From the sequence record PV764938.1: a stretch of 64,000 nucleotides of DNA. One strand, 5' to 3'. A program made the position numbers and the translations under genes. The notes under the pieces were generated by a model, which did no database searches, was not told the origin of the DNA, and saw only the letters and a list, made by a program, of their open reading frames with translations. Within the stretch, counting starts at the first letter, position 1. Each line of letters starts with the position of its first letter. This document shows, piece after piece, positions 1 to 64,000 of this stretch.

Positions 1-191
1 TCGGACATGAGTCCGACTTCACCACCATATAGATCAAGTGCGGTGATCAGTTGAAACTCGTTGAGTTCCTTTAGTCGAGTATCCAAGATATCCAAGCGAA
101 TACTCTTGGGATCACCAAGCTGCTCGTTGGTCAGATAGCAGAAGCTGCAACGGAAGTTACAGAAGTACGTGGGGTTCAAGCTTACTTTCAT
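1..191 (-). CDS. Radical SAM protein, N-terminal part (runs off the window edge)
   Basis: Not in the ORF track. Manual translation from ATG at 191: MKVSLNPTYFCNFRCSFCYLTNEQLGDPKSIRLDILDTRLKELNEFQLITALDLYGGEVGLMS. It has a CxxxCxxC motif and a GGE motif, and an ATGA overlap with the upstream stop. Confidence 0.9.
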   Translation of the reverse strand, partial: MKVSLNPTYFCNFRCSFCYLTNEQLGDPKSIRLDILDTRLKELNEFQLITALDLYGGEVGLMS

Positions 192-1273
192 GCGAGTCCA
201 TTGACCTCCAGGATGTCCGTAGCAAGCGTTTTCATCGTCCGGCAGTGCTGGTCTACCAGATTCGCTTCCTTCAAGTCCTTGACTGTTTTACGGCATCCAT
301 TGCAAATTGCAAACATTGGACAGCTATAGCACTCGTGCTTCATGGAATCCAAATTAATATCGTCCTGCAGCGGTGTGAAAAACTCACCCTCGAGGACTTC
401 CTTTTGGAAATCGATTGGCTTGTCACGGTCATCACCGAAAGCACCGCAACTGTAATAGTCGCCACCGGGCTGAAGCGTACGAATACCTTCGTCGCACTTG
501 CGGTTTTGTGGGCAGATTGTCGGATGATCCTTGAGACGTTTGGTCATCTGCTTCGTGTTGAATTCCCAGGGCGTCAATCCGGCTTTGTGAATGTCCACGT
601 AAATCTTGTAGATCTTCGACAAGATATATGGATTGCCGGATTGTCCCATTTTATGTCCGGTGCGTGGATCCACAATGATGTCACCGGAAGCCATCGCATA
701 ATTGAGTTTACACTCGACGCCATGCTTCTGTCCGTCTTCGTCAATATAGGCGGGTTTGCCGTCGGACATTTCGCGAGCCAGCTCAACGTTCTTGATCGCA
801 AGGTGTTCGTTCTCGTCGGTCACCACGCTGATAAAGTCGGGACGATATCCAACATGCTCAAGCATTGCGTTGGAGACTTCCCATAGATCTTGCTCCGTGA
901 ACAGTGACAAGTCGCCCTTGACACGTCCGGGACCGTAATTGAAGCTAGTTGCGACACCCATACGTGGATGTTGAAACAGCTTGGTCCACTTCTTCGGGTT
1001 TTTCAAGAACGGCCACAAATTGCTTGTGAAGCTGATGCTTGCACGATACTCGTGTTTGTCTAGGTGATCGATGAGTTGCCAGTAATACTGGGGCGGAACC
1101 ATCAGAGGATCACCGCCGTTTACGATGATCGTACTCGTATGAGGGAACCGTTTGAGGAACTGATAAATGCGCTCAAGATCCAACGTCTGCGCGGAATGAG
1201 CAGCGATTTTTGTGCTAGAGCAGAACGTGCATTTGAAATTGCAGAGCTCAGTGGGTTTAATAATCAGGTCCAT
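188..1273 (-). CDS. Radical SAM/SPASM-domain protein
   Basis: CNFKCTFC, GGDP motif, C-terminal CPQNRKC..SCG..CYSCPMFAICNGC..HC. Start moved from 1438 to MDLIIKP at 1273 (GAGG upstream; avoids overlap with the neighbour). Confidence 0.92.
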   Translation of the reverse strand: MDLIIKPTELCNFKCTFCSSTKIAAHSAQTLDLERIYQFLKRFPHTSTIIVNGGDPLMVPPQYYWQLIDHLDKHEYRASISFTSNLWPFLKNPKKWTKLFQHPRMGVATSFNYGPGRVKGDLSLFTEQDLWEVSNAMLEHVGYRPDFISVVTDENEHLAIKNVELAREMSDGKPAYIDEDGQKHGVECKLNYAMASGDIIVDPRTGHKMGQSGNPYILSKIYKIYVDIHKAGLTPWEFNTKQMTKRLKDHPTICPQNRKCDEGIRTLQPGGDYYSCGAFGDDRDKPIDFQKEVLEGEFFTPLQDDINLDSMKHECYSCPMFAICNGCRKTVKDLKEANLVDQHCRTMKTLATDILEVNGLA

Positions 1274-1280
1274 TTTCGCC

Positions 1281-2189
1281 TCAGTAGGACTCGTACGTTT
1301 CCAACTTAAACATGCTCTCGATACGCAGGAGGTCATCGTAGCCGGGATAACCGGCTTCACCAATCTTCGTCTTGAGCTTTGCCACTGGGATACGGCCGCA
1401 ACAGGATAACGCATATACGGGATCAAAATCCGGATCAAGGTATTTTAGCGGGCCGATATGATCGTAGAAGTATTGAATAAGCTCGGCTTCAACTCCACCG
1501 AGATCCTGCCCGAAGGGGATCATGAATCCGCTGCCCAGCATAGTCGGAGGACCGAAACGCTTGAGCTTGACAGGCTCATAGGCGTTCTCGACTGCACCGA
1601 ATCGCAAGATATTGTGCCACGGCATATCCGCGTAAGTGAGTTCCGCATACACAGTTCCCGGTACGATATCCATCGTCGTAAACTGTAGCCACGACTCATC
1701 AAACTTGCGAGCAAAGTGCGGATCCGGCACATGGATGATTTGCCCGAAAGATGAGCCCTCGTTGCCGTTGTTGAACTCATTGTCCTGCACGTTATCCAAG
1801 AAGAACATTACGCGCTTGAGTGAGTCCATGATCGCCTTGACTTTATAGGCGCGATCGAGTGTTCCGAGTTTTCCCTCGCTCAGCAGCTTGTTGAGGTCAC
1901 GAAGCAATTTTGTTCCATGAGCCGGTTTCAGTTTACCGAAGGGCAGCTTTTGGAACTCGTGATTGATCTCTGCGAGTTGATTTCGGATCGTAGACCACAG
2001 GGAAACCGCTTGCTCTTTTGTCGAGCAGAATACCGCATCCGTCAGATGTAGCGGGTTATCCGTAGGATTGGCAATCGAATACTCAAGCATATCACGCCAA
2101 GCCACCGCCGGTGGAGTATCCAGGAATTCCCATTGTGCGGAGACCTTGCTGTTGTCTCCAGCATCGAACATCATATTCAAAATGCTCAT
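1281..2189 (-). CDS. Hypothetical protein in the radical SAM operon
   Basis: 302-aa ORF coupled by ATGA to the 116-aa ORF; no family recognised. Confidence 0.8.
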   Translation of the reverse strand: MSILNMMFDAGDNSKVSAQWEFLDTPPAVAWRDMLEYSIANPTDNPLHLTDAVFCSTKEQAVSLWSTIRNQLAEINHEFQKLPFGKLKPAHGTKLLRDLNKLLSEGKLGTLDRAYKVKAIMDSLKRVMFFLDNVQDNEFNNGNEGSSFGQIIHVPDPHFARKFDESWLQFTTMDIVPGTVYAELTYADMPWHNILRFGAVENAYEPVKLKRFGPPTMLGSGFMIPFGQDLGGVEAELIQYFYDHIGPLKYLDPDFDPVYALSCCGRIPVAKLKTKIGEAGYPGYDDLLRIESMFKLETYESY

Positions 2190-2536
2190 CGGAATCTCTC
2201 CTTCAGCTCTCGGATAAATTCCTTCTGGAAATTCTCATGGCCGGAAATATCGACGGCGGCGAAGTTCTTCACCTTGTCTCGATTGTTGAAGACGAAGGGA
2301 ATCATCTTGTCGTCCTGTACGAGCTTCAAGTAGTTCTCGGTTGTGGGAACCAACTGAATCAGGAATGCTTGGTAAAATGGAATGTTCTGTTTCTTGCGGA
2401 TAATCCCAATAACGTGTTCGTCAAAGGATTTGTGGACACCTAGGATGCACCGATCATACGGATACATCACAGTCAGTCCGTATTTGCGAATCTCGCTTGC
2501 ACATGCGTCCAAGTAGCTTGTATCGTCATCGAACAC
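2186..2536 (-). CDS. Hypothetical protein in the radical SAM operon
   Basis: 116-aa ORF overlapping both neighbours on the same strand. Confidence 0.75.
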   Translation of the reverse strand: MFDDDTSYLDACASEIRKYGLTVMYPYDRCILGVHKSFDEHVIGIIRKKQNIPFYQAFLIQLVPTTENYLKLVQDDKMIPFVFNNRDKVKNFAAVDISGHENFQKEFIRELKERFR

Positions 2537-3623
2537 TTTTCACCTCGCTGATCTTCCGGTGGACGTCCTTCATCCAACAATCGTTCATTGTTCGATTGGG
2601 GCCATTGAAATGCTGTTGCAGGAAACATCCGAGACCGCAGCGGCTAAAATATTCGCAACTCAGGCAATCCATCTTTGTGATGAACTCGCCTTCCATTTCG
2701 CCTGCCGTCTTCGGAGCAACTTCCTTCTGAAAATTATTTAAGAGAATCGTGCAACGACCAGCTTTACCATCGGGCATAATCGTGTAGGTGCTCTGACAGC
2801 TCATCGCATTGGTTTCGTTCAGCATCCATCCGGTGATCGGATGCACAAGCGGATAATTGTCGGTCAAGAACACATACATGTCACGGAGTTCATGATCCTT
2901 CGGGCTCATAAGCTCGTGATTGGCTTCCGGTGTATAATAGTCGAAATACACTTCGAAGTGTTCGTAGATATAGTCGAAATGCGGAATATTGCGGGATAGA
3001 AACTTACGAATGTTCGGCGCAGTCAACACGACGTTGACCACGCTGATGTAGTCCTTGTAGATCTCCAAGTTCTTCGCAAAAATGATCAAGTCCTTTGCGG
3101 AGAAACGCATGGATGGATCGTAGCTGGTGCCCAAAGTGGTCTTTGCACCAGTCGCATTAAGCGTGTCGATGAGCGACTTTACCGCTTGCGTGTTGAAGTG
3201 AACCAGGTTGCTAACAAATACAAACTCAACGGGATACCCCATCATATCGCAGAAATCACGGACGTCAAGAACCAACATGAGGTAGTCCACATATTGCTTC
3301 TCGGTGAATCGATCTTGGAATACTTCTCCACCCATGAAGTGAATTGAGAAGGTCTCTTTGCGCATTTTCTTCAGCAATTGGATCGCTTTGATAACATCCT
3401 GGGCTTTGCCACGGATATTATCGATGCCGACTTCGGAGTCGTGATCCTGATTGCAGAACTTACAGGACAAATTGCAATGCTCGAATAGGGTGACAATGAT
3501 TTCGCCCTGTGTGCTGCGCTTTTTGCTCAGCAGGGTGTCAGTCATTTCAACGATAGGTTTAACCGAGGGATCGATGTCATTGATACTAATGACATCGTCA
3601 CCACCGAATACGAGCTTTTCCAT
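2526..3623 (-). CDS. Radical SAM/SPASM-domain protein
   Basis: CNLSCKFC, GGE, C-terminal CQSTYTIMPDGKAGRC..CLSCEYFSRCGLGC..DC. Start moved to MEKLVF at 3623 (GGA upstream). Confidence 0.92.
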   Translation of the reverse strand: MEKLVFGGDDVISINDIDPSVKPIVEMTDTLLSKKRSTQGEIIVTLFEHCNLSCKFCNQDHDSEVGIDNIRGKAQDVIKAIQLLKKMRKETFSIHFMGGEVFQDRFTEKQYVDYLMLVLDVRDFCDMMGYPVEFVFVSNLVHFNTQAVKSLIDTLNATGAKTTLGTSYDPSMRFSAKDLIIFAKNLEIYKDYISVVNVVLTAPNIRKFLSRNIPHFDYIYEHFEVYFDYYTPEANHELMSPKDHELRDMYVFLTDNYPLVHPITGWMLNETNAMSCQSTYTIMPDGKAGRCTILLNNFQKEVAPKTAGEMEGEFITKMDCLSCEYFSRCGLGCFLQQHFNGPNRTMNDCWMKDVHRKISEVKSVR

Positions 3624-3624
3624 T

Positions 3625-4404
3625 TTATTCCTGGAACTGTTGGGCTTCGTAACGAGCTGCCTGTTCAAGCATCGCAATTGGGTCGTACTCTGCGGTACCC
3701 ATCGCGTCGAAGATCATCGGCAGCGGGTTCGTTTCCTTCATGAAGTGGAAGAACAGATTCTGTCCACCGAACATGTAATCCTCGAACTGCTTTGTGAAGT
3801 AGAAGAATCGCTGACCCGGAACACTGAAGAACAATTCCATGAACTGTGGAATATCAAACAGTTGCACGAAGTTATTGCCGACAACATGCTCATCGTCAAT
3901 GTTCTCGTACTGTTCCTTTGCGTTACCGAAAGCATCAGTGAAGCCCTGGCTTGCCTTCATCGTGTAAACGATCATGGAGTCCATAAAGATAACCCACTTG
4001 GAGACCATAATCTGGTTGTCCATGATGAACTCAATGATTTCCTCTGCATCGAGAATTGGGTTCTCGATGTTGTGATAGAAGTCATTGATGTCTTTAGCGG
4101 CCGTGAGAATAGAACCCACAGTGAGAGCCAAACTAGGGCAACCCAGAAGATTGCGGAAGCTCATGTACTCGGCGATCAGATCGAAACGTTCCTGTTTTGG
4201 AATGTCACGGCTGACTTTGAGATCGCATGGGATTTCCAAGTTGCTCAGATATACGAGCAACTGTTTTCCCTTCAACGCGCTTGTCTCATAGTCCACGATG
4301 AACGCGAGTGCTTCATCGGAGAAACTCTTCTGCAGATTCTCCATGCTGATCGGAGCAGGAGTTTCAATAAGCTGAGCTGGAGTTTTGTTAGACAAATCAA
4401 ACAT
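3625..4404 (-). CDS. Hypothetical protein in the radical SAM operon
   Basis: 259-aa ORF with AGGA RBS, between the CHxS-tail protein and a radical SAM gene. Confidence 0.85.
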   Translation of the reverse strand: MFDLSNKTPAQLIETPAPISMENLQKSFSDEALAFIVDYETSALKGKQLLVYLSNLEIPCDLKVSRDIPKQERFDLIAEYMSFRNLLGCPSLALTVGSILTAAKDINDFYHNIENPILDAEEIIEFIMDNQIMVSKWVIFMDSMIVYTMKASQGFTDAFGNAKEQYENIDDEHVVGNNFVQLFDIPQFMELFFSVPGQRFFYFTKQFEDYMFGGQNLFFHFMKETNPLPMIFDAMGTAEYDPIAMLEQAARYEAQQFQE

Positions 4405-4413
4405 GTAGGTTCC

Positions 4414-5334
4414 TTATCGACGGCTACGGCTGCTATGACACGAAGCGTGGCACGATGTGTGGCAATAATCCAAGATAATAGACGCCGTGTAGTTCTTGGA
4501 GTCAAGCCAAATGTTCTTCATACGTTCGAAAACTGTGATCAGAGTATCCGCTGCAATGACAGCACCCTTCGGGTCAGGACCACCGCCCTGGCCACCGGAG
4601 TCAATACGAGGACCACGAATCGGGTCACCTGTAATCGTCCACGAAACCGTGATATAGTCGAGTGCGCTTCGGAATGGTTCCGCAAAGTGCGTGATGCCCG
4701 ACTTCGAACCCTGCTGGGAGAATGTATACCACTGCTCGACAGTTACGAGCGTGTCACCCTTTACGGGGATTTCAACACCATCGAATGTATGCGGATACGT
4801 CTTGCTGTTGTAGTCGCGATCCGTAATTGCCATACGCTCAGTGATCGTTCCCTTACGGATCTTGGAAATAGCAGATGTGTGCATGGCAATGGCGTGTGCA
4901 ACCGAGCTCTGAATACTTGCTGCTTCTGTTCCGGGAACACCAACACCGGTACCACCATTTGTGTCCCAGAAGCTTCGCTGACCATCAACACGGTCGCCGG
5001 AGTTCTGTGGAACTTGACCGTCATCGGGAAGGTCTGACTTTGGTCCGCCTAGAACGTCAGTGAGAACAATCTTTGCGCCGCCCTTCTTGAAATAGTGCGG
5101 AACATTGTTGACGGGAATCACTTCCGAGAAACCCTGCGGAGACGGATTCTGCGAGTCCGCAATACCCAAACGGTAAACGGTCTTCAGCGGATCCGCTGCA
5201 TTGTCCTTGTGGAATTGGATAGCCGCTTCGACTTTACGGACGAACTCCAAACGGAACTTTCCGAGAATGTCGTCGTATGCGGTAGGAGAGGTTTCCTTCG
5301 CATAAACTACTGAACCTTTTGTAGGATTCGCCAT
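4414..5334 (-). CDS. Protein with C-terminal (CHxS)3-RSRR tail; candidate radical SAM substrate
   Basis: 306 aa ending YCHTSCHASCHSSRSRR; start overlaps the stop of the upstream radical SAM gene (TAATG). Substrate role is inferred. Confidence 0.8.
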   Translation of the reverse strand: MANPTKGSVVYAKETSPTAYDDILGKFRLEFVRKVEAAIQFHKDNAADPLKTVYRLGIADSQNPSPQGFSEVIPVNNVPHYFKKGGAKIVLTDVLGGPKSDLPDDGQVPQNSGDRVDGQRSFWDTNGGTGVGVPGTEAASIQSSVAHAIAMHTSAISKIRKGTITERMAITDRDYNSKTYPHTFDGVEIPVKGDTLVTVEQWYTFSQQGSKSGITHFAEPFRSALDYITVSWTITGDPIRGPRIDSGGQGGGPDPKGAVIAADTLITVFERMKNIWLDSKNYTASIILDYCHTSCHASCHSSRSRR

Positions 5335-6404
5335 TAATCTCTCTCCTGTAGAAATTTGTCAAACAGATCGTAATCGTTCACTGTTTTCAAATGTTTAATT
5401 AGGCTTTTCGGGCTTGCACACACATTGCCCTGCCAGAGCATCTGCTGACAATCGCCATTGCAGATATCAAATACTGGGCAACTATAGCAGGCCGGGTTTC
5501 TGAAACTTTCACAAGCAATCTTCTTCATACGACCAGGGTTGTAGAAGAGATCCTTGATCTCCATTGACAGCGTACCGTAGTTATTTACTGGAGCATCGTT
5601 CGGGCAACCACCAATGGAACCATCGGGATTCAGTGTGAACATTTTGGTTTCACAATTCCTGCAGAATACGCCACCGGTATAGCCGCGATTGAACTTTTCC
5701 AGGAGACCGTTCATGAACACATTCATTGGTGCCCATTCCCAAGCCTTATGCTCAACTGATTGTTCCCACATACGCAGGAACCATGCGTCCATTTCAATAT
5801 TGCTGGGGAAGATGCTGTCGTTGCCAATAGCATTCCCGTGCGGGGTGAGTCGTTCCAAGCTGATGTAGCGGACACCCAGATCAGCCGCCATACGAAGCAG
5901 CTCGATGGGTTCCTTTTGGATCGTATTCCGAGACAAGCTCACCATCAGCGTTACATCGAAACCCTCATCTACGAGAGTCTTGACGTTCTTGCGCCATAGT
6001 TCTTCTTGCTTCTCGTTCTCGAAACGAATGCCATCATCCCAAGACGTGGCAATAGTGTTGCTGAATGCTTCCTTCATGAAGCTCAGCTTTTCTTCGTCCA
6101 AGTTATAGGTCAGGTTCGTGCAAGCGGAAAACCGCATGTTCGGGAACAGATCCTTTGTGGCTTCCCAGACCTTGCGCATATGGCTAACTGGAGCCAAGAA
6201 CGGCTCACCACCGTGGAACTCTACAGTGACATGTTGGAGCAAGGGCTGTGCTTGCTTCAAACGTTTGAACCAATCGATTGTATGAGTCGGGTTGAAGTAA
6301 ATCTTACGACCCAAACGACCACTCGTGAAACAATGATCGCAATTGAGCTGGCACGTTTCCGTAGTCTTCAGGTATATGTGGAGTTGCTTGAGCATGTTAT
6401 CCAA
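5334..6404 (-). CDS. Radical SAM/SPASM-domain protein
   Basis: CQLNCDHC, HGGEP, C-terminal CRNCETKMFTLNPDGSIGGC..CYSCPVFDICNGDC..VC. Confidence 0.93.
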   Translation of the reverse strand: MDNMLKQLHIYLKTTETCQLNCDHCFTSGRLGRKIYFNPTHTIDWFKRLKQAQPLLQHVTVEFHGGEPFLAPVSHMRKVWEATKDLFPNMRFSACTNLTYNLDEEKLSFMKEAFSNTIATSWDDGIRFENEKQEELWRKNVKTLVDEGFDVTLMVSLSRNTIQKEPIELLRMAADLGVRYISLERLTPHGNAIGNDSIFPSNIEMDAWFLRMWEQSVEHKAWEWAPMNVFMNGLLEKFNRGYTGGVFCRNCETKMFTLNPDGSIGGCPNDAPVNNYGTLSMEIKDLFYNPGRMKKIACESFRNPACYSCPVFDICNGDCQQMLWQGNVCASPKSLIKHLKTVNDYDLFDKFLQERD

Positions 6405-7014
6405 TCAGTGAGGGCTGATCTGCCCACAGCATTTGAGTCTTGACACGTGGCTTGATCGAGCCAGTACCGAAACTGATCATTACGGAATCTTCGACGTTGG
6501 TTGCACAATGTTTCAAACCCTCGGGCATGAACAGCCAATCGCCATCTTCTAGTGTGTAGGTTCCGGATTCAGTCTCCATCGTTTTGGTGCCGGAGACCAT
6601 GTAACACATGACATGACCTTCATCCTTGTGCCATCCAAAAGAACCTTGATTTTCAAAGCCAATGAATAGGTGACCGTTTACGGTCTTACCAACGCCGGCT
6701 TCAAGATCCGCTACAAGATCCACAAGCTCCTGGTTGTATGTTTCCATGTCCTCAACCTTAATTGGCCAGCCATGGTATTGGGCGATTCCCAGCATATCGA
6801 ACTTGTTTTTGATGCCTGGGAAGTCAGCGATGCAATCGGTTTGCCAGAAGGTTCCATCCGAAAACAGCTTGATGATATAGGTTTCACCACTCTCGAGAGT
6901 TGCCATGTTCGAGGCAATTGCAAGCGGGTTCTCCGGGAGATTCAGCTCGACCGGGTGATGAAAGTGGAATGCTTCAAACTTCTCGAAGCGTTCGAACTCA
7001 AATGGAAGTGCCAT
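6397..7014 (-). CDS. JmjC/cupin-like Fe(II)/2OG oxygenase
   Basis: GSFGWHKDE (HxD), GTKT, LEDGDWLFMPEGLKHCA (distal His), typical of the cupin_4/JmjC double-stranded beta-helix. Confidence 0.8.
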   Translation of the reverse strand: MALPFEFERFEKFEAFHFHHPVELNLPENPLAIASNMATLESGETYIIKLFSDGTFWQTDCIADFPGIKNKFDMLGIAQYHGWPIKVEDMETYNQELVDLVADLEAGVGKTVNGHLFIGFENQGSFGWHKDEGHVMCYMVSGTKTMETESGTYTLEDGDWLFMPEGLKHCATNVEDSVMISFGTGSIKPRVKTQMLWADQPSLIG

Positions 7015-7041
7015 TGCCTTGTCCTTTATGAAACCGTTCCT

Positions 7042-7071
7042 ACACTACGTGGTGCGACACGGACAAATCAA
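7042..7071 (-). promoter_or_regulatory. Sigma70-like promoter for the radical SAM operon
   Basis: TTGATT-18-TAGTGT on the minus strand, 27 nt upstream of the JmjC start and downstream of a terminator. Confidence 0.45.
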
Positions 7072-7084
7072 TATTCTTGCGACT

Positions 7085-7108
7085 AAAAAGGGCCCCTTGC
7101 GGAGCCCT
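7085..7108 (-). terminator. Intrinsic terminator after the tail fibre gene
   Basis: AGGGCTCC-GCAA-GGGGCCCT followed by a T run on the minus strand. Confidence 0.85.
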
Positions 7109-7131
7109 CTTTGTGTTAGTTTTGTGGGCGC

Positions 7132-9012
7132 TTACTTGGAGCCCACAACGCACAATACGGTGCCTTCTTCGTCGGTTAGCTTATCAGCGAGTGCGCGACC
7201 AACAATCAAATGTGCGGAAACTGTTGCCAGTTCTGCATCATCCAACGCAATCGCAACGCCTGGAATGTCCGAGAGAACCAAACGCTGACCCTTACGGATT
7301 TTACCGATCAAACGAACCGGAACACGTCCCGAAAGCGCAACCGGTGGGTGAGTGTGGTCAGGACCCGCACCCGAGTTAAGCAGGAAGCCTGGCTGTGTCG
7401 AAACAACACCAAAGTAGTTGATATCGTCGGCACCACTTGTCTGTGTGACTTCCTTCTCACCACCGAGGCTTACAAGAGTTCCCTTCGGATAGAGATGGTC
7501 GGATTCGTAACGTTCCGCCAAGTCAGCGTATCGTGTCTTAGTTGCTTCACCATCAAAGACGTTAGCGTAGATTGTGCCCCAACGCTGACCCGCGTTACCC
7601 ATGTCGTGCTGGCCAGTTGGAACCGACGACTTATCAAGTGGAACAAACGAACCCTGTGGAAGTTGGCTAACAACGTCGCCTGTTACTTCTTCAGCGATTG
7701 CCTTGACTGCGTCCTTACCCTGCTGGGTGAGCATCGCAGTACCAACGTAATCGTTTGCTTCTGTTGCAAATAGATCCGTGAAGATGATTTCAACGTCGCT
7801 GGTTGCGGCTTCAGTCTTCAGAGACTTAGCTGCGTCGAACATCTTGGCCTTTTCTGCTGTGTCACAGAGTTCAGCCTTCTTGGCCATACCAAATACGTTG
7901 ACTTCGGAAATGTCTGCTTCACCATCTGGATCAGAGTCACCAGCGTAGACATACTTGGAGAAGAAACGCAACCAGTGCTGTGCCTTCGAACCAAGATCCA
8001 ACACGATGTCTTCTACGATTGGGGCAGTGTCAACGTCTGAGCGCAAGAACTGCGAAGAGTTCAAACCATTGAGACGTTCTGCGTCCGATACCTGGCCGTT
8101 AAAGATCATTGCAGCATCGTGGTTCTGGTTAACACCAGGCTGCAAGGTCAAGCTCGTAGCGTCGGGATCGTATGGGTCAGCCCATGCACCGAAGTCCATT
8201 CCCTTGATCTTGTTCTCTTTCAGCTTGACAATCTGCGGAACCCAAACCGATACAATCTTACCATCGAGGACGACCATGAACATGTCGATTTCGATTTCTT
8301 CGCCAGTCGTCGGGTCAATAACAGTTTCCTTAGTAGTTTCAGTCCATGAACCACCATTAGGATCATTTGGATCTTGGAGACCCTGCGGCCCAATAAGAAC
8401 CCAACCATTCGGAACAATAGAACCATCAACGCGCTTTACCTTCGGAGGGAACGATGACAACGATTTCAGCGAGGAGTCGAATGCCCACAGTTTACGTTCA
8501 GGAAGCATCCACCAAAGATCACCTTCACTTGGGTTCGGCGGAGGAGGAACAATTTCGTCATCAGGAAGTTCTGCAGGATCTGTACCACCAGGAACACCCG
8601 TGTAGGGACCACCGACCTTCTTCCACTGGTAACCATCCCAGTAGTAGATTGTGCTGTCTTCGATGTTATACCACAGGTCACCCGGCTCTGGGTTTTCCGG
8701 TGGGTTTACAGAGCTCTGCGCACCACCAACGTTAATCCAAGTTGTACCATCGAACACCTTCAGCTTATTGACAACCGAAGGAGGCGGGCCCGGATCGAAA
8801 GTGTGGAACCATGTCTGACCCTGTAGTGGGTTAGCCGGTGGAGTTGGACTCGAAAAGGATTCCAACATGTGAACGAAGTTCTCAGCAACAGACTCACCGT
8901 AATCGACAGTACCGCGACCAAGCAGAGTCAAGCTTGTGGTTTCAGAATCTCTTGTAAAGTCCTGGACATTAGTGAGCAATGTCCCGTCTGTACGATTAAT
9001 TGAATATGGCAT
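7132..9012 (-). CDS. Tail fibre/baseplate-attached protein with C-terminal peptidase G2-like chaperone domain
   Basis: Three PxNPxxGxxW motifs and Pro-rich linkers; C-terminal YADLAERY..VVSTQPGFLLN..VALSGRVPV motif. Confidence 0.7.
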   Translation of the reverse strand: MPYSINRTDGTLLTNVQDFTRDSETTSLTLLGRGTVDYGESVAENFVHMLESFSSPTPPANPLQGQTWFHTFDPGPPPSVVNKLKVFDGTTWINVGGAQSSVNPPENPEPGDLWYNIEDSTIYYWDGYQWKKVGGPYTGVPGGTDPAELPDDEIVPPPPNPSEGDLWWMLPERKLWAFDSSLKSLSSFPPKVKRVDGSIVPNGWVLIGPQGLQDPNDPNGGSWTETTKETVIDPTTGEEIEIDMFMVVLDGKIVSVWVPQIVKLKENKIKGMDFGAWADPYDPDATSLTLQPGVNQNHDAAMIFNGQVSDAERLNGLNSSQFLRSDVDTAPIVEDIVLDLGSKAQHWLRFFSKYVYAGDSDPDGEADISEVNVFGMAKKAELCDTAEKAKMFDAAKSLKTEAATSDVEIIFTDLFATEANDYVGTAMLTQQGKDAVKAIAEEVTGDVVSQLPQGSFVPLDKSSVPTGQHDMGNAGQRWGTIYANVFDGEATKTRYADLAERYESDHLYPKGTLVSLGGEKEVTQTSGADDINYFGVVSTQPGFLLNSGAGPDHTHPPVALSGRVPVRLIGKIRKGQRLVLSDIPGVAIALDDAELATVSAHLIVGRALADKLTDEEGTVLCVVGSK

Positions 9013-9040
9013 AAAGCACTCCTAGCAATACATTTGCTGG

Positions 9041-9046
9041 TATTTA
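9041..9046 (-). promoter_or_regulatory. Late promoter (TAAATA)
   Basis: AATAAATA about 30 nt upstream of the ATG at 9012. Confidence 0.65.
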
Positions 9047-9066
9047 TTTGGTCATAAACCTAGTGT

Positions 9067-9666
9067 TTAATTCAGAGTTGTTCGAATCGTGTAGACGACT
9101 TCAATCAATCGGTTCAATGACTTTTGGATCGGGTTGAAAATGACGTGAGTCAAAAGCTGACCATTACCTGGGCCGGATGGATCATACGTCTTGAGACCAA
9201 GCTCATCAAACACGAAAGCCGACTCTGCATCAGAGCTATCGTCGAATGCTTCCTGACCCGAAGGCTCCGAATAATCCAACGTGCAGGTGATGATGATATC
9301 CGAATAAACAGTACCAACAAGGTGACGAACTTCAATGAAATTCTTTGACGTATCCGTGTTCAAAGAGCTCTGATCATTTACGACCTTGAAATACGTTGGG
9401 TTGTAGAGATCAGCACCCGTGCCGGTTACGTTCGGTGGGTAATAGGTAATGCCGCCGGTTCCAGAGACTGCGGAGCCTCCAGAACCAAAGTGCATTTCGT
9501 GAATGTTGCCGTTGGGACGGCCAGCAAGACCACGCGCAACAGCAACACTCATGTTCTCATAGTGAATCGCATTGGACTTATCCAAAAGGACTTCACCGGT
9601 TTCTTTGTCACGAATCAGGACGTGACCTTTAAAGCTAACGTTGAAGCCGTCTTTTACCGATTCCAT
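9067..9666 (-). CDS. Virion structural protein (baseplate/fibre-attachment region)
   Basis: 199 aa, AGGAG RBS, late promoter, flanked by wedge and fibre genes. Confidence 0.7.
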   Translation of the reverse strand: MESVKDGFNVSFKGHVLIRDKETGEVLLDKSNAIHYENMSVAVARGLAGRPNGNIHEMHFGSGGSAVSGTGGITYYPPNVTGTGADLYNPTYFKVVNDQSSLNTDTSKNFIEVRHLVGTVYSDIIITCTLDYSEPSGQEAFDDSSDAESAFVFDELGLKTYDPSGPGNGQLLTHVIFNPIQKSLNRLIEVVYTIRTTLN

Positions 9667-9689
9667 GTTTGTCTCCTTAATTAACAGGA

Positions 9690-9695
9690 TATTTA
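9690..9695 (-). promoter_or_regulatory. Late promoter (TAAATA)
   Basis: TAAATA immediately after the TAA stop of the 4555-aa gene. Confidence 0.6.
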
Positions 9696-12600
9696 TTATA
9701 CCGTCGGACCCGGCTTACCAACGTTAGCTGCACTCCACCATGTCTTCCAGTTCTTCGAGAAGTCCATTGTGGAATGTGCTCGCATGTTTGTCGTGTTGAA
9801 CGTGAGCAGCGCGTGTAGAACAGAACCGTCGAACACCTTAGTGTTGATCGGAGCATCGATCATGCGCGAAGTGCCACCTGTACCACGACCCAGACCTGTG
9901 AGTGTGAACGTACCGTCACCGTTATCAACGACACCAGTATAGGTGATACGCTCAGTGCCAACCCAAACAACGCCATCAACATAACGACTCAGGATATCGT
10001 TGATACGAGCCTTCAAAGCTTCTGTAATATCAACGTTATCAGCTATAGCGACTGTATATCCAGGCTCAGTTGGGTGCGGCTGTTGCCACAGAGCGTCAAT
10101 ACCCAAGCTACGGTAAATACCCAAAATGCGTTGTTCTTCAACCACGTAACCAATTGGTTTGTATTTGAATTTGATTGTTCTAATATTGTCTTCGACTTCA
10201 TTAGATGTGATGGAAACTACCTGACCGATTGCCAAAGTGTCTATTTCAGACGCGTTAGCCAAAACCAAGTCTTTACCATTTGGTGATTTCTTTAGCAAAT
10301 CACCAACAGACAACGAGAATGCAGGATCCACCTTGAATTCATAACTTACATTGTTTGGACGCTTTGCTTTCAGATCTCCAACAGTGAGTGTTTTTGGATT
10401 GCCATTATTATCAGTGAAGCTAACACCAATGCTGAGTGCGACCTTTGCCTGCAATTCTGCAAGATTCGGATTTGCCGGGTCATGCAGCGGGAACAGACCA
10501 GGAATTGCAACGCTCATTGTCTGATCCGCTGGCATCAACGGAGCCGATAGTGCGATACCATCTTCCTCGAGGAATACACCTTCCCAAGCACCAATCGAAT
10601 CCTTGAAGAAACGGAATGCTGTGGGCTGTGTTGTTGGCATATCACCCTGCGATGTCGCCTGACGATAAACAGTCATCATCAGAGGATCACGAACACGCAA
10701 GCGAACAAGCTCGTCTGGATGACCACCATCGAACCAAGGCTGAACTAGCTCACCACCTTCGAGGCGAATGTCTTCGACACTATTAGAGTCTTCCCAGTTG
10801 CTCTGGTTCGGATTGATGTTCAAGTCACGACCCACGTAGTATTCGTACTCGTTTGCCCAACCCGTCTGGTAATCCCATGCGAACATGTCCCAGAGACCCT
10901 GGCCTAGATCAGCGCCATCAACGACTGTGCCGCGGAAATCACAACCACGAATCAACGTGTCGAGTTCCTTGCGCTTCATTGTCGCACTTGGCTCGTAATA
11001 GCGTTCGATGCGATCGGCGAGGCCACCATTGATGTTCATGTCCCAACGAACGTTGTAGAACTCAACGAACTCGGTTCCGCTCCACATGTAAGCGGCCGGA
11101 TCACGATCAGGACCAACCTTCACGTTGACGATATCGCCTCGGTTGATCAGTGCTTGTCCACCCGCGTTCACAGCATTCTGCGAATCACGAACCAACTGAT
11201 CACGCAGAGTTGTCGAATCAACAACCAGCTGCTGATACTCTTGACCCGGAATACGATACAGATCTTCGAGTTCACCGAATGTCTTCGTGTATGCGCCGTG
11301 GACCCAACGCTGTTCGTTACCATCCCACGGAACTTCCGGAGGAGACCAACCAACAATCGGGCTGCACGATACACGATCGAACAACATTGTGATCTGCGGA
11401 CGACGAACAGGATTCCACTTGTCGTCCCAGTTCTCTAGCGTGTAGTTGGTCTTCTGGTAGTTTTCGTACCAGTGACGCATCTGAGGATCCGTACGAAGCA
11501 CAAGCTCATCAGCTGGAACCTTCACGTCCAGCTTGCGCCAGCTTTGTGTGGTTTCATCGTAGTAGAGTGGCTTGTCGAAGTCAGTGATCGTCAAGTTCAT
11601 GTGTTCCATTGGTGGGCTCAAGCGACGAACAAAATCACGTACCTTAACGTGGTATGGCTTCACATCATTGATGTAAGACAAGATGTTGTCGATTTGATCC
11701 TTGAACACGATCGGGCTCTGGTTCAACTGCTCGTTGTAGCCGGCCATGTAGAGGAACGATGTCTTGAAGACCCAGTCCGTATAGTTGTGCTGGGAGACCG
11801 CAGTCTTTACCATGCTGAAGAACAACTTGTTACGTTCCAGAGACGTCAACAGCTTCGTGCGAAGTTCTGTGAGCAAGTATTGGAGTTCCCAAGAACCATC
11901 ACGCTTCTTCGAGCTACCAACCTTGTAATCGTTGAAGCCGTAGACCATCATGTTCTTCGCGTAGAAGTTGTCGTTCAGGCGAATCGTTGCCTTCTCCTTA
12001 GCGACCTGAATCCAGCTGCCATCCTTGTAGACGTACCAAGCCCAACGAGGATCTGTTGGACCCTGAGTATCGACTTGAACAAGTGTTCCACGGAGCAGAG
12101 TTGTGTCGAGCTTCTTATCGGCATCACGCTCTTGACGAGTCGCATAACGCTTGACTGGGAAGTCGTTGATGCTCCACTCTGGATCGTACCAATCCACAGC
12201 CTTCCACATCTCACCCTCACGCATACGATAACGCTGAGCCTTAAACAGAACGTAACCGGTTTCGCTTGCACGAGCATCCGATGGCAAATAGATCCAAAGT
12301 GTCCAGAGACCGTTTGTCTCAGGAGTACCCTGCATGAATACCTTCTGACCCGCCTTCACAACGCCAGTTGCGGAAAGCTGATCACGCTCAAACTCGTCAA
12401 CGACTTCGAACGCATAGGAATTTGCATCGGGCTGTGGCTCTTCCGATTCGAAGATCTCACGCCATTCGTAACGTGTATCCAAGAATGCTTCGCTTGCGAA
12501 GATTTCATTCATTGTGTCAACGAAAGCCTTACGAGCTTCGCGACCCGGAATGAGGAATCCATACTGGTCAACATCCGACTTGAACCATGTCTGGCCTGGA

Positions 12601-15600
12601 CGGCTGAGAGCGCCGTAACGCTCACGCTCGTTGAGCCATTGATCAGGAACCTTACGGAATGCTTCAACTGTGCGAGTCTGATAAACCTTAGAACCAACAC
12701 CGAAACGCAGAGTACCAACGCCGGTCAGACCAACAAAGGTGTTGCCGTTCAGGTATTCGTATTGGATCCAATAGTCACCGATCTTGACTTCGCCTGACGG
12801 GTCAAAACCAGTTGCATCATCAACCGTGAAGCTTGTGGACAACGAGTTCAGTTCAGTTGTCAGCGAACCAACAAAAGTCTTGCGCTGAGTATTGTTGTCC
12901 CAACCAACAAGCGAGTCACGCATCTTGATCCAGAGGGATTCGTCGATGTTGTTGCGCTCATCGTTTTCACGAAGCAGCTTGTATTGCTTGTGGACAAGAC
13001 CATCATTCGCAGACTTCTTCCACTCGATTTTCAAGCTTGTGGAGTAATCGTTCACGTATTGCTTTGCACCACCTACGAGAACCTTGTTCGTGTCAACAAT
13101 TGCGAACCATGGGATATCAGCGGATGTTGGATCCTGAATGATCGTCGCAATCTGCATTGCTGTGAGGTTGCGATCTTCACGGAACGGAACAGTGGCTGAG
13201 TTGCGCACCCAGAAGTAATAGACAGTTTCGTTGCGGCTCAATTCTTTGTTGTACTCGGTGCGCTCAACCCAGCTTGCGTTGGTGTTGATGTCCTTGACAG
13301 TACCCGTAGGCTTGTGCTCATCGGAATCAACACTGACGTTACGCTTCTTCTCGACTTCTGCGGACCAGAACGCCGGAGCAACCGTCGAACGTGTCCATTC
13401 GTAGATGTCGATTGTGATGCCCGGAGCCAACTTGCCCCAGTTCTTCCACTTGTATTCGGTTTCGCCGATTTCGTAGTCCAAGTAACGAGTCGTAGAGATA
13501 TCCCACCAAATGTCACCGACCTTAGCAGAATCCCAAAGACGTTCATTCGAGTTGATGCTCTTCGCCAGCGGACCATTCGAGTAGATAGCGGGATCGTACT
13601 CCAGAATATAGGAGATTTCGCGCTTTGCCGAACCCGGGATAAAGCCCTTGAATGGATCGTAAAGCTGAAGCGTCTGTAGTGTTTCCGATGTGTTTACGTC
13701 GTAGATCACTGCGGACTCAACCATGTGAGTATCGATCTTCGGAGTTTCCTGGCGAATTTCCTGCCAGATGGCACCGTCGATGGAATCCATACGCTCAAGT
13801 ACGCGCCAACCCGTTACAGCTTCCGAAGCAACTTCCCATTCCTGGGCAACGAATGCATCTGTTGTAACGCCATGCGTTGTGAAGCTCATTGTCGCTGTTG
13901 TGTAGTTGGTGCCGCGATTCGTCATTACGATCGCCTTAATGCGAGCTGGCTTCATAACGCACTCGAACACTACTGGAGTATCTGAGGCATCATTGACAAC
14001 CGTTACGATCGGCGCTGCGTCATAACCCCAACCTGCATCCAATACGATTACTTCTGTGATCGCACCGTTTTCTACCTTGCTGATACGAGCCTCTGCACCC
14101 TTACCCGACAGGTTCTTCGGAGTAATCAAGAGCTTCTCAGTTCCAGTGTAACCGATGTTTGCCTCAGGGTTCATGACCTTGATTTTGTAGACGCTTGTCG
14201 GAGCAAGCATCACATAAGCGGCAGCATCTTCACCATCACCGGTGATTGTTACGGTTGGCTCGTGTGTGTAGAGCGTGCCCTTGTCCGTGATTACTGGACG
14301 ATCCAGTGACTTGATGTCGTTGTCTTGTGGAACAATCGAAGCCTCAAGACCCGAACCAGTCTGGATTGCACGGTAAACAACACCATCGCGAGTGATGAGT
14401 TCATGATACTCATAACGCTCACCAGCAGTCCATTCCACAGCACGCTCAAGTGTCGAACGACCATCATCCAAGAGGATACGGTCACCGAGCTTCCAATCAT
14501 CGACTGGGATCAACAGCGGATCTTCTGGACCCTCATTGTTGTCAAAGCGTACGGAGTTCCAAGCGAAAATGTCGCCACCGGAACCTGTGATGCTTGTGCG
14601 AACTGGATTGTCGTCGGCATCGAATAGTTCGAAACCACTGGTGTAGTGGTAATCAACTACCAGCGTGAGTAGACCATCGCTTACACCATCGCTGTTGTAG
14701 AATGCGACCATCTTGTTGTCGCTGTTGATGCGCTCGTTCAAGTAGAACGGCGTACGAGTACCAGCAACCTTCAAGTCGATATCGCGTGAACCAGCAACTG
14801 TGTTGTGTACGGTTACCAGCGAACGCGTCGATGTTCCGATAACGCCGTTTGTTACGTTCTTTGTCGTAGTTGGTTCACCAGTTGTCGTATCCAGAACATA
14901 CTCGGGGAATTCAACCTCGTAAGTGGTACGTTCGTCAACGCTGGAGATTGGCAATTGTACGCTCTGCACGTAGAAGTCCGGCGAGTTAGTTCCAGTCGGA
15001 GCAGGGAACTCAATTGGTGTGCTCTCATAGACCCACTCGTTTACGTTCTCGGCCGTTGCAGGCTCGATTACGCGGTGACGCCATTGAGCCATAACTGTTG
15101 GCTCCAGAGTCTCCGGAGTGGATTCCAAAATAGCCTGTGCAGGTGCACCACCGTTTGGTGTCTCGACTGTGATTGTTGATTCACCACCAACCCACGAGCA
15201 CTTACCCCAATCCGTAATTGTGATGCTGCGAACAGTCCACAACATGATTGGTTCAACAGTTGCGCCTTGGCCACCACCACCGCTTACAACGACACGTGGC
15301 TCAGTGAGATAACCATCACCAGTGTAGGCGTGGAACTTAACCTCAGGAGCACTTGCGTAACCGGCACCGTTGTAATCGATGAGAACCGCAGTCACTACAC
15401 CGTTGGAGATTTCTGCCTTAACCGCAGCGTGCGATGTTGGGTTACCGCCTTCGAATGTTACGAACGGACGCATTTCCCAGCCCGAACCACCTTGGAGATC
15501 CGAAATACCACCAACGCCACCAGCGTTTAGGTTTGCTGTTGCGGATGTTCCAGTACCTGCGCCTGGGATTACGACTGCATCAAGCTTTTCGCCATCGAGG

Positions 15601-18600
15601 ACAGCCGTGCCCTTAGCACCAGTACCGCCGCCACCGATAACAGTGATCGTCGGAGCACTCGTGTAACCGGTGCCTGGGTTGGTCACAGCATAACCGATGA
15701 TAGTTCCAACAATATTGGCCTTCGCTTTGACTCCAGTTGGTCCTAGGACCGTGATCTTAGGCTCGCTTGTAGCTGCATAGCCCCAACCAGGATTCGTTAC
15801 TGTGATCGCGCTAGGAGTCACGAATACGTTTCCGTTGCGAACCAAACGAACAGTTGCGGCTGTATCGTCTTCGTTCAGGACAATTGTGTCATCGTAGACG
15901 TTGACTGTGATTGGGCTCGAATACGAGAACGTTGGACGACCCGGAGCCGGCTTCACGCTGCGGAAAGCAGTCGAAGAGTTGACCGCACCGATGAAACGAT
16001 CTGTTTCAGTGAGTGTACCAATTGTGATCGTCGGGTTGTTTCCGGCTGGGTATGTGAATGGACGAACAACCGAAGCCGTGATCTTGTTGATCACGATACC
16101 CGAGTCTGCCCACAGATCCATGATCGGAATCTGTACCAACGAGTTACCATTGTTGCGAAGTGTTTGACTTGCATCGATGAAGATCTTTGCGCTGTTCTTG
16201 AACTTCGCCTTGTAGGTGTTCAGAAGCATTTCCGTTGTGTTATTGTCCGGCAGGATACCATCGAGGATGGTCTTTTCCATGCGTGCTTCTGCCTGTTCAA
16301 TATCGGTCTCGAACGTTGGGTTCAAGCTTACGATTTCCGGACGAGGCTCCTGCGGGTTGTGATCGATACCCAATGCATCAAACATGTTGACGTTTGTGGA
16401 AACTACCGTGCCCTGAGTAGAGAAGCTCTGCGGACGAGTCATGTTTACGTTTGCGGATGTATCACCGAAACGGAAAACATTCCAATCACCATAACCGGTG
16501 TCGTAGACCCATGTGCGATCACCCGGCAATACGATTTCACCGACGAGTTCCAGATTAGCCGTAACTGTCATCTGACCCGGTGCAATTGCAAGACCAGTTG
16601 CCTGAGTCACGAACACATACAGAGCATTCTCATCGTTGAGCTTGCTGGTCAAGTATTCGAATACTTGATGTGTGTAGGTCTGGAGCTTATCGGTCTGAAC
16701 CGAAGTCTTCTCCATGAACTTCTCGGGCTCAGCGATAGTACCGATGGAAACGATTACTTCGGCTTCGCCAGCTTGTGTGAGTGGGAATGCTTCAACAATG
16801 TCAACGACAAAGTTCTTGATTCGGTACATGCCCTGGGACAGGTTCGGAACAATGTTGATCTTACGTGGTGCAGTAGAAGATTCCGCATACTTGATCGTTA
16901 CGGTGTTCGTGATCGCAGAGGATGGTTCCTCGCGCTGGATTCGACGATACAACGCATTGAAGTTGTTCATTGTGGTTGCAGTCCACTGAACATCATCCAG
17001 ATGAACGTAGCCGGCCGATGGCAAGTTGCCCTTCTGCTTTGCCTTAACATCGATGAGCGGCCAATCCGGATTCTGTGTGGAATGGCGCCATACCCAACGA
17101 GGATCCTTGTGCATGAATTCGCCGGTCTCGTTGTTGAACAAGTCGTAGATCTTTGTTGCCTTGTCGTCTTCAGTCGCAACAAACAGACCCGTGTAATAGT
17201 TCGGAGTAAACTCGAACGTGAATGTGATCTCCAGGTTACCGCTGTCCTGTGCATTTGTGATGTATGCGGCAACCTCTAGAGCGGCATTCGAGATCTGCTG
17301 GCCATCATCGAGAATCACAGTCTTCGAGCTACGAGTAGCCAAGTTGACTGGACCGACATAACGAGCATTGTCGTCTACGTCGCCGATTGTGAGCTGTGGC
17401 TGAACACCGTTGAACTCATCGAGAACCTTGATCGTGAAGGACTTCAGGATGATTCCCTCAACACGCTTGAACTTTGCAAGCTCTACGATGCCGTTTGTTG
17501 GCGGATCCTGGAGCGTAACAGATGCGGTTGCAGGAGTTGTTGGGTTACCACCGACGAACTCAATCTGCGGTGCAGTTTCAAAACCGCCACCACGATTCAA
17601 TACTTCAACACCGCTGATCGAACCACCAGTTACGGTAACCTGTACGATTGCGCCAGTGCCTGTACCAGTGAAGCGAACGCTAGTTGCTGGATCATATCCG
17701 GAACCTGGGTTGCTTACTGTGATAACTGTTGCGCGACCACCGGAAACCTTAACGCCGATACGACCTGCTGCCGTGAAGTTGAAGTTCGGGAACAGAATAT
17801 CACCAACGCCTTCGTAACCAGCACCTGGGCTTGTCAACGTAAGTTTTGTAATTGCACCGGTTTCAGTAACTTCGGAGATCACAGCCTTTGCGTTTCCGTT
17901 ACCACCAGCGAATCGGATTTCCTGACCCACTGCATAACCGGAGCCAGCACCTGTTGTACCTTCCTGCGGAATAACATAAACCGAGAGGATCTTGGAAGAG
18001 TCAAAGTTGACACCGGTGACTCGTGCAGCCGCACCGAAGCCTGTGCCGTCGATTTCAACGACGTCGCCTTCGAAGAAGCCTGTGCCACCCTTGAGAACCT
18101 TGAGCTCAGCAATACCGGAGTTCTTCCAGTTTAGGATTGCCTTGAGCGATGCACCCGAAGTGTCGCCGATTACGTTAACAGCCGGAGCCTCAAGATAGCC
18201 AGCACCGACGTTGGTCATCTTGACCTTCTTGATGCCGTTGATGCTGTAGGTCGCACGAACTGTTTCTACGTTCTTCAGGTAATCCCAGTGATCAGCATCC
18301 CAAGCCAAACGCAAGTCCCAACCACCCTGACCGGAGCCGTTGAATTGGAACATTTGCGGGCTGTTCTTGAAATCACCCTGCTTGATCAGGAAGTCCATGC
18401 TTGGACGGATCTCGCTTGCACCGTATTCACCAATACGGAAGCCCCACTCTTCAAGAACATTCAAGCCATCGTTGTGGCGAACAAACTTGCTGCGGAACAG
18501 CTTGCGCATTGCAGAGATCGTACCCTTCTGCTGGATAACACCCTGGTGGAACTCGAATTGGTTCGTAGGTGTCATCAACAGGTTGCTGAGGTATTCCTTC

Positions 18601-21600
18601 TCCTGGTAACCGAAGTTTGCACGAGCGCGATCCTTCAGGTTGCTGTTTTCGATGGACTCGATGTCGAAGAGACGACGGAAGTCATCGGCGGCCTTTTCGA
18701 AGTTCACAGTCAGCTTGTTACCGGTTACGAGGAAGCCAGGGGCTTCAACGCGACCCTTCCAGAACTTTGTCTTGAATCCCTGCAAACGCAAACGATTCTG
18801 ACGAATGTTGAATAGTGGCGAGTAAACGATGTCACCGAAGATCGTCGTATTGTTGACGACGATTACATGCTCGATTTCACTTACGTGGAGACGGCAAGCA
18901 AACATTTCCTGACCACTGCGGGTCTGGATAACAACTGAACCTGCATCACGAACAACGTTTGTGTTGTAGGCCTTGATTGGGTTACCCAGCTTGTCCAGGA
19001 TCGAGTAAACGCCGTTGACGATCTGTTCGATTGGCTCAACATTGCCGTGATCGGTTACGAACTTGATCTCCGCACTGTTTGGCATCAACGAGATCATGTC
19101 GCCTTCTTTGACATCAGCATCTTGTGCCCATGCGAGGAAGTCCTTGAGGCTCAGTCTCCAGTCGTTAACCGTGGTATCATCAACGCTTACGGAATCAAAC
19201 TTCCAACCACGCGAAACCAAGTAACGCTCGTAGCCGCTGATGAATGTTGCCATTTCCTGTGGTGTACGGATAAGCGAACCAAACGGAATACGCTCGACGA
19301 TTGTGTCGTTCTTTGCGTCTCGGTAATACTCAACAGCCGCCGCATCCGCATAAGCTGGACGAGCAACTTCTAGCCAATACTGAGGCTCAAAGCTACGCAG
19401 GCTAGTATGGGTTTTGATCGCACGGTAGAACTTGTCCAAGTAGCGAACCGTTGTGTTCGTCGGATAGTAAGTGTTCTGCTTCCAGTTAGGAATGCGAACA
19501 CGCGAACCTGCACCTGCTGTAACAGAGATTGCACGACCACCAACATCGCTTGGGATGATCTTGAATACTGGATCCAGGATGTCATAGCCGAAGATCTTCC
19601 AACCATTTGTGGCCTTGCGAACAAGAATACCACCAAGGAATTCTTCACGGATGCTTGGGCTCTTGTAGAGCTCAACAGCGACATCTTCTGGTGGCAAACG
19701 ATCGATGTTATCGGAGACCACGTAAAGGGAATCAGACTGTGTGAAACCAGCAACCTTGTATGCGAGCTTCACATCGAGACCACGAATGAGCTTACCAAGG
19801 TTCTCAGCGATATCCTTGTTCTTGCTCTTCAGGTAATCGACAACCCACTGCTGAGTACCATGACGATAAGCAACGGTGCCATCGAACAGAAGTTCCGAAT
19901 GAACGTATTCGTCAGCATAAGGGAAACCAAAGCCCTGATTCGCAACGAGATCCAAATTGCGTTCGATGTTCCATGTTGTTTCAACGAAACGTGGTGGCTT
20001 CATCAAGTAGCAAGCCTGAGCCAACGCAAACGGATACCAGAAGCTCTGCTTCCATGCGGATTCAGCCGGAGCACCATCACCCCATACCCATTCGTCAGAG
20101 GCCTTAACCGTACGAGGCGGAGTGTTTGTGATCTTTGCCTGTAGCGGATCCAACAGGTTACCCTGATCATCAACTGGGAGCCAGTTCAACAAGTTCGGCT
20201 TTGCGAAACGCGCATGTGTTCCCGCGTTTGGACCTTCAGCGATCTTGCCGGCCTGAATATCGCGCCACATCAAAACGTTACCGGAACCGTACGGAGCTAC
20301 GCCATAACGGGTTTCCCACCAGGATGGCTGGTATTCAAATCCAAGCATTTCCCACGGATGGGTGTGCGGACGATCCGTGCCATAGTAGAAGTTGTAGATG
20401 CCTCTCCAGTGTCCTGGGAGTGGCTGATTGTCACGGTCAACGCAAGAACGCCAGTTCCATGTGAATGGATCGTTTGCGTTGTAGGTGTCGTTGACTCGGT
20501 AATCGATGCCGAAGTTTACGGCCCACTTCTCGAACATTGGACGCAGAATTGTGTTCATTTCTGCATTCGAATATTCGGCGGAGTAGAACTTGTTGGAAAC
20601 AAGCGACTTGTGGTCGAAGAAGCCTTCTTCGCGCTCACGAACGAACACTGGTGCGCTGTAGTAGATACGGCTTTCAAGTTCCAGAGTTACGGCATCACGA
20701 ATGTCCGTGAAGGAACCATCTGGGTTGATTGTACCGTAGCAGGGGAACGAGCTACCATCGTGACCGATGATGAAGTCCTTGTTGAGCTCCTGGTCCTTAT
20801 ACGTGGACGGAACTTGGATCGGGTAGATGCCCAAGAAGCTCGGTGTCGGTGGGATGAATGTCGGAGCGGATGAACCCTCACGAGCAGCCATCTGGGAATA
20901 GTAGAACGGGAAGTCCTGCGTAAAGCCCTTCGCGATTTCTTCAAGTGCGAAATCAACCCATGCAGCCGGAGTTGCAGAGTTTCCGAGTCTGTTGGAGATC
21001 ATGAATTCTTTAATCTTCTGGTCAAACTTACCACGGAAGCGAGCGTACTCGTCCTGCGCATAAGCCGCAGACTTCACGAAGTCGATGTCTTTGTTGGAGT
21101 TCAACAGCATCGTACGAAGCAGCGGTGCAGTATGCGAAACAATGAATGTACCCTTGGACAGATCCTTCGGGATATCCTTCCAGTTATTGCTAGAGTATTC
21201 GAGACCTTCAAAGCCTTCTTGCGAACGAATCACACCAATGAATTGCTCGAAGAGATCACCACGGGTTGCGTAGGTGATTTGGTCCCACTTCGGGTTTGCT
21301 TCGAGGTTCAGAGGAATCTCATACTGACCCGTAGAGCTCAACGGCTTGTTTGCGGGGTTGAACGTTGCAACATCAACGCGGTCGCCATCCTCCAGATCTA
21401 CAAGGAGAACCTGGTTGTTACGACGAATGTAATCGACGCCCTGCTTCAGCTCAACATTGTTGCGCTTGACCTTGAGGTTCTGTGCGATTGGCTCAACTGG
21501 TTCCTGGCTTGCTGTGAACAAACGGTGACCGTTTGCTGCGACAAACTTGTCAACAACCATCTGGCGGCTCTGTTCAGCCACTGCATACCAATCGTTCGTC

Positions 21601-23363
21601 AAAATCTGCTTAGAACCGCTGCCGATCTTGTAAAAACGTTGTTCGGGCAGATCATAGGAATCAACACCGATACGGTAAGAACCCGTGTAGGTCGCCAAGT
21701 AGTTCTCGAATACGATCTCACCCTTGGAGTCATAAACTAGACGGATTCCGAGAACCGTATCCGTGACCGAGCTCAATGTGGAGTCTTCACGATAACCGAA
21801 GAGTCGGCAGCCCTGGAAGTTGCTGTTTGGATAGATACCAACGTCGTCGAATGCAACACCGTTTGCATCATACAAGTAGAACAGCGGGAACTGGTTAGCT
21901 GTGAGCTTGCGCTGAGCTGTCTGCCAGATTTCACCGTTCCAGTGCATGTTCATGCCACCCAACGATGTGCCGAAGAGAACGTCAACGGATTCACCAATCG
22001 TCGGAGCACCCGAAACATCAGCACCATCAGCAACGAGAGTTGCCTTCATCTTGCCGTTTGTTGGGTTGAAGCTTACACGATAAACGCGGTTTGTGATTCG
22101 AGAGTCATCGTCGTTGATGACAAGAACACGAATAACATCGTCGTCACCATTAGCGGAGATCCATTCGCGATTCAGGATTGTGCCGTCGATGCGCTTGGTC
22201 GAATTGACTTGTCCGTTGATTGCCGTGAGGAAATCGTTGACACTGTGGGAAACCAGATGAACAGCCTTAAGCTTGCTCGAACCGAAGTTGAACAGCTGAA
22301 TGTTGCGAACGAACTCGATAATCGGACGCTTTGCCTGTGCGTTCTTGAGGCTTTCCTTTGAGAAGTTCAGCACCAAGCTCTTGTGGAACCAACGGTTGCC
22401 AGTGGACCATGGGTTGCCATCAGAAGCGCCACGCTGAATGACGATGTGATCCTTCTTGAGACCCAAATCCGGAGCATCATCAGGAACCAATACGATTTCT
22501 TCACCAACACCTTCAACGATGAAGATCTTACCGAGGAGTGCCTGTTCCTTGTCGTTCTTAACGACGATTCGCAGATTCGACTCAAGCTTCACATCGTTCT
22601 CGAACGCAAATGTAGACTGACCGATGATATCCTGCAGAGAGGAAACCGCTGTGAAGACCTTAACGATTGTGTCCTTCGCAGGAGGCGGAGTCAGTGTTAC
22701 CTGCTTCGTGTTTGCATTGTAGGCGAACGGAACCTCGATACCATCGACGGTTACCGAGACTTGCGCCGCAAGCACAGGCGCCGGGTAGTTTGTGGTCAGA
22801 TTGAAGACGCGAACTGCGCCATCACCCACATACTTGGCAGCATGACCGCGAACCTCAACAGGAGTCGGGCCCTCAGGGATCCAGAAGTATTCACGGAAGT
22901 TCAAAAACTTATCGAGGTCAACACTTGGGCACCAGCTGAAGTAGTTCTGGGAGAACAAGCGGTGATGGTTGTTGACGAGACCACCTTGGAAACGAATGTT
23001 GTTGATGAGGTCTTCGTAGAAGAGCAACGCATTGTTATCGCCGTTCGAATCGATGGAGACCATGCTTGGTTCCAGCTGATAGAACGCACGTTCCTTGGTT
23101 TCTTCTTCCAAGTAATAGTTGGTATCTTCTTCCGAGTAACTGACTGGGCGGCCGATATAACCGTTCAGTGGCTTGCTCTGACCAGGTTCAAACAGGTGAT
23201 CCGCAGAAGCCGCGAAGAACTTCTGCAGAGTTTCCGTTTGGTTTACACCTGGGAGCAAGTTGACCACGTGGCGCTTATCAAAGTTTACTTTGTCCACGTT
23301 GGCGCCAGAGAAACGATACGAAGCGTTTAGTTGCTTACGATTATCGGGCAGCTTGTCTACCAT
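9696..23363 (-). CDS. Giant baseplate wedge protein (gp7-like), 4555 aa
   Basis: Uninterrupted 13.7-kb ORF directly after the gp6-like gene; many (N/G)xGxGY..APxV repeats like those in gp7 of T4-like marine phages. Confidence 0.75.
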   Translation of the reverse strand: MVDKLPDNRKQLNASYRFSGANVDKVNFDKRHVVNLLPGVNQTETLQKFFAASADHLFEPGQSKPLNGYIGRPVSYSEEDTNYYLEEETKERAFYQLEPSMVSIDSNGDNNALLFYEDLINNIRFQGGLVNNHHRLFSQNYFSWCPSVDLDKFLNFREYFWIPEGPTPVEVRGHAAKYVGDGAVRVFNLTTNYPAPVLAAQVSVTVDGIEVPFAYNANTKQVTLTPPPAKDTIVKVFTAVSSLQDIIGQSTFAFENDVKLESNLRIVVKNDKEQALLGKIFIVEGVGEEIVLVPDDAPDLGLKKDHIVIQRGASDGNPWSTGNRWFHKSLVLNFSKESLKNAQAKRPIIEFVRNIQLFNFGSSKLKAVHLVSHSVNDFLTAINGQVNSTKRIDGTILNREWISANGDDDVIRVLVINDDDSRITNRVYRVSFNPTNGKMKATLVADGADVSGAPTIGESVDVLFGTSLGGMNMHWNGEIWQTAQRKLTANQFPLFYLYDANGVAFDDVGIYPNSNFQGCRLFGYREDSTLSSVTDTVLGIRLVYDSKGEIVFENYLATYTGSYRIGVDSYDLPEQRFYKIGSGSKQILTNDWYAVAEQSRQMVVDKFVAANGHRLFTASQEPVEPIAQNLKVKRNNVELKQGVDYIRRNNQVLLVDLEDGDRVDVATFNPANKPLSSTGQYEIPLNLEANPKWDQITYATRGDLFEQFIGVIRSQEGFEGLEYSSNNWKDIPKDLSKGTFIVSHTAPLLRTMLLNSNKDIDFVKSAAYAQDEYARFRGKFDQKIKEFMISNRLGNSATPAAWVDFALEEIAKGFTQDFPFYYSQMAAREGSSAPTFIPPTPSFLGIYPIQVPSTYKDQELNKDFIIGHDGSSFPCYGTINPDGSFTDIRDAVTLELESRIYYSAPVFVREREEGFFDHKSLVSNKFYSAEYSNAEMNTILRPMFEKWAVNFGIDYRVNDTYNANDPFTWNWRSCVDRDNQPLPGHWRGIYNFYYGTDRPHTHPWEMLGFEYQPSWWETRYGVAPYGSGNVLMWRDIQAGKIAEGPNAGTHARFAKPNLLNWLPVDDQGNLLDPLQAKITNTPPRTVKASDEWVWGDGAPAESAWKQSFWYPFALAQACYLMKPPRFVETTWNIERNLDLVANQGFGFPYADEYVHSELLFDGTVAYRHGTQQWVVDYLKSKNKDIAENLGKLIRGLDVKLAYKVAGFTQSDSLYVVSDNIDRLPPEDVAVELYKSPSIREEFLGGILVRKATNGWKIFGYDILDPVFKIIPSDVGGRAISVTAGAGSRVRIPNWKQNTYYPTNTTVRYLDKFYRAIKTHTSLRSFEPQYWLEVARPAYADAAAVEYYRDAKNDTIVERIPFGSLIRTPQEMATFISGYERYLVSRGWKFDSVSVDDTTVNDWRLSLKDFLAWAQDADVKEGDMISLMPNSAEIKFVTDHGNVEPIEQIVNGVYSILDKLGNPIKAYNTNVVRDAGSVVIQTRSGQEMFACRLHVSEIEHVIVVNNTTIFGDIVYSPLFNIRQNRLRLQGFKTKFWKGRVEAPGFLVTGNKLTVNFEKAADDFRRLFDIESIENSNLKDRARANFGYQEKEYLSNLLMTPTNQFEFHQGVIQQKGTISAMRKLFRSKFVRHNDGLNVLEEWGFRIGEYGASEIRPSMDFLIKQGDFKNSPQMFQFNGSGQGGWDLRLAWDADHWDYLKNVETVRATYSINGIKKVKMTNVGAGYLEAPAVNVIGDTSGASLKAILNWKNSGIAELKVLKGGTGFFEGDVVEIDGTGFGAAARVTGVNFDSSKILSVYVIPQEGTTGAGSGYAVGQEIRFAGGNGNAKAVISEVTETGAITKLTLTSPGAGYEGVGDILFPNFNFTAAGRIGVKVSGGRATVITVSNPGSGYDPATSVRFTGTGTGAIVQVTVTGGSISGVEVLNRGGGFETAPQIEFVGGNPTTPATASVTLQDPPTNGIVELAKFKRVEGIILKSFTIKVLDEFNGVQPQLTIGDVDDNARYVGPVNLATRSSKTVILDDGQQISNAALEVAAYITNAQDSGNLEITFTFEFTPNYYTGLFVATEDDKATKIYDLFNNETGEFMHKDPRWVWRHSTQNPDWPLIDVKAKQKGNLPSAGYVHLDDVQWTATTMNNFNALYRRIQREEPSSAITNTVTIKYAESSTAPRKINIVPNLSQGMYRIKNFVVDIVEAFPLTQAGEAEVIVSIGTIAEPEKFMEKTSVQTDKLQTYTHQVFEYLTSKLNDENALYVFVTQATGLAIAPGQMTVTANLELVGEIVLPGDRTWVYDTGYGDWNVFRFGDTSANVNMTRPQSFSTQGTVVSTNVNMFDALGIDHNPQEPRPEIVSLNPTFETDIEQAEARMEKTILDGILPDNNTTEMLLNTYKAKFKNSAKIFIDASQTLRNNGNSLVQIPIMDLWADSGIVINKITASVVRPFTYPAGNNPTITIGTLTETDRFIGAVNSSTAFRSVKPAPGRPTFSYSSPITVNVYDDTIVLNEDDTAATVRLVRNGNVFVTPSAITVTNPGWGYAATSEPKITVLGPTGVKAKANIVGTIIGYAVTNPGTGYTSAPTITVIGGGGTGAKGTAVLDGEKLDAVVIPGAGTGTSATANLNAGGVGGISDLQGGSGWEMRPFVTFEGGNPTSHAAVKAEISNGVVTAVLIDYNGAGYASAPEVKFHAYTGDGYLTEPRVVVSGGGGQGATVEPIMLWTVRSITITDWGKCSWVGGESTITVETPNGGAPAQAILESTPETLEPTVMAQWRHRVIEPATAENVNEWVYESTPIEFPAPTGTNSPDFYVQSVQLPISSVDERTTYEVEFPEYVLDTTTGEPTTTKNVTNGVIGTSTRSLVTVHNTVAGSRDIDLKVAGTRTPFYLNERINSDNKMVAFYNSDGVSDGLLTLVVDYHYTSGFELFDADDNPVRTSITGSGGDIFAWNSVRFDNNEGPEDPLLIPVDDWKLGDRILLDDGRSTLERAVEWTAGERYEYHELITRDGVVYRAIQTGSGLEASIVPQDNDIKSLDRPVITDKGTLYTHEPTVTITGDGEDAAAYVMLAPTSVYKIKVMNPEANIGYTGTEKLLITPKNLSGKGAEARISKVENGAITEVIVLDAGWGYDAAPIVTVVNDASDTPVVFECVMKPARIKAIVMTNRGTNYTTATMSFTTHGVTTDAFVAQEWEVASEAVTGWRVLERMDSIDGAIWQEIRQETPKIDTHMVESAVIYDVNTSETLQTLQLYDPFKGFIPGSAKREISYILEYDPAIYSNGPLAKSINSNERLWDSAKVGDIWWDISTTRYLDYEIGETEYKWKNWGKLAPGITIDIYEWTRSTVAPAFWSAEVEKKRNVSVDSDEHKPTGTVKDINTNASWVERTEYNKELSRNETVYYFWVRNSATVPFREDRNLTAMQIATIIQDPTSADIPWFAIVDTNKVLVGGAKQYVNDYSTSLKIEWKKSANDGLVHKQYKLLRENDERNNIDESLWIKMRDSLVGWDNNTQRKTFVGSLTTELNSLSTSFTVDDATGFDPSGEVKIGDYWIQYEYLNGNTFVGLTGVGTLRFGVGSKVYQTRTVEAFRKVPDQWLNERERYGALSRPGQTWFKSDVDQYGFLIPGREARKAFVDTMNEIFASEAFLDTRYEWREIFESEEPQPDANSYAFEVVDEFERDQLSATGVVKAGQKVFMQGTPETNGLWTLWIYLPSDARASETGYVLFKAQRYRMREGEMWKAVDWYDPEWSINDFPVKRYATRQERDADKKLDTTLLRGTLVQVDTQGPTDPRWAWYVYKDGSWIQVAKEKATIRLNDNFYAKNMMVYGFNDYKVGSSKKRDGSWELQYLLTELRTKLLTSLERNKLFFSMVKTAVSQHNYTDWVFKTSFLYMAGYNEQLNQSPIVFKDQIDNILSYINDVKPYHVKVRDFVRRLSPPMEHMNLTITDFDKPLYYDETTQSWRKLDVKVPADELVLRTDPQMRHWYENYQKTNYTLENWDDKWNPVRRPQITMLFDRVSCSPIVGWSPPEVPWDGNEQRWVHGAYTKTFGELEDLYRIPGQEYQQLVVDSTTLRDQLVRDSQNAVNAGGQALINRGDIVNVKVGPDRDPAAYMWSGTEFVEFYNVRWDMNINGGLADRIERYYEPSATMKRKELDTLIRGCDFRGTVVDGADLGQGLWDMFAWDYQTGWANEYEYYVGRDLNINPNQSNWEDSNSVEDIRLEGGELVQPWFDGGHPDELVRLRVRDPLMMTVYRQATSQGDMPTTQPTAFRFFKDSIGAWEGVFLEEDGIALSAPLMPADQTMSVAIPGLFPLHDPANPNLAELQAKVALSIGVSFTDNNGNPKTLTVGDLKAKRPNNVSYEFKVDPAFSLSVGDLLKKSPNGKDLVLANASEIDTLAIGQVVSITSNEVEDNIRTIKFKYKPIGYVVEEQRILGIYRSLGIDALWQQPHPTEPGYTVAIADNVDITEALKARINDILSRYVDGVVWVGTERITYTGVVDNGDGTFTLTGLGRGTGGTSRMIDAPINTKVFDGSVLHALLTFNTTNMRAHSTMDFSKNWKTWWSAANVGKPGPTV

Positions 23364-26300
23364 TTACTTGATCCTCAAACTTGTTGGAGTATTCGAAGGA
23401 ATAATCTCCACATCATTAACGCTGACTGTTGGGAAGAACATTTCGTCCGGATTGCAACGCACTTCAAACAATTCACCAAAACCCTGCGATTCCTTCAGGG
23501 GAACGATTACAATCGATGAGATGGCCGTGACCAATTCCCTGTGAATGTAACCGGCGAGTTCTGTGAAGTAGAATGTTTCACCAAAGTCCCAGCTATTTAC
23601 ATCGAAGAAAGTTTGCACTGCCTGGATGATACGGCTCTTGATCTCACCATCGGAGACTGTCGTATTTGGCAGCTTAACCACTTTGAATTTCGCCTGTAGT
23701 TCGTTAGCAGCCGACTTTCCAAACAGCAATTTGTATTTGACTGGTCGCCAGCTGATTTGGTCGCTGAACATTTTGAACTCTTCGAGATCGCTGTAGGAGT
23801 TGCGAAGCTGGAGTTCACTTGTTGGCTCCGGAAGCAAGTTGATGTTGCTGCCATTGCGGTACCAAGTCTTCATCAGCGTGTCATATTCGCGTGTCAACAC
23901 AAATACGTCGATGATGTTGGAGATCGCCGGGTCAATACGATGGTCTACTGGAGCAAAATGCTTCCACTGGAACTTGAGGTTTGTTCGACCCTTATTTGCC
24001 GTATACTCGGACTGATCGTCAAGCGGAGCAATTTCCTTTGTGCGACCAATTACGGGAACCGCAGCAATACCCATGAGATTGCGGTAGAATGTACCGGTGC
24101 GCTGATCATCCTCATAGATGTAGATGATTTCATTCGGTTGCAATACCGGCAGAGTGTCACCGTAAGCGAACGACTTGATACCATCGACAATCTTGTAGCT
24201 GGAATAGCCGTAGGTGTCGGTGATACGCTTGTGGAATACCCACTCACCCTTGCCGGTGATATCGTTGAAACTTTCGGGGTTGTCAGGCTGACCATCGACA
24301 TCAGCGTCGTTGAACGTGATCTTCACACGACGTGGTTCCATATAACCGTCGTCGTAGTTGTAGGTGTTCTCAATGTCCCAGACAACGTCTTTGATAAGGC
24401 CGGGGCTTGCAGGGCGCCAGTACTCGATGAGCACAGCCTTCGGTGTGTCCGTGGTCAAATCCAAGTCTGCACGAGTTGTTTCAAACTTAATACCCGCGGT
24501 GTGATCCAAAACGCACTCGTAGTAGGTGACGACTTCTGCACCATTGTAAGTGTCCCAAACGCTGATAACATCGCCAACGAAGTAACGCTTTTGCGGAACC
24601 CAAACCTGTGCATTGATCACATATGGGCTTGTGTTGGAGCTCAAAATGTTCACGTGGTCGGTACCGACCTTACCCGTGTTTGGATCGATGCTGCGGTATT
24701 TGTTGATGAAGAAGAATTTCACGTCTTCTACGGACTCAAATACATAACGAAGACCGCGTGCCGTGATGCGCCAGTTCAACGGGCTGTACTCACACTTAAT
24801 GAGCCAAGAAGAATCGCTTGTGGATTCGCTTGTCTCGAAATCATAAGCACCGCTCAGGTTCATTTTAGCGGAGTCGATGAAGTACCACTTACGTTCAACA
24901 AAGTCCCAGCCCATACCAAATGTACGCTTAGCCGAGATCAACTGAGTCAGTGTTTCGTATTCGGCAACAGACAGTTCACGTCGAATAGTCGGAAGCAAAC
25001 GAATTACAGAATCGCCAGTCTCAACGACTTCATTCAAACGTACCGGACCTTCATTGGAATTCAGAAATGCTGCGCCAGTACCATCCACGTTGTTAACGGT
25101 GACCCAACCAGCCTTCTTGAACTTGACGAGTGCGCCCTGCGAGATGAACTTCTCAACGCTGGTATCCGAGGCATGTACGCCCAATACAATCGCCGCATTA
25201 TCCCATTCTTCATCACTGCTTGGGATGGTCGCAGTACGAGCAAAACGACCCGTAGACGAGTAGATGCTGTTGGAGCTCTGCTGCCAAATTACTGGAGTTC
25301 CAGAGAACGTAAAGTTGTAGGTACCATTACCAGTTTTTTCGAGCCAATCCTGGTACAAGAAGTCACGCATTTCAACGCTTTGGATTGCAGGAGTGATCTT
25401 GTTGGTGATCATGTCCTGGATCGAGAAGTTGCTGCTCAGCGGGATTTCATCGTATGAATAGTTCTCTTCACGGAAGATCGAGCCATCATCCGAAAACACG
25501 TTGGTGCTTTGGTATGTGCCGGTTGGATCGTTCAGATCGATGAAGCGAGAGTGACCCGAGTAAACGCGGTTGATGCTCTTGATCTTCAAGGCCAGGTTGT
25601 TGCTGGCTGGGAAATTGTTGTAGTCTTCACCCGAAACCATACGACCCTGTGTCGCATACATTCCGCTGGCACGGCGACGGATTTCATCGTTTGTTTCAGC
25701 TGGTGCTGCATTGATCACAGTCTCTTGGAGCGAGAAGCTCATCACAACAGTCTGTGTCTTTTGGTTCGAGGCCAAGTAAGGCAGCGAGATCGCTACGTTT
25801 CGCATGTCTTCGGGACGGATGTTCATCGTTGTTCCGGCGGATTGACGGAACCAAAAACGAATGTTGCCCATCGGAATTGTACCGAAGCGACCATCACCAA
25901 AACGCAGGCTTACGTTGTCGTTGTCACGGGTTACGACTTGGAAAATATCACGAACGTTTGTGTCCAAGCTGTTGTAGGAGATGTTCTCACCGCTCATGAC
26001 GATCTTTGTGATGTCGTCGGTCGGAACAAATCCAACACGAGTCCAATCGTTGTCAACGTCGCCGTTATCCTCGACTGTCTGTAGCCAAACGTCAATGTCG
26101 TTGATGTTGTTGACGTCGATATCGATGACACGGTTTTCAATTGGCTCAGTGATCTGAATATCACGACGTTGTAGCGAACCCTGCTTGAACAACAGGAAGA
26201 AGCCTGTGTCCTTGGAGTTGTTTCCGTTACCATCGTTACGATAGATCAAGTGGAAGCTGTTTTGTGGGTTTGGCGAACGCTCAAAGAATCCCTTTTGCGT

Positions 26301-26960
26301 CGAGAAGTCTACGTTGACGACGTCGAAGTTATAGTTGATACCACCGATGGAGCTCGTAAATGGAATGTTACCGCTTGTAAACGGAATATTCTCCATACGA
26401 TACAACTGAGTGTTGATACCACTGATACTTGCGGTCTTCAACGGAGTACCGAAGGGGTTGGTCGTGATCAGCGTTGCGTTCAATACGAGAATAAACTGTT
26501 CAAACCAATTGGGGTTGTTTGGATCGTCCCACAGAATAACCACGTTATTCAGGTTAGTACCCGAGGAGTCAACGATATCCTGGGATGCACGGATTTCCGT
26601 AAGCTTTACGAGACCACGCGCCGGATAGTTGCGTCGTGGGGCGTAAGAGAGCGATCGGGACAAGCGCAAGATGCTTTCGCGTGCGCGGGCAATCTCCAGG
26701 AAGTTTTCGCGTGCGTTGATGTCCATACGGAACGCCAACGACTGTCCCAGGTATGCCATCAAGTCCAACAGCGCGACAAATTCGGAAGATTCAATCCAGT
26801 CGTTGAAATCCTCCGGATAGTTGCGCTGAATGTAATCCTTCATGGATTCACGAATCGTGTCGAAGTCGAAAGCATTCAAGTTGACTTCGGAGAATGCCTT
26901 GTAAATGGCAGTCCAGTCCTGACCCGCAAATAGCTCGGATTGACGAATTGTTGAACTCAT
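23364..26960 (-). CDS. gp6: Baseplate wedge subunit gp6-like
   Basis: N-terminal DFDTIRESMKDYI..DFNDWIESSEFVALLDLMAY..ARENFL..ARESIL..LSY and GDGRFG motifs; follows gp25. Confidence 0.85.
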   Translation of the reverse strand: MSSTIRQSELFAGQDWTAIYKAFSEVNLNAFDFDTIRESMKDYIQRNYPEDFNDWIESSEFVALLDLMAYLGQSLAFRMDINARENFLEIARARESILRLSRSLSYAPRRNYPARGLVKLTEIRASQDIVDSSGTNLNNVVILWDDPNNPNWFEQFILVLNATLITTNPFGTPLKTASISGINTQLYRMENIPFTSGNIPFTSSIGGINYNFDVVNVDFSTQKGFFERSPNPQNSFHLIYRNDGNGNNSKDTGFFLLFKQGSLQRRDIQITEPIENRVIDIDVNNINDIDVWLQTVEDNGDVDNDWTRVGFVPTDDITKIVMSGENISYNSLDTNVRDIFQVVTRDNDNVSLRFGDGRFGTIPMGNIRFWFRQSAGTTMNIRPEDMRNVAISLPYLASNQKTQTVVMSFSLQETVINAAPAETNDEIRRRASGMYATQGRMVSGEDYNNFPASNNLALKIKSINRVYSGHSRFIDLNDPTGTYQSTNVFSDDGSIFREENYSYDEIPLSSNFSIQDMITNKITPAIQSVEMRDFLYQDWLEKTGNGTYNFTFSGTPVIWQQSSNSIYSSTGRFARTATIPSSDEEWDNAAIVLGVHASDTSVEKFISQGALVKFKKAGWVTVNNVDGTGAAFLNSNEGPVRLNEVVETGDSVIRLLPTIRRELSVAEYETLTQLISAKRTFGMGWDFVERKWYFIDSAKMNLSGAYDFETSESTSDSSWLIKCEYSPLNWRITARGLRYVFESVEDVKFFFINKYRSIDPNTGKVGTDHVNILSSNTSPYVINAQVWVPQKRYFVGDVISVWDTYNGAEVVTYYECVLDHTAGIKFETTRADLDLTTDTPKAVLIEYWRPASPGLIKDVVWDIENTYNYDDGYMEPRRVKITFNDADVDGQPDNPESFNDITGKGEWVFHKRITDTYGYSSYKIVDGIKSFAYGDTLPVLQPNEIIYIYEDDQRTGTFYRNLMGIAAVPVIGRTKEIAPLDDQSEYTANKGRTNLKFQWKHFAPVDHRIDPAISNIIDVFVLTREYDTLMKTWYRNGSNINLLPEPTSELQLRNSYSDLEEFKMFSDQISWRPVKYKLLFGKSAANELQAKFKVVKLPNTTVSDGEIKSRIIQAVQTFFDVNSWDFGETFYFTELAGYIHRELVTAISSIVIVPLKESQGFGELFEVRCNPDEMFFPTVSVNDVEIIPSNTPTSLRIK

Positions 26961-27355
26961 TAGCCGTTCATCCCTTCTCGAGTTCTCTTGTCGAACTCTA
27001 CGCTGAAATTCTCATATACGCCCCAAGGCTCAAAATAGAGGGTGAAGCTGATTACTAGACCTTGCTCCACCTCTTGAACATTTAGCGTTTCAATGCGAAC
27101 GCGACTGTCGGAATTGACTACGCGACGTGCTTCTTCAACGATAAGTTCGATGTTTGACTCTGTTAGCGGCTCAAATAGTAGGTCCCAAATCATGCAACCA
27201 TACGTGGGCATCATTACGCGCTCGCCGCGACTCGTATGGAAGTGATTAAGAATATCGCGCTTTACGAGATCCAAATCGTACAATGTCCAATTGCGAGTGG
27301 CCACATTGTTACCATTTGGAATGGTCGAAAAGCCCTTAAATAGATGGCGCGCCAT
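26960..27355 (-). CDS. gp25: Baseplate wedge gp25-like
   Basis: DLVKRDILNHFHTSRGERVMMPTYGCMIWDLLFEPL..DSRV, the GPW/gp25 signature. Confidence 0.92.
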   Translation of the reverse strand: MARHLFKGFSTIPNGNNVATRNWTLYDLDLVKRDILNHFHTSRGERVMMPTYGCMIWDLLFEPLTESNIELIVEEARRVVNSDSRVRIETLNVQEVEQGLVISFTLYFEPWGVYENFSVEFDKRTREGMNG

Positions 27356-27375
27356 AAAGTGTCTCCTATTTTACA

Positions 27376-27381
27376 TATTTA
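27376..27381 (-). promoter_or_regulatory. Late promoter (TAAATA)
   Basis: AATAAATA upstream of the gp25 RBS (AGGAG). Confidence 0.65.
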
Positions 27382-27422
27382 TTGGTGCATAAAATGCCCT
27401 GTTAACTATAAGGCTCAAAACG

Positions 27423-27680
27423 ATGAAAACAGATAAGGTACTTGATGAATTTAAGTCAAAGCGTGAGGTCATTCACGTCTCGGAATTCACTGATGAAATG
27501 CTTGAAGAAATAATGAATGCCGAGTGGGGCAAAGTCTCGGAAACGGGAACGCGAAAGCTCAGTGATGTGAAAATTGCTGATGCCCTTAACACACTTGATG
27601 TTGATCCCAAGAACACAGTCGGAACAGTTATCGAACCCGACAAGGAAATCGAATGGAAAGACGTTAAGGAAAAAGGTTGA
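27423..27680 (+). CDS. Hypothetical protein
   Basis: 85-aa acidic/basic ORF preceding the exonuclease. Confidence 0.6.
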   Translation: MKTDKVLDEFKSKREVIHVSEFTDEMLEEIMNAEWGKVSETGTRKLSDVKIADALNTLDVDPKNTVGTVIEPDKEIEWKDVKEKG

Positions 27681-27683
27681 TTT

Positions 27684-28331
27684 GTGGATACAGAAACATA
27701 TAACAGGCTACTAATGGTACAAAAGAAACAAAAACAAGAACTCTATGTAAGTACGGATATTGAAGCAAACGGTCGGGTCCCAGGACTCTCTTCCATGCTT
27801 AGCTTTGCAAGCGCAGTATTCGACATTGACAAAAATCTCCTCGGAACATTTTCGCGCAATTTGGAATTGCTACCGGGCTCCAATCCGCATCCGGAAACAG
27901 ATGCATTTTGGAATGAATCCGAAGCAAACAAAGCCGCATACTTGGTAACCCGTGTTGACATGGTAAGCCCAGCCGATGCAATGCGTGATTACGTCGCATT
28001 CCTCAAGGATCTCCCAGGTACTCCAATTTTCGTTGGTTATCCTGCGGCTTTCGATTTCAAGTGGATCGACTATTACGCTCATGCGTTTGTCGGCGATAAT
28101 CCCTTCGGTTTCTCCCGTTGCATTGACGTTAAGTCCTATGCTTACGCGGTCCTGAAGAAGGAAAAGTTCTCCCACACTGCAAAGCGCAACATGCCAAAGA
28201 ATTGGTTCGACAATCTCCCGCACACTCACATCGCACTAGACGATGCAATTGAGCAGGGCGCAATGTGGATCAATTTGCTCCGAGAAACTACTGGTCTGCC
28301 GCGTCTTGCGGATTTGACGTTGGCTGCATAA
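27684..28331 (+). CDS. DEDDh 3'-5' exonuclease (Rv2179c/RNase T-like)
   Basis: STDIEANG (ExoI), AAFDF (ExoII), HIALDDA (ExoIII). Start may instead be the ATG at 27714. Confidence 0.85.
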   Translation: MDTETYNRLLMVQKKQKQELYVSTDIEANGRVPGLSSMLSFASAVFDIDKNLLGTFSRNLELLPGSNPHPETDAFWNESEANKAAYLVTRVDMVSPADAMRDYVAFLKDLPGTPIFVGYPAAFDFKWIDYYAHAFVGDNPFGFSRCIDVKSYAYAVLKKEKFSHTAKRNMPKNWFDNLPHTHIALDDAIEQGAMWINLLRETTGLPRLADLTLAA

Positions 28332-28340
28332 ATCGTGCAT

Positions 28341-28369
28341 AAAAACGATGGGCCCGTTTAGGGCCCATC
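28341..28369. terminator. Terminator between convergent genes
   Basis: GATGGGCCC-GTTTA-GGGCCCATC, 9-bp stem, with an A5 run on the left (U-tail on the minus strand). Confidence 0.8.
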
Positions 28370-28372
28370 CTC

Positions 28373-28576
28373 TTATCCAAAATACCCACCAACTACTATA
28401 TCATCCTCATTGATGCTTGGGAAGTACCGGCGTTCATCCCGGAAGAACACTGCACTCACTGTTTCCTTTGGCTTCACCACGTAAACTCCAAACTTGGACA
28501 TTTCGTGAGCAAAAACTCCGATTGTGAGCTTCCTTTTGAGAAGCTCATCAACCTGTGCCTGCTTTAGACTCTTCAT
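28373..28576 (-). CDS. Small hypothetical protein
   Basis: 67 aa, GGAG RBS, directly after the spike gene. Confidence 0.65.
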   Translation of the reverse strand: MKSLKQAQVDELLKRKLTIGVFAHEMSKFGVYVVKPKETVSAVFFRDERRYFPSINEDDIVVGGYFG

Positions 28577-28586
28577 GCGTATCTCC

Positions 28587-31500
28587 TTAAACTGGAACGT
28601 AACGAGCGGTTACACTTCCGGATTCACTCGCTGCATTCAAGCCAATCAAACCACCATTTGCGTCCAACACTGGTCCACCCGCCATACCAGGCTTCAAACC
28701 ATTGACGTCATTTGTCGCCATACCGTTTAGACCATAAACTGTCAGACCACCGGCTGGAGTTCCAGGACCCGTATACTTGACCGTCTTGTTGTTCTCACCC
28801 GTTGGATTCGCAGGCATCGAAATCAAAGTTTCTCCAAATGCGTAACCGTAGCTCTGCATTGGAACACCGTCCGATTGTAGGCCTGCCATGTTGATTGGTA
28901 CCAAGTCAGCGTAATCGTAATTGCGGATTCTGATATGTGCGATGTCCTTGGATGGGTTCATCGCAATCAGCTCTGCAATTCGCATACGACCACCAATTTC
29001 CACATAAACGATTTGTCCGATTGTGGCAGTGTCGATACCAATGACCTGTGCGTTTGTCATCAGCGTTCCTGAGAAGTTAATGACTACGCCAGTACCCACG
29101 TTGTTACCGGAGATGACTTTACCGATACTCAAACGACCCGAAGGCGGCACCGGAACGATTGTTCCGTTTTCTTCACCCTCTTCTAGCTCGGATGGCTTGT
29201 TTGGATTCTTGATTTGATCCAAAAGCTGTTCAAGCTGCTTTAGAGGTGTCTTCGGTGTCTTTCCATCCACTGTTTTTCCGTTGGTTGTCGGGAACGTTGG
29301 GAATATCTCAGCAAGGTTGTCGATGAGGTCTTCCTTCGATTGTTTTCCTTCACGCCACTTTTCGATGCCGGCCTTGACTAGCAAATAGTTGGCAATCTTG
29401 TCCTGCAGGCTTGCTGTGAATTTCTGAGTACCCGAAAGTCCCAAAGCATCACGCGCTTCCTGTAGATCAGGCTGGCTGATATTATAGCGACCAACACCAG
29501 TTTCACCACTTGGGTTAGACGGCGAAGCCTTCATTTGTTCCTGTAGCTGATCGATTTGATCCAACGTCATATTGGTCAGGTTCTTATCGCCACCACTGTT
29601 GGCTCCCTTACCAGCTGTTTCGTTGTAACCGTCACCGGCATCAGTTCCTTCGCTTTGTGCGACCTTGTCAAGGAGCGGGTTGTTTGCGGAATTGTTTCCG
29701 TTGGTTGTGTTAGGATTACCGGAGCCAGAGCCTCCACCCGAACCACCACCTGATCCGCCAGAACCTCCTCCTGATCCACCACCAGCGCCGCCAGAACCAC
29801 CACCGGCTCCGCCGCCTCCGCCACCAGATCCACCTCCACCTCCGCCAGAGCCGGAACCACCTCCGCCCCCACCAGATCCACCGCCGGATCCTCCACCAGA
29901 TCCACCGCCACCTCCTCCGGAACCACCGCCTCCAGATCCGCCAGAGCCTCCGCCCCCGCCTCCTCCAGATCCGCCGCCTCCGCCACCAGAACCGCCGCCA
30001 GATCCCCCTCCGGATCCACCACCGCCTCCACCACCTGAGCCTCCGCCGGCACCGCCGCCTCCGCCTCCACCGGAACCACCACCAGCGCCACCAGATCCTC
30101 CGCCACCGCCTCCGGCTCCTCCACCAGAGCCCGAGCCAGAACCGGAACCACCGCCTCCGCCGCCTCCGCCGCCTCCGCCGCCTCCGCCGCCTCCGCCGCC
30201 TCCGCCACCACCTCCTCCTCCGGAGGAGTTGTCGTCGTCGTCATCGGTTGGATCGTCAACGTTATCTTCAGGCGGCGTTTCTTCGTCGTCCTTCGGAGAG
30301 CCATCGCTATTTGTGTCTTCGTCTTCTTCACCGCCACCAGAGCAATCGGCAGCTTCATACTCTTCATCACCACAAACGAATTCGTGACCCTTAAATGGCT
30401 CATGTGTTGGCAAACGAGTTACAACAGAATCACGAGTAGTTTCAGGATAGCACTCGGTTAGTTCACGGTCCGGAAGTACGCAAGGATCCTTAATCTCTGC
30501 TTCTGCTGGAGGTTCTGGTTCATTTGGAGTATCCGAGCAATTCTGCATGATCTTTTCGGACTTCATCAGGATCAATTGACCCGAAGTCATCGTAAAGACC
30601 TTGTCGGAATTCACTGTTAGGTTACCACCGACTTGAAGAGAATCCGCACCCTCGATAAGAACAGAACGGTTCTTCTTGATTGTGCTGTGATATGCACCAC
30701 CAATGTCCAACTTGTGGTCCTTATTGGTGATTTGATCCCAGTTGCCAGCGGTTCCCCACTTGGTGTCACCTTCTACGAACGCATTGAAGTTACCACCGAC
30801 ATGCAAATTGAAATCTTTGTCCGAGTGCATGTTGATGCCATTCGCAGCGTGAACGTTGAATGTTTTAGCCGTATACATGTCGATGGCATCATCTGAGATT
30901 TGCACCCAGGAGTTGCCCTTCTTGGTGTTCATGTAGATGTAACCGCAAGTCTCGTGAATGAGAACCTGCACGCCACTCTTGGTACGGAAACGGATGAATT
31001 CATTTTCCTGATTATCGTCCGCATAAATTTGCGAACCGTCAGGAGTTAGGAAACCATAGACGTGACTCGGTGACTCACGACGTGCGCCAGCAGTTGTGGT
31101 ACCGCGCTGAGTGTCCGTGTAAAGTCCCTGCATTGTGAGACCTTCATGAAGAGGATCATAACGGGGACGAGTCGGATCCAAGTTGTTTCCGATTTCAGAG
31201 AATTTGTTGTATTCGCCGACTGGCGGTTCTTCTGCACCACACGAAGCTTCGTCAAAGGATTCACTAACAGGAATACCAGGAACCATGTGGTTCATGTATT
31301 GCTTATACATGGAACCAACCCAGATACCCTTGTTGGGGTCACCGTTGATGAACATGACGATGACTTCGTTATCGATATCCGGCGGAACAGCCCACCAACC
31401 ATAGGAGACTTGGGATTCCGTGTACTTTTTGCCGTCCTTGATGTTACCCTTCTTCCACAGGTTGTCCTGGTTGTTCGGGTATTCTTTGATCGGTGTAGCA

Positions 31501-31721
31501 CCCGCGAACGGGCTGCAATAGTTCACAGTGTACCAGGACTCTTCTTGGTCCGAATCACCCCCAAGGTCGGGAATCCAAACCTTGAGTCGTCCCATGAAGA
31601 TCTCATCTTCATTCTTGCGAACGAATCCAACGTAGACTTGGTTGTAGATATTGGCACGACCTGATGGCTGCTGGGCATAACCATCAGGTGTACGTTCGTT
31701 TCTGTTATATGAATTTGCCAT
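28587..31721 (-). CDS. gp5: gp5/VgrG-like central spike with appended Gly linker, lysozyme-like and degenerate trypsin-like domains
   Basis: OB-fold motifs GRLKVWIP, SYGWWAVPPDIDNEVIVMFINGD; beta-helix region; RLPTHEPFKGH; then linker and two accessory domains. Confidence 0.85.
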   Translation of the reverse strand: MANSYNRNERTPDGYAQQPSGRANIYNQVYVGFVRKNEDEIFMGRLKVWIPDLGGDSDQEESWYTVNYCSPFAGATPIKEYPNNQDNLWKKGNIKDGKKYTESQVSYGWWAVPPDIDNEVIVMFINGDPNKGIWVGSMYKQYMNHMVPGIPVSESFDEASCGAEEPPVGEYNKFSEIGNNLDPTRPRYDPLHEGLTMQGLYTDTQRGTTTAGARRESPSHVYGFLTPDGSQIYADDNQENEFIRFRTKSGVQVLIHETCGYIYMNTKKGNSWVQISDDAIDMYTAKTFNVHAANGINMHSDKDFNLHVGGNFNAFVEGDTKWGTAGNWDQITNKDHKLDIGGAYHSTIKKNRSVLIEGADSLQVGGNLTVNSDKVFTMTSGQLILMKSEKIMQNCSDTPNEPEPPAEAEIKDPCVLPDRELTECYPETTRDSVVTRLPTHEPFKGHEFVCGDEEYEAADCSGGGEEDEDTNSDGSPKDDEETPPEDNVDDPTDDDDDNSSGGGGGGGGGGGGGGGGGGGGGGGGGSGSGSGSGGGAGGGGGGSGGAGGGSGGGGGGGAGGGSGGGGGGGSGGGSGGGSGGGGGGSGGGGGGGSGGSGGGGSGGGGGGSGGGSGGGSGGGGGGSGSGGGGGGSGGGGGGAGGGSGGAGGGSGGGSGGSGGGSGGGSGSGNPNTTNGNNSANNPLLDKVAQSEGTDAGDGYNETAGKGANSGGDKNLTNMTLDQIDQLQEQMKASPSNPSGETGVGRYNISQPDLQEARDALGLSGTQKFTASLQDKIANYLLVKAGIEKWREGKQSKEDLIDNLAEIFPTFPTTNGKTVDGKTPKTPLKQLEQLLDQIKNPNKPSELEEGEENGTIVPVPPSGRLSIGKVISGNNVGTGVVINFSGTLMTNAQVIGIDTATIGQIVYVEIGGRMRIAELIAMNPSKDIAHIRIRNYDYADLVPINMAGLQSDGVPMQSYGYAFGETLISMPANPTGENNKTVKYTGPGTPAGGLTVYGLNGMATNDVNGLKPGMAGGPVLDANGGLIGLNAASESGSVTARYVPV
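29718..30227 (-). repeat. Gly/Ser low-complexity coding repeat (~170 codons)
   Basis: Nearly continuous GGN codons; 25 consecutive Gly at 30147-30221; six perfect copies of CCGCCTCCG at 30151-30204 on the + strand. Confidence 0.95.
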
Positions 31722-31722
31722 A

Positions 31723-33705
31723 TTACTTTCCGCTTTGGTTCTTCGTTATTTGCATTGCTGGAATGCGAACCCCAGTGAGAACCTGTGTGAATGCACCACC
31801 GTTGAATTTGTGTGATACTTGATTGGTTGCATAGTATCCCGAATATGTATCGGTTAGCGTTAGGATAGGATTTCCATCGTCATCAATACCTTGGGGCAAA
31901 AAGAACTTCAGCATGAACATGTGTTCGCCATTGGAGAAGTTTGCCTTATCGTCGGTGCTATCCTGTTCAATGGATTCCGTATTTGTTGCTCCGAGCCAAT
32001 AAGGATCGCCTCGAATTCCTAGATCAACATGTCCGAGGTTTTCACCCAAATCACCATACAGCTGGTTGAGAATACCCGCGTAAATGCTTCGGCTACGCAG
32101 GTTGCTTGCTTCAATAGCTTGGTTAACGTGAGCGCGTGGATCATTACCATCTTGGATAAAGGTCATTGGCAAAGCCGATGGTCCATAACCCATTGTATCG
32201 ATGGATCCGTTGGAGGGTTTATTCAAACCCTCCCAAAGGTCGCCTACACTGGTTGGTGCACCACCAACGGCCGGTGCCTTACAATAGTTGATTGGCTCAA
32301 TTGCATTCTGGTAAATGGGCCATTTCTCGTTCATCGTCTGCTTGTTGAAATCGTCAGGCGAATATTGGATACCCGGACTAGAGTTTTCCGTTGTGATGTG
32401 ACCCTGCATGATGTTGGTGGCGATTGCGAAGTTGAAATTCAGGGAAATGTTGAAATCCAATACTTCTGTGTTCCGACCCGTAAACAGGTATTGATACTCT
32501 TTTTTCAAATAGTTTTGACTTGTCACAAATGCCAGTTTTGCTTGACCCTGTGCAATAGCGTCGTCTGCACCCTTTGCGGAGTTCACTGCTCGCACGTTGT
32601 CGTGACCACGAACATAGAACGTAATCTTGCGAACATAATCCTGAGAAATGGTATCATAGCTTACATTTTCGACCACAGTATCAACACGGTGAGCCGTTGA
32701 GTATTCCTTGGCTTCACTATCGTTTTCCGTTGCAGATTCTGCGGGGTTGATCATTTGTGTCGCAGTTTCCGAAACACTCATAATGTAATCGACGAGGCGA
32801 CCAATATCAGTACCACGGCTAATCTGTGTAACACCTTGGTTACGAGACGAATCCAAGAACTTTTGGTCTCGAATGACTTTGTGTTCAAATGGACTGTTTA
32901 CGACACCACCGTTCTTATAGGGCAAATCTTTGATTTCAACTATAAACGGTGCAGTACCACCATTGGCAACGTTGTAGGATTTCTCCAGAGCTTTGTTGAT
33001 CTGCTTGGCGACACCATCCATGATTTCTTTGACTTTACCTTCGCCTTTGGTAAAGTCGATATTGATGGGCATCTTAATCAGGTTGAACTGGTCGAAGTTT
33101 CCGATCTCGTTATAGCCGACGGCTTCGATCACATGTTTGCCACCGGTCGCATCTAGATCAGTTGTAAGTTTGGTGATGAACAAGCTCCAAATCCATGTCT
33201 TATCCACAGGTTTCTTTGGGGCGCCAGACTCTGGATCATAACCCAAAAAGTCAACACTCAAATAATACGGACACTTCATGAAATTTTTGACGTTAGCTGC
33301 GGCAGCACCGGCGGCCATTTTGTCAGGCAAAGCCATACCCAAGGGTTCAGAAATCTTGATAGTGAACTTGGTTGCGCCAATGTTCTTGGTTCTAAAATTC
33401 GGAGCAATGATTGCGTCGATTTCAACATCAGTAATGTTGAACGTCGTGAGTCCAGTTTCGGCAATGACGACAACGGGAGTCGTCGATGTGCCAGTATCCG
33501 TGCCAATATAGAATTTGAAATGGTAGCTCGGTTGCTCCACGTCGCCCATCGGATTGGCAACAACCGTGCTGATGTCTACTTTCGTAGCCTTAGCCTCGAT
33601 GCCTTTGAAACCCATATTCGCGTTTGGGCTGCCACCGGTTGGACTCACATATCCGTTGAACTGGGCATCGTTGCGTTGACTAGCTGGAACTCGTTGATCT
33701 GCCAT
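31723..33705 (-). CDS. Baseplate hub protein (gp27/gp44-like)
   Basis: 660 aa between gp53 and gp5; C-terminal IRGDPYW..GYYATNQVSHKFNGGAFTQVL motif typical of hub proteins. Confidence 0.7.
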   Translation of the reverse strand: MADQRVPASQRNDAQFNGYVSPTGGSPNANMGFKGIEAKATKVDISTVVANPMGDVEQPSYHFKFYIGTDTGTSTTPVVVIAETGLTTFNITDVEIDAIIAPNFRTKNIGATKFTIKISEPLGMALPDKMAAGAAAANVKNFMKCPYYLSVDFLGYDPESGAPKKPVDKTWIWSLFITKLTTDLDATGGKHVIEAVGYNEIGNFDQFNLIKMPINIDFTKGEGKVKEIMDGVAKQINKALEKSYNVANGGTAPFIVEIKDLPYKNGGVVNSPFEHKVIRDQKFLDSSRNQGVTQISRGTDIGRLVDYIMSVSETATQMINPAESATENDSEAKEYSTAHRVDTVVENVSYDTISQDYVRKITFYVRGHDNVRAVNSAKGADDAIAQGQAKLAFVTSQNYLKKEYQYLFTGRNTEVLDFNISLNFNFAIATNIMQGHITTENSSPGIQYSPDDFNKQTMNEKWPIYQNAIEPINYCKAPAVGGAPTSVGDLWEGLNKPSNGSIDTMGYGPSALPMTFIQDGNDPRAHVNQAIEASNLRSRSIYAGILNQLYGDLGENLGHVDLGIRGDPYWLGATNTESIEQDSTDDKANFSNGEHMFMLKFFLPQGIDDDGNPILTLTDTYSGYYATNQVSHKFNGGAFTQVLTGVRIPAMQITKNQSGK

Positions 33706-34025
33706 TACTTTGTCGCCTGAATGTTGCTGAGCAAACGTTCCTTTGTTGGAACACGGATTTGCAAACCTGCCTTGAAATCATAGATGGGATCGCGAATCAC
33801 ACCTAGGTTCAATACCTGGAATACCCACCAATAATCCTTTGTCCCATATAGTTCATAGCTCAGGTTGTAAGGACGGAAGTTGTACTTGGTCGGGATCACC
33901 ATAGCTTTGTCCGTGGGATCCGGTAGAATGTTTTTGAGTACCAAGTTATCGAGGTACCAAGAAGCTTGTGGCGTTGCCGAGTAAGGCGAACCATTTGAAT
34001 AACGTACGACTGACATTAGAGCCAT
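33705..34025 (-). CDS. gp53: Baseplate wedge gp53-like (LysM-like)
   Basis: RPYNLSYELYGTKDYWWVF..N..RDPIYDFKAG..IRVP. Confidence 0.85.
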   Translation of the reverse strand: MALMSVVRYSNGSPYSATPQASWYLDNLVLKNILPDPTDKAMVIPTKYNFRPYNLSYELYGTKDYWWVFQVLNLGVIRDPIYDFKAGLQIRVPTKERLLSNIQATK

Positions 34026-35449
34026 CCCTTCTGTTGCATGAGTTCGCCGCTTGCAAAGCTATCCCAGTTGAAGCTACGAGCCTTCGCTGGCGTTTGTTGT
34101 ACCGTTACAAGCACACTAAGCGTTGTGACTGTCGGGACCTTAGAGACGCCGCCCGCGCTGCTTACGGTTACATAGTCCACATTATCCGGAAGCTGCACTT
34201 CGTAGTTCTTGACTATCACTGACAGCCCGTTGAACATGTGTGTACCATAGCCGTCCAAAAACACCTGCGGTGGTGGAAGACCCTTGTTGGAGTCATTTTC
34301 ACCAAAGTGCATCTTCGTGAGTACGCGCAGGAAGTGAATACTTGCGAGCAGGTACTTTGCTTCGGTTTCGTTTTGCGCGGTGAATGTCCCCTGGATCGTG
34401 ATATCGATGCTTGGGGTATTCTTGTAGATGTGATAATCCTGGTTCGCATGAGTTGTTTCAAGCGTTTGGTAGTTGGTGCTTGCTTGCATCGAAACAGTTG
34501 GCGTATATGGGAATACGAGACCACCCGTCTCAGTAAGTGGAGCCAAAACACCTGTAAGCATTCCACTACGAATCGATGGCTTCGGGCTCAACTTGATCCG
34601 CTGGTCCGCACTACTTGCGACGCTGGTTACGCCGACAGAAGTATCATATACGGTATTTCCCGAATATTGCGTGAAACCATAGCCGCTGGTGACCGAGTTA
34701 TCCATGAGACCTGTTCGGGTAATCGAACCGAAATCGTTACTCAAGGTGTTGCGGATAATATCGAAGTTGGAGTCGCTGCTTGACGAGATATCAGTATCCG
34801 ATGATACCACTTGGCCGCCGAAGTTCACATAGGTTCGTGATCCACCACTGAACAAACTGGAAGTGGCTGCTGATAGTTCAAATGCGTTATCGATTTCCGT
34901 TTGCAGTTCGCGGAGCAAGGATTCGTAATAGACTTCAGCGGCGAATGCTTCGTCATCTGCGTCCCAGATTTCCTGTTGCGTTGCATCGGGATCCGTGCGC
35001 AGGGAAACCGCATAGGCCGCCGTTTCAATTCGACGTTCGTTTGCGTTTGCGAGTTGGTTCTCGAAATTCAATGAGACCAGCGAGGTCTTCTCATTGGAGT
35101 TACGACGTGCGAGCTCTAGCTGATTCTGATACTCGCTTACATAGGCGTCAGCCGCTGCAATTGCAGCGATTAGCGCGTCTTTGGATTCCTCAGAAGCCGT
35201 CGGATTCTCACCAACAAAGCTGCGATAATTGTCGCGTGCGCTTTGTGCGGAGACCAAAGCTTCGTCGAGATTCTTGGGAGGACTATTAGAGGGAGGAGCC
35301 GCAGGAGTTTCCTCGAGAGCTGTAGAAGCTCCATCGATTGCGGCTTGGCGTGTTGAAAAGCCCGTTACAAGGCGACCATCAGCATACTGAATTGCCCAAT
35401 TGGCTTCAGTGATCTGAACAATTTCGTAGTTTGAATTATCCTGCGCCAT
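34016..35449 (-). CDS. Tail tube initiator (gp48/gp54-like) with helical N-terminal extension
   Basis: C-terminal LVFPYTPT..ITIQGTFTAQN..HFLR..PPPQVFLDGYG..VIVKNYEVQLPDNVDY, a tube-fold motif. Confidence 0.75.
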   Translation of the reverse strand: MAQDNSNYEIVQITEANWAIQYADGRLVTGFSTRQAAIDGASTALEETPAAPPSNSPPKNLDEALVSAQSARDNYRSFVGENPTASEESKDALIAAIAAADAYVSEYQNQLELARRNSNEKTSLVSLNFENQLANANERRIETAAYAVSLRTDPDATQQEIWDADDEAFAAEVYYESLLRELQTEIDNAFELSAATSSLFSGGSRTYVNFGGQVVSSDTDISSSSDSNFDIIRNTLSNDFGSITRTGLMDNSVTSGYGFTQYSGNTVYDTSVGVTSVASSADQRIKLSPKPSIRSGMLTGVLAPLTETGGLVFPYTPTVSMQASTNYQTLETTHANQDYHIYKNTPSIDITIQGTFTAQNETEAKYLLASIHFLRVLTKMHFGENDSNKGLPPPQVFLDGYGTHMFNGLSVIVKNYEVQLPDNVDYVTVSSAGGVSKVPTVTTLSVLVTVQQTPAKARSFNWDSFASGELMQQKGWL

Positions 35450-35978
35450 CCTCTATGAGTGCCTTTCTTACGAGCGCATAAGCGTCTCGCACTGAGTTTT
35501 CACCAACCTCAGAAGGCATCATACGGGCGAATTCTTCAAAGTCACCGGCTGCGGCCGCAGCCCTTGCTTTGGTAGCGGAAACACCATCGGCATCTCCGCT
35601 TTCACGATCGACCTCGACAATACAAGCTTGGGTGAATCCTGCGTAATCAAGCAGCTTCTTGTATTTCTTGGCACGGTCGGAACCAGCTACCATAAAAGCG
35701 GGACGCTTGTTCTGAACCTCGAGAATCTCCATCACATCATAAGCTGATCCGGCGATGTCGAAGTGAACAGAGGGGAACCATCCCTTCAAAACGGCAATAC
35801 GTTGCTCTGGGGTCAGCGGGTTCTTCTGCTTATCCTTTCCGGATTGTTCCCCATCAACGATGTGAAACTCTGCACGGATGCCCGACTCTTTGGCCAGCTT
35901 CTCGATCCGGCGGATCAAGCTGTGGTGGCCCTTTGTCGGTGGATTGCAACGACCTGTTCCCAGAACGATATCGCTCAT
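35436..35978 (-). CDS. HIGH-class nucleotidyltransferase (cytidylyltransferase-like)
   Basis: GRCNPPTKGH, KNPLT, VAGSDR, VSATKAR. Start moved to MSDIV at 35978. Confidence 0.85.
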   Translation of the reverse strand: MSDIVLGTGRCNPPTKGHHSLIRRIEKLAKESGIRAEFHIVDGEQSGKDKQKNPLTPEQRIAVLKGWFPSVHFDIAGSAYDVMEILEVQNKRPAFMVAGSDRAKKYKKLLDYAGFTQACIVEVDRESGDADGVSATKARAAAAAGDFEEFARMMPSEVGENSVRDAYALVRKALIEDGAG

Positions 35979-35995
35979 TTCGTTACCTTCTACGG

Positions 35996-36001
35996 TATTT
36001 A
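35996..36001 (-). promoter_or_regulatory. Late promoter (TAAATA)
   Basis: CATAAATA 17 nt upstream of the ATG at 35978. Confidence 0.6.
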
Positions 36002-36074
36002 TGACTTCTATAAACAACAGCTTTAATAGGGTACTCACCATTATAACTAGAGTGAGTCCAAAAGCAATCCTAAC

Positions 36075-36103
36075 TTGACATCCTCAGTTCAGACGTGTAG
36101 TCT
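36075..36103 (+). promoter_or_regulatory. Sigma70-like promoter of gp55
   Basis: TTGACA-17-TAGTCT. Confidence 0.7.
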
Positions 36104-36193
36104 GAATTTTAATAAAAACCAAGAAAGTGCTGTAGGAATCCAATAACCTTCCTACATGATTGCTCTCAAAAGAACAATAATAAAAGGGGCATA

Positions 36194-37042
36194 ATGGCTA
36201 AGGTCAATTTCCTATCCAATAAAGAACTACTGCATGAGATTCATCTCAGCAAAAATTCCTATTGCTACTACCTCGACAAAACATATTCCAGCTACGATGC
36301 AATCGTATTGGATCTTTCCGAAGTAACCGAACTCCTCATCGAAGATGCCCGCATCAAGCGTGCGAATTCACTGTTCCAGGCTGCCAAGCTTGCTTTGAAG
36401 AATCAAGGTTATAAAGCTCATCAGATTAAAGTCGATCCGGTTCCACTTGAAGATATTCCGGTTGACAGCATTGTAATTCGTGTCATGACTGCTGATCATA
36501 TTCCGCTGCTTCCTGAGGAAGAGCTGAAGCCAGCACAGAAGGCGAAGAAGGATGAGGAAACACGTGTCAAGACAAACTTCAACCCGTTCAAGCATTACCT
36601 GCTAAACTACGATGGCGATGTGAACACCGGCACCGTAGATATGTCGAAGGTAACCTTCCGAGAAGTGGGTCGCTCTCACTGGAAGAATGGTCTCGATAAC
36701 GGTTACTTCAGCATGGACCACGGCAACATTACGGATCGCCTGGCTCGCATGTATTTAAAGCTTGTCGATCGTTATTCGCAGAAGCCAAACTGGCGCGGAT
36801 ATTCCTACTTGGACGAAATGAAGAACCAATCGCTGCTTCAGCTGATTCAAGTGGGTCTCAAGTTTGACGAGCGTCGTTCGCAGAATCCGTTTGCCTACTA
36901 CACGACCACGATGACCAACTCGTTTACTGGTGTGTTCCACAAGGAAAAGCGCAACCAAAACATTCGCGACGATATCCTCATTATGCAGGGACAGACGCCA
37001 TCGAATACTCGTATGGTTGAACACGAGCTTTCACAGCGATAA
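36194..37042 (+). CDS. gp55: Late transcription sigma factor, gp55-like
   Basis: RYSQKPNWRGYSYLDEM..KFD..SQNPFAYYTT...NSF; upstream of gp47/gp46. Confidence 0.92.
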   Translation: MAKVNFLSNKELLHEIHLSKNSYCYYLDKTYSSYDAIVLDLSEVTELLIEDARIKRANSLFQAAKLALKNQGYKAHQIKVDPVPLEDIPVDSIVIRVMTADHIPLLPEEELKPAQKAKKDEETRVKTNFNPFKHYLLNYDGDVNTGTVDMSKVTFREVGRSHWKNGLDNGYFSMDHGNITDRLARMYLKLVDRYSQKPNWRGYSYLDEMKNQSLLQLIQVGLKFDERRSQNPFAYYTTTMTNSFTGVFHKEKRNQNIRDDILIMQGQTPSNTRMVEHELSQR

Positions 37043-37051
37043 GGAATCCAA

Positions 37052-37924
37052 ATGAGCTTTGCCGCGTACATTGCGAGCTTTTTGCCAACGGATAATCAGG
37101 AATTGCGGGACTCACGTTCCGCAATTACCAAACGACAAATCCAATGGTGGCTCGAAAACACCGAAGTCGATATCTTCGTAATCGCCATGAATTACGAAGC
37201 CATTGATTATCTGACAACTCATAGCCGTCTCCAATACATCGTCAGCCCACCAATGAAGTTAACCCCGGCTCGTAACGTGGGATTCAAGCAATTCTATGAT
37301 TCCCAATACGATTTCGGTATCATGATGGACGACGACGCCATCCTCTACGACAAGCCCCAGCATAACCTGGGACCCAAATTGTTTGCGGAGATGGCTGCAC
37401 AGATTCCCGCTTACACAGGTGTCGATGTGTTCTTCCCTATTAATCCTCAGAAGATTGGTTTCAACCCGATATGGGATAAGAATCCAGCCAAGTACAAAGA
37501 CAATCACGTCTTCAAGCGCAGCATGGATCTCAAAGGTTCGATGTTTGTGGTTCGTAATTTCCGCAAATACGGTATGACTGAAGTGTTTCCGGATTTGGAC
37601 TACAATTGGCAAGAAGATACCAAGTTCGCTATCGATTGCGTGGCTGCCGGCCATACTGTTTTGCAGTCGCATAATCTGGTCCTACACGAGCTCTCTGGCA
37701 AAGCAAGCCACTTTGCTGCGGCAGCCGAGCTTCGCGTTCCACGAATGCTGGAGGGAAACACACGAATTGCTCAGCAATACGCGGACAAGGGTCTCCGTAT
37801 GCAAGAGGGTTCACACCTTTTGGATCGTTCCGATTTTATGAAGGCTTGCTGGAAATACGCACAAACGGAATTTGTTGTTCCGCGTGCAGGAACCCAGCTA
37901 TCCGACCTGTTTGATTTTGGATAA
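37052..37924 (+). CDS. GT2-fold glycosyltransferase, TET-associated (TAGT/GREB1-like) type
   Basis: ARN..F....YDFGIMMDDDA (DxD motif), later EDTKFAI..VAAGHTVLQ. Confidence 0.65.
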   Translation: MSFAAYIASFLPTDNQELRDSRSAITKRQIQWWLENTEVDIFVIAMNYEAIDYLTTHSRLQYIVSPPMKLTPARNVGFKQFYDSQYDFGIMMDDDAILYDKPQHNLGPKLFAEMAAQIPAYTGVDVFFPINPQKIGFNPIWDKNPAKYKDNHVFKRSMDLKGSMFVVRNFRKYGMTEVFPDLDYNWQEDTKFAIDCVAAGHTVLQSHNLVLHELSGKASHFAAAAELRVPRMLEGNTRIAQQYADKGLRMQEGSHLLDRSDFMKACWKYAQTEFVVPRAGTQLSDLFDFG

Positions 37925-37926
37925 AA

Positions 37927-38223
37927 ATGTTCAAGAAAAGCCAGCTACTTCCGTATTTCCCATGGGTTGAACTGACCCACAAAAGTGGTCGCGTCGTTGA
38001 TCTTTGTGAAGCATTTGCCAAGCGCGATGCACGTTTGTATCATGTCTCCGACAAGTCGCCTGATGGTACTCAAATCATGGACAAGCCACAATGGTATCTT
38101 GACTTCAAGCATACCAAAGGCAATACGCAGACTATTGAGATTCTGCAGGAGCAAGCCGAAGAGCTTTCCGAGCATTGCGGCGTAAAAATCGAAACTTTCG
38201 AAGACGGAGTCTTCTGGTTTTAA
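37927..38223 (+). CDS. Hypothetical protein
   Basis: 98-aa ORF in the operon. Confidence 0.7.
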   Translation: MFKKSQLLPYFPWVELTHKSGRVVDLCEAFAKRDARLYHVSDKSPDGTQIMDKPQWYLDFKHTKGNTQTIEILQEQAEELSEHCGVKIETFEDGVFWF

Positions 38224-38281
38224 TATTGACGCCTTGGTTCCTGAGCTCGCATAATAGCGAAAAAGTTCAGGAACCATTTTT

Positions 38282-39310
38282 ATGTCAGAAAACCTCTTCA
38301 AGCGTGCAGCCATTTTCGGCGACATCCACTTCGGTAAAAAGAATAACGATCGTCAGTTCAACTCGGACTGCGAAGAGTATATCAAGTGGTTTATCGCACA
38401 AGCAAAAGCGTTTGATGTCGATACGATCATCTTCTTGGGTGACTGGCACGACAATCGCCACAGTATTCACGTAAGTACACTCAACTATTCGCTCTCCAAC
38501 ATGGAGCGACTTAACGAAGCTTTCGACAAGATTTACTTCATCACGGGCAATCACGACCTCTACTATAAAGAGAAGCGAGAGCTTTCGTCGGTCCCAATGC
38601 TTCGTAATTTCAACAACATCACTTACATCAACGAGTTCCTTCACGTTGGTGGAGTTACATTCTGTCCGTGGCTCGTCGGTGATGACTGGAAGAAAATTCC
38701 GACCTATGCGAAGAAGTCTTCTTACATTTTCGGACACTTCGAGCTGCCAAACTTCATGATGAACGCGATGGTCGAAATGCCAGACCACGGCGGTTTGAAC
38801 GCAACGCATTTCGAAGATCTCGAATACATGGCGTTCTCCGGACACTTCCACAAGCGTCAGGTCAAAGGCAAAGTCTGCTACGTGGGTTCGCCGTTCGCAC
38901 ATACATTTGCGGATGCCTGGGATGACGAACGCGGCATGGTGCTTTTGGAGTGGGGACAGACCCCGCAGTTCGTTAACTGGTCCGAAGGTGCGCGTTATCG
39001 CACGATGAACCTTTCTGACCTGCTTGAGGATCCACTGAACCAAATCACTCCGAAGACTTTCGCCAAGATCGTATCGGATTTGGATATCACCTACGAAGAA
39101 GTTCAGTTCATCAAGGACGTGTTCACGCAACAGTTTACACCACGTAAATTGGACATTATACCGAGCGCCAAGAAGAACGATGAACAGGACTTCGAAGACA
39201 GCAACATTCAGTTCCAAAGTGTGGATCAGATTGTCGTCGAGGGTCTAAAGAACATCGACTCACTCACGATGGACAAGAACGTTCTCATCGACATTTACCG
39301 GAGCCTTTAA
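38282..39310 (+). CDS. gp47: Mre11/SbcD-like recombination endonuclease
   Basis: GDIHFG, GDWHD, GNHD, GHFE, SGHFH metallophosphoesterase motifs. Confidence 0.95.
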   Translation: MSENLFKRAAIFGDIHFGKKNNDRQFNSDCEEYIKWFIAQAKAFDVDTIIFLGDWHDNRHSIHVSTLNYSLSNMERLNEAFDKIYFITGNHDLYYKEKRELSSVPMLRNFNNITYINEFLHVGGVTFCPWLVGDDWKKIPTYAKKSSYIFGHFELPNFMMNAMVEMPDHGGLNATHFEDLEYMAFSGHFHKRQVKGKVCYVGSPFAHTFADAWDDERGMVLLEWGQTPQFVNWSEGARYRTMNLSDLLEDPLNQITPKTFAKIVSDLDITYEEVQFIKDVFTQQFTPRKLDIIPSAKKNDEQDFEDSNIQFQSVDQIVVEGLKNIDSLTMDKNVLIDIYRSL

Positions 39311-39792
39311 TGAGCTTTGAAACCTATGACAAGGACAAGCTATTTGCGTCGATCCTAGATACGCTAAGGTCTCGGGTAGCCGATTACGATCGCCTGATAG
39401 AACTCGATGATATCGAGTTCCTTCGCGACGTCAAATGTATCTACGTGTACCATCCTGAACTCTTTGATGAGCGCGAAAACAAATGGCGCAAAATGCCCGA
39501 CACAACAGATGAAATCACGGACCGTACATTCCGTGAGTTCGAAAGTCTGATGCGGATCATTGAGCTCAAGCAGAGGTACAAGATCAACTTTGAAGAGGCT
39601 ACCAAGTTCTTCAAGGAATACTGTGCGTTCAGCCATGGCTTTCCACGGCTTGTCGACCATATCTTCTTCATCATCCCGCACACGGCGATTGATCCCCTAG
39701 TGTTCAAGTTGGCCACCGGCCTGCACATCTACGAAGTCAAAGAAATCTCCCTCTATGACCTCGTCCGCGTTGCAAAGGAAAGTTGTGAATAA
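39310..39792 (+). CDS. Hypothetical protein
   Basis: 160 aa, TAATG-coupled to gp47. Confidence 0.75.
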   Translation: MSFETYDKDKLFASILDTLRSRVADYDRLIELDDIEFLRDVKCIYVYHPELFDERENKWRKMPDTTDEITDRTFREFESLMRIIELKQRYKINFEEATKFFKEYCAFSHGFPRLVDHIFFIIPHTAIDPLVFKLATGLHIYEVKEISLYDLVRVAKESCE

Positions 39793-39855
39793 CCATTTAC
39801 ACGCATTGCTAGTACCAGCGTTGCGTGTAAACTCGTGCTAGAGGAGAACACAGCT

Positions 39856-40284
39856 ATGAATTACGTAGAGCAAATCAAGCGTACCTATTATAGCGAAATG
39901 CACGAGGCCCTTGTAAACTGTGGGCAAATCAACAACTTTGAGAGCGGTGATATCGAGGATCTAACATTCGCCTATGTGATCTATTCGAGATCAGTCGAAC
40001 GCGCATTTGACGAATATGGCGCAGACTGGATCGCCGAACACTACACCAATTATTTGGTATCCCCGCATAACATTTTCAAGTCGATATGCCCGGCTTTGGA
40101 CGCACAGGATGAAGAGCTCAATTATGCGTTTGTTCATCGGCCCTGCGATATTTTGGTTTTCACAAACAAACCGTTGAGCCCTGCTTGGTTCCGGATTGCA
40201 TCGGGTTGGCGAATCGCAGAGATTCAAAGCATCCCTACGCTGTTGGATTTTGTCCAATGCTATCAACGTCCTAGCTTCCAATAA
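39856..40284 (+). CDS. Hypothetical protein
   Basis: ATG at 39856 with GAGGAG RBS (track start at 39835 is an upstream GTG). Confidence 0.75.
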   Translation: MNYVEQIKRTYYSEMHEALVNCGQINNFESGDIEDLTFAYVIYSRSVERAFDEYGADWIAEHYTNYLVSPHNIFKSICPALDAQDEELNYAFVHRPCDILVFTNKPLSPAWFRIASGWRIAEIQSIPTLLDFVQCYQRPSFQ

Positions 40285-40286
40285 TA

Positions 40287-40316
40287 TTGAATTCCTGACA
40301 ACTCTGTTCGTATAAT
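40287..40316 (+). promoter_or_regulatory. Sigma70-like promoter of gp46
   Basis: TTGAAT-18-TATAAT. Confidence 0.6.
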
Positions 40317-40348
40317 GGGAACAATTAAGAATCCCAAAGGGACAGAGT

Positions 40349-42130
40349 ATGATCACAATCAACAACGTAACCATGAAAAACTTTATGAGTGTCGGAAACA
40401 ACACTCAGGCAATCGTTCTCAACGATGCTGCACTCACGCTGGTTCTCGGTGAGAACATTGACCAAGGTTCAAGTGGTTCGCGAAATGGTGTCGGTAAGAC
40501 CACAATGGTCCAGGCTATCTGTTTCGCAATTTTTGGTCAGCCACTGACCAACATCAAAAAAGACAACCTCATCAACAAGACCAACCAGAAGCAGATGTCG
40601 GTAACACTCGACTATACTGTGGACGGGAAGAACTATCGGATTGAGCGCGGTCGTAAACCTCACTATCTCCGCTATTACGTGAATGACGATCTTGTCAATG
40701 CGCCGGATTCCGACGAAGCGCATGGTGAGTCCAAGATCACACAACAGGAAATCGAGAAGGTTTTCGGAATGTCTCATGCGATGTTCCGTCACCTGGTTGC
40801 CCTGCATACGAAGACCACACCATTCCTGTCGGAATCCGCCAATAAGCAGCGCGAACTCATCGAGGAACTCATCAGTATTACTCAGCTCTCTGAGAAAGCT
40901 GAAACCCTCAAGAACATGATCAAGGAAATCAAGGACGAAATCCGCAACGAGGAAATTCGTATCAAGACGGTCACGCAGGGTAACGAAAACGTACAGAAGA
41001 CCATCAACGATCTGAACTTCAAGTCGAAGATCTGGGAACGTGAGCAGCAAAAGAAAATCGAAGCTCTTGCAACGGCGCTCGTGAAACTCGAGGAAATCGA
41101 CGTTGAACAGGAAATCGAAGCCCACAAGCTGCTCAAGCAGTGGGACGAACTCAACTCGGAACTGCAGGTACTTGACCGCGAAAACAGTCGTCTGGTCCGT
41201 TCTATTGGATCCTACGAAGCATCCGAAGTAAAGAAGCAAAGCTCACTCGAAGCCGCACTGGATCAAAAGTGCCCGACTTGTATGCAGGGTCTACATGATG
41301 AAGCGCACGCTCACATTAGCGATCGTCTCCAGAAGGAACTCGAAGAGATTCGTGACGAGCTGACCTCCACACGCGCAGAACAATCAGGTATTGAAACTGG
41401 TCTTATGGAGTTGGCCACCGCGCTTGCTGAGCTTGGTAACCGTCCTGCGACAGCTTATCGCAGCGTTGAACAAGCCTACGAACATCGTGGCCAGCTTGAT
41501 AAGCTCCGCGGCGATCTCGAACGTGAATCTCAAGTTGATAACCCTTATGTGGACCAGATTGCAAACCTCAGCATGAGCGCGTTGCAGGAAATCTCCTACG
41601 ATTACATCAACGAGTTGACCACGATGAAAGAACACCAGGACTTCCTGTTGAAGCTTTTGGTGTCCAAGGACAGCTTCATTCGTAAGAAAATCATCGACCA
41701 GAATCTGTCCTACTTGAACTTCCGTTTGGGCCACTTCCTGACCAAACTTCAACTTCCACATGAAGTAGAGTTCAAGAGCGACCTGTCCGTCGAGATTACC
41801 CAGCTTGGTCGTGACTTCGACTTCGAGCAGCTCTCGAATGGTGAGCAAAACCGTTTGATTCTCTCGCTGGCTTGGGCATTCCGTGATGTTTGGGAAAGCA
41901 TGAATCACAAGCTGAACCTGCTCATTATTGACGAACTCGTCGACTCCGGTATGGATGGCTCTGGTACTGATAGTGCGTTGGAAATCTTGAAGGAAATGTG
42001 TCGCGTAAACGGCAAGTCGATCTTCTTGATCTCGCACAAGGACGGCTTGGAGACCCGCGTTGATCGCGTTGCGGTTGTGCAGAAGGAAAACAACTTCACA
42101 ACCTACGTCAGTTTTACCGACGATATGTAA
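40349..42130 (+). CDS. gp46: Rad50/SbcC-like recombination ATPase
   Basis: Walker A NGVGKTT, zinc hook CPTC, signature LSNGE, Walker B LIIDE, ISH motif. Confidence 0.96.
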   Translation: MITINNVTMKNFMSVGNNTQAIVLNDAALTLVLGENIDQGSSGSRNGVGKTTMVQAICFAIFGQPLTNIKKDNLINKTNQKQMSVTLDYTVDGKNYRIERGRKPHYLRYYVNDDLVNAPDSDEAHGESKITQQEIEKVFGMSHAMFRHLVALHTKTTPFLSESANKQRELIEELISITQLSEKAETLKNMIKEIKDEIRNEEIRIKTVTQGNENVQKTINDLNFKSKIWEREQQKKIEALATALVKLEEIDVEQEIEAHKLLKQWDELNSELQVLDRENSRLVRSIGSYEASEVKKQSSLEAALDQKCPTCMQGLHDEAHAHISDRLQKELEEIRDELTSTRAEQSGIETGLMELATALAELGNRPATAYRSVEQAYEHRGQLDKLRGDLERESQVDNPYVDQIANLSMSALQEISYDYINELTTMKEHQDFLLKLLVSKDSFIRKKIIDQNLSYLNFRLGHFLTKLQLPHEVEFKSDLSVEITQLGRDFDFEQLSNGEQNRLILSLAWAFRDVWESMNHKLNLLIIDELVDSGMDGSGTDSALEILKEMCRVNGKSIFLISHKDGLETRVDRVAVVQKENNFTTYVSFTDDM

Positions 42131-42131
42131 G

Positions 42132-42169
42132 TTGACTAGGAGCCAATTCTCTAGTAGCATTGGCTCCTA
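42132..42169 (+). promoter_or_regulatory. Sigma70-like promoter inside an 11-bp inverted repeat
   Basis: TTGACT-17-TAGCAT; TAGGAGCCAAT (42137-47) / ATTGGCTCCTA (42159-69). Confidence 0.6.
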
Positions 42170-42196
42170 ACTAACCTCAAACGCGAGGCAACGGGT

Positions 42197-42409
42197 ATGA
42201 GAACGTCAGAGGTATTCGACAGTCTAGTAGACGCTGAAGCTATCTCAGACTTCTGCGTTAGCTCACAACTCGTGTATGCGGTTGCATACATCGAAGGCAA
42301 CTTCTATAAGGTTGCAGTCGAAAAAGTCGACGAAGAATGGGTCAAGGGACATTTTCCGGATACCCACGCATTCTACTGCACCGAGGAAAACAAAAATGTC
42401 ACAACTTGA
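42197..42409 (+). CDS. Hypothetical protein
   Basis: 70 aa, GAGG upstream. Confidence 0.65.
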   Translation: MRTSEVFDSLVDAEAISDFCVSSQLVYAVAYIEGNFYKVAVEKVDEEWVKGHFPDTHAFYCTEENKNVTT

Positions 42410-42836
42410 AATTCGCTTCGTCAATAAGTACGAATCCGTGTGGAACCCCAAGACCATGTTCTCGGGTTTCAAGATTCGTGCAGTGCTGGTCAAGTCCAAC
42501 GACGTGATCACAAACATCAACGAGATGTATCAGCTTCGCCGTCGCCTACAGCGCGAACTCGGCACCGAAGACGAGGATTGGATCCTCGAGGAAAATCCGA
42601 ACACTTTGGAAAATGAGCTCTACTTGCAGAACAGCGGCAAGCTGGTCATGTGGAAGCTCCAGGACAACGACAAATTCATCAGCTTGTTCGCGTTCGTCGA
42701 GCAGCACACGGATGATGCCGAAAAGCTCGAACAACAGCGCGTCAAGGATTACGAAGATGATCTGAAGGCACGCGAGGAAGCCCGTGCTAAACGATTTGCC
42801 GGCGGTGTTGATCCGAAACGTTCCGCAGACTTCTAA
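42396..42836 (+). CDS. Hypothetical protein
   Basis: ATG at 42396 with GAGG RBS; followed by a terminator. Confidence 0.75.
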   Translation: MSQLEIRFVNKYESVWNPKTMFSGFKIRAVLVKSNDVITNINEMYQLRRRLQRELGTEDEDWILEENPNTLENELYLQNSGKLVMWKLQDNDKFISLFAFVEQHTDDAEKLEQQRVKDYEDDLKAREEARAKRFAGGVDPKRSADF

Positions 42837-42837
42837 C

Positions 42838-42865
42838 AAAAAGGGCGCTTTTGAGCGCCCTTTTT
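42838..42865. terminator. Bidirectional intrinsic terminator
   Basis: AAAAAGGGCGCT-TTTG-AGCGCCCTTTTT between convergent genes. Confidence 0.9.
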
Positions 42866-43209
42866 TATTCTACTTCAATCCGGTAAATTCGCCGTACTAT
42901 GTCGCCGTGACATAGCTTGAACATTGTGACATCCAATTGGTTCTCAAACAGGATGTAATCGTACTTCTTGTAGGTTTTCGTGTCGAAGTGGGTGAGACGG
43001 TTGTCCATCGCATGTAAGCAATAACGTCCATGAGCCTGGTGTTCCAGGTACTCAAAGACAGACTTTGCAAGTACAAACTCTTCATTGCAATAGCGATCCC
43101 AGAAGCTCATAACGTGGCCCGGCGACATGCGCAGGCAAACTTTCCACTTGAACTTCCCCTTCGGGAGTTTCTTCAGCTTCAGTACTCGTGGTTTGCTGGA
43201 ATTGCTCAT
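42865..43209 (-). CDS. Hypothetical protein
   Basis: 114 aa with GAGG RBS. Confidence 0.7.
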   Translation of the reverse strand: MSNSSKPRVLKLKKLPKGKFKWKVCLRMSPGHVMSFWDRYCNEEFVLAKSVFEYLEHQAHGRYCLHAMDNRLTHFDTKTYKKYDYILFENQLDVTMFKLCHGDIVRRIYRIEVE

Positions 43210-43233
43210 AGGTAGTTCCTCAATTTTTACCTA

Positions 43234-43758
43234 TTATGCAACGCCCTTTGCTCCGAGTTCAATAAGTTTTTCCTTGTTGGCCAGCACAAAGCTCTCATAA
43301 TCGGTTACGATGTAAGCGCGATCATCAGTCTTCTGATAATGCACGTAGGACTTCAAAACGAATTTGTCCTTGAGCTTTTCGTCAAATGCAACCCAGGAAC
43401 CCTTGCGAGTAATCTTAAAAATTGTGAGGCTCAAATCACCGGGCTCCGCAGGTGTCTCGGTCTGATCGATCCAATCGTTGAGCTGTTTGCAGCAACCATC
43501 GATGATCTGATGGAACGCGATGTCCTTGTAGTTCTTGGCTTCCAGGTTCATCTTCGGGAGGTTCTCAGGCGCAATAATATCGCCCTTCACCATGCGCACC
43601 TGACCAGAGTCTAAGAGGACTTTTCGCTGGACGTTTTTGCCACCGACATAGGCGCCAGAGTTCGGGACACGCATCCAGTGGCCACCCAAGTGTTCACCCA
43701 AAAATTTGCAGATTGCGAGTTCCCAGCTATTGCCCTTCGCCTTTGCTTTGCTTGTCAT
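43234..43758 (-). CDS. Holliday junction resolvase (Hjc-like PD-(D/E)XK)
   Basis: KAKAKGNSWE..RVPNSGA..GDII..LEAKNY; TAAATA at 43793-43798 upstream. Confidence 0.85.
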   Translation of the reverse strand: MTSKAKAKGNSWELAICKFLGEHLGGHWMRVPNSGAYVGGKNVQRKVLLDSGQVRMVKGDIIAPENLPKMNLEAKNYKDIAFHQIIDGCCKQLNDWIDQTETPAEPGDLSLTIFKITRKGSWVAFDEKLKDKFVLKSYVHYQKTDDRAYIVTDYESFVLANKEKLIELGAKGVA

Positions 43759-43849
43759 ATTTTCGATTCCATAAATAGATTAAAGTTTTAGATATTTATG
43801 TACCGCTTTTATATTGCGTTGGATTCCTATTTTCTGTTATGTTCTGGTT

Positions 43850-44640
43850 GTTGCACAATTGCATCCAACAGGCTCCATAAGACTCTCCAGAGACCTCTCC
43901 CCATATACTCCAAATTGAATCCCCTCGAATGAGGGCTTGCCCGCAAATAAAACGCAAATAGGGGTGAACTCCCGGGCATTACCACTTAGGACTGATGGAG
44001 CGGTCCTATTTGTCGGCACTAGATGTCGACATTCTCCTGTTGCTGCGAAACGTACAATCATGCAACTTGAGAATGGGAATCTAAGCTTGTCCCCGAGGAA
44101 TGGGATCAGTTTAGTGAAACGGAGAGAAGCCGTTTGTGTCTAGTGCTATCATGACTAAGTGATAGCGAACCCATCTCGAAGCCGCTGGTATGAGCAAGGA
44201 GATGGGGTTAATTGTTGGAGTAACGAACCAACGACCGTCCTGATAAATTTTCAAATTCATTTGCTAATTTAGGAGCCGCGGGTAGTCGCAGTAATGCGCA
44301 GGGGATCAAGTCAGACCTAGCCCCCTTACACCCGTGCATGCCAGTCCATGTGCTTTATTTTGCCTTATTCCCCGCAACCGGGGGAGTCCGTACCTTGAAC
44401 AGAAAGGACCCAAAGGTCTTTAAGTAATCACTGCTTTAGGACTTCGTCCTAAAGAGGTGTCTGCGTTCACTTCGCTATTCGCTCTTTCACTTGACACCAG
44501 GGGATTGAACTAATTGGGGTTTGGGAAATTAAAAGCTTCGCTATTCCGCTAAAAGCTGTACCACTTATATGTGGGTCATGAGTTTACGAATGAACACGCA
44601 TATAAGTGGTACTGGTGTATATCCTCGGATATACCCATGC
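43850..44640 (+). ncRNA. Candidate large structured RNA (or replication origin)
   Basis: No credible ORF; more than a dozen stems read by eye; promoter-like elements upstream. Boundaries and strand are uncertain. Confidence 0.45.
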
Positions 44641-44708
44641 TTCAAAAGAATTTCCATAACCGTGAACACAAAAAATTCTACTTTAACAAATAAATGGAAT
44701 GTTCTGAC

Positions 44709-44737
44709 TTGATTCCATTGATGTTTTCTGTTATATA
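44709..44737 (+). promoter_or_regulatory. Sigma70-like promoter of RNase H
   Basis: TTGATT-17-TATATA. Confidence 0.55.
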
Positions 44738-44772
44738 AAAGAGAAAATAAAAACGACCTGGAGTTTCAATCC

Positions 44773-45159
44773 ATGAGCAAAATTCAAATATACTTCGACG
44801 GAGGTTGCAAACCAAACCCCGGTAACATGGAAATCTGTATCGTTATCGTAGGCGATGGTGCTCCTCAGCCCAAGACAGTATTCGATCTTGGTCATGGAAC
44901 CAACAATATTGCGGAATGGTCAGCACTGCTTTGGGCTGCTTCCACTGCAAAGGAACGCGGCTACAAAGACGTTGAGTTCCTCGGTGACAACATCACGGTT
45001 ATCAATCAGGCCGACAATAAATGGAAGATCAAAGAGCGTAGCTTCTTGCCGTTCAAGGAAGAGTTCATGCGTTTGAATCATGAGATCGGCGGCAAGCTGA
45101 CTCATACACCACGCGCAACTAATCGTGCTGGAACTTATTTGGAGTCTGGCATCGTTTAA
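44773..45159 (+). CDS. rnhA: Ribonuclease HI
   Basis: YFDGGCKPNPG, TNNIAEW, LGDN, NRA: the D-E-D catalytic motifs of RNase HI. Confidence 0.88.
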   Translation: MSKIQIYFDGGCKPNPGNMEICIVIVGDGAPQPKTVFDLGHGTNNIAEWSALLWAASTAKERGYKDVEFLGDNITVINQADNKWKIKERSFLPFKEEFMRLNHEIGGKLTHTPRATNRAGTYLESGIV

Positions 45160-45219
45160 GCGTTGACATACTGGATTGAAACTTTTATGCCTCTCGGACC
45201 CAATTCGAGAGGCATTTTT

Positions 45220-45651
45220 ATGAGTAAACCCTACATGCGTAAGGGCTGGACTTTTGAAGTCAAGTCCTGGGAAAATGACGGCGACAATAAGACGACTGTG
45301 AAGCTTACGGTTGTCCATCGCGATGAAGCCGACGCCTATGCGGATCTGATCAAGCTGTTCGATGACGATCAAATCGGCAACCTGTTCGAACCCGAAGACG
45401 ATGAAGTCAAATATCCGACTGAGCAGTTCAAGCTGTGGGCAACCAAGCATGTGGTTGCATTCGAGCGTATCACCGAACGCAAACTTGCCGACCAAAGCGA
45501 CGAAAGCATTTGGTACACCGTGCTGGATCTCGCATCGAATCTAGGACTTGCCGGCCGCAGTGAATTCACCACTCGCGTTCCCGATGGGTTCACGGTCTTC
45601 TATTGCCCCGAAGATGTTTTCCTGAATGACGTGACCAAGGATTTCAAATAA
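45220..45651 (+). CDS. Hypothetical protein
   Basis: ATG at 45220 with GAGAGG RBS (track start is a TTG inside the -35 box). Confidence 0.75.
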   Translation: MSKPYMRKGWTFEVKSWENDGDNKTTVKLTVVHRDEADAYADLIKLFDDDQIGNLFEPEDDEVKYPTEQFKLWATKHVVAFERITERKLADQSDESIWYTVLDLASNLGLAGRSEFTTRVPDGFTVFYCPEDVFLNDVTKDFK

Positions 45652-45944
45652 TGGCAGCTCTTCAAATTGTTATGGCTGCCGCTGCCCTGCACTGGGTTGG
45701 TGTGTCCATCACCACATCGAAAACATCCGAAGATATGTACCAGCACTACTTCAAGTCTGAGGAAACCTGCTGGACATCTGAGGCTTTGCCGGGTGATCGC
45801 GAAGACCGCGTTTGCATTCCAGTCCCGGCGCTTCCCGAGGAACTGTTTGAGGCTCAACGCTTCAAGTGCGCGGAAGACGCAGAACGTTACGCATGGTCCG
45901 AAACATATCGGCAGCCCATGCGCGACGCTTGCTTGCGTGATTAA
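45651..45944 (+). CDS. Small hypothetical, possibly exported protein
   Basis: Hydrophobic N-terminus, four Cys, TAATG coupling. Confidence 0.55.
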   Translation: MAALQIVMAAAALHWVGVSITTSKTSEDMYQHYFKSEETCWTSEALPGDREDRVCIPVPALPEELFEAQRFKCAEDAERYAWSETYRQPMRDACLRD

Positions 45945-46171
45945 AGGATAGGCAAGCGGGTATCGTTTACTCGCTTGATATTCGCGTCGATCAGCTTCAT
46001 GACGCTTTTGCGCTCCTCGTGAGACAAGTTATAGGCTTCCTCACGGGTTATGCCTCCGCGCATATACCAGCAAATCTCATGAATCTGATCGATGATGGCT
46101 CTTGCCTCTTTTCGATGCCCTGCGATGATACCACCGATAACTCGTGGATCATCCGTTGACAAGAGCCTCAT
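45941..46171 (-). CDS. gp51-like baseplate hub assembly protein
   Basis: EICWYMRGGITREEAYNLSHEER..LI..N; follows the gp26-like gene. Confidence 0.65.
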   Translation of the reverse strand: MRLLSTDDPRVIGGIIAGHRKEARAIIDQIHEICWYMRGGITREEAYNLSHEERKSVMKLIDANIKRVNDTRLPIL

Positions 46172-47004
46172 TCGAAAAAATGGCTAGGGTCGAACATGAG
46201 TTCGGTAGTCCATTCGTTCTTGCATTCCTCCTGCGGACACACAAGCGCAATCTTCCGATCGATGCCCGTATCACGGAATACCTTCATACCTTCTTCAATC
46301 GCATCTATGGCGTCCTTTGAGGCATTCTCGAGGAACTCCCTAATGTGCTTGGGATCGCTAACCTCACCACCCGGCACAACAATACTCACAACAGCATCCG
46401 CGAGCAGATCCAAGTTCAAGTTGGAAATCTTCTCGAAACTATTCGAAAATGCTGTGATGCGAGATTCCTCAGGAAGACCAATTGCAACCAGACTCTGTAG
46501 GAGCTTTGCTTCCTCGAAGGCAGCGAGATTCGTTCGGGTCGTCGCGTTGTAATCGTATGGTCGAATCTTTGCAACCATTTCATCACTGATGCGAACGCTA
46601 TATTCGGGGTCCAACTGCTTGGCTGTGCTCATCACTTCTTCAATTGAGCATTCGAAGTTGTGTTCGTTCTTACACTTGGGGCATGTCGTAGTGAGCTCCA
46701 GTTTGTCTCCAAACGTTGCCTTCTTGATCGCCAGCAGTAGGTAATCAATATCCTGGCTTGGCATTCTACGGGGGTTCTTAACGCCGGGAACGCACGATTT
46801 AATGATGTTCTCGATTGAATACCCGTTTAGTAGACCATCCGGGTTCTTGGCCCAGATTTCATCACGCGCAGCCATCGGATAAACTGCGAGTTCTCCAGTC
46901 ATGCTAGTCTCTAGTTCCTCAGCTGGTGTAAATGCACCGCGAGACGGCAGCACCACGTGGATACCAGGAACACGGAAATATTGGGCTAGTGGATTGTCAC
47001 TCAT
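46168..47004 (-). CDS. gp26: Baseplate hub assembly chaperone gp26-like
   Basis: LPSRG..YPMAARDE..DIDYLLLAIK..CPKC..CPQEEC. Start moved to MSDNPL at 47004 (GAGGT RBS). Confidence 0.85.
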   Translation of the reverse strand: MSDNPLAQYFRVPGIHVVLPSRGAFTPAEELETSMTGELAVYPMAARDEIWAKNPDGLLNGYSIENIIKSCVPGVKNPRRMPSQDIDYLLLAIKKATFGDKLELTTTCPKCKNEHNFECSIEEVMSTAKQLDPEYSVRISDEMVAKIRPYDYNATTRTNLAAFEEAKLLQSLVAIGLPEESRITAFSNSFEKISNLNLDLLADAVVSIVVPGGEVSDPKHIREFLENASKDAIDAIEEGMKVFRDTGIDRKIALVCPQEECKNEWTTELMFDPSHFFE

Positions 47005-47030
47005 TGGATTACCTCGATTGCTCATACTCA

Positions 47031-47074
47031 TATTTAGTACGCGGTTAACCTCGCGGTTTAAGTTTGGGTAAATA
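47031..47074. promoter_or_regulatory. Back-to-back late promoters
   Basis: TAAATA on the minus strand (47031-36) for gp26 and on the plus strand (47069-74) for the 832-aa gene. Confidence 0.65.
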
Positions 47075-47097
47075 ATAGAACGAACCCGGAGGTACTC

Positions 47098-49596
47098 ATG
47101 GCTGATTTTGATATGGAGCAGATGCGGATAATTTTCCAGAATCTTGCTGAAAAACTTGCCAATACCAAGGGTGACGAAAACATCGTTGACAAGCTCAAGG
47201 TCGTTGAGAAAGCAATTCGCGATCTAGAGAAACGCCAGCGTGAACAATCTCAAAAGTCCAAAACGGATCAAAAACGCGAGAACCAGGAATTCATTAGGGA
47301 GTTCGTAAAGGAATTCGACAATGTAACAGTGCTCAAGGATATCCGTACGGCTATTCAAGATCAAGGTCTAAATGGTGCTGGGCCCGGTCAAGGCCCAATC
47401 AACGCAGATCCAAAAGATTTCGCTAAGCTCAGCAGCAAAATCGGTGGATCAATTCTAGCATTTGGTAAGCTCACCTCTGCGATGGGCTCCGGTGCTGCAC
47501 AGGCTGTGAACAACTTTGGTAACCTCAACGGTTCATTCCGTGGTCTTGCGAATGCAGCGGGTATCACAAGTGGGGCATTGTTTGTTGTTGCTAAGACTCT
47601 TGATGAACGTGCTGATGCTTATCGCAGTCTTGTAAACTCAGCAGAAGGTACAATCGGATCTCTCCAGGATCTCGGCAATGCCATGCACGTTTCCACTTTG
47701 AGTGCAGAGGAATTTTCTGAAGCTATCGCCAAGGGAACGCAAGGTACTCGACTGATGGGCGCTCAACCGTGGGCTAAACTCTACGGAAGCATTCTCAAGC
47801 AAACTCAGTCCATGGGATTCTACGGATACACGACTCAACAGTTGGTAGCCGCACAGAATGAATACCTGGACATGCTGGCAAACCGAAACGATTTGTTCAA
47901 TCGCACGGATAAGCAAATCGTTGATGGTCTCCAAGGTTTGCTCGTTGTCAACGACAAAATGGCTTCCATTTTGGGTAAGACACGTGAAGAACAATTGGCT
48001 GCCGCAGCTGAACAAGCTCGTGACCCAGTATTCCAGGTCTGGAAACAATCACTCGGCGATAACGTCGACCAGAACATCATCGATCAGATGATGGCCACCC
48101 TCAACACGATTAGTCCTGCACTGAAAGATATTGGTCAGGACATGATGATGATGAATGGTGGTGTAACAGGTGAAGCTGCTAAGGTTCTCGCAGTATTGCC
48201 ACCGGAAGTTCGTCAGTCTCTCCAAGCGATGGTAGAACAAGCCAAGCAGGGTAATCTAACGGACGAGCAACTCCAGGATGCTATTCAGGGTCTGCAAAAG
48301 CCTATGAATAACTTCACCAAGAACAACGCTGAGGCTTTGGGTATCTTGGGTAAGCAGGTGGGTGAACAATTCCGCTCGGTTGCTGAAATCGCCGTAAACA
48401 CATCAAAGATTAAGCAGGATGACCGAATCACTGCTCGAGGCACCGAGCAAACCGATGCCGGCACTGTAGGCATTCTGCAGGCTAACCAAACGATTCGTGA
48501 AATGGGTGCAGCGGTACGAGATACAGTTACCGGTGTATTGAACCCACTGCTGAACGAATATGGACCTGAGATTAAATCGCTCGTTGGGACCACAAGTGAT
48601 CTCGTCAACAAATACCGTGAGACAATTATCCAACTGCAAAACTTTGACGGTGCAATCAGCGCGATCGGGGCCGTATTCGCCGGTGGAGCTATCATAAACG
48701 CTGCCTCGGGTATCGTTGGTACCCTAGTAGCGGCGCGCATGATCCCGATGATTGGTGAAGCGGTAAAGGTGATTACGAGTCCGCTACGTGGTCTCGCTGG
48801 TAGCATTTCGGGTCTAGGTAGAATGCTGACGGGTGGTGCTCTCGGTAGAAGTATCGGTGCATCCGTTGCTGGTGCTGTGAGTAAGATTCCTGGTCTTGGT
48901 GCAATTGCGGGTGGTGCTGCTCGTGTAGCTGGTCCAGTTGGCGTTGGATTGCTCGCAGGTGAAGTCGCCCGATATACAGACGAAAAGGTCTCTGATTACG
49001 TCTACGAAAATGCACCCGAAGAGGCAAAGGATTTCTGGTACGATTTCCGTAAGAAGGGTGAAGGCTTCTGGGACTTCATGGCTCAGAATCCATTCTCTGG
49101 TACGATTCAGTCGGGTCCAAATGCGGGTAAGAACTATTGGACTGGTGAGCAAGAGTTTAAGCAGGACGAAAATGGTGAATGGGTAGAACTCACACCAGAA
49201 GAAAAAGCTGCATCCAAAAATGTTGAATCCAGCGACCTCGCAGAGATTAAAGACTCGGTAACGGAATCTCCTGATCAAGTCGATCCAAATGCAGTTGCCC
49301 TTTCGGAACTCACCAAGAGTCTTGATCAGCAATTCGCAGCAACCACTCCAGTTGAACCTATGCCAACAGAGCTCACACAAACGCTTGATGTTGAAGGTCT
49401 GATGGCAAGCTTGAAGACAGATAGCACTGCGATGCAGACAACGATTACTGCAACCAACAGCGCGTTGGAACGTATCTATCAGATCCTAAAGCAGAACTTG
49501 GACTTCGACAAAGAGAGCTCACAAATCATTCGTGACCGTCTCGGAGAACTACAGCGTCTGAACGAAGACATCGCCCGTAGCTCTCGCCGTGGATAA
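47098..49596 (+). CDS. Candidate tape measure protein
   Basis: 832 aa, helical Ala/Gly/Gln-rich, with a hydrophobic Gly/Ala segment; late promoter; adjacent to gp26/gp51. Confidence 0.6.
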   Translation: MADFDMEQMRIIFQNLAEKLANTKGDENIVDKLKVVEKAIRDLEKRQREQSQKSKTDQKRENQEFIREFVKEFDNVTVLKDIRTAIQDQGLNGAGPGQGPINADPKDFAKLSSKIGGSILAFGKLTSAMGSGAAQAVNNFGNLNGSFRGLANAAGITSGALFVVAKTLDERADAYRSLVNSAEGTIGSLQDLGNAMHVSTLSAEEFSEAIAKGTQGTRLMGAQPWAKLYGSILKQTQSMGFYGYTTQQLVAAQNEYLDMLANRNDLFNRTDKQIVDGLQGLLVVNDKMASILGKTREEQLAAAAEQARDPVFQVWKQSLGDNVDQNIIDQMMATLNTISPALKDIGQDMMMMNGGVTGEAAKVLAVLPPEVRQSLQAMVEQAKQGNLTDEQLQDAIQGLQKPMNNFTKNNAEALGILGKQVGEQFRSVAEIAVNTSKIKQDDRITARGTEQTDAGTVGILQANQTIREMGAAVRDTVTGVLNPLLNEYGPEIKSLVGTTSDLVNKYRETIIQLQNFDGAISAIGAVFAGGAIINAASGIVGTLVAARMIPMIGEAVKVITSPLRGLAGSISGLGRMLTGGALGRSIGASVAGAVSKIPGLGAIAGGAARVAGPVGVGLLAGEVARYTDEKVSDYVYENAPEEAKDFWYDFRKKGEGFWDFMAQNPFSGTIQSGPNAGKNYWTGEQEFKQDENGEWVELTPEEKAASKNVESSDLAEIKDSVTESPDQVDPNAVALSELTKSLDQQFAATTPVEPMPTELTQTLDVEGLMASLKTDSTAMQTTITATNSALERIYQILKQNLDFDKESSQIIRDRLGELQRLNEDIARSSRRG

Positions 49597-49599
49597 TCA

Positions 49600-49605
49600 T
49601 AAATA
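49600..49605 (+). promoter_or_regulatory. Late promoter (TAAATA)
   Basis: CATAAATA upstream of the portal gene. Confidence 0.7.
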
Positions 49606-49632
49606 GCTTACAATATTGGTTAAGGATTATCT

Positions 49633-51360
49633 ATGACTTGGAAACGTCACTTTCAGCAAATTAGCAAGGATAAGAAGCTACAAACGCTGATGAAAAACCA
49701 GCGTGCGGGTACCTATCCGACGGCTAATACTGGAAACAACTTTCAAAGCTATTTGCCAGAGGTTTATGCGGGTCACCCACAGCGTCAGGAGCGTTATGCT
49801 CAGTACGACGTTATGGACCAGGACTCGGAAGTCAACGCGGCTCTCGATACGATCTCGGACTTCTCCACTCGGCCGGATGATGAAACAAATCAGCTATTCT
49901 TCATCAACTATTATAGTGAACCCAACGACTCAGAAGTCGACATTATCAAGAACCTTCTGAATCAATGGTGCAACTTGAACCAAATGAAGACACGTCTCTG
50001 GCGTATCTTCCGAAATACTCTAAAGTATGGGGACCAGTTCTTCATTCGCGACCCTGAGACTCAAATACTTCATTACGTTGATAACGCAAAAGTAGAAAAG
50101 ATCATCGTTGATGAGTCCAAGGGAAAGACACCTCAATACTATGTGATCAGAGATTTGGATCTGAATCTAATTGAGAAGGTAGCGACAAAGCAGGACGACT
50201 ACGGACAGAACATTCAGGGCACTGGTACAAATAGCTTGAAGCAAAACAACCAGATGACCAATCAGAGTAGTTCATTCCATAAGACTCAGGGACGCTTTGA
50301 TTCTTCACAGAATGCTCATCATGTGGATGCCGCACACGTCGTTCACTTCTCACTGTCCGAAGGGCTTGACGCGAATTGGCCCTTCGGTACATCAATTCTT
50401 GAACCCATCTTTAAGGTGTTCAAACAGAAGGAACTCCTAGAGGATTCCATCGTCATCTATCGTGTTCAGCGTGCGCCCGAACGTCGCGTATTTTACGTGG
50501 ACGTCGGTGGTATTCCAGTTCACAAGTCCCAGGCTTACTTGGACAAGGTGAAGATGGAAATTCACCAGCGTCGTATTCCGACTCGTACGGGTGGTGGCAG
50601 TAATATTCAAGACGCCGCATACAATCCGCTCTCTATCATGGAAGACTACTTCTTCGCTCAGACCGCTGACGGTCGTGGTTCGCGAGTCGAGACACTTCCG
50701 GGTGGTGAGAACCTGGGCCAAATCGACGACTTGAAGTATTTCAATAACAAGATGATTCGCGGTCTCCGCGTTCCGTCCAGCTACCTGCCTACGGGTCCAG
50801 AAGATGGCCAGGCATCGTTCAATGATGGTCGTGTTGGTACCGCTTACATTCAGGAATATCGTTTCGCCAACTATTGCCAACGACTCCAGTTGCTGTTGAG
50901 CTCTGTCATCGAAGACGAATTCAAGCTGTTCATCAAGCGACGTGGTTATAACATCGATGCTGGTATGTTCTCGCTGGAATTCAATCCTCCACAGAATTTC
51001 CGACAGTTCGCACAAATCGAGCGTGACACCGCACAGATCGGTGTATTCAGCCAGCTCGCAGACGTTAACTGGTTGTCCAAGCGATTTCTCGCAACCCGCT
51101 TCATGGGTCTCACTGAGGAAGAACTCGTTGAGAACGAACGCCTGTGGAAGCAGGAGAATCCTCGTCTCACTGAACCCGTTGAGGGCGATGGTGGTGTTGG
51201 TGATGGTGGCGGAGCACCTGGCCTCGATAGCGTTGGCTTCCGTGAACAACCCGAAGACATCGAATTCACAGATGACGAAGGCGCAGATGATGCCGGTGGT
51301 GATGAGCCCGACGCAGGTCCTGGCCAGGACGATTTGAATCTAGATCTAGGAGAAGAGTAA
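49633..51360 (+). CDS. gp20: Portal protein
   Basis: LEDSIVIYRVQRAPERRVFYVDVG..EDYFF..DGRGSRVETLPGGENLGQIDDLKYF. Confidence 0.97.
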   Translation: MTWKRHFQQISKDKKLQTLMKNQRAGTYPTANTGNNFQSYLPEVYAGHPQRQERYAQYDVMDQDSEVNAALDTISDFSTRPDDETNQLFFINYYSEPNDSEVDIIKNLLNQWCNLNQMKTRLWRIFRNTLKYGDQFFIRDPETQILHYVDNAKVEKIIVDESKGKTPQYYVIRDLDLNLIEKVATKQDDYGQNIQGTGTNSLKQNNQMTNQSSSFHKTQGRFDSSQNAHHVDAAHVVHFSLSEGLDANWPFGTSILEPIFKVFKQKELLEDSIVIYRVQRAPERRVFYVDVGGIPVHKSQAYLDKVKMEIHQRRIPTRTGGGSNIQDAAYNPLSIMEDYFFAQTADGRGSRVETLPGGENLGQIDDLKYFNNKMIRGLRVPSSYLPTGPEDGQASFNDGRVGTAYIQEYRFANYCQRLQLLLSSVIEDEFKLFIKRRGYNIDAGMFSLEFNPPQNFRQFAQIERDTAQIGVFSQLADVNWLSKRFLATRFMGLTEEELVENERLWKQENPRLTEPVEGDGGVGDGGGAPGLDSVGFREQPEDIEFTDDEGADDAGGDEPDAGPGQDDLNLDLGEE

Positions 51361-51602
51361 TGCGCTACAATGAGTTTTCGAAGGAATCCCTCGATCACCT
51401 AAGCGAAGGGTTTATCGACCCTAACGAGGATGAGTTTATGAAGGCTCATCCCGGAGATGCGCGTAAGCCTAAGCTCACACTCAAGCAGCTAAACAAATTG
51501 AAGAAAATCCGCGCAACAAACGATCTGGAAAACGCCAAGAAAGAATCCCTTCTTGGCGTTATGTATGGTGCTCCCGAGGAAGACGACGGTGGCGACTTCT
51601 AA
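51360..51602 (+). CDS. Small head-associated protein
   Basis: 80 aa, TAATG-coupled to the portal; RKPKLTLKQLNKLKK motif. Confidence 0.7.
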   Translation: MRYNEFSKESLDHLSEGFIDPNEDEFMKAHPGDARKPKLTLKQLNKLKKIRATNDLENAKKESLLGVMYGAPEEDDGGDF

Positions 51603-51934
51603 TTCAGCTTGATATACTGGGCAAACAAACTGTCACAGATTTTGCGAATCTTATCAAGGTCCTTGGGCTCAACATCCACAAGGGCCTTTTCTTTATTCTC
51701 GATGGCTCGGATCGTATACGAGCAATCTGAACCACTTAGTTGGTAACCTGCCTCCTCTATGTGCAGGATGATTCCCGCTACAGTCTTCGGGTTACGCTTG
51801 TACTCTTCATTCAATGCCTTACAGATTGTGGTCATCAAATGTTGGTTATGGGGACATTCGAGCTCATAGTCGCCTGACTTAATCACAGCTCGTGCATCCC
51901 AAACCACTGTTCGCATTAGTTTGGTCTTCATCAT
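51599..51934 (-). CDS. Hypothetical protein
   Basis: 111 aa with GAGG RBS, convergent with the portal operon. Confidence 0.65.
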   Translation of the reverse strand: MMKTKLMRTVVWDARAVIKSGDYELECPHNQHLMTTICKALNEEYKRNPKTVAGIILHIEEAGYQLSGSDCSYTIRAIENKEKALVDVEPKDLDKIRKICDSLFAQYIKLN

Positions 51935-52041
51935 TTCCTCATGCCGCGTCGCCCCCTGCTTATAGCACGCCTATATAGGCGTTATCAAACCGAAAAAGCA
52001 CACTTTTTGACATATATGGGCATTCTTTTTTTACGTCTGGC

Positions 52042-52047
52042 TAAATA
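52042..52047 (+). promoter_or_regulatory. Late promoter (TAAATA)
   Basis: Upstream of the first acidic core protein. Confidence 0.65.
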
Positions 52048-52103
52048 AAGCGTGAACATTAACCATAAACAAATGTTCTCGTTTATCGAGGAAGGAGTAT
52101 CAC

Positions 52104-53099
52104 ATGCAAAAGGTAGAACTGTCCAAGGTTCTTGATTTGCTCATTGCTGAGGATCGCGAGGAGGCTTCTAAGCTGCTTCACGAGTGGTTCGTCGGTAAGT
52201 CGAAGAGCATTCTAGAAGAACTCATGCAGGAAGATGACGGCGCACTCGACGACATCGAAGATGCTAAGGAAGAAATTGCTTCGGAAGAATTCTATGGCGA
52301 CGTCGATCTTGACGAAGCTGGCGAAGATGAAGTCGAAGGTGGCGAAGAAGAACTCGCTGGTGACGTTGAGGGCGACCTCGAAGGTGCTGGTGACGAAATC
52401 GAAGCTGCTGCCGATGATATCGGTGCAGAACTCGGCGCTGACGAAGTTGAAGTTCCAGTCGAAGACAAGGTTGAAGACCTGGAAGCTCAGCTTGCAAGTC
52501 TGAAGGCTGAATTCGAAAAGCTCATGGGCGGCGATGAAGCTGGTGAAGAAGTTGTAGGCGCAGACGATGAGTTTGCAGGCGACGACGTTGCTGTTGGTGA
52601 CGAAGAGTTCGCGGCTGAAGGCGTATTCGAAGGCGAAGAAGAAGTTGCTGAAGGCGAAGAGCTTGATGAAGCTGCTGACGAAGACGACGACAAGGAAGAC
52701 CTCGATGAGGACTTTGCTGATCTCGAAGAGTCCTTCGAACTGGAAAAGGTTTCCGATCCTAAGCTCGCTGGCGACGGCGAAATCGGTGACGGCGGCAAGA
52801 TCGCTGTTCACAAGGATTCCCCAATCCCACAGCGTAAGACTGGCGACCGCGTAGGTGGTAACGCTGTTGAAATCAAGGGCAAGACCCACAAGGGTTACGC
52901 TCGTGAAGCTTCTCCATCGGTTCAGTCGAAGCCAATCCTGAAGAACCAGGTTCGCAACGCAAAGGCTGATCTTGAGTCTGTTTCGCCAGAAGGTGATAAG
53001 TCTGCTCTGATCAACAAGGGTCCAAAGGCTGATAAGGGCAAGTCCCCAATCGGCGGTGGCGCTGTTGATCTTCGCGGCGATGACCTCAAGCGTAAGTAA
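52104..53099 (+). CDS. Acidic prohead core protein, paralog A
   Basis: Very D/E-rich; between portal and protease like T4 gp67/68; shares four blocks with the next gene. Confidence 0.75.
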   Translation: MQKVELSKVLDLLIAEDREEASKLLHEWFVGKSKSILEELMQEDDGALDDIEDAKEEIASEEFYGDVDLDEAGEDEVEGGEEELAGDVEGDLEGAGDEIEAAADDIGAELGADEVEVPVEDKVEDLEAQLASLKAEFEKLMGGDEAGEEVVGADDEFAGDDVAVGDEEFAAEGVFEGEEEVAEGEELDEAADEDDDKEDLDEDFADLEESFELEKVSDPKLAGDGEIGDGGKIAVHKDSPIPQRKTGDRVGGNAVEIKGKTHKGYAREASPSVQSKPILKNQVRNAKADLESVSPEGDKSALINKGPKADKGKSPIGGGAVDLRGDDLKRK

Positions 53100-53119
53100 T
53101 TTGGATAAATTAAAGTGAG

Positions 53120-53144
53120 AGGGGAGCATTCGTCTCCCCTTTTT
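53120..53144 (+). terminator. Intrinsic terminator
   Basis: AGGGGAG-CATTCGT-CTCCCCT-TTTT. Confidence 0.75.
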
Positions 53145-53165
53145 CTTTAAGAGGAAGGATTAACA

Positions 53166-54398
53166 ATGAGTGAGAAACTCTCAAAAGTATTGGATCTTCT
53201 GATTGCAGAAGACCGCGAAGAAGCTGCAAAGACACTTAATGAGTGGTTTGCAGAACAGCAAGCTTCCATCACAGCAAGCCTTATGGAAGCTGATGAGTCC
53301 GAAGAAGAACTGGACGAGTCCGTTACAATCACAATCGACACAGACGACGATGCAGAAGCTGTTGCAGGTGAAGCAATTGTTGATGAATCCGCCGAGAAGC
53401 CAGAATATTTCGACGTAGCTAAGGATTGGCTTGAGGAATATATCGCTGGCGAAGCTGAAGAACTTGAACCAGGTTCGAGCTACGAAATGATTCTTGAAAC
53501 AGTTCGTCAGCACGTCGAATATACTGCCGAAGAAGGTGGTTATGAGCACCTCGAATGTGAGCAAAAGGCTGAAGCGGTCATCAGAGACCCTGACATCCTC
53601 CAGCTCGTTAAGCAGGCTGCTGGTGGCGTAACCGAAGATGACGAAGCACCGATCGCTGACGAAACTGGCGAAGAAGCTGGTGATGATTTCGGTGGTGATG
53701 ATTCCGCTGTTGAAGACCTCACAGTTGATGAGCGTGTAGAAGACCTGGAAGCCCAGCTCGAAGCACTCCGCGCTGAATTCGCAGCTCTCATGGGCGACGA
53801 AGCAGGCGATGATGAAGTAGACGGCGATGACGCTGGTGAAGAAGAAATCGTTGACGGTGATTCTGATGAAGAAGAAACCGAAGGCGACGACGAAGTTGAA
53901 GAAGCTATTGCTCCGGGCGTCCCAGGCAAGAAGACAACTTTCACTCAGAAGTCTGGCATCGACTTCGGTGGTCATCAGCGCATTCGTGAAGACGAAGAAC
54001 TCGATGAGGACTTCGCTGATCTCGAAGAATCCGCAGACTACAAGTTGGAGCCAGTCACAGCCGAAAAGCTGAAGACAGAAGGCGAAACAACTGGCGTTGG
54101 CAAGAAGGTAAAGGTTACTAAGGACTCCCCGATTCCACAGCGCAAGCCTGATGAGCGTGCTGGCGGTGACCCAGTAGAAATCAAGGGCAAGACCCACAAG
54201 GGTTATGCTCGCGAAGCTGCACCGACCGTTCTCGGTGGTAATGAGACGTTCAAGAACTCTCAGAAGGCTCCGAAGAAGATTTCTAAGGAAGGCGACAAGT
54301 CCGCTGAACTCAACAAGGGTCCAGCACCGGACAAGGGTAAGAGCCCAATCAGTGGCGATCCTAAGCTCCGTGGGAAAGACCTTTCCCGTAAGTCGTAA
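53166..54398 (+). CDS. Acidic prohead core protein, paralog B
   Basis: Shares LSKVLDLLIAEDREEA, VEDLEAQL, DEDFADLEES and KDSPIPQRK..VEIKGKTHKGYARE with paralog A. Confidence 0.75.
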   Translation: MSEKLSKVLDLLIAEDREEAAKTLNEWFAEQQASITASLMEADESEEELDESVTITIDTDDDAEAVAGEAIVDESAEKPEYFDVAKDWLEEYIAGEAEELEPGSSYEMILETVRQHVEYTAEEGGYEHLECEQKAEAVIRDPDILQLVKQAAGGVTEDDEAPIADETGEEAGDDFGGDDSAVEDLTVDERVEDLEAQLEALRAEFAALMGDEAGDDEVDGDDAGEEEIVDGDSDEEETEGDDEVEEAIAPGVPGKKTTFTQKSGIDFGGHQRIREDEELDEDFADLEESADYKLEPVTAEKLKTEGETTGVGKKVKVTKDSPIPQRKPDERAGGDPVEIKGKTHKGYAREAAPTVLGGNETFKNSQKAPKKISKEGDKSAELNKGPAPDKGKSPISGDPKLRGKDLSRKS

Positions 54399-54416
54399 TT
54401 TCGGCTAATTTACGTG

Positions 54417-54440
54417 ATGGGGGCCTTTGGTCCCCATTTC
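54417..54440 (+). terminator. Probable terminator hairpin
   Basis: ATGGGGGCC-TTT-GGTCCCCAT with a weak U-tail. Confidence 0.5.
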
Positions 54441-54463
54441 CGTATCAAATGGTTAAACCCTAG

Positions 54464-54469
54464 TAAATA
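54464..54469 (+). promoter_or_regulatory. Late promoter (TAAATA)
   Basis: Upstream of the prohead protease. Confidence 0.65.
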
Positions 54470-54502
54470 CTAGCGGAATTCCAACTCTATAAAGGTGAAA
54501 TA

Positions 54503-55135
54503 ATGGCTAACTTCCTCACTGAAGCAATGACATTTGATCAGGCCCAGGTTCTTCTCGAAGGTGGTGGCCTGAACGACCAGGGTAAGCCGAAGGATCTCTA
54601 CATGCGCGGCATTTTTGTGCAGGGCGGCGTAAAGAACCACAATCAGCGTGTATATCCGGTCAATGAAATCCGTTCGGCTGTTGATCAGCTCAACGAAACT
54701 CTTCGTCGTGGTGAAAGCATCCTCGGTGAAGCAGATCACCCAGAAGAACTAAACATCAACCTGGATCGCGTTTCCCACATGATCACGGAAATGTATATGG
54801 ATGGTCCTAACGGTATCGGCAAGCTCAAGGTTCTTCCGACTCCAATGGGCAACATCGTCCGTACACTTCTGGAATCCGGCGTAAAGCTTGGCGTTTCTTC
54901 CCGTGGTTCCGGTAACGTTACTGAAACCGGTGATGTATCCGATTTTGAGATCGTAACTGTTGACGTTGTGGCTCGTCCATCGGCTCCAGCTGCATATCCG
55001 AAGGCTGTATATGAGGCCTACAATATGCGCCGTGGTGCAATCACTCAGGACCTCGCTGAATCTATGGTTCATGATGCAAAGGCACAGAAGTACCTGCAGA
55101 ATGAGCTCGTCAACTTCATTAACAGCTTGAAGTAA
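54503..55135 (+). CDS. gp21: Prohead protease
   Basis: GIFVQGGVKNHNQRVYP, GEADHP, VSH, GVSSRGSG, DVVARPSAP. Confidence 0.96.
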   Translation: MANFLTEAMTFDQAQVLLEGGGLNDQGKPKDLYMRGIFVQGGVKNHNQRVYPVNEIRSAVDQLNETLRRGESILGEADHPEELNINLDRVSHMITEMYMDGPNGIGKLKVLPTPMGNIVRTLLESGVKLGVSSRGSGNVTETGDVSDFEIVTVDVVARPSAPAAYPKAVYEAYNMRRGAITQDLAESMVHDAKAQKYLQNELVNFINSLK

Positions 55136-55143
55136 GGTGTACA

Positions 55144-55659
55144 ATGAGAGCTTCCGAGCTTTTTGAATTTTGGAGCCCGAAGGAGACTTCGCAAGAGTTT
55201 GCGAAGTCGTTCTTGGTTCATCATTTTGGGTTTAATGAGTTTAAGAAGGATTTCATGTATGTCAAATCCATCTCTAAAACCCATTACATTACAGTTCGTT
55301 GCTCCACTTATATGGCTCTCGATTTGTTCAATCGAGACACAATGAAGAGTGAAGATAAGATTGTACTTGATGGTGAAGTTACAGCCAAAGTCAAGCAACA
55401 GGCTCTCAACAAGATTGCCCAGTGGACAAAACAGTTCAGCGACAAAGATCCAGAAATGAATGTGACGGAAGCTCCTATCGCATTCCAAAAGGGTGATCCT
55501 GTCACTTACGATTTGCAGCCGAATAAGCGCAATTCTCCGCGTGGTAATGCCGTGTTCAAGATGATGTCCAGTAAGAAGAATCACGCTTACATCGAAACAG
55601 AAACCGAAGGTACAATTATGGTACCGATTGCCGAGCTTGCTCCGCGCGAGTCGAAATAA
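55144..55659 (+). CDS. Hypothetical protein (head operon)
   Basis: 171 aa, AAGGT RBS. Confidence 0.75.
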   Translation: MRASELFEFWSPKETSQEFAKSFLVHHFGFNEFKKDFMYVKSISKTHYITVRCSTYMALDLFNRDTMKSEDKIVLDGEVTAKVKQQALNKIAQWTKQFSDKDPEMNVTEAPIAFQKGDPVTYDLQPNKRNSPRGNAVFKMMSSKKNHAYIETETEGTIMVPIAELAPRESK

Positions 55660-55669
55660 GGAGACCAAA

Positions 55670-56248
55670 ATGTCCGGTCCAGACCTACGTAAATTTATGA
55701 ATATCCTCAACGAAAGCTTTGGTGCTCCAGTTGTTGAAGCAGAAGTTACTCCTCTCACATCCGTAGATGAAGACTATTACGTCTATGCTTGGGAAAGTGC
55801 AGAAGACCAGAACGTATTCGATCTTTGGTGGGAACTATTCCAGACCAATGCTCCTATGACTGCTGAACAGATGAATGTTCCTGCAGAATTTGTAGCGGCT
55901 TTGACCCCAGTTCCCGCTGGTACACTTCAGAAGTTCTACGGCAAGAAGCCAAATCCTAATAGCGATCGTAACGCAGAAATCTTCGAAGATATGGTAGAAA
56001 ATCTGCGTAACTATGGTAAGTTCTGGGATCCAGATGCAGTTGCTGAAGAAGCTGTGTTTGAAGACGAAACACTTGAAGAAACCGGTAACGCAAATGCTCA
56101 GCAGAAGGGCATTCACTTCTCCGGTAAGCCTGCGAACAAGAACAAGGGTGACATGGATCTTTCCTCTCCGAAGTCCACGGCTGCTGGTTCGAAGACTCCA
56201 TTGGCTCAGACAAAGTCCGGCACAAACGTCGGTAAGATCAAATCCTAA
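55670..56248 (+). CDS. Hypothetical head-internal protein candidate
   Basis: ATG at 55670 with AGGAG RBS; basic tail similar in style to the core paralogs. Confidence 0.75.
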   Translation: MSGPDLRKFMNILNESFGAPVVEAEVTPLTSVDEDYYVYAWESAEDQNVFDLWWELFQTNAPMTAEQMNVPAEFVAALTPVPAGTLQKFYGKKPNPNSDRNAEIFEDMVENLRNYGKFWDPDAVAEEAVFEDETLEETGNANAQQKGIHFSGKPANKNKGDMDLSSPKSTAAGSKTPLAQTKSGTNVGKIKS

Positions 56249-56295
56249 TTGGTATAGCGGAGCAAGTCTCCGCTATTTCCATATCAGAATATGTG

Positions 56296-56323
56296 TTGAC
56301 TGGTTCCTATTTCCTGCTACAGT
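56296..56323 (+). promoter_or_regulatory. Sigma70-like early promoter
   Basis: TTGACT-16-TACAGT with TTCCTA in the spacer. Confidence 0.6.
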
Positions 56324-56345
56324 GAGAGCAACAAAGGAGATCGAA

Positions 56346-56537
56346 ATGGCCCGTCGCAAACTTACTGATTCTGAATTCAACACCATCAGCCGCGTTGTTG
56401 GTGTTACTGAAAAAGACAGCAAGATCGAAGCAGCCCGTAAGGGTGTGGCAGCGATGAAGCTTGCGGGAATGCCTGCTTCGGCAATCCGCAAAGCCGAAAA
56501 GATGATCGAGGACGCAATCGCTCGCGGCATCAAGTAA
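56346..56537 (+). CDS. Small basic hypothetical protein (63 aa)
   Basis: MARRKLTDSEF..; AAGGAG RBS; C-terminal part of the track ORF 56013-56537. Confidence 0.7.
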   Translation: MARRKLTDSEFNTISRVVGVTEKDSKIEAARKGVAAMKLAGMPASAIRKAEKMIEDAIARGIK

Positions 56538-57122
56538 TTAGGGAAGCGGAGTAGCTCCGTTCCCCGCATAGTGAGACCAAATGGCGAGGTCGAAGTCGGC
56601 CATCGCCATTTTCTTTTTCGCAGCCTCAGCCAGCAGAATCTTTTCGAGTCTCAAGTAGTCGGGACCATTCGGAATACCATCCGGAACATTTGGCGCACCA
56701 ATATGCTTGAGGTATTTGAGCATATGTGTGTCAATGACTGCGACGTTCTCATTACGCCTGCTATGCAGCGTGAAGAACCGAGAAGTCTTGTAGCCGGCCC
56801 CTGTGATGGCGGTACGAATGTCTTCTGCACTCGCTGTACGGAGCCAAGCTGTTCCCTTAGCTGCTGATTCTTCATACCCTTTCACGAGAAGCGCATACTT
56901 GCCCATTTTCACCTTGCGTAGGGAAGGATCAAGAATACCAATGTGAACCATTCGGTCGATGCTTGTGAATGGATCAAACTGTGGAGTTAGCTTGATGAAA
57001 TCATCGACCTTCTTTGCCATCATCGTCGCTTTCTTGCCTGCCACAGCTAGACAAAACAGCCAGAACTCTTGTAGCTCAGCATCGGTGCGATCGTAGTTGG
57101 TAATCTTGAAGGGGTCAATCAT
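56538..57122 (-). CDS. HhH-superfamily DNA glycosylase, Ogg2-like (8-oxoG)
   Basis: HhH motif ITGAGYKTSRFF with Lys, and VAVIDTH with catalytic Asp. Start moved to MIDPF at 57122 (GAGG RBS). Confidence 0.7.
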   Translation of the reverse strand: MIDPFKITNYDRTDAELQEFWLFCLAVAGKKATMMAKKVDDFIKLTPQFDPFTSIDRMVHIGILDPSLRKVKMGKYALLVKGYEESAAKGTAWLRTASAEDIRTAITGAGYKTSRFFTLHSRRNENVAVIDTHMLKYLKHIGAPNVPDGIPNGPDYLRLEKILLAEAAKKKMAMADFDLAIWSHYAGNGATPLP

Positions 57123-57175
57123 CTGGAATTCCTCTATTTGAGGACACCCTATTAGGGTAGGCTTCCAGGCGTCAA

Positions 57176-57183
57176 TATAAATA
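57176..57183 (+). promoter_or_regulatory. Late promoter, full T4 consensus
   Basis: TATAAATA. Confidence 0.75.
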
Positions 57184-57204
57184 GCGCGTAAAAGGAGACT
57201 TCCA

Positions 57205-57327
57205 ATGAAACAGCGAATCACATTTCTTCAAGCTCTACGCGCAATGAATCAAGATGATCCAACTCGTGCTTTGCGTGTCGCCAGAGAGTATTTTGCGCAG
57301 GAACCTAAGCGCCCGCGCAAAAAGTAA
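57205..57327 (+). CDS. 40-aa basic late peptide (below track cutoff)
   Basis: MKQRITFLQALRAMNQDDPTRALRVAREYFAQEPKRPRKK; AAGGAG RBS. Confidence 0.7.
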   Translation: MKQRITFLQALRAMNQDDPTRALRVAREYFAQEPKRPRKK

Positions 57328-57732
57328 TCAGTAGTTGATACCGACGTCAACCTGAAGGACAAGACGTCCATAGGTATCGTCATCTTCCGGACCGAATGGC
57401 ACCCACCAGTCAGGGGTATCGCCGAACGAATACTTCCGAGAAGACGTAACGCTGTCTTTGCCGTTCAGTGCGGCTTCGAGAATGCTTGCGACATAACGAA
57501 CGCCGCCGATGTCGCGCCAGCAGTTGGGATCCTCAACGAGCTTCTTAGTGTCGAAGAAATATTCGCCGTAGAAGTCCGGGACAGTTTCCGGGTCATTGTA
57601 GTAGAGCGTATTGGGATGCTCAGTTACTGCGATGATCGGCCAACCCTTTGCCTCCGCAAGCTCACGAACCACGTCGTGCTCTTCGCCGAATTCGCAGTTA
57701 TCGACAGTGCGAACAAGCTGAATCACACTCAT
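57328..57732 (-). CDS. Hypothetical protein
   Basis: 134 aa, ATGA-coupled. Confidence 0.75.
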   Translation of the reverse strand: MSVIQLVRTVDNCEFGEEHDVVRELAEAKGWPIIAVTEHPNTLYYNDPETVPDFYGEYFFDTKKLVEDPNCWRDIGGVRYVASILEAALNGKDSVTSSRKYSFGDTPDWWVPFGPEDDDTYGRLVLQVDVGINY

Positions 57733-58106
57733 GCTGCCACCTCTTCTGCCTGCTTACGGAAGTAACCGTACTGGAGGCCGTTCTTGTACTCGTAGTAGCT
57801 TTCGTCCTCGAGGACATAATCGTCGTCGTAGGCCTGCTTGTCCCAGCGGATTGCAGTTGCACGGTCGCCGGCACCCATTTCGATGAGTGCAGCAATACGG
57901 GCTTCGAAGACCACCGCAGCGGCGGCCTGAGCAGCTTCCTGCTCGCGAATTGCGTCGGCGACGGCTTCAGAGAGGCGATCAGCCTCAACACGGAGTTGCT
58001 CGATGGTAAGCTCGTTGTAGATGCCGCGCGGGCGGAAGCCGTAAGCGTCCTTGTGGGCATCCGAAATGTAGGAGAGGAGTTCTTCGCGTTCCGTACGAGC
58101 TACCAT
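57729..58106 (-). CDS. Hypothetical early protein
   Basis: 125 aa with SYISDAHKDAYGFRPRG motif, GGAG RBS. Confidence 0.8.
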   Translation of the reverse strand: MVARTEREELLSYISDAHKDAYGFRPRGIYNELTIEQLRVEADRLSEAVADAIREQEAAQAAAAVVFEARIAALIEMGAGDRATAIRWDKQAYDDDYVLEDESYYEYKNGLQYGYFRKQAEEVAA

Positions 58107-58137
58107 TGTCTTCGATCTCCGTTGCGTTTCTTCCTAT

Positions 58138-58165
58138 ATCATAACATAGGAATAGGAGCTGTCAA
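58138..58165 (-). promoter_or_regulatory. Sigma70-like early promoter
   Basis: TTGACA-GCTCCTA-TTCCTATGT-TATGAT. Confidence 0.75.
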
Positions 58166-58175
58166 CCAGGAATTT

Positions 58176-58412
58176 CTATTTCTTTTTGCTGAAAAACTTC
58201 AGCACTTCACGGGTAGCCTTGGCGTCATCGCCGCGCCAGGACGTCATATTGTTAAGAATATAAAGGCACTGGACTCTACGTTCTTCACCGACCATATATT
58301 TGCCGGCGCGAGCATACGTATGTGCGTACTGGAGCAGATAATTATTGGGCTTATCCACGGCGGCCTGCATTACGGTATCACATGCTTTCCGGTAATCTGC
58401 ATCAGTGAACAT
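58176..58412 (-). CDS. Hypothetical early protein
   Basis: 78 aa, TAATG-coupled. Confidence 0.7.
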   Translation of the reverse strand: MFTDADYRKACDTVMQAAVDKPNNYLLQYAHTYARAGKYMVGEERRVQCLYILNNMTSWRGDDAKATREVLKFFSKKK

Positions 58413-58663
58413 TAGAATTTCCCACCATTTGCGGCACGACGTGCCAGTTCAACTTTGATTGCCTCGTGCATTTCCTTGCCGACCCTGATGAACTCTTCTT
58501 CGGTGATTTCCGTGGCCAAGTCCTTCTCGAAGTAGGTCCAGTTCTTCGCGTGAAAGAATCGAAACTCCTCACGCTCGCCGACTTGCACCTTCAACCAGAA
58601 CTCGGTGTTGCGCTGCATGTAATGTTTGGGAATGCCGTGGGGTGACTTAAAGTCCTCGAGCAT
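58412..58663 (-). CDS. Hypothetical early protein
   Basis: ATG at 58663 with GGAG RBS. Confidence 0.65.
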   Translation of the reverse strand: MLEDFKSPHGIPKHYMQRNTEFWLKVQVGEREEFRFFHAKNWTYFEKDLATEITEEEFIRVGKEMHEAIKVELARRAANGGKF

Positions 58664-58664
58664 A

Positions 58665-58847
58665 TCAGTCTCCAATGATTTCAACAGTGTAGCGGGTACG
58701 GAGGCGGTCCGCTAGATCGTTACGGAACTGATCATGCCCCAAGTAGTTGCCCTTGGTATCACGGGCAACCCAGCGACCACGAAACGGAATGAGATTCTCC
58801 TCAATGAGGATATTGCCGTTTTCACGACGAATGGTAGCCTTTTCCAT
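58665..58847 (-). CDS. Hypothetical early protein
   Basis: 60 aa, TAATG-coupled. Confidence 0.65.
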   Translation of the reverse strand: MEKATIRRENGNILIEENLIPFRGRWVARDTKGNYLGHDQFRNDLADRLRTRYTVEIIGD

Positions 58848-59083
58848 TAGAAGTTCCCTCCTTCGGCAAACTCGTCAGCATCGACTCGATCCATCGTCCG
58901 CTTAACCGCGAACCGCTTTGTATCGTAATCGGTATCAAACTCGCGATTACCGTTCTTGTCGACCTCAAAGACGAACCAGCCTTTGGTTTCGCCGTCGGAT
59001 CCTACTGCCATGTTTTCGACTTCGAAAGTACGGCCCTTGTAGGTGAACCTATAAATGCCAGTGGTGACCTTTGTCGTTTTCAC
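58847..59083 (-). CDS. Hypothetical early protein
   Basis: 78 aa, GTG start with AAGGAG RBS. Confidence 0.7.
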   Translation of the reverse strand: MKTTKVTTGIYRFTYKGRTFEVENMAVGSDGETKGWFVFEVDKNGNREFDTDYDTKRFAVKRTMDRVDADEFAEGGNF

Positions 59084-59105
59084 AGTCAGCTCCTTTGTTA
59101 TCTGA

Positions 59106-59133
59106 ATCCTAACATAGGAACCAGAGTTGTCAA
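59106..59133 (-). promoter_or_regulatory. Sigma70-like early promoter
   Basis: TTGACA-ACTCTGG-TTCCTATGT-TAGGAT. Confidence 0.75.
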
Positions 59134-59215
59134 CCTAGCCAAGACAAGTATCTGACTAGAAAAAACTCAAAAACTGCACTTTTGAGCCTATTAGGCACGG
59201 ATAAATTGGTTGCCT

Positions 59216-59223
59216 TATAAATA
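59216..59223 (+). promoter_or_regulatory. Late promoter, full T4 consensus
   Basis: TATAAATA upstream of gp22/gp23. Confidence 0.8.
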
Positions 59224-59306
59224 ATTCGTAGGCTTAAACAGAAGCGAACATTGCCAATGTTTTAAGACAACTGGTTCAGAAATGAATCAACAAAGGAGAG
59301 TTCCAG

Positions 59307-60719
59307 ATGAATCAAGGATTGAAAGAGCTTTTGGAGAGCGCAGTTCTCAGCGATGAGACTAAGTCTGCTCTGTCTGAAGCTTGGAATTCGAAGCTGGACG
59401 AAGTACGTGCAAGCGTTCGTGAAGAGACAGAAACGAATCTTCGTGAGGAATTTGCAAGTCGTTTTGCTGCTGACAAGCTAGAGCTTGTTGAAGCAATGGA
59501 TCGTATGCTCGGTGACGCTGTAAAGGGTCACGCTGAAACTGCCGCAGTTGAACTGAAGGCTATTCAGGAAGAGCGTGCTCGTCTCACTTCTGCTATCAAG
59601 GAAGCTCGCGCCGATTATAAGGCAAAGATCGCTTCCCAGACCCAAGTCATGGAAACTTTCTTCTTGGAAACATTGAAGAAAGAATTGACGGAATTTGCAC
59701 AGGACCACTCGGCCCTGCGTGCCCAGCGAGTTAAGGTTGCCGAACAGGCTGCTTCGCTGGAAACAGACTATCAGACAAAGCTTTCTGAAAGCATGGAAAA
59801 GCTCCAGTCGATTGTCGTTACAAAGCTTCATGAGGAAATGTCCGAGCTTAAGGCTCAGAAGGCTGCACTCGCAGAAGCAACATCGGCAACAGCGAAGAAG
59901 CTCAATGAACACCGCGCAGAACTGAACACACAGACGGCTAAGGGCATCAAGATGCTCGAGTCCTTTGTTATGTCCCAGCTCAGCAAGGAAATCAAGGAGT
60001 TCGAAGTTGACAAGGCTAACCTCGTTGAGGCGCGTGTCCGTTTCGCTACTGAAGCAAAGTCCAAGCTGGACGAACAGCGTAAGGCGTTTGTCGCTCGTGC
60101 AACGAAAATCGTTGAGTCCACAGTCGACGCACACCTTCGTAAGGAATTGACTCAGCTTAAGGAAGACCTCGTAGAAGCCCGCCAGAACATTTTTGGTCGT
60201 CGCTTGTTCGAAGCTTTCCAGAGCGAGTTTATGACCAGCTACCTTTCCGAAGGTACACAGGTCAAGAAGCTCACAAACCAGCTCGTAGAAGCACAAGCCC
60301 GTATCGACGAAGCCACAGCGGCTGTCAACGAAAAGGCAAAGCTTATCGAGTCCATGGAGCGTCGAGTTAAGCTATCTGAGGAGCGTGCTACTCGCGAGCG
60401 CACTCTGAATGAACTCCTGTCTCCGCTTAGCCGAGATAAGAGAGCTGTAATGGGTGAACTTCTAGAGTCCGTCAAGACGTCCTCTTTGAAGGTTGCCTTC
60501 CAGAAGTATCTGCCAACAATTCTCAATGAGAATGACCGGGGCAGTTCACAAAAGGGTCGACAGTTGTTGTCGGAAACCCCCGTAACTGCGAAGCGTCCTG
60601 TTAGTGAAGTAACGGGCGACCGCAACAATCGTCTAACTGAGTCTGCCCGCGCAGAGATCGTAGAAGACAACGTTGAAGAGATTCACGAACTACGTCGCCT
60701 GGCCGGAATTGAAAAGTAA
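59307..60719 (+). CDS. gp22: Prohead core scaffold protein
   Basis: Long coiled coil directly upstream of the major capsid gene; N-terminal LLES..LSDETK..LSEAW. Confidence 0.85.
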   Translation: MNQGLKELLESAVLSDETKSALSEAWNSKLDEVRASVREETETNLREEFASRFAADKLELVEAMDRMLGDAVKGHAETAAVELKAIQEERARLTSAIKEARADYKAKIASQTQVMETFFLETLKKELTEFAQDHSALRAQRVKVAEQAASLETDYQTKLSESMEKLQSIVVTKLHEEMSELKAQKAALAEATSATAKKLNEHRAELNTQTAKGIKMLESFVMSQLSKEIKEFEVDKANLVEARVRFATEAKSKLDEQRKAFVARATKIVESTVDAHLRKELTQLKEDLVEARQNIFGRRLFEAFQSEFMTSYLSEGTQVKKLTNQLVEAQARIDEATAAVNEKAKLIESMERRVKLSEERATRERTLNELLSPLSRDKRAVMGELLESVKTSSLKVAFQKYLPTILNENDRGSSQKGRQLLSETPVTAKRPVSEVTGDRNNRLTESARAEIVEDNVEEIHELRRLAGIEK

Positions 60720-60730
60720 GGAATATAAAA

Positions 60731-61957
60731 ATGAGCAAGCTTTTTGAAAGCAATTGGACTAAGACCAAGGAAGCCCTTTGCGAAGGCCGCGACCTTTTGG
60801 TAAACATGGACGGTTCCGCTAATCCGAACAAGAAGAAGATTATGGAAACTGTTCTGGAGAACACACGTCAGGAAATGATGAAGCGTTCCCCACTGATGGA
60901 AACAGCTACAGCTGGCGCAACTTCTGCTGGTAACGTTGCTACTCTGAACAAGGTCATCATGCCTGTTCTTCGTCGCGTTATGCCAACAGTTATCGCCAAC
61001 GAAATCATCGGCGTTCAGCCAATGACTGGCCCTGTTGCCCAGATCCACACACTTCGCGTTCGTTATGCTGACTCCGTCGGCGGCGCAGCAGGTGTTACAG
61101 CTGGTACAGAAGCTCTGTCCCCATTCGACATTGCTAAGTATTACTCTGGTAACGAAAACACAGCCCTCCCAGGCGCAGCTCCTACAGCAGTTCTCGAAGG
61201 CCGTCCGGGCAACCGTATGTCCATCCAGATCCTGAAGGAAACTGTTGAAGTCAAGACACGTCGTCTGTCTGCACGTTGGACATTCGAAGCTGCTCAGGAC
61301 GCACAGGCTCAGCAGGGCATCGACATCGAAGCTGAAGTTATGGCAGCTCTCGCACAGGAAATCACAGCAGAAATCGACCAGGAAATCCTGACATCGCTGC
61401 GTCGTCTCCCAGGTGCTGCAACTTCCACATACGACCAGGCAAACGTTTCCGGTACGGCTACATTCGTAGGCGACGAACACGCTGCTCTTTCGGTTCTCAT
61501 CAACCGTCAGGCTAACCTGATCGCTTCCCGTACACGTCGTGGTCCAGGTAACTGGATCGTTGTTTCCCCAACTGCACTCACAGTTCTGCAGTCGGCAACA
61601 ACTTCGGCTTTCGCACGTACAACTGAAGGCGTTTTCGAAGCTCCAACAAACACAAAGTTCGTTGGTACTCTGAACAACTCCATGCGCGTTTACGTTGACC
61701 AGTACGCACCGGACAACACACCGGTTCTCGTTGGTTACAAGGGCCAGGGCGAAATCGACGCAGCAGCTTACTACTGCCCATACGTTCCTCTGACATCGTC
61801 CGGCGTTGTTATCGACCCACAGACTTTCGAGCCTGTAGTTTCGTTCATGACACGTTACGGTTACCTGGAACTCACAAACAGCGCGTCGTCCCTCGGCAAC
61901 GCTGCTGACTACTTGGGTCTCGTAGCGATCAACACAGCTAACCTGAAGTTCCTCTAA
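60731..61957 (+). CDS. gp23: Major capsid protein
   Basis: EIIGVQPMTGP, RRLSARWTFEAAQD, EITAEIDQEIL, YYCPYVPL, FMTRYG. Confidence 0.98.
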   Translation: MSKLFESNWTKTKEALCEGRDLLVNMDGSANPNKKKIMETVLENTRQEMMKRSPLMETATAGATSAGNVATLNKVIMPVLRRVMPTVIANEIIGVQPMTGPVAQIHTLRVRYADSVGGAAGVTAGTEALSPFDIAKYYSGNENTALPGAAPTAVLEGRPGNRMSIQILKETVEVKTRRLSARWTFEAAQDAQAQQGIDIEAEVMAALAQEITAEIDQEILTSLRRLPGAATSTYDQANVSGTATFVGDEHAALSVLINRQANLIASRTRRGPGNWIVVSPTALTVLQSATTSAFARTTEGVFEAPTNTKFVGTLNNSMRVYVDQYAPDNTPVLVGYKGQGEIDAAAYYCPYVPLTSSGVVIDPQTFEPVVSFMTRYGYLELTNSASSLGNAADYLGLVAINTANLKFL

Positions 61958-61978
61958 GAATTACAGGAATGCAAATTG

Positions 61979-62005
61979 GAAAGCCCCGCAAGGGGCTTTC
62001 TTTTT
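61979..62005 (+). terminator. Intrinsic terminator after the capsid gene
   Basis: GAAAGCCCC-GCAA-GGGGCTTTC-TTTTT. Confidence 0.92.
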
Positions 62006-62027
62006 GACTGGACGAGTATCAAGGCTG

Positions 62028-62033
62028 TAAATA
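62028..62033 (+). promoter_or_regulatory. Late promoter (TAAATA)
   Basis: Upstream of the ATG at 62059. Confidence 0.55.
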
Positions 62034-62058
62034 TGGAGAACTCTAACAGGACAAACAT

Positions 62059-62715
62059 ATGCGATCCCGCGGCAATTTTTATCGAGGCATTACTCACGGA
62101 TTACCCACAGTTGTAGGATCTGAACAGGTCATTTATACCTCAGGGTTGTTCACGGCCAACACTACGTTCCAACCAAGAACTACAGCAAACGCGGTAGCCG
62201 GTGACATCATATTTGCAGTGGGTGTCGGAAACTCTGGGGTTATATTGCCAAACCCCACACGCACGGATTCAACCTCTATTGGCGGCGGCCTGTCGTCCCA
62301 AACCAACGCATTTCAGATATTGACTGCGACTGACATCACAAACAATTCAATCAGTGTTACATGCCCGTCTTTGGGCAATTACGTTCTTATAGTGATTCGT
62401 GGAATCAGCACGCTAACCCGTAAACAATCCGTTAACGTGCTGAACGCCACTGATACGGTCCCAGGCTTTACTAAGGCCGCGAATTCAAAATTGATTCTAG
62501 CCATAGTCACCGACCGTACTGATGTTGGTGCTACTTTATCAGTGGCAACGGGATTCGCACTTTTGCGTAATGGGTTTTCGCAATATTTCTCGGTAGCCCA
62601 CGGTGTGCGTAATTCTAGCACCTACACAAGCGGATCAAACTTCACCGTGTTCTCACAAGCCACTGGTGGTGGTGGTGCTTATGGTGCAGTGGCAAGTATC
62701 TACGAAGCAACTTAA
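62059..62715 (+). CDS. Thr/Ser/Gly-rich beta protein, possible capsid decoration or appendage
   Basis: 218 aa, late promoter, directly after the capsid gene terminator. Confidence 0.55.
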   Translation: MRSRGNFYRGITHGLPTVVGSEQVIYTSGLFTANTTFQPRTTANAVAGDIIFAVGVGNSGVILPNPTRTDSTSIGGGLSSQTNAFQILTATDITNNSISVTCPSLGNYVLIVIRGISTLTRKQSVNVLNATDTVPGFTKAANSKLILAIVTDRTDVGATLSVATGFALLRNGFSQYFSVAHGVRNSSTYTSGSNFTVFSQATGGGGAYGAVASIYEAT

Positions 62716-63002
62716 TCGTCGGCGCCTAGATCAGGCTGAATGTTACGGCGATTGCACCATACTGCTATAGCCTGTTGCGCTGAAACCAAATAGTATTCGC
62801 GCTCATCATCCTCAAACATGCCATTGCCCTGGGGCTTGGCGTCGTAGACGGTCTCACCACCCACATCAGGACATTGAACGTAGAAGTTGCCGTGACGGAG
62901 CCGTAGGTATCCGACGTTCTTCCCGTCGTAAAGAGCATCGTACTGTTCGGGGCAAGCATCGCACGTTTTGAACAATTTGATATCCTGCCACCGAACTGTC
63001 AC
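62712..63002 (-). CDS. Hypothetical protein
   Basis: 96 aa with TCDACPEQYD..VGYLRLRHG motif. Confidence 0.7.
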   Translation of the reverse strand: MTVRWQDIKLFKTCDACPEQYDALYDGKNVGYLRLRHGNFYVQCPDVGGETVYDAKPQGNGMFEDDEREYYLVSAQQAIAVWCNRRNIQPDLGADD

Positions 63003-63011
63003 GAGTACATC

Positions 63012-63668
63012 TCACTTAATCTCAACGATGAACGGGTTGTTGTCGCTGTCGGAGACAGTCACCGTGAAATTCATACGCTTCAAGTCCGCAAGAGTCAAGC
63101 TCTCCGGCAAAGTGAGGTGTGCAATCTTCTGCACTTGGGCTTTCACCTGCTGATCATCAACCACACGCGCAAGCGCAACCTGCGTAGTTGGGGCCGGCTT
63201 CTCTGCTTTCGGCTTTGCTGGCTTCTTCACAGGCTTTTCCGGCTGCTTTTTGCCGTTAACAAGCGGACGCGCTGCATTCTTGATGAGCGATGCGACGGTC
63301 TCGCCGGTCAGATCAACATCGAAGGTGATCAGATCGTCGGTCTGCTCGATCACATGAACCGGTACTTCAACGCCATTGAACTTGGCAGCTTTGTTGCGCT
63401 CGATGCCCATGTAGCGACGAGTCGCTGCCGCAATGATCTTGGTGATGCTGTTGGGGTGATGGGTCACGTAAAGCTTACGTGCGTCTTTGCCGTGCCGTTC
63501 GTGAGCCATTTCAGCTGTTTTGTAGAGGGTGACGCGAATCACCTTTGTGCTGACATTGGCTTCGTGAATATAGCAGGCATTCCAGGCATTGAGCTTTATT
63601 GAGCCCGAATAAATGTTGAAGCTGGTGTGCCCTTTTGTAAAGGCAAACCGCACTGTTTCTTTAGCCAT
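63012..63668 (-). CDS. Hypothetical protein
   Basis: 218 aa, GGGAG RBS, Lys/Pro-rich linker. Confidence 0.7.
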   Translation of the reverse strand: MAKETVRFAFTKGHTSFNIYSGSIKLNAWNACYIHEANVSTKVIRVTLYKTAEMAHERHGKDARKLYVTHHPNSITKIIAAATRRYMGIERNKAAKFNGVEVPVHVIEQTDDLITFDVDLTGETVASLIKNAARPLVNGKKQPEKPVKKPAKPKAEKPAPTTQVALARVVDDQQVKAQVQKIAHLTLPESLTLADLKRMNFTVTVSDSDNNPFIVEIK

Positions 63669-63771
63669 CGATCTGTAACTCCCTTTTGAGGCGTGGTTAA
63701 CGCATTGTTAAACAAGCACCTTTGTTCAAATAAGTCAAATAATGCTGCCCTGCGTAGTTAACTGGAACCCA

Positions 63772-63777
63772 TAAATA
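63772..63777 (+). promoter_or_regulatory. Late promoter (TAAATA)
   Basis: CATAAATA upstream of the ATG at 63808. Confidence 0.55.
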
Positions 63778-63807
63778 TGTGGTATTGGTTGTTCAAAGAG
63801 GCAGTTC

Positions 63808-64000
63808 ATGGACAAAACGTATTTCAAACAAAAGTCTTTGATCTTGGCTCGTCAGCTATATCCGACTCTAGACGGTGATTTCCTTATCCAGGAAGCCGAA
63901 AGAATCTTCACATATCTCAGCACAAACAACTACCAGAACTTCATTGGACTCAACTTGATCTTCGATGATATTTTGAGCTTTACGGAAATGCTGATGGCGC
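63808..64000 (+). CDS. Hypothetical protein, partial (runs off the window edge)
   Basis: MDKTYFKQKSLILARQLYP.. open to the end of the window; GAGG RBS. Confidence 0.6.
   Translation, partial: MDKTYFKQKSLILARQLYPTLDGDFLIQEAERIFTYLSTNNYQNFIGLNLIFDDILSFTEMLMA

Follow-up and report, generated by a model that had tools for sequence, protein, structure and literature searches.

What a phage keeps in a kilobase of DNA without genes is the question raised by one locus of Phosso, a Sinorhizobium jumbo phage with a genome of 469 kb (record PV764938.1). In the window analysed, a stretch of 64,000 nucleotides of this record, positions 43759–44772 form an ORF-free gap of 1,014 bp in which GenBank PV764938.1 annotates nothing. 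A sequence-only reading had described it as the single large non-coding gap of the window, and this is borne out; the alternative stretch at 27355–28587 has annotated genes. On one side, the gap is bordered by a minus-strand ORF of 174 aa (43234–43758, last base 43758) that encodes a PDDEXK_15/RusA-like endonuclease, or 'Holliday junction resolvase' (Pfam PF24608, 1e-23; phrog_244). On the other side, an RNase HI gene begins with its ATG at 44773 and runs on the plus strand to 45159. All Phosso ORFs in the gap are split or stopped in the relatives, and a protein-coding reading is therefore ruled out by the lack of a conserved ORF. No tRNA or tmRNA was detected in the window by ARAGORN, and an Rfam scan of the whole window at gathering thresholds gave no match.

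The gap probably encodes a structured non-coding RNA, read from the plus strand, which would act as folded RNA and not as DNA or protein. It is conserved in 10 further sequences, all uncultured and six of them on contigs of 0.16–0.48 Mb, giving 11 distinct members in three clades. All of these finds are contigs with neighbour genes matching those of Phosso, and several are jumbo-sized. RNase HI lies directly downstream of the RNA in 10 of the 11 members, the locus of the other one (L103) ending before that flank, and the upstream neighbour gene differs between members. Among 50,697 cultured phage records, blastn searches with the gap and the distant-clade RNAs matched Phosso alone. The syntenic loci of the distant relatives Atu_ph07, Salicola SCTP-2, and PA5oct gave no EGFOA-like match and no match to the whole-domain covariance model R1. 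The gap upstream of the PA5oct resolvase was also discarded as a lead, the published PA5oct ncRNAs being located elsewhere. Three further contigs with RNase HI (L007, L010, and L013) do not carry the RNA. At each member locus, the covariance models R1 and R2 recognise exactly one copy, and no second copy was found by R1 across the other 405 kb of Phosso.

Evidence for an RNA comes from the pattern of base changes. A comparison of the syntenic region among relatives had been proposed as a check, and pairing is indeed kept at 98–99%, versus 31–56% when the partner strand is slid. In the model-made alignments, 99.2% of cells are paired, versus 87% in shuffles and 31–46% with the partner slid, and the covariation score of 0.415 (0.164 in shuffled alignments) was reached by none of 500 shuffles. 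The upstream part behaves likewise, with 97.6% of cells paired versus 34–56% when slid and a covariation score of 0.354 versus 0.215. RNAalifold gave 108 pairs, 42 of them showing compensatory changes; with a set as small as 11 sequences from three clades, many of the counted changes are inherited clade differences and not independent events. The folding energy, named beforehand as a point on which the RNA reading could fail, falls outside the shuffled-sequence range: the minimum free energy of 43840–44700 on the plus strand is -284 kcal/mol versus -238 +/- 5 in shuffles (z -9.2), and the minus-strand fold has a z of -6.0. One G-U pair is invariant in 11/11 members, and further wobble pairs would read C-A on the minus strand; the invariant G-U pairing therefore identifies plus as the RNA strand. 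Single-sequence folds return the same architecture in 9/11 members, with the junction helix H6 replaced in the other two (L009 and L034). The earlier suggestion of a large non-coding RNA is thus strongly supported by 11 sequences in three clades, compensatory changes, G-U pairs specific to the plus strand, the absence of a conserved ORF, and a near-threshold match to the EGFOA family.

A universally conserved core of about 325 nt (44075–44400, plus strand) is common to all three clades in the alignments and in R1/R2, with invariant blocks of 9–17 nt. Its first helix is H1 (CUAAGCU..GUCCC / GGGAU..AGUUUAG, 44081–44114), which is 100% paired in the 11 members and has two pairs that change on both sides. 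An invariant and apparently single-stranded CUAG follows at 44140–44143. The hairpin of helix H2 (GCUAUCA-UGACUAAG-UGAUAGC, 44144–44167) has four compensatory pairs in clade A and covaries across clades. In helix H3 (CCCAUCUC/GAGAUGGG, 44170–44206), three to four pairs change on both sides and single-sequence folds agree, and its loop, AGCCGCUGGYRUGAGCA, is invariant. Within this loop lies the 5' strand of a 9-bp pairing (GCUGGUAUG, 44184–44192) whose 3' strand (CAUGCCAGU, 44337–44345) is found 3' of a three-way junction. This pairing is 99% kept, and its variable positions read U-G/A-U, C-G/G-C, and U-A/G-C across members. As covariation is seen in H3 and also in the pairing formed by the H3 loop, the two together make a pseudoknot. 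Helix H4 (44214–44232) is a hairpin with a conserved GUAACGA loop, seen by covariation and in single-sequence folds, and is followed by the block GACCGUCCUG (44233–44242), invariant in 11/11 and aligning to the ACCGUCcU of EGFOA. The three-way junction itself (44277–44336) covaries and is made of H6 (CGCGGGU/ACCCGUG), H7 (UCGCA-GUAA-UGCG), and H8 (AGGGG/CCCCU). H6 and H8 are 100% paired with four pairs each changing on both sides, and H7 has four compensatory pairs in clade A. A conserved 17-nt loop, AUCAAGUCAGACCUAGC, in which AU.A.G.CAGACCUAG is invariant, occupies 44305–44321 and is the signature of EGFOA. For the invariant loop CCUAG, two partner candidates were considered, the CUAG at 44140 and the 3' strand of H1; their sides are either invariant or inconsistent between clades. 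The last helix of the core is the H9 hairpin (AUUCCCC-GCAACCG-GGGGAGU, 44367–44387), conserved in the two main clades, which were the ones compared.

The core is flanked by domains that are specific to the Phosso clade. The 5' domain (43900–44074, plus strand) consists of hairpins at 43922–35, 43938–78, 43983–44012, 44013–29, and 44030–75; among members of the Phosso clade it is conserved and shows compensatory changes, and it cannot be aligned with the distant clades. On the 3' side, hairpins at 44434–54, 44456–98, 44558–44612, and 44613–37 (domain 44434–44637, plus strand) also show compensatory changes within this clade. Their sequence is clade-specific, the relatives carrying different sequence of similar length.

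The family to which the core is closest is the EGFOA RNA motif, Rfam RF02955 (Weinberg et al. 2017, PMC5737381). EGFOA RNAs form oligomers seen by cryo-EM and sit in unusually large gene-free phage regions (bioRxiv 10.64898/2026.07.01.735769). In Phosso, RF02955 matches 44209–44338 on the plus strand with 29.0 bits (E 0.0056), below the gathering score of 37.7. The homologous site of five relatives scores 27.2, 35.1, 35.9, 36.1, and 37.5 bits, so that the homologous place is matched in 6/6 scanned members, all below the 37.7-bit gathering score. Canonical EGFOA examples score 57–69 bits; they were obtained with a looser EGFOA pattern in viral contigs, a strict canonical pattern having given no match in the genome contigs. 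The earlier failure to assign the element to a known family is thereby partly answered: its core is EGFOA-like, and the match is sub-threshold in every scanned member.

The resemblance extends to architecture. In both RNAs, a ACCGUCCU segment precedes a hairpin with ...AGG/AGA as its closing letters, which is predicted in most members, and next comes a three-way junction with one short hairpin and one hairpin whose conserved loop of about 17 nt contains AGACCU.G. The conserved letters of the core coincide with the invariant letters of the family, and an EGFOA with a canonical score (L128, 61.6 bits) shares the CAGACCUAG loop variant. Both lie in a large gene-free stretch, of 1,014 bp here and ORF-free over 0.8–0.9 kb for the canonical examples, which lie at least 220 nt downstream of strong promoters within these gaps. 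However, the 5' CCcAG of EGFOA, which in canonical members is complementary to the loop CUgGG and probably pairs with it as a pseudoknot, is absent at its place in the Phosso RNA, where H4 with its GUAACGA loop stands; no CC.AG was found 8–14 nt upstream of ACCGUCCU in Phosso-type members. Instead, the Phosso module is enclosed by the 9-bp pseudoknot with the invariant loop of an upstream hairpin and is embedded in the conserved core of about 325 nt plus further domains. Moreover, in canonical EGFOAs the H8 hairpin is all that R1 recognises. In our reading, the Phosso RNA is a new, extended form of the EGFOA-type ornate phage RNAs.

Two other ornate phage RNAs, GOLLD (RF02032) and ROOL (RF03087), offer a wider comparison (bioRxiv 10.1101/2024.12.08.627333). 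Like them, the RNA in the gap is encoded by a phage, measures several hundred nucleotides, and has numerous helices, pseudoknots, and conserved loops; a conserved core stands beside a less conserved part, in a gene-free gap of about 1 kb. Unlike them, it has no adjacent tRNAs and shares no sequence or structure match with them, the GOLLD and ROOL models giving no match in the window at gathering thresholds nor in 43600–44900 at E values up to 10. A GOLLD RNA (186.6 bits) is present in another unannotated 1-kb gap of Phosso. Elsewhere, ROOL was found at 300 bits in two contigs (L133 and L134), and EGFOA-like elements adjoin ROOL in other phages.

The gap also contains candidate signals for transcription. 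The TAAATA at 43772 and the TTGCGT-18-TATGTT at 43814–43843 that had been pointed out are both present. The former is part of a T4-type late-promoter-like motif, cATAAATAg (43771–43777, plus strand), that faces the RNA, and transcription would start near 43784. The window contains 10 copies of ATAAATA versus 3.6 expected, mostly 20–90 nt upstream of ORF starts, portal and baseplate genes among them. In 11/11 members, a late-promoter-like motif lies 410–493 nt upstream of the pseudoknot motif. Both sequence features of a T4-type late unit were found: a TATAAATA-like element precedes the RNA, and the genome has a gp55-like sigma factor at 36194–37042 (phrog_12791 'sigma factor for late transcription', 5e-90). 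A second late-promoter-like motif (43793–43799, minus strand), invariant in clade A, faces the endonuclease gene and lies outside the RNA. By its match to the consensus, the sigma-70-like site at 43814–43843 (plus strand) may be a second promoter of the RNA. It shares TTTTCTGTTAT with another consensus match, TTGATT-17-TATATA (44709–44737, plus strand), which may serve RNase HI and at whose position a distant clade has TTGACA-18-TAAATT. Additionally, four RNA libraries contain contigs of relatives that cover 44000–44430, weak evidence at low depth from runs that were picked because they contain this sequence; DNA carry-over is possible, since one contig also spans the neighbouring gene.

A possible course of events can be proposed from these features. 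The RNA would be transcribed from the late promoter at 43771, perhaps also from the sigma-70-like site at 43814–43, and a product of about 0.5–0.9 kb would accumulate late in infection, its ends, abundance, and timing being predicted from the sequence. Its core, as the comparisons show, comprises helices H1–H9, with an H-type long-range pseudoknot joining the invariant H3 loop to the segment 3' of the junction. The EGFOA-type three-way junction presents the invariant 17-nt loop, and the clade-specific 5' and 3' hairpin domains flank this core. By analogy with EGFOA, GOLLD, and ROOL, the pseudoknot together with the invariant segments that stay single-stranded may lock a compact tertiary fold. 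On the same analogy, self-association is possible, or binding to a macromolecule of the host or the phage. There is about an even chance that the RNA represents an undescribed class of ornate phage RNA, some 0.5–0.9 kb long, with a pseudoknot-locked EGFOA-type junction and lineage-specific domains, made late and forming a self-assembling or macromolecule-binding particle.

A different role would be that of a long cis-acting 5' leader of the RNase HI mRNA. A terminator-like hairpin, GUGCAUG/CAUGUGC followed by UUUAUUUUG (44334–44361, plus strand), reaches into the pseudoknot's 3' strand; neither the pseudoknot nor the end of H6 can form together with it, and a switch between pseudoknot and hairpin could control read-through from 43771 into RNase HI. 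RNase HI is directly downstream in 10/11 members (the L103 locus ending earlier), and no clear or strong terminator common to all clades was found, so that read-through into RNase HI is possible. However, the distant clades keep only the U-run and not the terminator hairpin, and in both main clades a promoter-like site for RNase HI itself separates the RNA from the ORF. RNase HI homologues without the RNA occur (L007 and L013), the EGFOA relatives adjoin unrelated genes (terminase, DNA polymerase, tRNAs, and ROOL), and 0.9 kb is unusually long for a leader. We therefore regard a leader function as unlikely.

The flanking genes had led the sequence-only reading to consider an R-loop-primed replication origin. 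The structured transcript would persist as an R-loop from which RNase HI makes the primer, as with ColE1 RNA II or T4 oriF/oriG, which share with this locus a structured transcript adjoining an RNase H function. The RNA adjoins both the RNase HI gene and a recombination endonuclease, transcription is divergent at the gap, and near record 230 kb the cumulative GC skew passes through a local minimum. That minimum, however, coincides with the end of a minus-strand structural block; the skew tracks gene-orientation blocks with a global minimum at about 92 kb, and the whole-genome profile rules it out as an origin signal. Iterons are absent; the repeats amount to two short ones in two copies each, one unconserved and one resembling a promoter spacer. 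Furthermore, the features under selection are RNA pairs (G-U among them), multi-way junctions, and a pseudoknot, none of which a primer needs, and the EGFOA RNAs, to which the core is most closely related, show no link to RNase H. No origin feature was found here, in contrast to ColE1 and T4, there is no skew beyond gene orientation, and conservation follows the pattern of a tertiary-folded RNA. Canonical EGFOA RNAs adjoin unrelated genes, and RNase HI has its own promoter-like site. An origin primed with the help of the flanking RNase H has no positive evidence and is very improbable. It is scarcely credible that the gap is merely a decayed gene or spacer with chance hairpins, as the missing annotation and a single sub-threshold database match might suggest, given the three-clade conservation, pairing held at 98–99% via compensatory changes versus 31–56% when slid, the fold z of -9.2, and the absence of ORF remnants.

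The preferred reading, a phage RNA acting through its fold, bears on a wider problem. The ornate phage RNAs GOLLD, ROOL, and EGFOA have striking structures but no known function, and metagenomes or prophages are the source of most examples. In Phosso, an EGFOA-like core lies at the heart of a far larger conserved RNA, and the jumbo phage is lytic, cultivable, and grows on Sinorhizobium meliloti, a standard laboratory rhizobium. Rfam's short EGFOA motif may, on this evidence, often be just the conserved kernel of longer transcripts. As Phosso also has GOLLD, both RNAs are open to genetic study in one system. If the reading as an ornate RNA particle is true, Phosso on Sinorhizobium meliloti would provide a virulent phage for testing the role of such RNAs genetically.

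The individual stems and repeats read earlier from the letters fared differently. All of the listed stems are found in place, and in the four close relatives 10/11 show compensatory changes. The stems in this count are TAGGAC/GTCCTA, GTTGC/GCAAC, AAACGG/CCGTTT, GCTATCA/TGATAGC, CCCATCTC/GAGATGGG, GTTGG/CCAAC, CGCA/TGCG, CTTTAGGAC/GTCCTAAAG, GGTGTC/GACACC, the 14–16 bp stem at 44558–44612, and GTATATC/GATATAC. The long-range stem GCACTAGA/TCTAGTGC is not conserved: it is broken in L006 and L102, as read from the alignments, and the consensus structure of the clade lacks it, showing a local hairpin (44013–18/44024–29) in its place. The 11-nt direct repeat CTTCGCTATTC (44470 and 44536) exists, but it is not kept in L006; its reading as an iteron was rejected because the repeat is not conserved. 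The true long-range interaction, which had been missed, is the pseudoknot of 44184–92 with 44337–45.

A large structured RNA is encoded on the plus strand of the gap at 43759-44772 (1,014 bp); it belongs with the EGFOA type of ornate phage RNA, as a new and extended variant. Gap and flanks match Sinorhizobium phage Phosso (PV764938.1; 469,473 bp; host S. meliloti) at 100% identity, record positions minus 186,000 giving window positions. It is bordered by the genes annotated in GenBank as 'Holliday junction resolvase' (43234-43758, minus strand; a PDDEXK_15/RusA-like endonuclease by Pfam/PHROGs) and 'ribonuclease HI' (44773-45159, plus strand; RNase H by Pfam/PHROGs), with no annotation between them. 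As the sequence-only reading held, this is the only large non-coding gap in the window, since the sole other candidate (27355-28587) holds annotated genes. The large non-coding RNA proposed there is strongly supported by its fold, its conservation in 11 members, compensatory changes and the absence of any gap ORF that stays intact in close relatives. Elsewhere, a single minus-strand ORF of 4,555 aa occupies window positions 9696-23363, and record 48338-68978 holds two more giant genes on the minus strand.

Relatives were reached first through neighbouring proteins and then by pattern scans of IMG/VR and metagenomes with the most conserved blocks. A 480-kb IMG/VR contig carries the same gap at 84% identity, with stems altered by paired changes and loops unchanged. 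A further four contigs, of 0.42-0.47 Mb, encode an RNase HI with only 44-48% identity, yet have an ORF-free 1.15-kb gap with local similarity at the same site. In total, the RNA family comprises 11 distinct sequences in three clades: clade A (Phosso and contigs L006, L106 and L102; L095 apparently repeats the L106 sequence), clade B (L008, L009, L011, L012, L034 and L105; L080 equals L009 over the core) and clade C (L103). Seven of them lie on contigs of 0.16-0.48 Mb and the others on short or partial contigs with matching neighbour genes. On the upstream side, clade A has the endonuclease as neighbour, and clades B and C have a 270-aa ORF unrelated to it. Among 50,697 records of cultured phages, the RNA was found in Phosso only. 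It is absent from the RNase HI-bearing contigs L007, L010 and L013 and from syntenic loci fetched from Atu_ph07, SCTP-2 and PA5oct, and the covariance model R1 found no second copy in the Phosso genome.

All stems read from the sequence alone were found in place. Moreover, the plus strand of 43840-44700 folds at -284 kcal/mol versus -238 +/- 5 in dinucleotide shuffles (z -9.2), outside the shuffled range that had been proposed as a check; the minus-strand fold has a z of -6.0. Compensatory changes occur within clade A in 10 of the 11 stems, the 3' hairpins at 44434-44637 among them. The one that did not stand is the long-range pairing GCACTAGA/TCTAGTGC: by our own reading of the alignments it is broken in L006 and L102, and the clade consensus has a local hairpin (44013-18/44024-29) in its place.

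The stretch alignable across clades, from about 44075 to 44400, forms the core. Its plus strand contains H1 (44081-93/44102-14), an invariant CUAG (44140-43), H2 (44144-52/44159-67), H3 (44170-77/44199-206; invariant loop AGCCGCUGGYRUGAGCA), H4 (44214-18/44228-32) and the invariant GACCGUCCUG (44233-42). The variable hairpin H5 then leads to a three-way junction of H6 (44277-83/44330-36), H7 and H8 (44300-04/44322-26; 17-nt loop of invariant pattern), followed by H9 (44367-73/44381-87). Immediately 3' of the junction, 44337-45 pairs with the H3 loop over 9 bp, and the two variable positions of this pairing read U-G/A-U, C-G/G-C or U-A/G-C among members. As both the H3 helix and this loop pairing covary, they form an H-type pseudoknot enclosing the EGFOA-like module. 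Of the 108 pairs in the consensus that RNAalifold derived from eight members, 42 show compensatory changes.

Covariation among relatives, another check named beforehand, was found on alignments produced by our own covariance models R1 (44167-44346) and R2 (44075-44242). Many counted cells are inherited differences, there being three clades only, and the alignments are fitted to the models themselves; on this footing, R1 has 99.2% of cells paired versus 87.0% in shuffles and 31-46% with the partner slid (covariation score 0.415 versus 0.164), and R2 has 97.6% versus 91.0% and 34-56% (0.354 versus 0.215), each score being reached by none of 500 shuffles. H6 and H8 are 100% paired, with four both-side-changing pairs in each. 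Independently, single-sequence folds with the pseudoknot strands kept open recovered H3 and H8 in 11/11 members and the whole architecture in nine; the junction helix H6 is replaced in L009 and L034, and H3 is longer in L105. One G-U pair is invariant in all 11 and would be a C-A mismatch on the opposite strand, likewise for other wobble pairs, and every EGFOA match lies on the plus strand; plus is thus the strand of the RNA.

The sequence-only reading had not assigned the gap to a known family. This holds at curated Rfam thresholds, which gave no match in the whole window (nor did ARAGORN find a tRNA there), but when the gap was scanned permissively, one sub-threshold match stood out, to EGFOA (RF02955) at 44209-44338 (29.0 bits, E 0.0056; gathering score 37.7). 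The same model matches the homologous site in all five relatives scanned (27.2-37.5 bits), and its most conserved letters (ACCGUCcU, AGACCU.G) are the invariant letters of the Phosso RNA family. The canonical EGFOAs identified in this analysis, at 57-69 bits (contigs L108/L111 and L110) and 61.6 bits (L128), lie on phage contigs within 0.8-0.9 kb ORF-free stretches, beside a terminase, a DNA polymerase or a tRNA/tmRNA-like cluster. The L128 EGFOA shares the CAGACCUAG loop variant with the Phosso family. The conserved 5' CCcAG of EGFOA is absent from that family, and R1 recognises the H8 hairpin alone in canonical EGFOAs. We conclude that the core is a homologue of EGFOA or at minimum shares its design, and that the outer domains, like the H3/pseudoknot/H4 elaboration, are found in the Phosso family alone.

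In canonical EGFOAs (L108 659-783, L110 8980-9094, L128 5398-5503), a CUgGG loop is complementary to the conserved 5' CCcAG, with CUAGG against CCUAG in L128; this looks like a covarying pseudoknot missing from the Rfam structure line. A GCCGUUAGAKGGU motif stands upstream in L110, L128 and L133. EGFOA-type RNAs also occur in phage RNA islands (L128 5050-5503; L133 and L134, IMG/VR contigs of 52-74 kb): L128 has a tRNA, a tmRNA-like element and its EGFOA within 450 nt, and in L134 a sub-threshold EGFOA-like element lies, on the opposite strand, some 430 nt away from a ROOL RNA (298 bits) and two tRNAs.

RNase HI lies immediately downstream in 10/11 members, the L103 locus stopping short of that point. 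Because this linkage is conserved wherever checkable, a replication origin in the gap, the other role suggested by the sequence-only reading, is kept as a minor rival. Nothing positive was found for it, however. Across the whole Phosso genome, put together from the record, cumulative GC skew (also a check named earlier) tracks gene-orientation blocks; it is lowest overall near 92 kb, and a local minimum near 230 kb falls where the minus-strand structural block ends. The direct repeats in the gap are merely two, short and two-copy, one unconserved and the other resembling a promoter spacer.

Signals for expression accompany the structured RNA. The window has 10 copies of ATAAATA versus 3.6 expected, mostly 20-90 nt 5' of ORF starts, including those of the portal and one baseplate gene; one copy faces the RNA (43771-77, plus) and another the endonuclease (43793-99, minus). 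A similar motif is present on the RNA strand in 11/11 members, 410-493 nt 5' of the pseudoknot motif. Given this enrichment and a gp55-like late sigma factor (36194-37042, annotated 'hypothetical protein'; phrog_12791, 5e-90), Phosso probably uses T4-type late promoters. The fold of the gap RNA is demonstrated; that it is expressed late, acts independently in trans and may self-assemble is inference. Additionally, a sigma-70-like site at 43814-43 has an 11-mer in common with another at 44709-37 before RNase HI, whose clade B counterpart is TTGACA-18-TAAATT. A terminator-like hairpin and U-run (44334-61) competes with the pseudoknot, and clade B keeps the U-run only. Contigs of relatives in four RNA libraries cover 44000-44430, their 3' part being unrelated sequence of similar length; they speak only weakly for transcription, given their low depth, the choice of runs by this very sequence and one contig that continues across the neighbouring gene. 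Just 5' of the RNase HI promoter-like site, AATAAATGG (44690-44700; TATAAATGG in L006), kept in 3/4 clade A members, may serve RNase HI as a late promoter or mark where the RNA ends on its 3' side.

Phosso also carries a genuine GOLLD RNA (RF02032) outside the window (L115, record 33533-34001; 186.6 bits in Rfam, where the gathering score is 150), inside which lies a tRNA (33598-33669). The phage thus has two large structured RNAs. Within the surrounding unannotated 1,047-bp gap (record 33003-34050), the GOLLD RNA is preceded by a sigma-70-like promoter and followed by a clean intrinsic terminator near 34014-34033. Unannotated gaps (e.g., 288243-288753) adjoin the gene for a 'Ro-like RNA binding protein' (L119, record 290301-291965); no Y RNA was found by it at Rfam gathering thresholds, and a divergent Y-RNA partner may lie there. 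An unannotated 1.3-kb gap after a tRNA annotated tRNA-Pyl(cta) (L122, record 446806-448103) has no Rfam match and may hold another RNA of a new kind.
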